The position numbers were made by a program, and so were the translations under genes. DNA of 32,193 bases. Origin: Candidatus Zixiibacteriota bacterium (GTDB lineage Bacteria; Zixibacteria; MSB-5A5; GN15; FEB-12). This document shows positions 1 through 32,193 of the stretch, piece after piece; the first letter of the stretch is position 1; each line of letters starts with the position of its first letter. The DNA lies in assembly GCA_022564135.1 (NCBI GenBank), contig JADFLZ010000001.1, positions 1-32,193 of the forward strand, read 5' to 3'. The notes beneath the pieces were generated by a model. The model did no database searches. It was given only the letters and a program-made list of their open reading frames with translations, and had not been told where the DNA came from.

Positions 1-1
1 C

Positions 2-1414
2 ATCGGCATAGATAATGATTATCAGGAGTCGAGCTTTTCTACTTATAACAGCCGGCCGCTCGACGCTGTCAGGGTTACAGCGGCACACGAATATTTTCAT
101 GCTGTGCATTTCGGAATTGACTTTACTGAAATGGAGAACTGGACAGGCGGCGCTCAGCAAAGACGTTACTGGTATGAAATGTCTGCAACCTGGATGGAAG
201 AAGAAATTTATGATGATATAAACGACTATTACTCGGTATTGCCTTTCTTTTTTAACAGGCCGCGCGAATCAATTCAGCAGTTTAACGGCCCGGCTGATTT
301 TCATCCTTATGGTTCCTGCGTTTATCCAATATTTCTCTCAGAAAAGTACGGGGCGGATATTATCAAATCTATCTGGCTGAAATGCGGTACTATGGGAGTC
401 GGCCCCAACTTTCTGATAGCCACGGAAATCGCGATTGACTCAGCCAGCGGTGGTACCGAAAATTTTCGTTCTGCATTTGGTGAGTTTGCTCTTTGGAACT
501 ATTTTACCGGCTCCAGAGCCGCCAGTGCACCTCCTGGTGTGGGCTATTCGGAACGAGCGTTTTACCCGGAAATCCCTGAAACTTCATTTACGATTGTAAG
601 CAGTTACCCAGCTTCCTTACTTGGAAATGCCAACCCCAAAAATCCGGTGCCCAATTCCGCAGCCTATTTGAAACTGGAGAACATGCGAGCTATAGATTAC
701 ACGGCTGACTCAAATTTCCGTATCTTTGCTACATTAGGGGACGGAATCGATTCCTCGCTGCCTCAAGGCTGGGCGGTGGGGACTGCCTTGCAGTCTGACA
801 CAATTTCAACAGAATATTTCAGCACGCTTTCATTTGCCAATGATGACGCGGTGGCATTTATTACAATTTCTCAGCCAAGACAGTATCGTTCGGTTACTTT
901 GATTTTGGCTCCGGCCTCCTGGAAGCGTGAGCCATTTAGCTCGTTAGACTGGGAAACTAGTTTCGGTTACATTATAAATGAACTACTGGTAGACTCACTA
1001 ATTGATACTGTGATAACCATTGATACCAACGCTATCAATATTACCGCGGCCATTCTCACGGCCTACCCCAATCCGGCAGTCTTAAGCAATATGAACGAGC
1101 CGACTCTTACCTTCCGTTTCCAGATTCCGACAGATTCAATCTCTGTTCCGATTTACAGCTCGCCATACTGCGTAGTCGATATTTATACGGCAGCGGGTGA
1201 ATTTATCAGCAGCCGTGAAGCTGACGCTGATCCCTATATCAACCCTGACCCGTTTATTCGAACAGTTGGTTTTGAGATTGACTGGAATATGCGGAGTCAA
1301 TCCGGCCAACTCGCTTCATCGGGTGTTTATCTCTGTCTGATGCGACTGTACACGTCGATTAAACGAGATGAACTAATAGCTGAAGACAGAGCCAAGGTTT
1401 TAATAGTAAGATGA
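2..1414 (+). CDS. Secreted HExxH zinc metalloprotease (resembles the MXAN_6640-type putative metalloprotease family) with a T9SS/FlgD-Ig-like C-terminal sorting domain. It is 5'-truncated by the window edge.
   Basis: The frame is open from nt 2 with no stop before the listed GTG at 104. The HEYFH motif (HExxH) is encoded at 86-100, in the context AAHEYFHAVHFGID. The C-terminal ~120 aa (about 1040-1411) has the typical Por/T9SS CTD pattern: AYPNP...LTFRF...VDIYTAAGEF...WNMRSQSGQLASSGVYLCLMRL...AKVLIVR. The stop overlaps the next start (ATGA). Confidence 0.7.
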   Translation: MGIDNDYQESSFSTYNSRPLDAVRVTAAHEYFHAVHFGIDFTEMENWTGGAQQRRYWYEMSATWMEEEIYDDINDYYSVLPFFFNRPRESIQQFNGPADFHPYGSCVYPIFLSEKYGADIIKSIWLKCGTMGVGPNFLIATEIAIDSASGGTENFRSAFGEFALWNYFTGSRAASAPPGVGYSERAFYPEIPETSFTIVSSYPASLLGNANPKNPVPNSAAYLKLENMRAIDYTADSNFRIFATLGDGIDSSLPQGWAVGTALQSDTISTEYFSTLSFANDDAVAFITISQPRQYRSVTLILAPASWKREPFSSLDWETSFGYIINELLVDSLIDTVITIDTNAINITAAILTAYPNPAVLSNMNEPTLTFRFQIPTDSISVPIYSSPYCVVDIYTAAGEFISSREADADPYINPDPFIRTVGFEIDWNMRSQSGQLASSGVYLCLMRLYTSIKRDELIAEDRAKVLIVR

Positions 1415-1938
1415 CGGGCAGTCCACGGCTGGTGGCCAGGGTTGCACTTTTTACTGCTCTTATTTATGTCCTGTCCTGGGGGACTACTTTTCTGCCAAAT
1501 ATAAACCCGATTTTCTTTTTGGTTTTTTCCGCGGGCTACTGCTGGGGCATGATGCCCGGAATTCTGACCGGTATTATCGGCATGGGCTTGTGGACTTTTT
1601 TTAATCCGTTCGGACCGGCGCCGCTGCCGGTGGCCATAGCTCAAATTGCCGGCACAGCTTTTTGCGGTCTCTTTGGATCTTTTTTTACAAATGTTATCAA
1701 GCCGGATAAGCTGAACTGGCGTTCTTATGTTATTCTCACATTCTGCGGACTTTTGTGCAGCACGCTTTTTTTTACGGGTGTCAGCGCAGTTGATGCAGTC
1801 ATGTTTCAGCCTTTCAAACCACGATTTGTATCAGGTATGTTGTTTGCGGCCTACGCTATTTTAGCCAACGGCATAATTTTCCCGTTGCTTTTTAGTTTGC
1901 TTCGACCTTTCTATTTACGGGAAAACCTGATCAAATGA
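1411..1938 (+). CDS. Small polytopic inner-membrane protein, possibly a solitary ECF-transporter S-component-like substrate binder.
   Basis: 175 aa with about 5-6 hydrophobic segments rich in G/F/P (LFTALIYVLSW, GILTGIIGMGLWTFFNPFG, ILANGIIFPLLF). It has ATGA overlaps with both the upstream and downstream genes. The S-component assignment rests on overall resemblance only, and no EcfA/EcfT genes are in the window. Confidence 0.5.
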   Translation: MTGSPRLVARVALFTALIYVLSWGTTFLPNINPIFFLVFSAGYCWGMMPGILTGIIGMGLWTFFNPFGPAPLPVAIAQIAGTAFCGLFGSFFTNVIKPDKLNWRSYVILTFCGLLCSTLFFTGVSAVDAVMFQPFKPRFVSGMLFAAYAILANGIIFPLLFSLLRPFYLRENLIK

Positions 1939-3944
1939 ATTTAACCAGATTGACATTGCTTCTTTTAGTCCTGTTTGCTGCGAATTTTGTGGCGGCACAG
2001 GAAAGTGAAAGTGACAGTTCCCGGACAGATTCACTTAAAGATTCTGTTGTTGTCGTTGATAGTCTAAAGCCGGGGGATGAAATACTTGATGAGCTGACCG
2101 AATCTCAGCGCAAGCTGCTGGATATGGGCCGACGTCTCGAAGAATTCAAGGCCGCCCGGCAGCTGCTTCCGCGACTTTCCTTTTATGACAGCCTGATAAC
2201 CTATTTCGCATCCGAAAGGTTTAATCGCCGTAAGCAAATCGACCGCTCCGTTTATTTTGATGCCGGAGATTATTTCAAATTCGACCCTTCGTTTATGATC
2301 TGGGATTATCAGACGGTACCGCTGCGAAAAACTGTGCAGCCCTTTGGTCTGAGCGGCAGCCGCCTTAATATTTTTTCAAACGGTTATCAGCATCAGCCGT
2401 TTGAACATATCATCGAACCGGACGGCATGACTGACATGAACGATATCCCGACAGCGCTTGACGGCAATATTTATATTATACCGGGCGCGCTGGGACAATT
2501 TTTGGGCGGGCGGCAGCCGGCGGCGACACTGCTGACTACTCCTCTTAAAACCGAAGACGACCAGCCTGCTACTATATTACTGGCAGATAAGGGCTGGTAC
2601 GGTTACGACTATGTCCGCGGAGGCTATAGCCGGAAATTCGCCAGTGGCCGCCAGATATCTTTCTTTTTAGGAAGCCGCGATACGGACGGCGTCGTATTCG
2701 GAAGAGGCGATGATAACTCACACTACAAAGCCTCGGTTTATCTGCCTCTGACAGATAACATGGCCATTATATCTGCGGGGCAGATGTATGAGCGAGATGC
2801 AGCATTTGTAGTTCGTCCCGGACTCAGCACCCTGCCGTTTACAAGAAAACGCTTTGACCGCAGTTTCAGAACTGCTCTTGAATTCCAAAACGACAGCCGC
2901 ACTTCGCGGGCAGAAATCGGCTATGAGCATTTGCGCCAGGGTTCTTACCTTGATTTTGCCTACAAAGGCAGATTTAACCGTACCGGACATGGCAGTTTTT
3001 TCAAATATGAAAAAGCTGACGGCTCAAAACTGTGGCAGCTGGAATCCAGGGCAAACATTTTAGAATATGATAATGGCTTTGGTCAGTTCGACCGCTTCAG
3101 CGCCTCGTTTTTTGTTAATATGTTAAAACTAAATGAGTCCGGGAAGTTTGGCATTAGAGCCGGCTCATACTACTCAGACGACTATAATTTCATGCCGTCT
3201 ATAGCAACGCTATACCAATTTGAAAGCGACAAATTTTTTGTGCAGTTGTCAGCATCATACTCTGAAAACGAGCCGTCACTGCACCAGTTGAATCTGCCGT
3301 ACCAGGAAGCAGACATCTTCGGCACGTTTGGATGGAATTATGCCGAGGGGGGAACCCCAAATTTGAAGAAAGAAAGACTTTTAGTCGGCAATCTGATAAT
3401 TGAACCCGGTACGGTCGAGAACAAAATTACTCTCAGCATTACTGGAGGGAGAATAAGCAACGTAATTGAGTGGACAGACCAGTTCTTGCCCGGAGCCGGC
3501 AGTCCAAAGTTTTATTCACCTGTTAACGACAACCTGACTTTCTATACAGCTTCAGTAAAGCCAAGTTTGCGGCTGTCGGATTTTTTGAGATTTGATGCAG
3601 GTGGTGCGTATTTTAAATTTGATTACGATACTCTGGGAGTCAGACCATATCGTCCGGAGTATAATTTATTTTCTGGATTAGAGCTTCATTATTATTGGAA
3701 GAGCCGCTTAGTAAATTTGTATGCCTATGGCGAGCTGAGATACGTTGGTCCTTACGATGGCTACGACAAGACCGGTTTAGGCGAAGAACTGGTAGCCAAT
3801 ACAAAATTTACAATCGGCCTGCATAATTTCAGTTTCCATCTGGTTTTTCAAAACCATTTCGATAATCAATATGAACTGCGTGAAAATCTGACCGTTCCCG
3901 GCCGTGTCTTTTATTACGGTCTGGTCTGGAAGTTTTACGATTAG
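1935..3944 (+). CDS. Outer-membrane beta-barrel protein, TonB-dependent-receptor-like with a degenerate plug.
   Basis: Signal peptide MNLTRLTLLLLVLFAANFVAAQE. There is a plug-like segment (SGSRLNIFSNGYQ...MNDIPTALDGNIYIIPGALGQFLGG). The rest shows long alternating aromatic/polar beta-strand patterning with an aromatic-rich C-terminus (YYGLVWKFYD). Confidence 0.55.
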   Translation: MNLTRLTLLLLVLFAANFVAAQESESDSSRTDSLKDSVVVVDSLKPGDEILDELTESQRKLLDMGRRLEEFKAARQLLPRLSFYDSLITYFASERFNRRKQIDRSVYFDAGDYFKFDPSFMIWDYQTVPLRKTVQPFGLSGSRLNIFSNGYQHQPFEHIIEPDGMTDMNDIPTALDGNIYIIPGALGQFLGGRQPAATLLTTPLKTEDDQPATILLADKGWYGYDYVRGGYSRKFASGRQISFFLGSRDTDGVVFGRGDDNSHYKASVYLPLTDNMAIISAGQMYERDAAFVVRPGLSTLPFTRKRFDRSFRTALEFQNDSRTSRAEIGYEHLRQGSYLDFAYKGRFNRTGHGSFFKYEKADGSKLWQLESRANILEYDNGFGQFDRFSASFFVNMLKLNESGKFGIRAGSYYSDDYNFMPSIATLYQFESDKFFVQLSASYSENEPSLHQLNLPYQEADIFGTFGWNYAEGGTPNLKKERLLVGNLIIEPGTVENKITLSITGGRISNVIEWTDQFLPGAGSPKFYSPVNDNLTFYTASVKPSLRLSDFLRFDAGGAYFKFDYDTLGVRPYRPEYNLFSGLELHYYWKSRLVNLYAYGELRYVGPYDGYDKTGLGEELVANTKFTIGLHNFSFHLVFQNHFDNQYELRENLTVPGRVFYYGLVWKFYD

Positions 3945-3952
3945 GGGTTTGG

Positions 3953-5236
3953 ATGCGCTCTGTACTTTTTAGAAAAGATGTCATGGGCTGGTCGCTTTAC
4001 GACTTTGCCAACACCATCTTTTCTATGAATATTATATCGCTTTATCTGAAACGTTATATCGTTGAGGATCTGGGCAAAGATGACCGCTGGTTTGATATCC
4101 CTTATTCGATTTCGATGGTGATAGCGGCCATAGTTCTGCCGGCCATGGGAGCGATTTCCGACCATTCGACCAAGAAAAAAACGTTTGTCATCCTGTTTAC
4201 AATTACTTGCTGCTTCGCGACCGGTCTGATGTCACTGGTGCCGGCTTCGTCGGTAATGCTGATAGTTCTGCTTTTGATAATTTCGAACTTCACCTATGAA
4301 GCCTCGATGCCTTTTTACAACGCCTTGCTTTATTCGGTAGCTTATGGAAAAGAAGCCAGGTTTGTTTCCGGGTTTGGAGTAGCCTTTGGCTATATGGGTG
4401 CGATTTTAGGAGTCCTGGCGGTCGGTCCCTTTGTCGATATGTACGGCAAGCAAGGCTCGTTTCTGCCGACGGCAGTAATGTTCTTACTGCTGAGTATTCC
4501 TTTTGTTTTATGGGTTCGTGAGAAACCGGTAAAGTTTCCCGGCAAAACGACTATAAAAAAAGCCTATCAGGATGTCTGGGACGGCATTCGCATGACCAAG
4601 AAGTATCCGGGTGTAGCGCGTTTTTTAGTGGCTGACTATTTTTTCGAAGACGCCGTAACAACTGTCATAATAAATATCAGCCTGTACTGTTCTATTGTGC
4701 TGGGATTCTCTGAAGTAGGCATCAGATATTTTCTGATTATAACACCTATATCTGCCGTAATCGGCTCTTACATAATAGGCTATCTTGCCCGGACATACTG
4801 TCTCAAAAAAATGTTGAACATAATAATCTGGGGCTGGGTTATTTCATTGATTGCTTTCGTATTTGTGGAAAATGTTATTTTGATATACATCCTGGGTTCG
4901 ATTGTTGGCGTTCTTTTGGGGGGACTCTGGACAACTTCGCGGCCGCTTCTGGCCGAACTGGTTCCCCGGGAAGAGCTTGGCCGATTTTTCGGGCTGTTTT
5001 CTCTTTCCGGCAGAGCAGCAGCTATTGTCGGGCCTCTTCTTTGGACCACCGTGGTCTATTTCTTTAATCCAGAGCGACCGATGGGGCAGTTTGTGGTTAA
5101 TGCTCTGGGAATTGAAGAGGCCAACCAGGCGGCGCTGCCATATAAAATCGGCATATTAACTCTGGTTGCCATGATGCTGGTTGGGTTATATATATTCAGG
5201 AAAGTTCCAACGACGGAGTCAAAAGTTAGTGGCTAA
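3953..5236 (+). CDS. MFS transporter, UMF1/Atg22-like family.
   Basis: 427 aa with about 12 TM segments. The N-terminal WSLYDFANTIFSMNI motif is typical of UMF1/Atg22-type MFS proteins. Confidence 0.75.
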   Translation: MRSVLFRKDVMGWSLYDFANTIFSMNIISLYLKRYIVEDLGKDDRWFDIPYSISMVIAAIVLPAMGAISDHSTKKKTFVILFTITCCFATGLMSLVPASSVMLIVLLLIISNFTYEASMPFYNALLYSVAYGKEARFVSGFGVAFGYMGAILGVLAVGPFVDMYGKQGSFLPTAVMFLLLSIPFVLWVREKPVKFPGKTTIKKAYQDVWDGIRMTKKYPGVARFLVADYFFEDAVTTVIINISLYCSIVLGFSEVGIRYFLIITPISAVIGSYIIGYLARTYCLKKMLNIIIWGWVISLIAFVFVENVILIYILGSIVGVLLGGLWTTSRPLLAELVPREELGRFFGLFSLSGRAAAIVGPLLWTTVVYFFNPERPMGQFVVNALGIEEANQAALPYKIGILTLVAMMLVGLYIFRKVPTTESKVSG

Positions 5237-6281
5237 AAAAGTCGGCGACTGGTACAACTATTCCGGAGCCATACATATGCATACTACCGAGTCGGACGGC
5301 ACCAAATCACTTGAGGAAGTCGCCGAGATAGGGCAGAAATGCGGCCTGGATTTTATGCTCTTTTCTGATCATATGACTCTGGAGTTGAAAAAATCGGGGA
5401 AAGAAGGATTTTACGGCAAAACTCTGGTCTTAATCGGCTACGAACACAACGACCCTGATGACAAAAATCACTTTCTCATATTCGAATCTCCGAAAGTCTA
5501 CCCCGAAGAAATGTCGGTCAAAGAATATGTCAGCGCTGCGGTCTCTGATAAGAGTATAAATTTTCTGGCACATCCTGATGAGATCCGCCAAACCCTGAGA
5601 GAATATCCGCCGTATCCCTGGACAGACTGGTCTGTCGAGGGGTTTACCGGAATTGAACTCTGGAATCATATGTCAGAATGGATGGAGAAGCTGACCAGAT
5701 ACAATAAACTGCTAATGACCTTTTCGCCGAGAAAGTCGATGGTCGGTCCGACAGCACGGCTATTAAAGAAATGGGACGAATTAAATCTAAAACGTAAAGT
5801 AGTCGGTATTGCCGGAGTGGATGCCCACGCCTTTCCTGTCAAGGCCGGGCCGTTTACTGTTGAAATTTTCCCCTACAAAGTGCATTTCAGGGCTCTTCGC
5901 AGCCATGTTCTTTTGCCGCATCCTCTTTCGGAAGAACTCGAACAAGCCAAATGGCAAATCTACGATGCCTTAAGAGATTGCCGGGTGTTCTTTTCAAATA
6001 TGCGCTGGGGAGAGGCAGACAGTTTTGAATTCTATGGCATTCAGGGCTCCTCCCGGGTTGTTTGCGGAGGCAGCCTTGAGTCAGCTGATAACGCCAGGCT
6101 TCAAATAAAGCTGCCCGAAAAGGCCTCCATCAAGCTGATTCATAATGGCAATACAGTTCTCTCAGCAGATACTGACAATCTCGAATACTCGGTCAAAGAG
6201 AAGGGGATATACCGGGTTGAAGCCTGGAAAGGCTCTCGAGGCTGGATTTTTTCCAATCACATTCGAATCGGGGTCTCCTGA
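5229..6281 (+). CDS. PHP-domain metal-dependent phosphoesterase.
   Basis: N-terminal PHP signature GAIHMHTTESDGT...DFMLFSDH, with a later GVDAHAF histidine motif. The listed ORF begins at a TTG at 5181. I prefer the GTG at 5229, which has GGAG at 5215-5218 ten nt upstream and overlaps the MFS stop by 8 nt. The start remains uncertain. Confidence 0.7.
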   Translation: MAKKVGDWYNYSGAIHMHTTESDGTKSLEEVAEIGQKCGLDFMLFSDHMTLELKKSGKEGFYGKTLVLIGYEHNDPDDKNHFLIFESPKVYPEEMSVKEYVSAAVSDKSINFLAHPDEIRQTLREYPPYPWTDWSVEGFTGIELWNHMSEWMEKLTRYNKLLMTFSPRKSMVGPTARLLKKWDELNLKRKVVGIAGVDAHAFPVKAGPFTVEIFPYKVHFRALRSHVLLPHPLSEELEQAKWQIYDALRDCRVFFSNMRWGEADSFEFYGIQGSSRVVCGGSLESADNARLQIKLPEKASIKLIHNGNTVLSADTDNLEYSVKEKGIYRVEAWKGSRGWIFSNHIRIGVS

Positions 6282-6294
6282 CCGGCTGTTCTGA

Positions 6295-6690
6295 ATGGAA
6301 TATCAAGTTTGCAGTTTCTTTGGAGAATCAAGGCAGAGCCTGCCCGCAGGGGATACGGCCTGCAAGTTTGTGCTGGTCAGAAATCAAAAGACGACCTGGC
6401 TTGTTTTTGGCCCTATTGAAAAATATCACTATCACGCCCACTTAGTTGAGGGACTGTCTGACCATCTGGGCATAGCTTCTGTGTGGGTTAAAAAGCCGGA
6501 TCTGGTTAATATTCCTGATAAAGATGTCGAAATTATGGGTGGGGGGATCATGAATTTTGACTCGAATGAGAATCTGATTAAATTTGAGGGGATTTCAAGA
6601 GCCTATGGGGAATTTGACAGTAGCGAATTACAGAATCTTTTGAAGAGTCACCGCCTGTTTAAAAACAGTTTAACTAAAGTTGGAACGTGA
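6295..6690 (+). CDS. Small cytoplasmic protein resembling the PHPT1/Janus-Ocnus family (14-kDa phosphohistidine phosphatase).
   Basis: 131 aa, starting 13 nt after the PHP gene stop. Three blocks line up with human PHPT1 as I recall it: CKFVLVR vs FKYVLIR, KYHYHAHLVE vs AEYHADIYD (catalytic His region), and MGGGIMNF..NLIKFEGISRAYGEFD vs LGGGRISH..KKIHVYGYSMAYGPAQ. This is pattern-level similarity only. Confidence 0.45.
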   Translation: MEYQVCSFFGESRQSLPAGDTACKFVLVRNQKTTWLVFGPIEKYHYHAHLVEGLSDHLGIASVWVKKPDLVNIPDKDVEIMGGGIMNFDSNENLIKFEGISRAYGEFDSSELQNLLKSHRLFKNSLTKVGT

Positions 6691-6777
6691 GCCGGTGTTT
6701 TGCGATTATAGAACTAAAGGGGTCTTGAATGTTGTGCGTTATCAAAAAAGCTAATTGCTATGTACAGGTGAAAAACC

Positions 6778-6806
6778 TTGACTTTGAAACCGAGTCGGGC
6801 TACTGT
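6778..6806 (+). promoter_or_regulatory. Candidate sigma70-like promoter for the nuo operon.
   Basis: TTGACT (6778-6783), a 17 nt spacer, then TACTGT (6801-6806), 24 nt upstream of the nuoA ATG. The -10 is weak, and the consensus may not apply in this lineage. Confidence 0.25.
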
Positions 6807-6829
6807 GCTGGCCTTATAAAATTGTAATT

Positions 6830-7186
6830 ATGTTTGAACAGTTATTTCCAATTCTGATGCTTTTTGTAGTCGCCGCCGTTCTGGCGGGGGTGCTGATCTT
6901 CTTGTCTATATTTATTGGCAGAAGAACAAAATTAGGCAAAAAAGGGCAGCCCTATGAATGCGGGATTGATCCCGAAGGGACAACCCGTGAGCCGTTTCCC
7001 GTAAAATTCTATATGGTTGCTATTCTTTTTATTCTTTTCGAAATCGAAGTCATTTTCCTTTATCCCTGGGCAGTTATCTCCAAGGAATTAGGCCTGTTTG
7101 GTTTTATAGAAATGCTCGTATTTGTGGTGATTCTTTTGGTTGGTTATTTTTACATTCTCGGAACGGGCGCCCTAAAATGGGACTAG
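6830..7186 (+). CDS. nuoA: NADH-quinone oxidoreductase subunit A.
   Basis: 118 aa with 3 TM segments, the conserved PYECG motif, and first position in the nuo gene order. Confidence 0.95.
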
Positions 7187-7680
7187 AAGAAAAAATTCCT
7201 GACTCTATTATATTGACGTCGCTGGACAAGATGGTCAACTGGGCCAGAAAGCGGTCAATGTGGCCGCTGGGATTTGGTCTGGCCTGTTGTGCCATTGAAA
7301 TGATTTCCACTTTTGCAGCACACTTTGATCTGGCTCGTTACGGAATGGAAGTAATGCGGGCTTCACCCCGGCAGGCCGACCTTATGATAGTTGCCGGACG
7401 CGTTTCTATGAAAATGGTGCCGGTAATCAAGACCTTGTACGAGCAAATGCCGAACCCCAAATGGGTTATTTCAATGGGAGCCTGTGCCTCATGTGGCGGG
7501 GTGTTCAATAATTATGCCATTTTGCAGGGTGTGGACAGAATCATTCCGGTGGATATTTATGTTCCGGGTTGTCCTCCGAGACCCGAACAGCTGATGGACG
7601 GCATTTTGAAGCTGCAGGAAATAGTAGAAAAAGATTCCCTGAAAAAAGTTCATGAAGAGTGGGGACGTAAGGTCGTTTAG
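7177..7680 (+). CDS. nuoB: NADH-quinone oxidoreductase subunit B (cluster N2 carrier).
   Basis: Contains [17 protein letters not shown] and PGCPPRPE motifs. It overlaps nuoA by 10 nt. Confidence 0.97.
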
Positions 7681-7752
7681 TTAAACTATGACGTCTTATA
7701 GTAAGAGGAAAGCTTTGCCAAGGATTGTGAAATTAGGAACAAGCGTTAACTG

Positions 7753-8274
7753 ATGAGAACATTGCTCTCCGAGTTTCTAAAAAGTAAGTTCGCTGATCGT
7801 ATTACGGAACAAGAACTGTTTCGTGACCAGCAGTCTTTTGTCGTCGAGCCCGAATCCATCGTGTCCGTATGTGAAGCTCTTTTGAATGATGAAAATCTCG
7901 AGGTCAAGTTTCTGGCCGACATTACCTGTGTCGACTGGCTGGGACATGAGCAGGAAAAGCAGGGGCGCTTTGAAGTAGTCTACAATCTATATTCATATAA
8001 GCATTCATACCGGTTTTTCCTGAAAGTTCGCCTTGACGGCGAAAGCCTCAGCGTCGGTACTTTGACCGGCTTATGGAAAGGGGCCAACTGGCTGGAGCGC
8101 GAAGTTTTTGACCTGTTTGGGATAAAATTTGAAGGTCACCCCAATCTGACCAAGATTGTTACTCCCGATGAACTCGAAGGCCACCCATTGCGCAAAGACT
8201 TTCCTTTGACCTGGGAGCAGCCGGTATTTTCATGGAACAAAGATGACCCGCCTGAGGTGAGAAATGAGCGCTGA
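7753..8274 (+). CDS. nuoC: NADH-quinone oxidoreductase subunit C (30-kDa subunit).
   Basis: Contains the WLEREVFDLFGIKFEGHPNL signature. AGGAA lies 13 nt upstream of the ATG. Confidence 0.95.
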   Translation: MRTLLSEFLKSKFADRITEQELFRDQQSFVVEPESIVSVCEALLNDENLEVKFLADITCVDWLGHEQEKQGRFEVVYNLYSYKHSYRFFLKVRLDGESLSVGTLTGLWKGANWLEREVFDLFGIKFEGHPNLTKIVTPDELEGHPLRKDFPLTWEQPVFSWNKDDPPEVRNER

Positions 8275-9439
8275 GAAAAAGACAATCACGCTCAATATGG
8301 GTCCGCAGCATCCATCGACTCACGGCGTGCTGCGCGTAAAATTAGAGCTTGATGGCGAGCGGGTAGTTACTGCCGAGCCTATAATCGGTTACCTGCATAC
8401 CGGAATAGAAAAGACGATGGAGTCAATGCTTTATTACAAAGCGATTCCCGCAACCGACCGCATGGATTATCTGGCGCCGATGTCTAACAATCTTGGCTAC
8501 TGTCTGGCGGTTGAAAAACTAATGGATATCGAAGTTCCTGAAAAAGTGAAATGGGCTCGAGTTTGTCTGGTGGAGCTTACCAGGGTTGCCTCGCATCTGG
8601 TCTGGCTGGGGACGCACTCACTCGATCTGGGCGCTATGTCGATGCTGATGTATGCTTTTAGAGAGAGAGAACTGATAATTGACTTATATGAAGCCTGCGG
8701 CGGCCAGCGGATGATGACCAGTTATATCCGAATCGGGGGATTGGCCAGTGATTTACCGGCAGACTTTGAAAAGAAAGTGCGCAATATCATCAAGACTATC
8801 CGGGAGAAAATGAAAGACTATGATAAGCTTTTAACCGAGAACCCGATTTTTATAATGCGTACCAAAGGTGTAGCAGTAATATCTGCCGAAGATGCTATCA
8901 ACTATTGTCTGAGCGGTCCGATGCTGCGCGGTTCGGGTGTTGACTACGATGTCCGTAAGGCCAATCCCTACAGCGGTTACGAAAATTTTGATTTTGATGT
9001 TCCGTTAGGTAAAAACGGCGACGCTTATGACAGATATTTAATCAGAATGGAAGAAATGAGGCAGTCGCTAAACATAGCCGAGCAGGCTATTGACGGTATG
9101 CCCGAGGGTCCCTACCGGGCACACGTGCCGGGAGTGGTATTGCCCCCCAAAGAAGATGTTCTCTATAAAATGGAATCAATGATTTTCCATTTCAAAATAA
9201 TAACTGATGGCTTCGAAGCTCCGGTAGGAAGCGTCTATCAGGCAATAGAATCGCCTAGAGGAGAGCTCGGTTTTTACATTACAGGTGACGGCACCAACAT
9301 ACCGAGAAGAGTAAGAGTCAGGCCGCCATCATTTGTGAATCTTGGCGCGCTGCCAATACTGACCGAAGGGCATCTGTTAGCAGATGTCGTCTGCGCTATC
9401 GGATCAATTGATATTGTACTGGGAGAAGTTGACAGATGA
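8264..9439 (+). CDS. nuoD: NADH-quinone oxidoreductase subunit D (49-kDa subunit).
   Basis: N-terminal LNMGPQHPSTHGVLR signature and C-terminal GEVDR. It overlaps nuoC by 11 nt. Confidence 0.97.
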   Translation: MSAEKKTITLNMGPQHPSTHGVLRVKLELDGERVVTAEPIIGYLHTGIEKTMESMLYYKAIPATDRMDYLAPMSNNLGYCLAVEKLMDIEVPEKVKWARVCLVELTRVASHLVWLGTHSLDLGAMSMLMYAFRERELIIDLYEACGGQRMMTSYIRIGGLASDLPADFEKKVRNIIKTIREKMKDYDKLLTENPIFIMRTKGVAVISAEDAINYCLSGPMLRGSGVDYDVRKANPYSGYENFDFDVPLGKNGDAYDRYLIRMEEMRQSLNIAEQAIDGMPEGPYRAHVPGVVLPPKEDVLYKMESMIFHFKIITDGFEAPVGSVYQAIESPRGELGFYITGDGTNIPRRVRVRPPSFVNLGALPILTEGHLLADVVCAIGSIDIVLGEVDR

Positions 9440-9912
9440 TACTGTCTGAAAAAACAGTCAAAATAATTAAAGATAAGCTTTCTAAGTATCCGAAAGCCAA
9501 AGGCATGATCTTGCCTGCCTTGACACTGGCTTACAAGCAGCTGGGCTACGTTGACAATGAAATTTACATAGAGATTTCTGAGATTATAAATGTTCCGCAG
9601 TTAGAAATTGCCGAAGCGGCCTCGTTTTATACGATGTTTCCCAAAAAACCAAGAGGCAAATACCTGCTTCAGGTTTGCAATAATATCTCATGTGCTCTTT
9701 TGGGCGCCGATGCCATGGTGGATCGTCTTGAAGAAAAGCTGGCAATCAAACGAGGCGAGACTACAGATGACGGCCTGTTCACCTTGATTTCAGTCGAATG
9801 CCTGGGCTCTTGCTGTACGGCACCAATGATTCAGATAAATGATGACTTTCATGAAAATTTGACGCGCGACAAACTTGATAAATTACTGGAAGGTCTGAAA
9901 AACGGAAAATGA
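9436..9912 (+). CDS. nuoE: NADH-quinone oxidoreductase subunit E (24-kDa 2Fe-2S subunit).
   Basis: Cysteine motifs CNNISC and CLGSCCTAP. ATGA overlap with nuoD. Confidence 0.95.
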   Translation: MILSEKTVKIIKDKLSKYPKAKGMILPALTLAYKQLGYVDNEIYIEISEIINVPQLEIAEAASFYTMFPKKPRGKYLLQVCNNISCALLGADAMVDRLEEKLAIKRGETTDDGLFTLISVECLGSCCTAPMIQINDDFHENLTRDKLDKLLEGLKNGK

Positions 9913-11243
9913 CATTTTATTCACCCGTCTTAACTAACGCTAAAGAGATTGCCGGACACGACAAGCTGCACCTGTTTGAGTACGTCGAAGATGAAAAACA
10001 ATATCAGCTTAAGCGCTATCTGGAACATGGCGGTTATACTGCCTGGAAAACCGTTTTGGGCAAAATGAAACCGGAAGAGGTCATCGAAGAGGTTAAAAAA
10101 TCGGGACTGCGCGGCCGCGGCGGCGCTGGTTTTCCAACCGGTATGAAATGGAGCTTTGTCCCTAAAGATTCTCCCAAAGTGCGCTATCTTTTATGCAACG
10201 CTGACGAATCAGAACCCGGCACCTGCAAAGACAGAGTGCTGATGGAGCGCGACCCGCATGTCGTAATTGAGGGCATGGCTATCGGAGCCTATGCCATTGG
10301 CTGCCATCTTATGTTCTGCTACATCCGCGGCGAGTTTCACCATTGTATCGAACGGATTGAAAAAGCGATGGAAGAGGCTTACTCCAAAGGACATCTCGGA
10401 AAAAATATCTATGGCAGCGGTTATGATCTGGAGATGATTGTGCACACCGGCGCCGGCGCTTACATGTGCGGAGAAGAGACCGGACTTATCAACTCTATCG
10501 AAGGTGAAAAAGGGATGGCCCGGATTCGTCCGCCGTTTCCGGCAATTGAAGGTCTCTGGGAATGTCCTACTATCGTTAACAATGTAGAAAGTCTGGCGGC
10601 GGTGCCACACATAATTAACAGAGGCGCCGACTGGTACCGTTCCATGGGTACTGAAAAATCTGCCGGCACAAAATTGTTTTCTCTTTCCGGTCACATCAAT
10701 CGCCCCGGCAACTATGAAGTCGAGCTTGGTTTTTCACTACAGAAACTCATATATGATGCAAACTACGGTAACGGCATTTCCGACGGCAAGAAACTCAAAG
10801 CAGTCATTCCCGGAGGAGCTTCAACGCCTTTTCTGACACCTGATAAAGTCGACGTGCCTCTGGATTACGAAGCCTTAACTGAGGCCGGCTCAATGCTTGG
10901 CTCCGGTGGGGTGATTGTGCTCCACGAAGATACCTGCATTGTCTGGACGATTTTGAAACTTATAAAGTTTTTCCGCCATGAATCCTGCGGTAAATGCACT
11001 CCCTGCCGTGAAGGTACCGGATGGCTGGAGCAGATTATTCAAAAAATCGAAGATGGCCGCGGCGGGCCGGATGATCTGGAAAAACTGGATTCTATTTGCA
11101 GCAATATCCTTGGCCGTACTATCTGTCCGCTGGGAGATGCGGCGGTGATGCCGATTCAATCGACTTTGAAACACTGGCGCGACGAATGGCAGTATCATAT
11201 TGAACACAAAAAATGTCTGGTAAATCAGAATTTTGGATTTTAA
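9909..11243 (+). CDS. nuoF: NADH-quinone oxidoreductase subunit F (51-kDa FMN/NADH-binding subunit).
   Basis: GLRGRGGAGFPTGMKW FMN/NADH site and ESCGKCTPCREG N3 cluster motif. Confidence 0.97.
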   Translation: MTFYSPVLTNAKEIAGHDKLHLFEYVEDEKQYQLKRYLEHGGYTAWKTVLGKMKPEEVIEEVKKSGLRGRGGAGFPTGMKWSFVPKDSPKVRYLLCNADESEPGTCKDRVLMERDPHVVIEGMAIGAYAIGCHLMFCYIRGEFHHCIERIEKAMEEAYSKGHLGKNIYGSGYDLEMIVHTGAGAYMCGEETGLINSIEGEKGMARIRPPFPAIEGLWECPTIVNNVESLAAVPHIINRGADWYRSMGTEKSAGTKLFSLSGHINRPGNYEVELGFSLQKLIYDANYGNGISDGKKLKAVIPGGASTPFLTPDKVDVPLDYEALTEAGSMLGSGGVIVLHEDTCIVWTILKLIKFFRHESCGKCTPCREGTGWLEQIIQKIEDGRGGPDDLEKLDSICSNILGRTICPLGDAAVMPIQSTLKHWRDEWQYHIEHKKCLVNQNFGF

Positions 11244-13802
11244 ATGGCACAAGCAGTAAAAGAAAAAGTAACGGCAATCGCCACTGTTACCTGTACCATA
11301 GACGGACAGCAGATAAGTGTCCCCAAAGGTACCAGCGTCTTCGATGCCGCCAAGCAAATCGGCATTGTCATCCCTGCTTTTTGCAATCATGCCAAATTGA
11401 AACCGGTCGGCGCCTGCCGTATGTGCTATGTTGAAATCGAAAAAATGCCCAAACTTCAGGTCTCATGCGCTACAACGGCCACCGACGGCATGGTCGTCAG
11501 CACTAACTCTCAGCAGGTCAGAGAAGGACGCAAAGCGGTTATCGAGTTTACGCTGATAAATCATCCGCTCGACTGTCCTACCTGCGACAAAGGCGGCGAG
11601 TGCGATTTGCAGGACTTGACGTTTTCTCACGGTTACGACGATTCCCGTTTTGGTTTTAACAAAATGCGTTTTATCGAAGAAGAGAAGCGCGATACTTTTG
11701 ATGATCTGAAAATAGGCCCTGAGATAGTTCTCAATAGAAATCGCTGCATTTTATGTTACAAGTGTGTCAGGGCCAACAAAGAAGCTTTCGGCGAGTACGA
11801 TATCGGATCTTTTGAGAGAGGCGACCATACCGAGATAAATGCCACGCCCGGTGGCGAGGTCAGCAATCCCTTTTCCGGTAACCTGGTAGAAATTTGTCCG
11901 GTCGGGGCGCTGACAAACTCTGACTGGCGCTATAAAATTCGTGTCTGGCTGACCAAGACGGTGCCATCAATCTGCAATTTCTCCGGCTCGGGTACTAATA
12001 TTACGTTTTATAAAGAAGACCACAAAAATTTTGTATATCGGGTGACTTCCAGATGCAACGATGATATCGATGACGGCTGGCTGAGTGATATCACCCGTTA
12101 TGGTTACCAGATTGTAAATTCCGAAAGCCGGCTGAAGACTCCGTTAATTAAAAAAGGCGGTAAGCAAGTTGAAGCCAGCTGGGATGAAGCGCTGGCCGTT
12201 ATAAAAAAACATATGGGCGAAATCAAAGACCAGAGCGGCGGTGTCTGCATAGGCGGTCTGATCAGTCCCAGTCTTGATAATGCCAGCCTCTACAGTTTTT
12301 CAAAGCTATTAAGAACAGTTTTCAAATCCAACAATATTGATTTCAGGGGTGACTATCGCTATCTGCCGTCAGTTACCGACAGTCCCTTTACGATAGCTGC
12401 CTCGCAGCCTTTTTCTATTGCTGATATAGAAAAATCTGATGTGATAATAACATTTGGTACCGATCTGATACGTGAGCACCATAACGAATATCTGAAAATC
12501 AGACGCGCTGTCAATTTCTTTAAGGCAACTGTCTATTCGGTAAACCCGTATGCGGTCAAGACGGCCGATATTGCCAAATCCGAAATGGTTTACAGCCCGG
12601 GGACGGATGAACTTGTCATAAACGGCGTTTGCTTAGCGGCCATAGAAAAGAAACTGGTAGACTCAGCGGCCGCTGCTAAGCTGAAACCAAAAATTTCAAA
12701 GCTCAGTCTGGGCGAATTAGCAAAGCAGACCGGTCTTAGCAAAGAGCAATTTGAAGAACTGGCTGAAGCTATTTCTGGTGCTAAGAGAATTACGTTTATT
12801 GTTGGAGAAATTGTAGCCCGTTCTTTAGAAAGAGATAAAATTTGTGCAGCCTTGTCAAATTTGAATAAGCTCTTTGGTGTTCAAGACAAAGGGCAGCTGG
12901 CCGTTTTGTCGCGATATGCTAACTCCAAAGGCGCTCAAAAACTTGGTCTCTCTGCAACTCCTTATGAAATTGTCAAAGCTGAGCTTAAAAAGATCTGGGG
13001 AGAGTATCCCGATTGCCAGCCGCGCAATACGGACTCGATGATAAACCTTATGAAAAAGGAAGAAATCAAAGGTTTCATTACTGTTGGCACGAATCCCATG
13101 AGACTATATCCCGACCGAGGTTTCGCCTCCGAAGGACTTGAGCATGTAGATTTTCTGGTAGCCTGCGATATGTTTGAAACAGAGACCACCGAACTGGCCG
13201 ATGTCGTGCTGCCACTTTGCAGCTGGGCCGAATACGACGGTGACTACATTAATCTTGAAGGAAAAGTCCAGACAGGTAAACAGGCCATAAAACCAAAGTA
13301 TAAATCCAAAGCGGCCTTTGAAATAATGGAGTTAATCGCCAGCCAGTCAGGTGTTAAGCTCTTTGAAAATGAACAGAGCAAAAGCGAAGAGATAGAGCAG
13401 CTGCTAAGCCTTAATTCTGTTTTGCCCTGGCCGGAAGATTTTATTGAAATTGAATACCAAAAGAAAAGCGCCGAAGACGGCTATCCGGTGCCTCTGTTCA
13501 TCTGCGACGACCCTCATCACAGCGGACATCTGACCGAAAAGTCACCGTCACTGCTGAATTTTTCTGACTCTGCCTATGTGGAACTGTCAAAGAGCCTGGC
13601 AGCAAAAATCGGAGTAGCAGACGGCGACCCGGTCAGGGTGGAATCTCCGGTAGGGAAGATAGTGGTGCCGGCAAAAATTTCAGCTGTGTTAACCAGCGAA
13701 GTCGCTATTATTCCCAGAAATTTCAGTTCAACCCAGATTACTTCGCTCTTAATGAGAAAGAAAAGAGTAGACAGCGTCAAACTAACGAGAGTGGAAGAAT
13801 AA
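11244..13802 (+). CDS. nuoG: NADH-quinone oxidoreductase subunit G (75-kDa subunit).
   Basis: It has the N1b 2Fe-2S cysteines (C-x10-C-x2-C-x13-C), the N5 motif HPLDCPTCDKGGEC and the N4 motifs CILCYKC...CPVGAL, followed by a molybdopterin-oxidoreductase-like C-terminal domain. The N7 cysteine motif appears lost (SICNFSGSGT and WLSDITRYG). The ATG directly abuts the nuoF TAA. Confidence 0.95.
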   Translation: MAQAVKEKVTAIATVTCTIDGQQISVPKGTSVFDAAKQIGIVIPAFCNHAKLKPVGACRMCYVEIEKMPKLQVSCATTATDGMVVSTNSQQVREGRKAVIEFTLINHPLDCPTCDKGGECDLQDLTFSHGYDDSRFGFNKMRFIEEEKRDTFDDLKIGPEIVLNRNRCILCYKCVRANKEAFGEYDIGSFERGDHTEINATPGGEVSNPFSGNLVEICPVGALTNSDWRYKIRVWLTKTVPSICNFSGSGTNITFYKEDHKNFVYRVTSRCNDDIDDGWLSDITRYGYQIVNSESRLKTPLIKKGGKQVEASWDEALAVIKKHMGEIKDQSGGVCIGGLISPSLDNASLYSFSKLLRTVFKSNNIDFRGDYRYLPSVTDSPFTIAASQPFSIADIEKSDVIITFGTDLIREHHNEYLKIRRAVNFFKATVYSVNPYAVKTADIAKSEMVYSPGTDELVINGVCLAAIEKKLVDSAAAAKLKPKISKLSLGELAKQTGLSKEQFEELAEAISGAKRITFIVGEIVARSLERDKICAALSNLNKLFGVQDKGQLAVLSRYANSKGAQKLGLSATPYEIVKAELKKIWGEYPDCQPRNTDSMINLMKKEEIKGFITVGTNPMRLYPDRGFASEGLEHVDFLVACDMFETETTELADVVLPLCSWAEYDGDYINLEGKVQTGKQAIKPKYKSKAAFEIMELIASQSGVKLFENEQSKSEEIEQLLSLNSVLPWPEDFIEIEYQKKSAEDGYPVPLFICDDPHHSGHLTEKSPSLLNFSDSAYVELSKSLAAKIGVADGDPVRVESPVGKIVVPAKISAVLTSEVAIIPRNFSSTQITSLLMRKKRVDSVKLTRVEE

Positions 13803-13806
13803 GCTT

Positions 13807-14814
13807 ATGTCGCTTGAGTTTTTCATAGTCACCTTCGTAAAAATCGCCCTGCTTATTTTTGTGCTGCTGACTGCCTGTGCCTATTCCACCTATATGGAGC
13901 GAAAAATTCTGGCATATATGCAGAATCGGGTCGGACCTTCTTATGCCGGACCATACGGTTTACTGCAGCCTCTGGCGGACGGACTCAAATTGATTTTCAA
14001 AGAGGACTTGGTTCCCGACAGAGTTGAACGAATCACCTATGCATTGGCACCGGTTGTATCATTTATACCGGCTATGCTGGTTTTTGCCGTAATTCCCTTT
14101 AGTTCGGAATTTGATCTGTTCGGTCTGCTGCCTTCTGCCACCAAGGGTGTTATTTCCGATTTATCAATCGGAGTTTTATTCATCTTTGCAGTCACCTCGC
14201 TGGGAGTGTACGGCCTAGTACTGGCCGGCTGGTCATCGGGCTCAAAATATTCGCTGCTGGGCGGCATCCGCTCATCGGCACAAATGATATCATACGAAGT
14301 TGGCTATGGTCTTTCGATTGTAGGGGTGGTTCTGGTCTCCAACACCCTTTCATTGACTGAAATAGTATCTTTACAATCAGGGTCATTATTTAACTGGTTT
14401 ATATTTAAGCAGCCCTTAGGATTTATGATTTACATTGTCTGTGGGATTGCCGAAACAAACCGGGCGCCGTTTGATATGGCCGAAGCGGAATCTGAACTGG
14501 TCGCCGGATATCACACCGAATATTCTTCGATGCGTTTTTCGATGTTTTTTATAAGTGAATACGCCAACATGCTGGCAGTATCGGCTGTGGCCGTGACGCT
14601 GTTTTTCGGAGGCTGGGCCGGGCCGCTGTTACCGCCAATTTTTTGGTTCTTAATAAAGATTCTGGTATTTATGTTTGTTTATATCTGGCTGCGGGCAACT
14701 TTTCCGCGCTTTAGATATGACCAGTTAATGACTTTTGGATGGAAAGTGCTTTTTCCCCTGGCGCTATTGAACATTATGCTGACAGCAGCCTGGGAATTAT
14801 ATAAAAACTCATGA
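13807..14814 (+). CDS. nuoH: NADH-quinone oxidoreductase subunit H.
   Basis: Contains the GLLQPLADGLKLIFKED signature, is a polytopic membrane protein, and sits at the expected position in the operon. Confidence 0.96.
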   Translation: MSLEFFIVTFVKIALLIFVLLTACAYSTYMERKILAYMQNRVGPSYAGPYGLLQPLADGLKLIFKEDLVPDRVERITYALAPVVSFIPAMLVFAVIPFSSEFDLFGLLPSATKGVISDLSIGVLFIFAVTSLGVYGLVLAGWSSGSKYSLLGGIRSSAQMISYEVGYGLSIVGVVLVSNTLSLTEIVSLQSGSLFNWFIFKQPLGFMIYIVCGIAETNRAPFDMAEAESELVAGYHTEYSSMRFSMFFISEYANMLAVSAVAVTLFFGGWAGPLLPPIFWFLIKILVFMFVYIWLRATFPRFRYDQLMTFGWKVLFPLALLNIMLTAAWELYKNS

Positions 14815-14830
14815 GTGTGAAGAAAATAAG

Positions 14831-15337
14831 ATGAAAGAAATAATTACAGCCTTAGGCAGAACATTTATCAGGATGCCAATCGGTATGCTGGTGGTTTTGA
14901 AGCATATGTTCAAAAAACCGGTGACGCTTGATTATCCCCGTAAGAAAAAGCCGATGGCCCCGCGCTTTATGGGACGGCAATATCTGGAACGCTATGACGA
15001 CGGCAGCGAGCGCTGTGTTTCTTGCGGATTGTGTGCGGCAGCCTGTCCGTCGGACTGTATCTATATGGAGCCGGCCGAAAACGAAAAGGGTGAGCGCTAC
15101 GCCAAAGTGTTTGAGATAAATCTGCTTCGTTGTATTTTCTGCGGATTTTGTGAAGAAGCCTGTCCCGAAGAAGCGATTTTCATGGGTCATCATTATGAAT
15201 TTAGTGCCGACAATCGCGATTCCTTCATCTGGACCAAAGAGGATATGCTGGTAAAGCACCCGCGCAAAGATAACCCGTTCAAAACATTGTTTAGAAGAGT
15301 CAGAAAAGTTTACGGAGTAACTGACAAAACAAGATGA
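14831..15337 (+). CDS. nuoI: NADH-quinone oxidoreductase subunit I (2x[4Fe-4S] ferredoxin-type).
   Basis: Two CxxCxxCxxxCP motifs: CVSCGLCAAACP and CIFCGFCEEACP. Confidence 0.96.
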   Translation: MKEIITALGRTFIRMPIGMLVVLKHMFKKPVTLDYPRKKKPMAPRFMGRQYLERYDDGSERCVSCGLCAAACPSDCIYMEPAENEKGERYAKVFEINLLRCIFCGFCEEACPEEAIFMGHHYEFSADNRDSFIWTKEDMLVKHPRKDNPFKTLFRRVRKVYGVTDKTR

Positions 15338-15906
15338 ACCTTGACGGCGTAATATTTATTATTTCAGCGGCGGTTACTTTGTTTGGTGCGGTCATGATGA
15401 TTATGCAGCGCAACCCGGTGGCGGCGGTTTTGTATTTCATACTTTCACTGGTGGCTCAAGCCGTGCTGTATGTTCAATTAGGAGCGCTCTTTGTCGGTGC
15501 TGTTTTGATAATAGTTTATTCCGGGGCAATCCTAGTGCTTTTCTTATTCGTGATAATGCTGCTAAATCTCAGAGGGGACGAAGACCTCGGCGCGCCGTCA
15601 GCGCCGCTGTCGCAGCTCACCAAGTATATTGTCTCCATAGGCATTATAGCAGAGTTTGCTTTTATAATCTGGTCGAGCGTCTTTTCAAGTTCTATTCCTA
15701 CCGGAATTATTGCAGGAGCTTCTGACAATTTCGGATCAACCGAGCAGGTGGCCAGGTTGCTGTTTGGTCGTTACCTCTATCCTTTTGAGCTGACTTCGAT
15801 ATTGCTGCTGGCTGCGATTGTCGGTGCGGTTGTTATTGCCAGAAAAGAAGATAAAGATGAAACTGAATCTAAAGCAGAAGCGTCAACTGACAAAGCAACA
15901 GGTTAA
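15334..15906 (+). CDS. nuoJ: NADH-quinone oxidoreductase subunit J.
   Basis: 190 aa hydrophobic ND6-like protein with ATGA overlap with nuoI. It has a charged C-terminal tail (KEDKDETESKAEAS). Confidence 0.9.
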   Translation: MNLDGVIFIISAAVTLFGAVMMIMQRNPVAAVLYFILSLVAQAVLYVQLGALFVGAVLIIVYSGAILVLFLFVIMLLNLRGDEDLGAPSAPLSQLTKYIVSIGIIAEFAFIIWSSVFSSSIPTGIIAGASDNFGSTEQVARLLFGRYLYPFELTSILLLAAIVGAVVIARKEDKDETESKAEASTDKATG

Positions 15907-15909
15907 GAT

Positions 15910-16212
15910 ATGTTTGGAATTACGCATTTCTTGTTTATAGCAGTTTTACTTTTCGGCATTGGGGTGACAGGCGTGCTTATTTCGCGGAACATTATTGTTC
16001 TGCTTATGTCGGTGGAGTTGATGTTAAACGCTGGCAACCTGGCGATTATTGCTTTTTCAAGAGCCTTAAATGTTATGGATGGTCACGCTTTCGTGTTTTT
16101 GGTGTTAACCGTCGCGGCTGCCGAAGCTGCTGTCGGACTGGCCATGGTGATTACGATTTTTAATAACCGCCGCTCAATAAATATTGACAAGTATAGTCTG
16201 CTTAAGTGGTAG
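15910..16212 (+). CDS. nuoK: NADH-quinone oxidoreductase subunit K.
   Basis: 100 aa with 3 TM segments, ND4L-like, with conserved Glu residues in the TM helices (MSVELMLNAGN, AAAEAAVGLA). Confidence 0.93.
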   Translation: MFGITHFLFIAVLLFGIGVTGVLISRNIIVLLMSVELMLNAGNLAIIAFSRALNVMDGHAFVFLVLTVAAAEAAVGLAMVITIFNNRRSINIDKYSLLKW

Positions 16213-16225
16213 GTGTAAAGAAGAG

Positions 16226-18160
16226 ATGACAGAAAACATTTATTGGATACCGCTCTTGCCGCTATTGGGCTTTCTGGTCAACGGCCTGCTATTGGGGAAA
16301 CTTCCCCAGCGGGTTGTCTCGCTGATTGCCTGTGGTACGGTTGGCCTATCGTTTCTGTTGTCGCTTTTGTCGTTTCTGGAGCTTAAAGCGCTGCCGCCGG
16401 AATTACGTATAATCGAACAGACATTGTTTACCTGGATATCATCAGGTGATTTCCATGTCAATTTCGGATTTTTGTTAGACCCGCTTTCATCTATCATGAT
16501 TCTGGTCGTAAGCGGTGTCGGCTTTTTAATTCATCTTTATTCTGTCGGATATATGAGTCATGATTCCGGATATGGTCGTTATTTTGCTTATCTGAATCTG
16601 TTTACATTTTCAATGCTGGTACTGGTACTGGCTGACAATTTCCTGTTTATGTTTGTGGGCTGGGAAGGTGTCGGACTTTGTTCTTATCTTTTGATAGGTT
16701 TCTGGTTTGAGAAAAAATCAGCCTCCGATGCCGGCAAGAAAGCTTTCATAGTAAACCGCATCGGAGATTTTGGATTTTTGATCGCCATGTTCATAATTTT
16801 CTGGCAGGTCGGTTCGCTTGACTTTATGACTGTCGCGGCAAGAGCCCCTGAGGTTTTTGTAGCAGGAGGAGCGCTGGTTACGGCAGCCTGTATTCTGCTG
16901 TTTGTAGGGGCAGCCGGAAAGTCCGCTCAGATTCCGCTATATGTCTGGCTTCCGGACGCCATGGAAGGTCCTACTCCGGTTTCGGCTTTGATTCATGCCG
17001 CTACTATGGTAACCGCCGGCGTCTATATGATTGTCCGTGCCAATGCCCTGTTTATCCTGTCGCCTGATGCACTTATGGTTGTTGCCATTGTTGGCGGTGT
17101 GACAGCGCTCTTTGCGGCGACTATCGGACTGGTTCAAAATGATATTAAGCGAGTGCTGGCCTATTCAACTATCAGCCAGCTTGGTTATATGTTTTTGGCT
17201 TGCGGTGTGGCTGCTTTTTCTGCCAGTATTTTTCATCTTATGACTCACGCTTTTTTCAAAGCGCTGCTGTTTCTTGGGGCCGGCTCTGTTATTCACGCTA
17301 TGTCTGACGAACAGGACATGCGTTATATGGGCGGACTAAAAAAATATCTACCAATAACTTTTGGGACATTTTTTATCGCAACTCTGGCGATATCGGGCAT
17401 TCCTCTGATGTCGGGTTTTTTCTCCAAGGATGAAATTTTGTGGCAAGCCTTTTCGTCCGACTACGGTCACCCAATCTTTTGGGTGATGGGCTTTATTACA
17501 GCCGGTCTGACGGCGTTTTATATGTTCCGATTGTTGTTTATGACTTTTTATGGCAAAGAGCGCATGGACGAAAAAACGAAAAGTCATATCCATGAGTCAC
17601 CAAAGTTTATGACTATACCGCTGATGGTTCTGGCTGTCTTAGCAGTTGTCGGCGGCTGGATTGGCATGCCTCACATTTTTGGAGTAACAAATTATTTCGA
17701 AGCCTGGCTTGAGCCGGTAATTTCCGCCAAGCCGGCGGCAGCGGCAGATATGCTGACTTCGGCCGGAAGCGACACCAGCATGGAACTTATGCTGATGTTC
17801 GCTACTATTATTCTGGTTGGTCTGGCTATTTTTGCTGCATTCAAAATTTATAACAAAAACCCAAAAGTGGCTGACTCGCTGGCAGACAAATTCAAAACTC
17901 CTCACAATGTTCTTTTAAACAAATATTATGTTGATGAATTCTATGGGGCGGTCATTGTACGTCCGCTCATATATTTCTCTCTGTTTTTGTGGAAGATTAT
18001 GGATGTCTTGTTGATTGACGGTCTGTTAAACGGTCTGGCAAAATTGTATGAAGGCATTTCTGAGACAATGCGTTCAATACAGACCGGCCGGGTAAGGTCG
18101 TATGCGACGGTATTTGTCATTGGAGTTTTCATCTTAATAGCTTATGCGGTGACTGGATAA
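16226..18160 (+). CDS. nuoL: NADH-quinone oxidoreductase subunit L.
   Basis: ND5-type antiporter-like subunit with WEGVGLCSYLLIGFW and a long C-terminal lateral-helix region. I chose the ATG at 16226 (MTENIYWIPLL, preceded by AAAGAAGAG) over the listed upstream start at 16184, which would overlap nuoK by 29 nt. Confidence 0.93.
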   Translation: MTENIYWIPLLPLLGFLVNGLLLGKLPQRVVSLIACGTVGLSFLLSLLSFLELKALPPELRIIEQTLFTWISSGDFHVNFGFLLDPLSSIMILVVSGVGFLIHLYSVGYMSHDSGYGRYFAYLNLFTFSMLVLVLADNFLFMFVGWEGVGLCSYLLIGFWFEKKSASDAGKKAFIVNRIGDFGFLIAMFIIFWQVGSLDFMTVAARAPEVFVAGGALVTAACILLFVGAAGKSAQIPLYVWLPDAMEGPTPVSALIHAATMVTAGVYMIVRANALFILSPDALMVVAIVGGVTALFAATIGLVQNDIKRVLAYSTISQLGYMFLACGVAAFSASIFHLMTHAFFKALLFLGAGSVIHAMSDEQDMRYMGGLKKYLPITFGTFFIATLAISGIPLMSGFFSKDEILWQAFSSDYGHPIFWVMGFITAGLTAFYMFRLLFMTFYGKERMDEKTKSHIHESPKFMTIPLMVLAVLAVVGGWIGMPHIFGVTNYFEAWLEPVISAKPAAAADMLTSAGSDTSMELMLMFATIILVGLAIFAAFKIYNKNPKVADSLADKFKTPHNVLLNKYYVDEFYGAVIVRPLIYFSLFLWKIMDVLLIDGLLNGLAKLYEGISETMRSIQTGRVRSYATVFVIGVFILIAYAVTG

Positions 18161-19737
18161 TGGAACTTTCTCTTTTAACATTTTTCCCGGCTATTGGCGC
18201 TTTGCTTTTGCTGCTGGTGCCGTCAAAGCAGCATGATACTATTAAAATGGTCAGCTTGCTGGTAGCCTTTGTTACCTTTTTGGTTTCACTATGGCTCTAT
18301 TTTGCCTTTGACCCGATTGCACATCCGATGCAGTTTGAGTTTTCCGTTCCCTGGATTCCATCAATGGGCATAAATTATCATATGGGCATCGATGGCATTT
18401 CATTGCTGCTGATAGTGATGACGGCGCTGCTGATGATTCCTGCCATACTCTGTTCCTGGAAATCTATCACAAAATCTGTCAAAGGTTTTTATATTTCGAT
18501 GCTTCTGCTGGCAACCGGAATGCTTGGAGTTTTCTGCTCGCTTGACCTGTTTCTGTTCTATGTTTTCTGGGAAGTAATGCTGATACCGATGTATTTCATA
18601 ATCGGGCTCTGGGGAGGCCAGAGACGACTCTATGCAGCCATAAAATTCGTGCTGTTCACCATGTTCGGTTCTCTATTGATGTTAGTAGCTATTATTTACA
18701 TGGCTTTTGAATTCAAATCACAGACAGGTGTCTATTCATTTGACATGATAGCACTAACCGGTATGCCAATAGCGACGCAGGCACAAATGTGGTTGTTCGG
18801 AGCCTTTGCGCTGGCCTTTGCCATCAAAGTTCCGCTGTTCCCGTTTCATACCTGGCTTCCTGACGCTCATGTCGAGGCGCCGACTGCTGGCTCGGTAATT
18901 CTGGCGGGTGTGCTTTTAAAACTCGGCACTTACGGCTTTATCAGGATTTGTATGCCGATGTTCCCCGAAGCTACTGTTGCTTTCACTCCCTATATTTCAG
19001 TCTTGGCTATTATCGCCATAATCTATGGCGCCCTGGTAGCTATGGTCCAAAAAGATATTAAGTCACTGGTGGCTTTTTCGTCTGTTTCGCATATGGGCTT
19101 TGTGATGCTGGGTCTGTTTGCCTTAAATACACAGGCACTTGAAGGCAGCGTAATTCAGATGATAAACCACGGCATTTCTACCGGCGCTCTGTTTTTATTG
19201 GTAGGCATGATATATGAAAGGCGCCACACCAGACTGATTAGTGAGTTTGGCGGACTGGCCAAAGTGATGCCGGTTTTTTCAACGATTTTTCTGATTGTCA
19301 TTCTGTCATCAATCGGTCTGCCCTTGACTAATGGCTTTGTCGGCGAATTTTTGATACTGCTGGGCCTGTTTAAGGTAAATGCCACCTATGCCATATTAGC
19401 CGCGACAGGTATCATACTGTCGGCCTGCTATATGTTGTGGATGTACCAGAGAGTTGTCTTCGGCAAACTGACCAATCCCAAAAACGAAAAGCTGCTGGAT
19501 CTGTCATTGAGAGAAAAAGTTATTTTGATACCGCTGGTCGTGCTCATATTTTGGATTGGTATTTATCCCAAGCCGCTCTTTGACAGACTAAGCCCGTCTA
19601 TCAGACTAGTTCAGGAGCAAATGCAGAGTCGGGCTTCGGCTGGCAAAAACAGCAAATTTGAATTTGTTGAAAGTATTAAAGAAAGCGATTATAACTATGA
19701 CGCTACAATTGAAGATAGACTGGAGAAAGTAAAATGA
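18160..19737 (+). CDS. nuoM: NADH-quinone oxidoreductase subunit M.
   Basis: ND4-type subunit with FWEVMLIPMYFIIGLWGG and FPFHTWLPDAHVEAPT. TAATG overlap with nuoL. Confidence 0.95.
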   Translation: MELSLLTFFPAIGALLLLLVPSKQHDTIKMVSLLVAFVTFLVSLWLYFAFDPIAHPMQFEFSVPWIPSMGINYHMGIDGISLLLIVMTALLMIPAILCSWKSITKSVKGFYISMLLLATGMLGVFCSLDLFLFYVFWEVMLIPMYFIIGLWGGQRRLYAAIKFVLFTMFGSLLMLVAIIYMAFEFKSQTGVYSFDMIALTGMPIATQAQMWLFGAFALAFAIKVPLFPFHTWLPDAHVEAPTAGSVILAGVLLKLGTYGFIRICMPMFPEATVAFTPYISVLAIIAIIYGALVAMVQKDIKSLVAFSSVSHMGFVMLGLFALNTQALEGSVIQMINHGISTGALFLLVGMIYERRHTRLISEFGGLAKVMPVFSTIFLIVILSSIGLPLTNGFVGEFLILLGLFKVNATYAILAATGIILSACYMLWMYQRVVFGKLTNPKNEKLLDLSLREKVILIPLVVLIFWIGIYPKPLFDRLSPSIRLVQEQMQSRASAGKNSKFEFVESIKESDYNYDATIEDRLEKVK

Positions 19738-19964
19738 GTAATTCCGGCGAAGTGACAATCTATACCAAGCAAGGCTGTCCCTATTGTGCGGCGGCCTTAA
19801 AGCATTACACCGAGCAGGGGACAAAGTTCAGGCAAATAGACATTCACGACACCCCCGGTGCCAAAGAAGAAGTTCTGAAACTGACCAAAGGTCAGGAAAT
19901 AGTGCCGGTGATAATCGAAGACGGCCAGGTCACGGCCGGATTTGGAGGTGGCTGAGGTTTCTAA
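19734..19964 (+). CDS. Glutaredoxin-like small redox protein (CPYC active site). It is probably a selenoprotein, with TGA 19953-19955 decoded as Sec and a C-terminus of ...GFGGG-U-G-F. The conventional reading ends at 19955.
   Basis: Grx/NrdH-like fold pattern: VTIYTKQGCPYCAAALKHY...EIVPVIIEDGQVTAGFGG. ATGA overlap with the nuoM stop, and GGAG at 19722-19725 eight nt before the ATG. The TGA is followed by GGT TTC TAA and an immediately adjacent SECIS-like hairpin. As I recall, an NCBI family named Uxx-star glutaredoxin-like (seleno)protein has Sec exactly three residues from the stop. Confidence 0.8.
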
Positions 19965-19996
19965 ATTAGCTGCGGCGGTCGCCGCACAAAGAAACT
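19956..19996 (+). promoter_or_regulatory. Candidate bacterial SECIS element: a two-tier stem-loop immediately 3' of the TGA.
   Basis: The lower stem pairs GTTTCT (19957-19962) with AGAAAC (19990-19995). The upper stem pairs TGCGGC (19971-19976) with GCCGCA (19981-19986). The apical loop is GGTC (19977-19980), about 25-28 nt from the U of UGA. This is comparable to the E. coli fdhF SECIS, whose GGUC-containing loop carries the essential G23/U24. It could instead be a plain intra-operon hairpin. Confidence 0.5.
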
Positions 19997-20005
19997 AAAA
20001 CTGAT

Positions 20006-21454
20006 ATGTTTGATACTACCGCGGCATCGATAGATTTTAGCATCATAGCGCCTGAGATCACTCTGCTGGTGGCGGCGTTTATAATTCTGGTCTCTGTCTA
20101 TAACGAGAGAATGAGAAATATGGCGCCCATAATCGCTACTTTAGGGCTGTTGGTCTCATTGATTATTTCCATAGAGCAGATGGGCAATCCCAAGACCGGA
20201 TTTTTTGGAATGGTCAGTTGTGATGATTTCACGGTTGTATTCAAAATTTTATTCGTAGTTTCATCTCTGCTTATTCTCATGATAGGTCGCCGCTATTTTG
20301 TGGCCAAAAATATTGACCGTCCGGAGTTCTATGCTCTTCTGTGCATTTCTACAATGGGCATGATGGTCATGGCTTCGACAACCGATTTAGTCGTAATATT
20401 TTTGGGCTTGGAAATTATGTCGGTGCCGCTGTATGTCATGGCCGGCATGGACAAGCGCTCTCTGGAGTCTAACGAAGCCGGCATCAAATACCTGATAATG
20501 GGAGCCTTCGCCAGCGGCTTTTTGCTGATGGGCATCGCTTTTATATTCGGATCGTCGGGCACTACCGATTTGCGGCGAATAGCTGCCGACTTTCAGTTCA
20601 TAGGTGAAAATTATCGGCTCTACTTTAATGCCGGTGCCGTGCTGACTTTAGTAGGTTTCGCTTTTAAAGTTGCGGCGGTCCCGTTCCACTCCTGGGTGCC
20701 CGATGTCTATCAGGGGGCACCAACGCCTGTTACTGCATTTTTTTCCGTCGGACCAAAAGCTGCCGGATTCGCGGCACTGCTGCGCATTTTTAATTTCGGG
20801 TTCGAAGACATGGAATTTATCTCTGATATTTTCTGGATGCTGGCTGTTCTGACCATGACTGTCGGAAATATACTGGCATTAAGGCAGGGGAACATTAAAA
20901 GAATGCTGGCTTATTCTTCAATTGCCCACGCCGGATATATACTGGTAGCTTTAGCTGTCGGCGGCTCGGCGGCAATGTCTGCGGCTATTTTTTATCTGTT
21001 TGCTTACGCGCTTTTTAACCTGGGAAGTTTTGCCATCATCACTCAGCTTGAGATACGCAGCGGCTGCAAATCCGAACTCTCCGAGCTTTCGGGTCTTTCT
21101 AAAGCTCATCCTTATTTGTCTGCGGCGCTGACTGTCTTCATGCTGGCGCTGGCAGGTTTCCCACCCACAGTTGGCTTTATCGGCAAATTTTATCTGTTTA
21201 CAGCTGCCATTGATGGCGGCTTTATCTGGCTGACTGTCATAGGTGTTTTGAATTCTTTTATATCAGTCTACTATTATCTGCGGGTGGTAAAAGTTAGTTT
21301 TCTGGAGAAGTTCGAGGGTACTTTCGCACCTGTCAAATATACGCCTGCTATGATTGCTGTACTGCTGATTACACTGGCCGGAACTCTGGGGTTGGGTATT
21401 TTTCCCGAAAAACTCCTTGAGCTTTCTCAAGCGGCGATTTTTGCTTTTCTCTAA
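20006..21454 (+). CDS. nuoN: NADH-quinone oxidoreductase subunit N.
   Basis: ND2-type antiporter-like subunit (VPFHSWVPDVYQGAPTPVTAF, KRMLAYSSIAHAGY) and the last gene of the operon. Confidence 0.95.
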   Translation: MFDTTAASIDFSIIAPEITLLVAAFIILVSVYNERMRNMAPIIATLGLLVSLIISIEQMGNPKTGFFGMVSCDDFTVVFKILFVVSSLLILMIGRRYFVAKNIDRPEFYALLCISTMGMMVMASTTDLVVIFLGLEIMSVPLYVMAGMDKRSLESNEAGIKYLIMGAFASGFLLMGIAFIFGSSGTTDLRRIAADFQFIGENYRLYFNAGAVLTLVGFAFKVAAVPFHSWVPDVYQGAPTPVTAFFSVGPKAAGFAALLRIFNFGFEDMEFISDIFWMLAVLTMTVGNILALRQGNIKRMLAYSSIAHAGYILVALAVGGSAAMSAAIFYLFAYALFNLGSFAIITQLEIRSGCKSELSELSGLSKAHPYLSAALTVFMLALAGFPPTVGFIGKFYLFTAAIDGGFIWLTVIGVLNSFISVYYYLRVVKVSFLEKFEGTFAPVKYTPAMIAVLLITLAGTLGLGIFPEKLLELSQAAIFAFL

Positions 21455-24180
21455 TTGTGGCGCAGTATAAAATTGCAGGTCTTTGGTCCGCCTCTGAAAA
21501 TAAAATCTACCAGATAAGTAAGATCTAAAATCTGCAAAGAGGCCCCGTCGCAGTTGGCGTCGCCCAATATAAAGGGGTCAGAGGGGTCGCCGCCTCTGAA
21601 TATGAAATCGACCATGAAAGTTAGATCGAGAATGTTGGTAGCGCCGTCAGGCTGAACATCACCCGCCAGAGCATAATCCCAGAGATTACTGACAAACTGA
21701 ACAGCGTCACCCGGATTAACGATATTTTCAGGCGGTACGTTTTTATCGAAATAGTTCAGCGCGGCACACTCCACTGCGGAAATTCCGATAACAGCCGTCA
21801 GATTCAAGTTGCTGCTGTCAGCATATAGATACTGCATGGTTATTTTGCCGTCGGCAGTAAGAATAATTTCAAAATTGGCGGTAGAATCAAGCGGCACTAC
21901 AAAATTCCCGGGCTTGTACCATTCTATTACCAGAGTGTCGAGAGTCGGGCTGCGGTAGAGAAACAGCCCCGAGGCCGGAGTCAAATCGGTATCGAAGATC
22001 AAATCATTCCAGAAAACAGAGATTAAAGTAGAGAAATCCGAATTCGGTATAGAAAGTGGCCCGAAAAAGCCGTCAAAATTCAGATCGGTATTAGTAAAAG
22101 ACAGCGCACCATTGACGCCGATATAAATTGAATTATAGTCAGCATCGTAAAATGGAAAAGTAAAGCCTATCGCCCAGGGACCGGTGGTGCCGTCGTCGAG
22201 AGGATTAGAACCCGTGCCGTAGTACGAAGTATTACTTACTTTTAAACCCAGGTCTCTGGCTGAAACCCAGTTAAATTCCAGCCCGCTGGAATCTTTGGAC
22301 GATATGAAATAGTAACTGGTATCAAAACAGGGAACTTCCAGAAAGACCGGCAGCAAAATCAGCGAGTCTTTGGCTCCGGCCGAAACGCCCCAGTTGATTT
22401 TCAGCAGACCCTTATACTTGGCTATTCGGTCACCAGCCAGAGTAGCGTCGATGGTGACCACGATTTCCACCGAATCGAGCGGAAAAATCATGCCAATAGC
22501 CGGTGATACTTGCAGCCAGTCAGCGGTCGATTGTTTGGTGAGTGTATCATTGCTGGTTATTTCAAAATCAAAAACATCGGAGCTCGATCTGTTGTACAGC
22601 CAGACTTGTGTTATAGCAGTTGAATCTTCGCTCAGGCTGGTGTCGATAAAAATTGGTTCAGCATAGATTGAAGCCGGAGGATTTAATGCTGCAAAAGCTG
22701 CCGCCAAATTCGGGCGTGGACCGATAAGTTTAGTCAGGTTGCCTTTTTGAAGAGTCCCGGTAGCTACTATTATATCTCTTATCTGGTCGGAGGTCATATA
22801 AGTTCCATAAAGTTCCTGGTAACGTCCCTGTAGACAGGCGGCGGCTCCGGCTACTATCGGCGAAGCGCCAGATGTTCCTCCAAAGGTAGCAGTATAGAAA
22901 GAGTCTTCGACACCGCCTCCATTGTAAAGCCCACCGTAGCCGGTAGTGTAAATGTCAGAGCCATAGCCTTGAATATTTACACGCTCACCATAGTTCGAAA
23001 AAGATTCTTCTTCAAGATCATTCATATCAACCGGAGGGTGGCCGGCACCGGCAATAATTGCGTGAGAGTTACGATAGCTGGTATCAAACAGCTGGCCGTA
23101 TATACCGGCATCGTCGAAGTCTTCGGCTCCGTTACCTGCTGCTTCAATGACAACAATTCCGGCTGCCCAGGCGTACTGAATGGCGTCAAATACATCCTGC
23201 CAGTATTCCATGCAGACATACCCGAGCTGGTCGAGCCTGGTCTCAAAATTGAAATGAGGGCCGGGAGCATGAAGTTCAATCAAAATCATGTCGCCGGCGT
23301 TCAGATTATCTACGGCAGTCAGTATTGCAGCCGAGGTGGACATGCTGCCGATTGAAATTGTGCCGATATCGGCTCCCGGGCAGATACCGACTATCCCAAG
23401 GCTGTCATCATCAGCTATTAATTGACCGATAACAGCCGTACCGTGATTTCTCCAATCAGGATTAATTATCAGCTCTCCGGCTATGTGTACTCCGGCTGCT
23501 TTGCTCAAATCTATGTGCGAGAAATTCCAGCTGCCTTCTATATCTATAATCTTTATTCCCGTGCCATCTCCGCCGGCCAGCGTATTGGCGAAATCGGCGT
23601 CGATGCCGTCAGGGGCAGCTTCGCGATAATCCTGATTGGGCTGGTAGTCGGGCAGAGCAGATGAGCTGAAAATTCCGGCCGGTTCCGGTTTGGGCTGAAA
23701 ATAAGCAATCTCTACGATGTCCAGTTTATTCAGCGAGTTTATCAGGTTTTCAGCTGCAGCAGGCGACTGAACTTGAATTTTATAGTACGAGTTAAAATCA
23801 GCCAGTTGCTGCTTGGCTTTATAAGACAAATATCTGAACTTGGTCTCAAGTTTATCCAGAGAGTTTTGTTCTATCAGCGGTTCGAGCTGTGAACTAAGAT
23901 ATGTCCGGAGGATGCTGTTGGTCTGGGCAGTGCTTGTGCCTGTTTTAGAATATAATAAACTGCCGTTAAAACGAACCTGATATTCGTCTTTGAATTTAAC
24001 AATCAGATAATCTATCTGCACGCTGCTGCTTATCGAAACCAGACCGGGTTTTTCAGGCAGAGCTCTTTTCTTTATGGCAGTATCAAGAGGTGCCTGGGCA
24101 GGCAGAATTCCAGGGGTAGCAGCCCCGGCATTGCCGGTTAGCAGGAATGACAAGAAAATGATTACTCTTACAATTTTCAT
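21451..24180 (-). CDS. Secreted S8 (subtilisin-like) serine peptidase with C-terminal tandem dockerin-like repeats.
   Basis: Catalytic triad motifs occur in D-H-S order: GIKIIDIEGSW, NHGTAVIGQL and GGTSGASPIVAGAAA, plus the oxyanion-region AAGNG. I chose the ATG at 24180 (MKIVRVIIFLSFLLTGNAGA signal peptide) over the listed 24219. Confidence 0.85.
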   Translation of the reverse strand: MKIVRVIIFLSFLLTGNAGAATPGILPAQAPLDTAIKKRALPEKPGLVSISSSVQIDYLIVKFKDEYQVRFNGSLLYSKTGTSTAQTNSILRTYLSSQLEPLIEQNSLDKLETKFRYLSYKAKQQLADFNSYYKIQVQSPAAAENLINSLNKLDIVEIAYFQPKPEPAGIFSSSALPDYQPNQDYREAAPDGIDADFANTLAGGDGTGIKIIDIEGSWNFSHIDLSKAAGVHIAGELIINPDWRNHGTAVIGQLIADDDSLGIVGICPGADIGTISIGSMSTSAAILTAVDNLNAGDMILIELHAPGPHFNFETRLDQLGYVCMEYWQDVFDAIQYAWAAGIVVIEAAGNGAEDFDDAGIYGQLFDTSYRNSHAIIAGAGHPPVDMNDLEEESFSNYGERVNIQGYGSDIYTTGYGGLYNGGGVEDSFYTATFGGTSGASPIVAGAAACLQGRYQELYGTYMTSDQIRDIIVATGTLQKGNLTKLIGPRPNLAAAFAALNPPASIYAEPIFIDTSLSEDSTAITQVWLYNRSSSDVFDFEITSNDTLTKQSTADWLQVSPAIGMIFPLDSVEIVVTIDATLAGDRIAKYKGLLKINWGVSAGAKDSLILLPVFLEVPCFDTSYYFISSKDSSGLEFNWVSARDLGLKVSNTSYYGTGSNPLDDGTTGPWAIGFTFPFYDADYNSIYIGVNGALSFTNTDLNFDGFFGPLSIPNSDFSTLISVFWNDLIFDTDLTPASGLFLYRSPTLDTLVIEWYKPGNFVVPLDSTANFEIILTADGKITMQYLYADSSNLNLTAVIGISAVECAALNYFDKNVPPENIVNPGDAVQFVSNLWDYALAGDVQPDGATNILDLTFMVDFIFRGGDPSDPFILGDANCDGASLQILDLTYLVDFIFRGGPKTCNFILRHN
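21487..21660 (-). repeat. Two tandem dockerin-like (EF-hand-type) repeats encoded within the S8 peptidase C-terminus.
   Basis: DVQPDGATNILDLTFMVDFIFRGG (21589-21660) and DANCDGASLQILDLTYLVDFIFRGG (21487-21561). The shared ILDLT(F/Y)(M/L)VDFIFRGG core is also visible at DNA level. Confidence 0.6.
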
Positions 24181-24231
24181 TTCAAAAACTACTGTCCTGT
24201 AATTCTGGCGGGTCAACAATTCTAAGTAAGC

Positions 24232-24254
24232 AAGAAACAGGCGAACTGTTTCTT
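24232..24254 (-). other. Perfect 9-bp stem-loop between purF and the S8 peptidase gene. It may be a 5'-UTR stabiliser or a weak purF terminator.
   Basis: AAGAAACAG (24232-24240) pairs with CTGTTTCTT (24246-24254) around a 5-nt loop, GCGAA. On the - strand it is followed by GCTTACTTAG, which is only weakly U-rich. It lies just downstream of the candidate promoter at 24266-24293. Confidence 0.4.
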
Positions 24255-24265
24255 AGCTACCCGTA

Positions 24266-24293
24266 AATATAGTATCGGACTCAGATTTGTCAA
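24266..24293 (-). promoter_or_regulatory. Candidate sigma70-like promoter for the S8 peptidase gene.
   Basis: On the - strand: TTGACA (24293-24288), a 16 nt spacer, then TATATT (24271-24266). The -35 matches the consensus exactly and the -10 is near-consensus. Applicability of the E. coli consensus to this lineage is unverified. Confidence 0.35.
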
Positions 24294-24311
24294 TTGAGAG
24301 CTTATAAGAGC

Positions 24312-25733
24312 TTAGCTGATAGAGTCAACGGCAATAGGCTTAAGCCGCAGCTTATTACCATTTATTTTGGGGACTTTGATCGGATATTTTCCGGAAAAAC
24401 AGCTGGAGCAAAAAGAGGCATTAGGCAGCGAAGACATAGAAAGCATCCCATCCAGCGAGAGGTACCTAAGAGAATCCACCCCAATGTATTTTTCTATCTG
24501 CTTGATCGATTTGTTGGCGCCTATCAATTCTTTTTTGGTGGGCATATCGATCCCGAAAAAACAAGGCGAAATAATCGGGGGAGAGCTGACCCTGAAATGG
24601 ATCTCTTTGGCGCCGGCATCCCGGAGCATCTTAACAAGCTTTTTGGAAGTAGTTCCGCGGACAATTGAATCATCAACGACAACAATCCGGCGTCCCTCGA
24701 TAACTCCTTTGACAGCGTTAAATTTTACTCTGACATCAAGGTCTCGGATTTTTTGGTCAGGAGCAATAAAAGTCCGTCCTACATAATGGTTTCTTATCAG
24801 ACCGATTTCGAAGGGAATCCCGCTTTCTTCGGCGTAACCCAGAGTGGCCGTATTAGCCGAATCAGGGATACCGATTACTATATCAGCATCTGCCGGATGC
24901 TCCCTGGCCAGCGCTCGACCCAGACGGCGGCGGACTTTATCGACGTTGGCGCCGTACACTTTCGAATCGGGTCTGGCAAAATAGACATACTCAAAGATAC
25001 AAAAAGCGGTTTTGGTAGACTTGACCGGGTAGTATGAACTAAGTCCTTTGTTTGTAATCTCCAGTACTTCACCCGGTTCAATATCGCGGACATACTTGGC
25101 TCCGATTATATCAAAAGCACAGGTTTCTGAGGCTACTACCCACGATTTACCGAGTTTCCCCAGAGCCAGAGGCCTGAAACCATATTCATCCCTGACCGCT
25201 ATAATAGAATCTTCGGTCATAAAAACCAGAGAATAGGCGCCCTTAATTTTTGTCAGCGAGTCACATATACGACCAATACTTGTTTTCTTTTTTGAAAGAG
25301 CAGCCAGATGCAGAATTATTTCTGTATCGGAAGTTGTCTGAAATATTGAGCCTTTGGCATCGAGGCTGGTGCGCAGTTCCAGGGCGTTGGTCAGGTTGCC
25401 GTTATGTCCAACTGCCAGTACTTTGCCCCGGTTGGTAATCAGAAATGGCTGGATGTTTATCAATGATGAGGCGCCGGTAGTAGAGTAGCGGGTATGACCA
25501 ATGGCAATATTGCCTTTTAATTTTTTCAGGTTTGCTTTATCGGAAAAAACTTCGGATACCTGCCCCATGCCTTTGTGCAGGTAGATTTTGCCTTTGTCCG
25601 AACTGATTATTCCGGCAGACTCATGCCCCCGGTGCTGCAGCGAATAGAGGCCGAAAAAGGTTAATTCGGCGGCATCGGTATGGCGGAAAATCCCAAAAAC
25701 TCCGCACTTATCGTTTATTACCGGTTCGAGCAT
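24312..25733 (-). CDS. purF: Amidophosphoribosyltransferase (glutamine-PRPP amidotransferase).
   Basis: N-terminal propeptide followed by the nucleophile Cys (MLEPVINDKCGVFGIF). PRPP-binding loop VVVDDSIVRGTT. Fe-S-type cysteines are present (CIFEYVYF, CFFGIDMP, CSSCF). AAGGAG lies 5 nt upstream of the ATG. Confidence 0.96.
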   Translation of the reverse strand: MLEPVINDKCGVFGIFRHTDAAELTFFGLYSLQHRGHESAGIISSDKGKIYLHKGMGQVSEVFSDKANLKKLKGNIAIGHTRYSTTGASSLINIQPFLITNRGKVLAVGHNGNLTNALELRTSLDAKGSIFQTTSDTEIILHLAALSKKKTSIGRICDSLTKIKGAYSLVFMTEDSIIAVRDEYGFRPLALGKLGKSWVVASETCAFDIIGAKYVRDIEPGEVLEITNKGLSSYYPVKSTKTAFCIFEYVYFARPDSKVYGANVDKVRRRLGRALAREHPADADIVIGIPDSANTATLGYAEESGIPFEIGLIRNHYVGRTFIAPDQKIRDLDVRVKFNAVKGVIEGRRIVVVDDSIVRGTTSKKLVKMLRDAGAKEIHFRVSSPPIISPCFFGIDMPTKKELIGANKSIKQIEKYIGVDSLRYLSLDGMLSMSSLPNASFCSSCFSGKYPIKVPKINGNKLRLKPIAVDSIS

Positions 25734-25768
25734 AGTCTCCTTAATTTCGCTCGTCTTTTAAGAAAAAA

Positions 25769-25797
25769 GAGCATAACTGCTGGGCTGCCATAAGTCA
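25769..25797 (-). promoter_or_regulatory. Candidate sigma70-like promoter for purF.
   Basis: On the - strand: TTGACT (25797-25792), a 17 nt spacer, then TATGCT (25774-25769), about 35 nt upstream of the purF ATG. Confidence 0.3.
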
Positions 25798-25990
25798 AAC
25801 CGTTTAACTCCTATTTCCTGCAAACTTTTGCCAATTGGTTGGTTGCGAAAGTTCTGATATGTCTGAGCCGGTCAGAGGCAAACTCAGAAGGCACAAAAAA
25901 GGCTGGAAAACGCCCTGTTTACAAGGTATTATAGAGGTTCAGGAAATTACTGCCGCTCAGTAGCCGCCCTTAGAATCAAAGGCACTGCTT

Positions 25991-26794
25991 TTGCTAATTT
26001 GGCTATATGAGCCAAACCAGAGAATAATTTTGAAATCGAACGAACAGGAAAAACTCTTACTCATCAACCGACTGGCTATTGCCTCAGCAGACCGGGAAGA
26101 CCTAAACCAGTATGCTCAGTGGCTTTTGGAAAACTCTGCCCGGTTGGTCGGGTTGACGGCTGCTTCTATGTTTCTCTGGGATGACAAAATGAAGCCGACG
26201 GTAAACGTCTCGTTTGCTGCCGGCGAGACCAGCCAGAAAAAACTGCTGACGGCCGAGTCTGATCTCTTTCAGTCGCTGCGGCTGGAAAAAAATCTTATGT
26301 CTGCCTTTATGTCGTTTGGCGGAAAAAAGCCGTACCATTTGTTTACCATTCCGCTTCGTCACGGTGACAAACTATTCGGGGCGCTTATCGGAATTCAGGA
26401 AGGAAAACTCCGCTCAGATATTGACACTTCATTTTTAGAAACTCTGACATCGATACTATCTTTATCTCTGGCGGCTGATCAGACTGAGCTTGGCCCGGCA
26501 ACTTCTAAGGCGTCAATAGAAAAAGCGAGGCTTAGTGCTATTACCGAAACGGCGGTAACAGTAAACCACGAGGTCAACAATCCGCTGACTGCTATACTGG
26601 GCAACGTGCAGCTGCTTTTGGCCAGACAGGAAAACTTGAACCCGGATACTATCGCTAAACTAAAAGTTGTCGAAGCATCGGCTCTGAAGATTAAAGATGT
26701 TACTCAGAAACTTTTAAAACTGACTCATTCGCGTACTGTTGAATACACCGAAGGATCTAATATGCTTGATTTGTCAGAGGGCGAAGAACCTTAG
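25991..26794 (+). CDS. GAF-like sensor domain fused to a HisKA/DHp phosphoacceptor domain, with no HATPase_c catalytic domain.
   Basis: H-box VNHEVNNPLTAILGNVQLLL followed by a second helix (KLKVVEASALKIKDVTQKLLKL). The ORF terminates about 75 aa after the His. The N-terminal ~170 aa has a GAF-like pattern (LVGLTAASMFLWD...FTIPLRHGDKLFGALIG). The start is uncertain: TTG at 25991 or a downstream TTG at 26030. Confidence 0.65.
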   Translation: MLIWLYEPNQRIILKSNEQEKLLLINRLAIASADREDLNQYAQWLLENSARLVGLTAASMFLWDDKMKPTVNVSFAAGETSQKKLLTAESDLFQSLRLEKNLMSAFMSFGGKKPYHLFTIPLRHGDKLFGALIGIQEGKLRSDIDTSFLETLTSILSLSLAADQTELGPATSKASIEKARLSAITETAVTVNHEVNNPLTAILGNVQLLLARQENLNPDTIAKLKVVEASALKIKDVTQKLLKLTHSRTVEYTEGSNMLDLSEGEEP

Positions 26795-26805
26795 AAGTTA
26801 ATTTG

Positions 26806-27612
26806 CTACTCATATAAGAGTAACCAATTCACCATGCGTTTCATTGCAGTTGAATCATTATTGATGATATTGGTTCCGTGATTTCCAGTTTCAAGTATTT
26901 CTAATTCTATTCTGGTTGTATCAATTTTTGCAAAATTCTGTGAAGAATGGTAAGAGTAGTTATCTTCTTTGCCTGCAAATATCAATACTTTTCCGTCAAA
27001 CAGTTTCAGTGCCCTTGCTGGTTCGAGTCCTATATATTTTTCTCCAGGTGAGAGCATGACTACTTTTGAAACAATAGGCAAATGTTCTGTGAGCATTATT
27101 GCGACATTTGCACCTACTGAAGCCCCAATAACATAAATCCTATTAGTATCAATATTCAAGGAAGTGTCCGAGAGCATTTCATTAACTGCATACGCTATAT
27201 CGGAAGGAATTTTCTTATATTCGTTCTCATCTCTGTCTTCGTAAGTAGTTGTATCCTGTCCTTTTGTCGTAGAACGTCCGTGGCCCCTAAGGTCAAAAGC
27301 TATGATATAAGGGCAATAGTACATTTTTACAGGATTTCCGCCGCAAATATTTCCGTCAACAAACGAAATAAAATCATTATAACTTCGCGAATTATTCCGG
27401 TTCATATGTAAAGCGATTACCAAGGGCGTCTGGTCCAAAAAAAATGGAGGGATTTGTAAGTCACCATATAGTCGTAAAGAGTCACTTTTTATGGTAAAAC
27501 TTAGCTCTTTAGTCTCATACGGATTGAAAGTACCTGAATATGAGTTTTGATAAAAGGTTCCAAGAACAATCAATATTGCTACCGAGAGCAAATGTCTGAC
27601 TTTCTTATTCAT
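26806..27612 (-). CDS. Secreted alpha/beta-fold hydrolase.
   Basis: Signal peptide MNKKVRHLLSVAILIVLGTF, DLRGHGRS motif, GxSxG nucleophile elbow (VIGASVGANVA) and a late GNHGT His. The gene is markedly AT-rich relative to its neighbours. Confidence 0.75.
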   Translation of the reverse strand: MNKKVRHLLSVAILIVLGTFYQNSYSGTFNPYETKELSFTIKSDSLRLYGDLQIPPFFLDQTPLVIALHMNRNNSRSYNDFISFVDGNICGGNPVKMYYCPYIIAFDLRGHGRSTTKGQDTTTYEDRDENEYKKIPSDIAYAVNEMLSDTSLNIDTNRIYVIGASVGANVAIMLTEHLPIVSKVVMLSPGEKYIGLEPARALKLFDGKVLIFAGKEDNYSYHSSQNFAKIDTTRIELEILETGNHGTNIINNDSTAMKRMVNWLLLYE

Positions 27613-27628
27613 TTTTCATTTCTAAAAA

Positions 27629-28777
27629 TCAAATTACATTTGATTCTACTACAAATTCCCCTTTAGCAAAACGCTCTGGCGCATAAGAAGAAATATCAAT
27701 CGTGGTCTCTTTACCTGCCAGAATTTCCGCAGTAACCAGTCCTGCCGCCGGTGCGTGCATTATGCCATGACCGGAAAAGCCGCAGCAGTGAAACATTCCT
27801 TCAACTTTTGACTCCCAGCCTATTATTGCCTGATGGTCAGGCGTGCTTTCGTAAAGCCCGGCCCACTGGTTTGCAATCTTTGCTGTTTCCAGCTGGGGAA
27901 TTCTGTCAAGTGCCCTTTCTAAAATCGCATCGGTATAGTCCGGCTCAACTGAGATATCAAACGATGGCTCTCTCTCTTTATCCGCCCAGCCCAACAAGAG
28001 GCCGCTGCCTTCTTTGTGGCAGTACAGCCCGGATTTTACATCGACAACCATGGGGATACCCGCTTTTAAAAAATCAAGTTCAGCAGTATTGACTATCTGT
28101 CTTTTATACGGCTCAACTTTAACCTCGGCGCCGACCATTTTACCAATCACTTTGGCGTATGGTCCGGCGCAGTTGATTACCAGCGGAGTTTTGATATGGC
28201 CTCGTTTGGTTCGAACGCCAGAAATTTTGCCGGATTCGACATCAATCGACTCAACTTCAGCCTCGAGTTCGACCACCACGCCCATCTGTTTGGCAGCCTT
28301 TTCAAAACCGCTCAAAAATTCCCACTGGTCAGAGATGCCGTCTTTTTTGCAGAATGTGCCTAACTTGATGTCGTCGAGTCTGACATGGGGCACGATTTTG
28401 GCAATATCGTCAGGTTTTAATAGTTCGACCGGCAGACCGAGCGATTTTTGCAACTCATAGCTTTTCTTAAACGAGCTTACCTGGTCATCATCTGAAAGTA
28501 AAAAGAGATAGCCGACCTGCTCAAACAGAGCCTCATGGCCGGTCTCTTCTTCGAAATTCTCAAAGAAGTTTTCAGAAATAATCGACATTTCTATATTTGC
28601 TTTTTGGGCAAACTGTGCCCTGATGCCACCGGCTGCCTGTGAAGTGGAACCATCACCGATAGTTGATCCTTTATCGACCACAACAATCTGGCCGAATTTG
28701 GCTCTGGCTAAATGAAAGGCAACGGAGAATCCGATAATTCCGCCGCCGATAATGACAACATCAGCGCTGCTACGCAA
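27629..28777 (-). CDS. FAD-dependent oxidoreductase, DAO family (sarcosine oxidase beta / glycine oxidase-like).
   Basis: N-terminal Rossmann motif DVVIIGGGIIGFSVAFHLA...VVVDKG and C-terminal GFSGHGIMHAPAAG, typical of the DAO family. It has a TTG start. Substrate cannot be assigned from sequence. Confidence 0.85.
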   Translation of the reverse strand: MRSSADVVIIGGGIIGFSVAFHLARAKFGQIVVVDKGSTIGDGSTSQAAGGIRAQFAQKANIEMSIISENFFENFEEETGHEALFEQVGYLFLLSDDDQVSSFKKSYELQKSLGLPVELLKPDDIAKIVPHVRLDDIKLGTFCKKDGISDQWEFLSGFEKAAKQMGVVVELEAEVESIDVESGKISGVRTKRGHIKTPLVINCAGPYAKVIGKMVGAEVKVEPYKRQIVNTAELDFLKAGIPMVVDVKSGLYCHKEGSGLLLGWADKEREPSFDISVEPDYTDAILERALDRIPQLETAKIANQWAGLYESTPDHQAIIGWESKVEGMFHCCGFSGHGIMHAPAAGLVTAEILAGKETTIDISSYAPERFAKGEFVVESNVI

Positions 28778-28919
28778 TTTTTACCTCATTTAATTTCTGA
28801 AATCAGGAATCAGCAACGGGCAAAAAATCGGGCATTTGGCCGGACAAGTCAAGCAACTGCTTAAATTCAAGATTTAATTCTTGAAGAGGCGAGCGATTCT
28901 CGATAGCTTAGCAATCTAT

Positions 28920-30668
28920 ATGACAATTGAGAGAATACTAAATAAGTTCAAGTTCACTACCACCAACCTGTTGATTGTGCTGTCGATTGTGGTCGGTCTG
29001 GCTACCAGCCTTGGCGCTCTGGGTTTTATTGCGCTGATTGAATATTTCAACAGTATCTTTTTTGGTCTGACCGATCAGGTGCTGACCGGGGTAATGGGCG
29101 AAGGCAGCATAAAATTCTGGCTGCCGCTTATTCCCTTATTGGGCGGCCTGCTGGTCGGACCTATTGTTTATAATTTTGCGCGTGAGGCCAAAGGGCACGG
29201 AGTACCCGAAGTAATGAACGCGGTAGCGCGGCTTGGCGGGATTATTCGTCCGAGGGTCGCGGTGGCCAAGACTATTGCTTCGGCTATCTGTATCGGCTCG
29301 GGCGGTTCGGCCGGCAGAGAGGGACCAATCGTGCAGATTGGTTCGGCTATCGGCTCTACTATCGGTCAGCTTTTCAGAATGTCCGGTGACCGCGTCAAAA
29401 TTTTAGTCGGCTGTGGCGCTGCGGCCGGGATTGCTTCGGTCTTTAATGCACCGATAGCAGGCGTCATATTTTCGCTCGAAATTATCTTAGGTGATTTTAC
29501 TATCAAAACTTTTTCGCCGGTGATTCTTTCATCGGTAGTTGCTTCGGTGGTGACCAGATCAATTCTCGGTGACCATCCGGCCTTTGATGTGCCCGAATAC
29601 TCGCTGGTTTCGGCCTGGGAGATTCCGCTGTACATGGCTATGGGCGGCGTCATGGGCTCGTTAGGGGTAGGCTTTACCCGCACGCTGGACTGGTTTGAAA
29701 CTATATTTGAGAAAATTAAATTCCTGCCCGGCTGGGCCAAACCTGCTCTGGGCGGGCTGCTGCTGGGAATTATTGCTCTGGCTTATCCGCAAGTCCTGGC
29801 TGATGGTTACGAGACTATTCGTTTGACACTTTACGGAGAAATGGGAGTGGCGATTCTGCTGATTTTGGTGGTTATGAAAATTTTAGCTACGAGTCTGACA
29901 CTCGGTTCCGGCAACTCCGGGGGTATCTTTGCACCATCGCTCTTTATGGGCGCAGTAGCCGGAGGAGCCTTTGGCTTTCTGGTCAATTATCTGTTCCCGG
30001 GAGTTACGGCCTCTCCGGGAGCTTACGCTCTGGTAGGCATGGCCGGCATGGTGGCGGCAACAACTCATGCACCGATGACAGCTCTTCTGATAATTTTTGA
30101 AATGACCTCTGACTATCGGATTATTCTGCCGCTGATGGTGACGGTTGTCTTTGCGGCCTTAGTAGCCGGCAGGCTTTTCCCCCATTCTATCTACACCGTA
30201 AAATTGTTCAAGAGAGGCATTGATATCCGCGGAGGTAAAGATGTCAATATCCTTCGGGCTCACAAGGTCTCAGAAATTATGGACCCGAACTTTGAAACGA
30301 TAACTTCGGCAACTCCTCTGCACGGTATTTTTCAAAAATTAGAACAGACCAACGAGTCATATTTTGTGGTAATTGATAATGATCAGCATCTCCAAGGCGT
30401 TATTTCTTTTCAGGATATAAGAGCGCATTTGAGCCAGCACTCTCTTGACTATCTGATCATAGCCCAGGATTTGGTCCGGCCGGATACTTTAGTGGTGGCA
30501 GGCGACGACACTCTGGAAAAAGCCTATCAACTGTTTGGAGTCAAAGATTTGCGGATGTTGCCGGTCGTAACCGGAGAAGCCGGTAAAGAGAAAGTTGTAG
30601 CTGTTGTCAGACGTGAGACTTTGCTTGATTATTACAACAGACAGCTAATAGAGACGCTTAGAAGGTAA
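28920..30668 (+). CDS. ClC-family chloride channel / Cl-/H+ antiporter with a C-terminal CBS-domain pair.
   Basis: Selectivity and gating motifs GSGGSAGREGP, GVPEV and GIFAPS. The C-terminal ~130 aa has a tandem CBS pattern (VSEIMDP...YFVVIDNDQHLQGVIS...IAQDLV...LRMLPVV). I chose the ATG at 28920; the listed ORF starts at a TTG at 28881. Confidence 0.9.
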   Translation: MTIERILNKFKFTTTNLLIVLSIVVGLATSLGALGFIALIEYFNSIFFGLTDQVLTGVMGEGSIKFWLPLIPLLGGLLVGPIVYNFAREAKGHGVPEVMNAVARLGGIIRPRVAVAKTIASAICIGSGGSAGREGPIVQIGSAIGSTIGQLFRMSGDRVKILVGCGAAAGIASVFNAPIAGVIFSLEIILGDFTIKTFSPVILSSVVASVVTRSILGDHPAFDVPEYSLVSAWEIPLYMAMGGVMGSLGVGFTRTLDWFETIFEKIKFLPGWAKPALGGLLLGIIALAYPQVLADGYETIRLTLYGEMGVAILLILVVMKILATSLTLGSGNSGGIFAPSLFMGAVAGGAFGFLVNYLFPGVTASPGAYALVGMAGMVAATTHAPMTALLIIFEMTSDYRIILPLMVTVVFAALVAGRLFPHSIYTVKLFKRGIDIRGGKDVNILRAHKVSEIMDPNFETITSATPLHGIFQKLEQTNESYFVVIDNDQHLQGVISFQDIRAHLSQHSLDYLIIAQDLVRPDTLVVAGDDTLEKAYQLFGVKDLRMLPVVTGEAGKEKVVAVVRRETLLDYYNRQLIETLRR

Positions 30669-30731
30669 TTGGTTTTTAAATTGGTCTTCCTTAAGCGGTC
30701 AGAATAACACCGTCGATTTTAGCTTCAGGTT

Positions 30732-32193
30732 TCAATCAATTGGTTCTACTCTAATCTTGTCGTCTGATATCAACTCAAAGATTCTTTTACCGGGTTTGCT
30801 GAATATTACATCTAACTCATCCACCTCACCAGCCTTGTTCAAGCCTCTTATTATTATATCATATGTACTGTAGGAAAACTTTGAACCGATTTCGGGTCTG
30901 ACATGATAAATCGCGATCTCAGCCTGGTCGGGAAATATGAAAAATGACGGTGAATCTTTAAGCGAGAGTCTGAAAGTAGCATTCCTATGTTCCACTAATT
31001 GATCAAAAGAAGCGTCCTGATCACTTCGAACTGAAATCAATGTTGCAGATATAATCTTTGCAGGTAACGTATAACCAAAATCCGATCGAAGACGGAGGTT
31101 AACCAGAGATTCCAGACCGTGAATTAATGTAAGTGTTTCCTTGTATTCTGCTGGGACACTTAATAGAAAGCAACTATACAGGTTTTCAGTGGCCATCTTT
31201 TCGGCTATCAAATAGGTTACGTGCTTTGAAATCTGACCGGATTTTAGCCAGCGGCTTTGTTCGACGATCAGAAAGGTAGAATATGTAAGAAGTATTACTG
31301 TGAGGGCAAGAAAAGCGATTTTTCTCCGGTTGCCCTTCTGGCTCTGGAGCTTCCAAATCGAATAAGCTACTAACAGGCAGAATCCGACTGAAGGCAAGTA
31401 CAAATACCAGCGCATTGCTAACCTAATTACCGGCAAGAGAGTGAGTAGAACGAAAAGAGTCAAAAACAATGTTTCTTTTCGCTTTAATAGCACCCTGATT
31501 AAAAACAGCAAGATAAAGAGACTTGCGAAGGTTAAGACCGTGAATACTTGTTGGTTGGATTTGAGAAAGTTGCTGATTTCAATATGTCCACCGGGAATTA
31601 CCAAGAGGCCAATAAATATTGACAGGTTCCTTATCAAATTTGTAATCTCAAGGTTTGTGTGTACTTGTCCCGTCAGAACATCTGGACCTGCAATAATCAA
31701 CCTGAACACGGCATATAAGACTATAAGAGCCCAGAAAGGCCACGTTGAGCGAATTGATTGTTTAAGCATTTGCCGTTTATCAGAAGTAAATGCCATCACA
31801 TAAGCGGTAATGACTAAAGGAAATGATATTGCCATTTCTTTCGAAAGTAGAGCAAGCAGAAAACTTCCTATCGAGAACAGTAACGTCATTAATTTACAGG
31901 ACTTGTAGTAATTAATGAAGAAAACCAGTCCGGTTAGATAAAAGAAAGTGCACAAAATATCAGTGCGGCCTGTAATCCAGTAAACGGAAGTGCTGTGAAT
32001 AGGATGCAATAGGAAGAGGAGCGCTGCGATAAACGCTGCTGAACGCTCAAAATGGATTCGTGTAGCCAGAACGAATACTAACAGCGTGTTGGCAGTGTGA
32101 AGAATTATATTAGTCATGTGATAACCAGCGTGATTGTAACCCCAGAAAAACCTGTCGATGATAAGTGTGAGTTCTTTCACCGGACGAAAGTAA
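30732..32193 (-). CDS. Polytopic membrane protein of the PMT/ArnT-like glycosyltransferase type (DUF1736-like N-terminus). Its N-terminus is cut by the window edge.
   Basis: The frame remains open to the window end, upstream of the listed GTG at 32180. The motif FFWGYNHAGYHMTNIILHTANTLLVFVLA is typical of bacterial PMT_2/DUF1736 proteins. It has many TM helices and a soluble C-terminal ~150 aa. The gene is AT-rich. Confidence 0.55.
   Translation of the reverse strand, partial: YFRPVKELTLIIDRFFWGYNHAGYHMTNIILHTANTLLVFVLATRIHFERSAAFIAALLFLLHPIHSTSVYWITGRTDILCTFFYLTGLVFFINYYKSCKLMTLLFSIGSFLLALLSKEMAISFPLVITAYVMAFTSDKRQMLKQSIRSTWPFWALIVLYAVFRLIIAGPDVLTGQVHTNLEITNLIRNLSIFIGLLVIPGGHIEISNFLKSNQQVFTVLTFASLFILLFLIRVLLKRKETLFLTLFVLLTLLPVIRLAMRWYLYLPSVGFCLLVAYSIWKLQSQKGNRRKIAFLALTVILLTYSTFLIVEQSRWLKSGQISKHVTYLIAEKMATENLYSCFLLSVPAEYKETLTLIHGLESLVNLRLRSDFGYTLPAKIISATLISVRSDQDASFDQLVEHRNATFRLSLKDSPSFFIFPDQAEIAIYHVRPEIGSKFSYSTYDIIIRGLNKAGEVDELDVIFSKPGKRIFELISDDKIRVEPID

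What the first reader, a model, noticed from the sequence alone, without database searches (positions are those of the whole stretch)
19734..19996. Probable selenocysteine recoding: the Grx-like ORF ends ...GGG-UGA-GGT-TTC-TAA with a SECIS-like hairpin starting right after the UGA
The CPYC glutaredoxin-like ORF stops at TGA 19953-19955. Only two sense codons (Gly, Phe) separate it from an in-frame TAA at 19962-19964. Directly after the TGA the RNA can fold into a two-tier stem-loop. GUUUCU (19957-62) pairs with AGAAAC (19990-95), and UGCGGC (19971-76) pairs with GCCGCA (19981-86), with apical loop GGUC (19977-80). The geometry resembles the E. coli fdhF SECIS: the stem begins just 3' of UGA, and the GU-containing apical loop lies about 25 nt downstream. 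That element's GGUC-type loop carries the essential G23/U24. A Sec positioned three residues before the stop fits what I recall as the NCBI 'Uxx-star family glutaredoxin-like (seleno)protein', but I cannot verify that here. A standard gene caller would truncate this protein and miss the selenoprotein.
Basis: partly seen in the sequence, partly recalled or inferred. Interest (0 to 1): 0.8.

Follow-up and report, generated by a model that had tools for sequence, protein, structure and literature searches.

The report
Selenocysteine glutaredoxin-like gene inside complex I operon
The small glutaredoxin-like gene between nuoM and nuoN almost certainly reads its TGA as selenocysteine and ends three codons later, which makes it a member of the already curated "Uxx-star" selenoprotein family that gene callers, including this contig's GenBank record, cut short.

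Summary
ORF 19734-19955 (CPYC glutaredoxin fold) ends GFGGG-TGA-GGT-TTC-TAA. A 6-bp hairpin with a GGUC loop (19971-19986) lies 21 nt after the TGA.

- The 76-aa read-through product matches NCBIfam NF041212, "Uxx-star family glutaredoxin-like (seleno)protein", end to end (111 bits, cutoff 66).
- In 91 related loci the first stop is TGA in 91/91, and a second stop follows exactly two codons later in 90/91.
- The next codon is Gly in 85/90, using all four GGN codons. The one after it is almost always hydrophobic.
- The second stop varies (TAA 50, TAG 26, TGA 14).
- All six hairpin pairs show compensatory changes (97% paired against 77% in shuffles). The hairpin meets the published bacterial SECIS constraints.
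- TGA is an ordinary stop for 12 of 27 other genes in the window, so the genetic code is standard.
- Distant relatives carry Cys at the Sec column.

Sec machinery (selA/B/C/D) could not be tested, because the window is a whole 32-kb MAG contig. The lower stem is not conserved across the family.

One point may be under-described: 87 of 90 loci place the gene between nuoM and nuoN (72 with both flanks, 15 cut by a contig end). The kind is known; interest is low to moderate.

The parts
6830..21454 (+). Complete 14-subunit NADH:quinone oxidoreductase (nuoA-N) operon that contains the selenoprotein gene
   Evidence: Pfam hits for every subunit
18160..19737 (+). nuoM-like antiporter subunit. Its TGA stop overlaps the start of the glutaredoxin-like gene (ATGA at 19734-19737)
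   Evidence: PF00361, 265 bits. The overlap is read from the sequence. The junction is -4 nt in 27 and -1 nt in 11 of 72 related loci
19734..19964 (+). Full Uxx-star glutaredoxin-like selenoprotein gene: 76 aa (M1...G73-U74-G75-F76) plus the TAA stop
   Evidence: NF041212, 111 bits, profile 1-70/70. Conserved U-x-x-stop architecture in 90/91 loci
19776..19787 (+). Codons for the CPYC redox motif (Cys15-Pro-Tyr-Cys18)
   Evidence: Sequence. CPYC is present in all 187 homologues. It sits at the N-terminus of helix 1 in the model
19953..19955 (+). In-frame UGA read as selenocysteine (residue 74)
   Evidence: First stop is TGA in 91/91 loci. Cys aligns at this column in distant homologues
19956..19964 (+). 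Two post-UGA sense codons (Gly75, Phe76) and the true stop TAA
   Evidence: Gly in 85/90 loci using all four GGN codons; F/I/V/W at the next codon; stop as TAA 50, TAG 26, TGA 14
19971..19986 (+). Bacterial SECIS core: 6-bp stem UGCGGC/GCCGCA closing the apical loop GGUC (19977-19980). It lies entirely in the intercistronic spacer, 21 nt after the UGA
   Evidence: Folds. Covariation in 83 sequences. Published bSECIS constraints met (PMC13188914 Fig. 2A, read)
19957..19995 (+). Window-specific lower stem GUUUCU (19957-62) / AGAAAC (19990-95) that encloses the SECIS core. It is not conserved in the family
   Evidence: Predicted. Absent from the consensus structure and heterogeneous in per-sequence folds
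20006..21454 (+). nuoN-like antiporter subunit. Its start codon lies 41 nt after the selenoprotein's true stop and 19 nt after the SECIS hairpin
   Evidence: PF00361, 265 bits. The family median spacer is about 35 nt (after subtracting the 3-nt stop that the script counted in)

Best explanation
The gene at 19734-19964 encodes a 76-residue glutaredoxin-fold selenoprotein of the Uxx-star family.

Recoding. During translation the UGA at 19953-55 is decoded as selenocysteine. SelB carrying Sec-tRNA(Sec) binds the GGUC-loop hairpin at 19971-86, which is a bacterial SECIS placed 21 nt downstream. The ribosome adds Gly and Phe and then terminates at UAA 19962-64. Because Sec is the third residue from the end, the SECIS lies wholly outside the ORF, in the 41-nt spacer before nuoN. 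This part is inferred from comparative sequence evidence and is not shown biochemically.

Protein. It is a minimal beta-alpha-beta-alpha-beta-beta glutaredoxin fold with no C-terminal helix. Directly after strand 4, next to the CPYC active site, comes a flexible Gly-rich tail, GFGGG-U-GF.

Likely chemistry (inference). Sec74 exchanges a selenenylsulfide with Cys15, so that CPYC and Sec form a short redox relay. This resembles the GCUG tail of mammalian thioredoxin reductase.

Context. The gene is translationally coupled to nuoM and sits between nuoM and nuoN in nearly all relatives. Its redox partner or client is therefore probably complex I or something produced at it. That step is speculative.
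For: Family membership.
- NF041212 matches at 111 bits against a cutoff of 66, over the full profile.
- All 36 read-through relatives that were scanned match NF041212; it gives the best E-value in the set and is the top hit for the window protein.

Recoding signature across 91 loci whose protein identity to the window ranges from 99% down to 37%.
- The first stop is TGA in 91/91, and U-x-x-stop holds in 90/91.
- Codon +1 is GGA 31, GGC 24, GGT 20, GGG 10.
- Codon +2 encodes F 58, I 24, V 6, W 1.
- The second stop is TAA 50, TAG 26, TGA 14.
- Three-base periodicity ends exactly at the second stop.

SECIS.
- The consensus is a 6-bp stem with compensatory changes at all 6 pairs.
- 97.1% of cells are paired against 77.1% shuffled; 102 double-change cells against 18; 0 of 500 shuffles reach the observed value; slid controls give 28-61%.
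- The loop is GGUC in 58/83 sequences and starts 22-27 nt from the U of UGA in almost all.
- 68/83 core hairpins, the window's included, meet all four published bSECIS constraints, and spacing is 16-23 nt in all (constraints read from PMC13188914).
- The site is not terminator-like, since no T tract follows.

Standard code. TGA ends 12 of 27 other genes in the window, including nuoM.

Cys homologues. Five distant relatives have Cys at the U column followed by x-x-stop. All five have a monothiol CxxS/T N-terminal motif, which fits the tail residue pairing with the N-terminal Cys.

Fold. The AlphaFold model has pLDDT 87.5, strand 4 ends at residue 68, and the tail has pLDDT about 49. The best PDB matches are glutaredoxins and NrdH at TM 0.74-0.81.

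Context.
- nuoM-gene-nuoN is seen in 72/90 loci. Another 15 are cut by a contig end but consistent, and 3 are exceptions.
- The arrangement is the same in three further genomes, including a 3.84-Mb contig.
- The nuoM stop overlaps the gene's start.

Public naming. A sibling at >=90% identity, MEE8149048.1, already carries the Uxx-star name.
Against: - No selA, selB, selD or tRNA-Sec was seen. None is in the window or in the fetched loci, and the rest of the MAG could not be reached.
- There is no experimental evidence of selenium incorporation for this family that I could find.
- Single-sequence folding energy is only marginally better than shuffles (z -1.5 to -2.4).
- Rfam has no matching family.
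- Among close relatives there is no true Cys form. The only Cys-bearing tail, P0113 (GGG-S-C-F), is out of register and comes from a 1.4x-coverage contig.
- The loci are phylogenetically related, which inflates the shuffle statistics, although the slid-partner control is not subject to this.
- The redox-relay chemistry and the link to complex I rest on fold logic and synteny only.
Confidence: 0.88

Rival explanations
1. The TGA is a genuine stop and the protein is the 73-aa product annotated in GenBank. On this reading the conserved hairpin is an intercistronic RNA element, such as an mRNA stabiliser, a processing site or a translational-coupling structure for nuoN, and has nothing to do with selenocysteine.
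For: - The hairpin lies entirely in the spacer between two cistrons, 19 nt before the nuoN start.
- In the window its lower stem pairs with AGAAAC, 11-16 nt upstream of the nuoN ATG.
- No Sec machinery has been demonstrated.
- TGA is the commonest ordinary stop in this contig, ending 12 of 27 genes.
Against: This reading leaves several observations unexplained.
- The first stop is TGA in 91/91 loci, while the next stop freely uses TAA, TAG and TGA.
- The six bases after the TGA evolve like two codons: Gly with all four synonymous codons, then a hydrophobic residue.
- A stop follows at exactly codon +3 in 90/91 loci.
- The loop is the SelB-type G-U motif at the canonical distance.
- Distant homologues encode Cys-x-x-stop at the same column.
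- A curated selenoprotein model covers the three extra residues.
Confidence: 0.06
2. The UGA is read through, but not as selenocysteine. It could be near-cognate Trp or Cys insertion, or the lineage could have reassigned UGA as in genetic codes 4 or 25.
For: The coding signature downstream of the TGA shows only that translation continues. It does not say which residue is inserted.
Against: - TGA terminates 12 of 27 other genes in this contig, including the overlapping nuoM, and all long ORFs are intact under table 11. UGA is therefore not reassigned.
- A conserved, covarying hairpin with a GGU loop at SECIS distance is what SelB-dependent decoding needs and is not required for leaky read-through.
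- Cys at the aligned column in distant relatives is the classical Sec/Cys pairing.
Confidence: 0.04
3. The in-frame TGA is a sequencing or assembly error, or the gene is a decaying pseudogene.
For: The window comes from a metagenome-assembled genome.
Against: The same TGA and tail appear in 91 independently assembled loci from many samples and at least two phylum-level labels. The ORF is otherwise intact, and conserved positions such as CPYC and VP are invariant or nearly so.
Confidence: 0.01

Closest known systems
Uxx-star family glutaredoxin-like (seleno)proteins (NCBIfam NF041212; sub-families NF041114, NF041211, NF047338; cited in review PMC13188914 to Haft & Tolstoy 2025 and Zhang & Gladyshev 2008)
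   Same: - About 70-aa glutaredoxin fold with Sec three residues before the stop.
- Gly-rich stretch before the U, and a SECIS downstream of the stop.
- Full-length HMM match above the cutoff.
- Function unknown in the literature. The review suggests metal binding or unknown substrates.
   Different: - This clade scores below the cutoffs of named families 2 and 3 (71.4 against 100 and 97). It only just passes family 1 (74.9 against 72).
- The review lists family 1 as a two-Sec UxxT protein, whereas this protein has CPYC.
- This clade is almost always embedded between nuoM and nuoN. I could not find that context described, but the primary paper was not readable here.
Bacterial SECIS elements (E. 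coli fdhF type; consensus bSECIS model of Zhang & Gladyshev as summarised in PMC13188914)
   Same: - Stem-loop downstream of the UGA with a small apical loop that starts with G-G-U.
- 21-nt spacing, within the model's 16-37 nt.
- MFE of -10.7 kcal/mol, below the -7.5 threshold.
   Different: - It lies entirely beyond the ORF's stop codon, whereas the review describes bSECIS elements as typically within the coding region.
- It has no bulged U in the upper stem, a feature I recall from memory for fdhF.
- The fdhF-like lower helix that starts right after the UGA is not conserved.
Mammalian thioredoxin reductase C-terminal Gly-Cys-Sec-Gly tail (from established knowledge, not tested here)
   Same: Sec sits on a flexible Gly-rich C-terminal tail a few residues from the stop. 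It is thought to shuttle electrons between an internal dithiol centre and substrates through a selenenylsulfide.
   Different: The scaffold is unrelated (flavoprotein against a 76-aa glutaredoxin fold), there is no adjacent Cys in the tail, and the SECIS is of the eukaryotic 3'-UTR type.
NrdH / YruB-type small glutaredoxin-like redoxins
   Same: - About 75 aa, CxxC motif and the same fold. Foldseek TM is 0.78-0.81 to NrdH and BC3987.
- A Cys-form relative, P0342, is translationally coupled to a 312-aa thioredoxin-reductase-like flavoprotein, as would be expected for a redoxin reduced by TrxR.
   Different: - It scores far below the NrdH, YruB and Grx3 cutoffs (41-52 bits against 86-90).
- It lacks the C-terminal helix and carries the Sec tail instead.

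Membership tests
Uxx-star family glutaredoxin-like (seleno)protein (NF041212) | HMM score at or above the curated cutoff over the full-length profile | tested here: met
   111 bits against a cutoff of 66, profile 1-70/70. All 36 relatives that were scanned match
Uxx-star family glutaredoxin-like (seleno)protein (NF041212) | In-frame UGA followed by exactly two sense codons and then a stop ('U-x-x-star') | tested here: met
   TGA 19953-55, GGT, TTC, TAA 19962-64. The pattern holds in 90/91 loci
Uxx-star family glutaredoxin-like (seleno)protein (NF041212) | Glutaredoxin/thioredoxin fold with an N-terminal redox motif | tested here: met
   PF00462, 48.5 bits. AlphaFold model with pLDDT 87.5. Foldseek matches glutaredoxins at TM 0.74-0.81. 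CPYC is at residues 15-18
Bacterial selenoprotein gene (general) | bSECIS model: 3-9 nt apical loop, 4-16 bp upper stem, G in the first two loop positions, 16-37 nt from the UGA, MFE <= -7.5 kcal/mol | tested here: met
   The loop is GGUC, the stem is 6 bp, the spacing is 21 nt and the MFE is -10.7 kcal/mol. The constraints were read
Bacterial selenoprotein gene (general) | The SECIS structure is conserved and covaries among orthologues | tested here: met
   6/6 pairs show compensatory changes. 97.1% of cells are paired and 0/500 shuffles reach the observed value
Bacterial selenoprotein gene (general) | Cys-containing homologues with Cys aligned to the UGA column | tested here: met
   P0240, P0342, P0264, P0281 and P0305 have C-x-x-stop. 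These are distant relatives only (38-39% identity); no in-register Cys form was found in the close clade
Bacterial selenoprotein gene (general) | The genome encodes selA, selB, selC (tRNA-Sec) and selD | not testable with these tools
   None is present in the 32-kb contig or in the fetched flanks.
Bacterial selenoprotein gene (general) | Selenium demonstrably incorporated into the protein | not testable with these tools
   This needs 75Se labelling or mass spectrometry
[quoted passage not shown] | Score at or above the cutoff, plus the two-Sec architecture with a UxxT N-terminal motif as listed in the review | tested here: inconclusive
   74.9 against a cutoff of 72 with Cys substituted, and 69.2 when truncated. 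The N-terminal motif here is CPYC, not UxxT
UXX-star (seleno)protein families 2 and 3 (NF041211, NF047338) | Score at or above the curated cutoff | tested here: not met
   71.4 against 100, and 71.4 against 97
Classical glutaredoxin 3 / NrdH / YruB | Score at or above the curated cutoff of the equivalog models | tested here: not met
   TIGR02181 46.9 against 90, TIGR02194 41.3 against 85.75, TIGR02196 52.1 against 88.55
E. coli fdhF-type SECIS | Two-tier helix that starts immediately 3' of the UGA, conserved among orthologues | tested here: not met
   The lower helix recurs in the closest relatives (L001-L003; similar pairing in L021 and L029) but is not in the family consensus

The most novel reading that the evidence does not exclude
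This Uxx-star clade may be a dedicated selenoprotein accessory factor of respiratory complex I in Zixibacteria, Ignavibacteria, Calditrichaeota and related lineages. It could be a thioredoxin-fold subunit, or a maintenance or peroxide-scavenging redoxin, expressed stoichiometrically from within the membrane-arm gene block. Its SECIS occupies the short spacer just before nuoN, so SelB binding there could additionally tie nuoN translation to selenium status. A precedent I recall from memory, not checked here, is SelB autoregulation through a SECIS-like element in the E. coli selAB leader.
Probability: 0.25. Interest if true: 0.6.

Novelty: new member of a known kind. Interest (0 to 1): 0.3.

Why it matters
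In practical terms, this gene and essentially all of its database relatives are deposited as a truncated 70-73-aa "glutaredoxin" that lacks its probable catalytic selenocysteine. A profile search found 4,662 relatives at E <= 1e-5. Selenoproteome and redox inventories of these uncultured sediment and groundwater lineages therefore undercount selenium use.

In biological terms, the kind is already curated, so the recoding itself would not surprise a specialist. The part worth following is the near-obligate position between nuoM and nuoN, seen across relatives from 99% down to 37% protein identity. That position suggests a selenium-dependent accessory function for bacterial complex I. It also gives a clean natural example of a bacterial SECIS that works entirely outside the reading frame.

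Tried and rejected
- Rfam, at gathering thresholds on the whole window and at permissive E-values on 19880-20060, found nothing relevant. This says little, because no matching bacterial SECIS family scored.
- ARAGORN on the window and on 52 loci found no tRNA-Sec. Pfam on all large window ORFs found no sel genes. The Sec-machinery test therefore remains open.
- The primary paper on the family (Haft & Tolstoy 2025) is not held in the library. Literature searches for Zixibacteria with selenocysteine or selenophosphate, and for glutaredoxin with nuoM and nuoN, gave nothing useful.
The 73-aa form was modelled instead, so the geometry of the tail relative to CPYC is inferred and not modelled.
- The fdhF-like lower stem as a conserved feature was rejected.
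- A terminator reading of the hairpin was rejected, because no T tract follows and the scan does not call it.
- I did not build a covariance model. The anchored alignment already gave clear covariation.
Full report
**What is in the sequence**

A 73-codon ORF starts at ATG 19734, which overlaps the TGA stop of the upstream gene as ATGA. It encodes CPYC at codons 15-18 (19776-19787) and reaches TGA at 19953-55 after ...AGFGGG. Next come GGT (Gly), TTC (Phe) and TAA (19962-64). After a further 6 nt comes the hairpin UGCGGC-GGUC-GCCGCA (19971-19986). GUUUCU (19957-62) can pair with AGAAAC (19990-95) around it. ViennaRNA returns exactly this fold.

On this one sequence the energy is only modestly better than shuffles (z -1.5 to -2.4). 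GGUC-loop hairpins of at least 5 bp are rare, 3 in the 64 kb of both strands. A single-sequence argument would still be weak.

**Where it sits**

The window is an entire 32,193-nt contig of a candidate-division Zixibacteria MAG. The exact 73-aa product is GenBank MCH7946180.1, 'glutaredoxin'. A 99%-identical locus lies on a 675-kb contig of Zixiibacteriota MAG B21T1B10.

Pfam assigns 6830-21454 to a complete nuoA-N complex I operon. The small gene lies between nuoM (18160-19737) and nuoN (20006-21454). No sel genes, tRNAs or Rfam families occur in the window.

**Family**

With Cys substituted for the UGA, the 76-aa product matches NCBIfam NF041212, 'Uxx-star family glutaredoxin-like (seleno)protein'. 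The match covers the whole 70-position profile at 111 bits (cutoff 66).
- Named family 1 (NF041114) is only just passed, at 74.9 against 72.
- Families 2 and 3 are not reached.
- Classical Grx3, NrdH and YruB models are far below their cutoffs.
- All 36 relatives that were scanned match NF041212.

A review (PMC13188914) lists the UXX-star families among predicted prokaryotic selenoproteins and gives no established function for them.

**Comparative test of recoding**

One genome scan and one metagenome scan gave 91 family loci whose protein identity to the window ranges from 99% down to 37%.
- The first in-frame stop is TGA in 91/91.
- In 90/91 a second stop follows after exactly two codons.
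- Codon +1 is Gly in 85/90, spread over GGA 31, GGC 24, GGT 20 and GGG 10.
- Codon +2 encodes Phe 58, Ile 24, Val 6 or Trp 1.
- The second stop is TAA 50, TAG 26 or TGA 14.
- Position by position, +1, +2 and +5 are nearly fixed, +3 and +6 are free, +7 to +9 are stop codons, and from +10 the constraint vanishes until the hairpin.

This is the signature of two translated codons behind an obligatory UGA. TGA is an ordinary terminator for 12 of 27 other genes in the contig, so the code is standard and the recoding is site-specific.

**The RNA element**

An alignment of 83 distinct downstream regions, anchored on the TGA, gives a consensus of one 6-bp helix closing a 4-nt loop.
- All six pairs show compensatory double changes.
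- 97.1% of cells are paired, against 77.1% in column shuffles and 28-61% when partners are slid. There are 102 double-change cells against 18, and 0 of 500 shuffles reach the observed values.
- The loop is GGUC in 58/83 sequences, and most of the rest keep a G-U or G-G. It begins 22-27 nt from the U of UGA in almost all.
- The published bSECIS constraints are a 3-9 nt loop, a 4-16 bp stem, G in the first two loop positions, 16-37 nt spacing and MFE <= -7.5 kcal/mol (read). The window's element meets them (GGUC, 6 bp, 21 nt, -10.7 kcal/mol), as do 68/83 trimmed cores.
It is not in the family consensus. The conserved element is the minimal upper stem-loop, not a two-tier fdhF-like helix.
- The hairpin is not terminator-like.

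**Cys homologues**

Among 187 close database homologues, 186 stop just before the TGA: 185 end GFGGG or GFDGG, and one ends GFGGS, also followed by TGA. The only Cys-bearing tail is P0113 (GGA TCA TGT TTT TAA, giving S-C-F), on a 1.4x-coverage contig.

A full HMMER scan of 1.84 billion representatives found more distant relatives that end C-G-V, C-S-F, C-A-F or C-F-V, with the Cys aligned to the Sec column. All five of these have a monothiol CxxS/T N-terminal motif. That suggests the tail Cys or Sec is the partner of the N-terminal active-site Cys. One of them, P0342, is translationally coupled to a 312-aa thioredoxin-reductase-like flavoprotein.

**Protein anatomy and likely mechanism**

The AlphaFold model (pLDDT 87.5) has strand 7-11, helix 16-28, strand 32-36, helix 43-50, strand 59-62 and strand 65-68. 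A low-confidence tail follows and there is no C-terminal helix. The best structural matches are glutaredoxins and NrdH at TM 0.74-0.81.

In glutaredoxins the loop after strand 4 borders the CxxC site (established knowledge). The GFGGG-U-GF tail therefore emerges next to Cys15.

I infer a Cys15/Cys18/Sec74 redox relay through a selenenylsulfide. This is an inference only, because the tail could not be modelled.

**Context**

The order nuoM-gene-nuoN is found in 72/90 loci. Another 15 are cut by contig ends but consistent, and there are 3 exceptions: L053 (after a P-type ATPase), L085 and L088. Three further genomes labelled Deferrimicrobium, Calditrichaeota and an unnamed 3.84-Mb contig show the same order.

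The nuoM stop usually overlaps the gene's start. The spacer to nuoN is short, 41 nt here and about 35 nt at the median, and the SECIS fills most of it. This strongly suggests a functional link to complex I, but nothing here shows what that link is. I found no description of this context in the searchable literature, and the primary paper on the family was not available.

**Verdict**

The gene is a member of a known, curated selenoprotein family and is mis-annotated as truncated in its own record. What remains open is the Sec machinery of this genome, direct proof of selenium incorporation, and the biochemical role next to complex I.

Noticed in passing
L095:304-525 (ENA contig, 546 nt, about 1.4x coverage; protein P0113): The only close homologue with a Cys-bearing tail. 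It reads GGA TCA TGT TTT TAA (GGG-S-C-F-stop) where the others read TGA GGN TTY. A hairpin, CAGCGA-AGUUU-UCGCUG, is still present downstream. It could be a recent Sec-to-Ser/Cys conversion or a set of read errors.
   Followed up: partly
L053:~380-590 (FWPV01173422.1, high-GC): A family member that sits directly after the C-terminus of a P-type ATPase instead of in a nuo operon. Its tail is U-T-A-stop and its hairpin loop is GUGU. L088 (tail U-G-V-stop) and L085 (no stop after two codons) are also outside nuo operons.
   Followed up: partly
L099:4066-5225 (JACQVX010000098.1; protein P0342): A distant Cys-form relative (CSYS ... GFGGS-C-S-F-stop) whose start overlaps the end of a 312-aa thioredoxin-reductase-like Pyr_redox_2 gene. 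This hints that the wider family is reduced by TrxR-type flavoproteins.
   Followed up: partly
Alignment A4: All five relatives with Cys at the Sec column have a monothiol CxxS/T N-terminal motif, whereas the Sec forms here keep CPYC. Relatives of the APxGG-x-DF subgroup carry S, T, R or A at that column.
   Followed up: partly
window 104-1414, 1411-1938, 1935-3944, 5181-6281 (+) and 30732-32180 (-): Five sizeable ORFs (175-669 aa) have no Pfam family at E <= 1e-3 to 1e-5. Three of them form an overlapping run at the 5' end of the contig.
   Followed up: no
window 6295-6690 (+): A Janus/Ocnus-family ORF (phosphohistidine-phosphatase-like; PF05005, 29.9 bits) lies immediately upstream of nuoA.
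   Followed up: no
window 15910-16212 and 16184-18160 (+): The listed nuoL ORF starts at a TTG that overlaps nuoK by 29 nt. The true nuoL start is probably further downstream.
   Followed up: no
window 19734-19955; GenBank MCH7946180.1, MEE8149048.1, MFH2037745.1: Public records that already carry the name 'Uxx-star family glutaredoxin-like (seleno)protein' are still deposited as 70-73-aa products cut at the UGA. The name is applied without the read-through.
   Followed up: yes

What the first reader, a model, noticed from the sequence alone, without database searches (positions are those of the whole stretch)
19722..20008. A thiol/selenol oxidoreductase gene is embedded in the complex I operon between nuoM and nuoN
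Canonical nuoA-N operons run M directly into N. Here a 73-76 aa Grx-like gene is inserted. Its ATG overlaps the nuoM stop (ATGA at 19734-19737) and it has its own GGAG Shine-Dalgarno, so it should be co-translated with the membrane-arm subunits. The 3' arm of the hairpin following it ends 11 nt before the nuoN ATG, and nuoN has no obvious SD. Ribosome passage or Sec decoding could therefore influence nuoN initiation. In mammalian mitochondria Grx2 is known to control glutathionylation of complex I. A dedicated Grx-like protein encoded inside a bacterial nuo operon suggests an analogous redox-maintenance or assembly role. That role is my inference, and I know of no description of such a subunit-like partner.
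Basis: partly seen in the sequence, partly recalled or inferred. Interest (0 to 1): 0.7.

Follow-up and report, generated by a model that had tools for sequence, protein, structure and literature searches.

The report
Selenoprotein glutaredoxin inside complex I operon
A small selenium-containing glutaredoxin-like gene sits between the nuoM and nuoN genes of the respiratory complex I operon in this Zixibacteria genome and in every related genome examined, which suggests, but does not prove, a dedicated redox helper for complex I.

Summary
Window 6830-21454 is a nuoA-N operon. A small gene (19734-19964) lies between nuoM and nuoN. Its ATG overlaps the nuoM stop and a GGAG lies 8 nt upstream.

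The gene is not a new kind of protein. It is a full-length match to NCBIfam NF041212, the Uxx-star family of glutaredoxin-like (seleno)proteins. It has a CPYC site, then ...GFGGG-UGA-GGT-TTC-TAA, meaning selenocysteine (Sec) three residues from the end. A SECIS-like hairpin follows, with a GGUC loop 21 nt after the UGA.

The placement appears undescribed in the literature I could search. All 92 related loci fetched (80 species-representative genomes, almost all labelled Zixibacteria) have nuoM-grx-nuoN, TGA plus two sense codons plus a stop, and in nearly all a covarying hairpin. None of 72 outgroup nuoM-nuoN junctions has the gene. More distant Uxx-star genes sit in unrelated neighbourhoods.

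The insertion is therefore an old, clade-wide, strongly constrained fifteenth gene of the Zixibacterial nuo operon. A complex-I-directed redox or assembly role is inferred from synteny only. The suggested Sec control of nuoN is unsupported, because most nuo genes here lack a Shine-Dalgarno (SD) sequence.

The parts
6830..21454 (+). nuoA-B-C-D-E-F-G-H-I-J-K-L-M-[grx]-N operon
   Evidence: NCBIfam hits for every subunit. No terminator-like site between grx and nuoN.
18160..19737 (+). nuoM coding sequence; its TGA stop (19735-19737) overlaps the grx ATG
   Evidence: TIGR01972, 644 bits. Sequence read.
19722..19725 (+). GGAG Shine-Dalgarno-like motif, 8 nt upstream of the grx ATG
   Evidence: An SD-like motif precedes grx in 60 of 74 distinct relatives.
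19734..19964 (+). Uxx-star glutaredoxin-like selenoprotein gene, 76 codons with Sec at codon 74 and a TAA stop at 19962-19964
   Evidence: NF041212, 111 bits against a cut-off of 66, covering model positions 1-70 of 70. Pfam Glutaredoxin, E = 1e-12. AF2 model pLDDT 88, Grx/NrdH fold.
19776..19787 (+). CPYC redox motif (Cys15-Pro-Tyr-Cys18)
   Evidence: Invariant in 29 of 29 aligned orthologues.
19953..19955 (+). In-frame TGA read as selenocysteine (residue 74)
   Evidence: All 91 loci have TGA, two sense codons (GGN, then TTY/ATH/GTY, with synonymous variation) and then a stop. L091 has the same pattern. Cys-containing homologues align a Cys at this position.
19971..19986 (+). SECIS-like hairpin: 6-bp stem TGCGGC/GCCGCA and loop GGTC (19977-19980), 21 nt after the UGA
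   Evidence: Covariation: 88% of cells paired against 68% in shuffles (0 of 500 shuffles reach it), 118 double-change cells against 34. Meets all four bSECIS criteria. Same loop as E. coli fdhF.
19956..19996 (+). Optional lower stem (19956-19962 with 19990-19996) enclosing the hairpin
   Evidence: MFE fold. A comparable lower stem is predicted in 44 of 78 distinct relatives, so it is not a firm feature.
20006..21454 (+). nuoN coding sequence, starting 41 nt after the grx TAA
   Evidence: TIGR01770, 444 bits. The TGA-to-ATG gap is 42-53 nt in most relatives.

Best explanation
The gene encodes a 76-residue cytoplasmic redoxin of the Uxx-star family. It has a minimal glutaredoxin fold (beta-alpha-beta-alpha-beta-beta, with no C-terminal helix) and a CPYC dithiol. 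A flexible Gly-rich tail, GFGGG-Sec-Gly-Phe, follows.

The UGA at 19953 is decoded as selenocysteine. The hairpin that directs this lies after the true stop codon, in the 41-nt spacer before nuoN.

The gene was inserted once, in an ancestor of the Zixibacteria. It has been kept since as a fifteenth gene of the nuo operon. It is transcribed with the operon, and its start overlaps the nuoM stop, so its synthesis tracks that of the membrane-arm subunits.

Most likely mechanism (inferred):
1. The selenolate on the mobile tail attacks an oxidised or thiolated cysteine on a client.
2. The resulting selenenyl-sulfide is resolved by the CPYC pair, much as the GCUG tail of mammalian thioredoxin reductase shuttles to its internal dithiol.
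3. The client is complex I itself or its assembly intermediates.

Shown here: the identity of the gene, the Sec recoding signals, clade-wide conservation and the absence of the gene in outgroups. Inferred: co-translation, the tail-to-CPYC relay and complex I as the client.
For: Family and fold:
- NF041212 scores 111 bits against a cut-off of 66 and includes the three residues after the TGA.
- The AF2 model (pLDDT 88) has the beta-alpha-beta-alpha-beta-beta order with a low-confidence tail and no third helix.
- Foldseek matches Grx/NrdH structures at TM 0.76-0.80.
- The alignment to E. coli Grx3 ends at the GG kink, where Grx3 continues into its last helix.

Sec recoding:
- All 91 loci have TGA, then GGN, then TTY/ATH/GTY, then a stop, with third-position variation. 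L091 has the same pattern.
- Cys forms such as ...GFGGS-C-SF align a Cys with the TGA.
- The hairpin covaries.
- 63 of 81 distinct sequences meet all four published bSECIS criteria, against 3.4% of random positions in the same loci.
- The GGUC loop matches the E. coli fdhF SECIS loop.

Operon linkage:
- nuoM-grx-nuoN is present in all 92 related loci.
- The grx start overlaps the nuoM stop by 1-13 nt in 53 of 74 distinct junctions.
- None of 72 outgroup M-N junctions has a Grx.
- Grx pairwise identities track those of NuoN and NuoM (r = 0.45-0.48, Mantel p about 0.001). The mean pairwise identity of Grx, 0.66, is about the same as NuoN at 0.65.

Tail-to-CPYC relay:
- Cys-form homologues have CxxS/T at the N-terminal site. 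That pattern fits the C-terminal Cys/Sec acting as the partner of the first Cys.
Against: - No physical or expression data exist. The link to complex I rests on gene order alone.
- More distant Uxx-star genes sit beside a C_GCAxxG_C_C gene (L092), or beside a P1B-type ATPase, a rhodanese, a peroxiredoxin and rubrerythrins (L094). The family is therefore a general redox or metal module, not a complex I module.
- Nearly all other bacteria run complex I without such a gene.
- The Sec machinery (selA, selB, selC, selD) could not be checked in any Zixibacterial genome with these tools.
- No Rfam family matches the hairpin. Folded alone, it is not significantly more stable than shuffles (z = -0.44).
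- The related loci were found through the Grx itself, so Zixibacteria that lack it would have been missed.
Confidence: 0.55

Rival explanations
1. Housekeeping hitch-hiker. The protein is a general cytoplasmic selenoredoxin, for example a reductant for peroxiredoxins, ribonucleotide reductase or metal detoxification. It landed in the nuo operon and stays there because the operon gives steady expression and excision would disturb nuoN. It has no specific business with complex I.
For: Other Uxx-star genes lie in varied redox and metal neighbourhoods. A review notes that the family's Sec may bind metals or unknown substrates (PMC13188914). The outgroup complex I operons lack it.
Against: The position between nuoM and nuoN, with the start overlapping the nuoM stop, has been held across a clade in which Grx pairwise identity falls to 46%. 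The genes downstream of nuoN changed over the same span, being either an S8 peptidase or purF. No relocated copy appeared among the best 80 genome hits.
Confidence: 0.3
2. Metal- or cluster-handling factor. The Sec and the CPYC cysteines act as ligands, for example to deliver or protect Fe-S clusters or another metal during assembly of the peripheral arm, rather than as a disulfide reductase.
For: A review suggests a ligand role for the Sec in this family. One distant homologue follows a P1B-type metal ATPase. The protein lacks the last Grx helix, which contributes to glutathione binding in classical Grx (established knowledge).
Against: The proline in CPYC normally disfavours Fe-S binding in glutaredoxins (established knowledge). 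No metal-handling gene lies near the operon in the window.
Confidence: 0.1
3. Regulatory reading. The UGA/SECIS unit just upstream of nuoN makes nuoN translation depend on selenium supply or on SelB binding, and the peptide itself is secondary.
For: The hairpin lies 19 nt before the nuoN ATG, or 9 nt if the lower stem is counted. The UGA-to-ATG gap is held at 42-53 nt in most loci. nuoN lacks an SD-like motif in 65 of 78 distinct relatives.
Against: The 70-residue Grx body is as conserved as NuoN, so the protein itself is under selection. Most nuo genes in this operon also lack an SD, so nuoN is not unusual. The same UGA-xx-stop-hairpin unit occurs in family members that are not followed by nuoN.
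Confidence: 0.05
4. Not a selenoprotein. The TGA is the real stop, and the hairpin is an mRNA stability or processing element.
For: No Rfam SECIS hit. The Sec machinery was not verified. Most gene callers ended the gene at the TGA.
Against: Exactly two sense codons and then a second stop follow the TGA in all 92 related loci (91, L091). Those two codons vary at the third position but keep Gly plus Phe/Ile/Val in 89 of the 91. Cys homologues align with the TGA. The family HMM extends through these residues.
Confidence: 0.03

Closest known systems
Uxx-star glutaredoxin-like (seleno)proteins: NCBIfam NF041212, with sub-families NF041114, NF041211 and NF047338. Listed in review PMC13188914 as 'Distant Grx-like protein 1' from the 2008 GOS analysis and as families from Haft and Tolstoy 2025.
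   Same: Small Grx fold, an N-terminal redox motif, Sec three residues from the C-terminus, and a SECIS placed after the stop codon. The HMM score is well above the cut-off.
   Different: This clade has CPYC and one Sec, whereas the review lists family 1 with UxxT and two Sec. It misses the family 2 and family 3 cut-offs. It is fixed inside a nuo operon, a neighbourhood I could not find described. The Haft papers could not be read.
Mammalian mitochondrial glutaredoxin 2 acting on complex I thiols
   Same: A dithiol Grx-fold enzyme proposed to keep complex I cysteines reduced or deglutathionylated.
   Different: Grx2 is encoded separately, is not a selenoprotein and has the full Grx fold with a glutathione site. 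Here any action on complex I is only inferred from gene order.
NDUFA2 (B8), the thioredoxin-fold accessory subunit of mitochondrial complex I (established knowledge)
   Same: A small thioredoxin-superfamily protein associated with complex I without being part of the 14-subunit core.
   Different: No detectable sequence relationship was tested or seen. NDUFA2 is a stably bound subunit, whereas binding of the Zixibacterial protein is unknown.
C-terminal Gly-Cys-Sec-Gly tail of mammalian thioredoxin reductase (established knowledge)
   Same: Sec sits near the end of a flexible Gly-rich C-terminal tail and could shuttle between an internal dithiol and a substrate.
   Different: The host fold is different (a flavoprotein disulfide reductase). 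There is no neighbouring Cys in the tail here, so the partner would be the CPYC site.
E. coli fdhF SECIS element
   Same: A hairpin with the apical loop GGUC, 18 nt after the UGA in fdhF and 21 nt here. G then G in the first two loop positions fits the bSECIS consensus.
   Different: It lies beyond the stop codon rather than inside the coding region. No bulged U was identified in the 6-bp stem.
Extra reading frames (URFs) interspersed in the nqo/nuo operons of Paracoccus and Rhodobacter (established knowledge)
   Same: Non-core genes embedded within a complex I operon.
   Different: They occupy different positions, are unrelated proteins, and none is known to be a selenoprotein or a glutaredoxin.

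Membership tests
Uxx-star glutaredoxin-like (seleno)protein (NF041212) | Score above the curated HMM cut-off over the full model | tested here: met
   111 bits against a cut-off of 66, model positions 1-70 of 70, with U written as C. 103 bits without the tail.
Uxx-star glutaredoxin-like (seleno)protein (NF041212) | Glutaredoxin/thioredoxin fold with an N-terminal CxxC-type motif | tested here: met
   CPYC at residues 15-18, invariant in the alignment. Pfam PF00462, E = 1e-12. AF2 model and Foldseek matches to Grx/NrdH.
Uxx-star glutaredoxin-like (seleno)protein (NF041212) | In-frame UGA followed by exactly two sense codons and a stop | tested here: met
   TGA GGT TTC TAA at 19953-19964. The same pattern holds in all 91 loci and in L091.
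Bacterial selenoprotein gene (general criteria in PMC13188914) | bSECIS: loop of 3-9 nt, stem of 4-16 bp, G in the first two loop positions, 16-37 nt from the UGA, MFE of -7.5 kcal/mol or lower | tested here: met
   Window: loop GGUC, 6 bp, 21 nt, -10.7 kcal/mol. 63 of 81 distinct sequences pass all four, against 3.4% of random sites. Covariation supports the stem.
Bacterial selenoprotein gene (general criteria in PMC13188914) | Cys-containing homologues align a Cys with the UGA | tested here: met
   P0208 (GFGGS-C-SF), P0207 and P0156 align their Cys with the TGA position.
Bacterial selenoprotein gene (general criteria in PMC13188914) | The genome encodes selA, selB, selC (tRNA-Sec) and selD | not testable with these tools
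   None lies in the window.
Bacterial selenoprotein gene (general criteria in PMC13188914) | Selenium is actually incorporated at the UGA | not testable with these tools
   Needs 75Se labelling or mass spectrometry.
[quoted passage not shown] | Score above cut-off, plus two Sec with an N-terminal UxxT motif as listed in the review | tested here: inconclusive
   74.9 bits against a cut-off of 72 with the tail, 69.2 without it. The N-terminal motif is CPYC, not UxxT, and there is one Sec, not two.
UXX-star families 2 and 3 (NF041211, NF047338) | Score above the curated cut-off | tested here: not met
   71.4 bits against 100, and 71.4 bits against 97.
Classical bacterial glutaredoxin (Grx3 type, TIGR02181) and NrdH (TIGR02194) | Score above cut-off and a complete fold that includes the C-terminal helix | tested here: not met
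   46.9 bits against 90, and 41.3 bits against 85.75. The model has no helix after beta-4. The alignment to Grx3 stops at residue 65 of 82.
Complex I accessory subunit or dedicated assembly factor | Conserved membership of the complex I operon | tested here: met
   All 92 related loci have nuoM-grx-nuoN. None of 72 outgroup junctions does.
Complex I accessory subunit or dedicated assembly factor | Physical association with complex I, or a requirement for it | not testable with these tools
   No multimer prediction, proteomics or genetics was available.

The most novel reading that the evidence does not exclude
The Uxx-star selenoprotein is a genuine lineage-specific partner of bacterial complex I. 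In this reading it is a selenocysteine-tailed redoxin, made stoichiometrically with NuoM and NuoN, that docks on the enzyme or its assembly intermediates and keeps specific cysteines reduced. That would make it a bacterial, operon-encoded counterpart of the Grx2/complex I relationship in mitochondria, and the first selenoprotein tied to complex I.
Probability: 0.3. Interest if true: 0.7.

Novelty: new variant of a known kind. Interest (0 to 1): 0.5.

Why it matters
Complex I is a major source and target of oxidative thiol damage. In mitochondria its cysteines are serviced by a glutaredoxin encoded elsewhere in the genome. A redoxin locked into the complex I operon of a whole bacterial phylum, and carrying selenocysteine, would be a natural experiment on how respiratory complexes are protected or assembled.

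It would also give the poorly understood Uxx-star family its first concrete candidate client. Its GGUC SECIS loop resembles the E. coli one, so heterologous expression may be feasible.

There is a practical point for annotation. Most gene callers truncate this gene at the UGA and label it a plain glutaredoxin.

Tried and rejected
- Rfam scan of 19700-20100 at E up to 10 gave only a spurious viral frameshift-element hit and no SECIS family.
- Folding the single hairpin gave no significant z-score (-0.44). The support comes only from comparative data.
- The 'Cake' designer proteins top the PDB sequence search, but only by summing weak repeat matches. I ignored them.
The position of the tail relative to CPYC could therefore not be modelled.
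- I looked for clade-conserved cysteines in NuoL, NuoM and NuoN as candidate clients. A few exist (NuoL residues 50, 166, 236 and 340; NuoM residues 264 and 423). Their accessibility and clade specificity could not be judged, so I make no claim.
- The 'no SD before nuoN' argument was tested and set aside, because most nuo genes here lack an SD.
- The 190-230 nt nuoM-nuoN spacers in the nearest outgroup loci were checked for a hidden small ORF. None was found.
- The Haft and Gwadz 2023 and Haft and Tolstoy 2025 papers, which define several Uxx-star families, are not held in the library. I cannot exclude that the nuo neighbourhood is mentioned there.
- Searches for glutaredoxin with nuoM/nuoN, Zixibacteria with glutaredoxin, and Zixibacteria with complex I found nothing relevant.
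- A search for Zixibacteria with selenocysteine gave no information on the Sec machinery.


Full report
**What is at the coordinates.**
The window carries a complete nuo operon on the + strand. NCBIfam assigns the ORFs from 6830 to 19737 to NuoA through NuoM, and the ORF at 20006..21454 to NuoN. Between nuoM (18160..19737) and nuoN lies a 73-codon ORF, 19734..19955. Its ATG shares the tetranucleotide ATGA with the nuoM stop. A GGAG sits 8 nt upstream. The ORF ends at a TGA, but the frame continues TGA GGT TTC TAA. A GC-rich hairpin follows, with stem 19971-19976 / 19981-19986 and loop GGUC. In this window a second, outer stem (19956-19962 / 19990-19996) encloses it. No terminator-like site and no T-run follow the hairpin, and promoter-like matches in the region are at chance level. 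Base composition is flat across the junction. One correction applies. The conserved stem ends 19 nt before the nuoN ATG and the outer stem ends 9 nt before it, not 11.

**What the gene is.**
The product matches Pfam Glutaredoxin (E = 1e-12). More tellingly, it matches NCBIfam NF041212, 'Uxx-star family glutaredoxin-like (seleno)protein'. The score is 111 bits against a cut-off of 66, over the whole 70-position model, including the three residues after the TGA. It misses the cut-offs of classical Grx3, NrdH and Uxx-star families 2 and 3. It only grazes family 1 (74.9 against 72). A recent review lists family 1 as having two Sec and a UxxT motif, whereas this protein has CPYC and one Sec. An AlphaFold2 model built on 29 orthologues (pLDDT 88) shows beta-alpha-beta-alpha-beta-beta and then a low-confidence tail, with no C-terminal helix. 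Foldseek places it among glutaredoxins and NrdH redoxins at TM 0.76-0.80. The alignment to E. coli Grx3 runs to the GG kink at Grx3 residue 65. There Grx3 continues into its last helix, whereas this protein ends with GGG-Sec-Gly-Phe.

**Is the UGA really selenocysteine?**
Four lines of comparative evidence say yes.
1. In all 91 loci (the window, 10 loci from look-ups of seven homologue clusters, and 80 species-representative genomes), the TGA is followed by exactly two sense codons and a stop. Those two codons vary at third positions (GGT/GGC/GGA/GGG; TTC/TTT; ATT/ATA/ATC; GTC/GTT) but keep Gly plus Phe/Ile/Val in 89 of 91. No locus has a Cys codon instead. L091 shows the same pattern.
2. More distant homologues exist in Cys form, for example ...GFGGS-C-SF, and their Cys aligns with the TGA.
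3. A hairpin follows in nearly every locus, with the loop starting 18-24 nt after the UGA in 77 of 81 distinct sequences. The loop is GGUC in 45, and otherwise mostly CGUGU, GGU, AGGU or CGUGA. On a 70-sequence alignment the 7-bp helix is 88% paired, against 68% in column shuffles (0 of 500 shuffles reach it). It has 118 double-substitution cells against 34 expected. Register-shifted controls give 29-47%, apart from 74% at a shift of -3.
4. The window hairpin meets all four published bSECIS criteria. So do 63 of 81 distinct relatives, against 3.4% of random positions in the same loci. The remaining 18 fail mainly on the energy threshold.

The loop is identical to that of the E. coli fdhF SECIS, which I read directly from the K-12 genome: GGUC 18 nt after the UGA. 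TGA is not generally reassigned in this organism, because nuoM itself stops at TGA. I could not test whether the genome has the Sec machinery. None of it lies in the window.

**Is the placement conserved?**
Homologues of the Grx in the large protein collection are mostly labelled Zixibacteria. Seven clusters at 63-74% identity were looked up, and all sit between nuoM and nuoN. A scan of one genome per species found 432 loci encoding a relative, and the best 80 were fetched. They are titled Zixiibacteriota, GN15, FCB group, 'uncultured Ignavibacteriales' (third-party MAGs), one Calditrichaeota and one Deferrimicrobium. Their NuoM (66-97%) and NuoN (55-96%) identities to the window form one continuous clade. 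Every locus with enough flank reads nuoL-nuoM-grx-nuoN. The closest, L011 (Zixiibacteriota isolate B21T1B10), is 91% identical in DNA over 8.2 kb, so the window comes from a related Zixibacterium. A representative at only 51% Grx identity (P0121) again lies between nuoM and nuoN.

The grx start overlaps the nuoM stop by 1-13 nt in 53 of 74 distinct junctions, and 60 of 74 have an SD-like motif. Pairwise identities of Grx correlate with those of NuoN and NuoM (r = 0.45-0.48, Mantel p about 0.001). Grx is as constrained as NuoN, with mean pairwise identity 0.66 against 0.65. This fits a single old insertion inherited vertically.

**Outgroups and other family members.**
A metagenome scan seeded with NuoN, not with the Grx, returned 80 loci at 35-49% NuoN identity. 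Of these, 72 had nuoM upstream. None contains a Grx, and most M-N gaps are between -25 and +43 nt. The few long gaps in the nearest outgroups are non-coding.

More distant Uxx-star genes also end TGA-x-x-stop, but they sit elsewhere. One lies next to a C_GCAxxG_C_C gene. Another follows a P1B-type ATPase beside a rhodanese, a peroxiredoxin and rubrerythrins. The nuo placement is therefore a trait of this clade and not of the family.

**How it most likely works.**
Shown: a Sec-tailed CPYC redoxin gene is fixed inside the operon, with its start overlapping the nuoM stop. Inferred: co-transcription and co-translation with the membrane-arm subunits. Also inferred is a catalytic cycle in which the tail selenolate attacks an oxidised thiol and the selenenyl-sulfide is resolved by CPYC. 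Cys-form homologues have CxxS/T at the N-terminal site, which suggests the C-terminal Cys/Sec pairs with the first Cys. Complex I or its assembly intermediates would be the client.

The main rival is a general-purpose redoxin that merely rides on the operon. The family's varied neighbourhoods favour that view. The strict positional conservation, while the genes downstream of nuoN changed between an S8 peptidase and purF, argues against it.

nuoN usually lacks an SD (13 of 78 distinct relatives have one), but about 10 of the 15 genes in this operon also lack one. The same UGA-xx-stop-hairpin unit also occurs in family members that are not followed by nuoN.

**Novelty.**
The protein family is curated and is listed in a 2026 review. 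NCBI already names one Zixibacterial orthologue 'Uxx-star'. I found no paper describing a glutaredoxin or selenoprotein between nuoM and nuoN. I rate the finding a new variant of a known kind: a known selenoprotein module recruited as a conserved extra gene of a complex I operon.

**Limits.**
The related loci were found through the Grx itself, so Zixibacteria lacking it would not appear. The Sec machinery and any physical association with complex I are untested.

Noticed in passing
window 6295-6690 (+): A 131-aa ORF just upstream of nuoA matches the Pfam Janus/Ocnus family (PF05005, E = 6e-07), an unusual neighbour for a nuo operon.
   Followed up: no
window 16184-16230 (+): The mechanical nuoL ORF starts at TTG 16184, overlapping nuoK. 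ATG 16226 (MTENIYW...) fits the start of the TIGR01974 alignment better and is probably the true start.
   Followed up: partly
window 21451-24219 (-): A 922-aa S8 subtilase converges on nuoN with a 4-nt overlap. It ends in two dockerin-like repeats (ILDLT[FY][ML]VDFIFRGG). In relatives the gene after nuoN is either this peptidase or purF.
   Followed up: partly
L095 2263-2498; L097 2189-2426; L108 499-896: The nearest outgroup loci (NuoM 56-60% identical) have a 190-230 nt non-coding spacer with inverted repeats between nuoM and nuoN, instead of a direct junction. L108 also repeats a roughly 60-nt block that includes the nuoN start.
   Followed up: partly
L092 3617-4225; L094 1-3462: Distant Uxx-star genes, also ending TGA-x-x-stop, lie next to a C_GCAxxG_C_C family gene (L092). 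In L094 the gene follows a P1B-type ATPase with a Cys/His-rich insert and sits beside a rhodanese, an AhpC/TSA peroxiredoxin and two rubrerythrins.
   Followed up: partly
proteins P0208, P0207, P0156, P0163, P0236, P0231 (alignment A3): Homologues with Cys instead of Sec near the C-terminus have CxxS/T rather than CxxC at the N-terminal site. This suggests the C-terminal Cys/Sec is the redox partner of the first Cys.
   Followed up: partly
window 104-3944, 5181-6281 (+) and 30732-32180 (-): Five sizeable ORFs (436, 175, 669, 366 and 482 aa) have no Pfam match at E up to 1e-4.
   Followed up: no
window 6830-21454: Only about 5 of the 15 genes in the operon are preceded by an SD-like motif, and grx is one of them. 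This points to weak Shine-Dalgarno usage in this genome.
   Followed up: partly
loci L013, L014, L016, L022, L024 and others: About 20 third-party MAG records titled 'uncultured Ignavibacteriales' carry NuoL/M/N 65-75% identical to the window, with the same nuoM-grx-nuoN synteny as records titled Zixiibacteriota. Their taxonomic labels may be unreliable.
   Followed up: no
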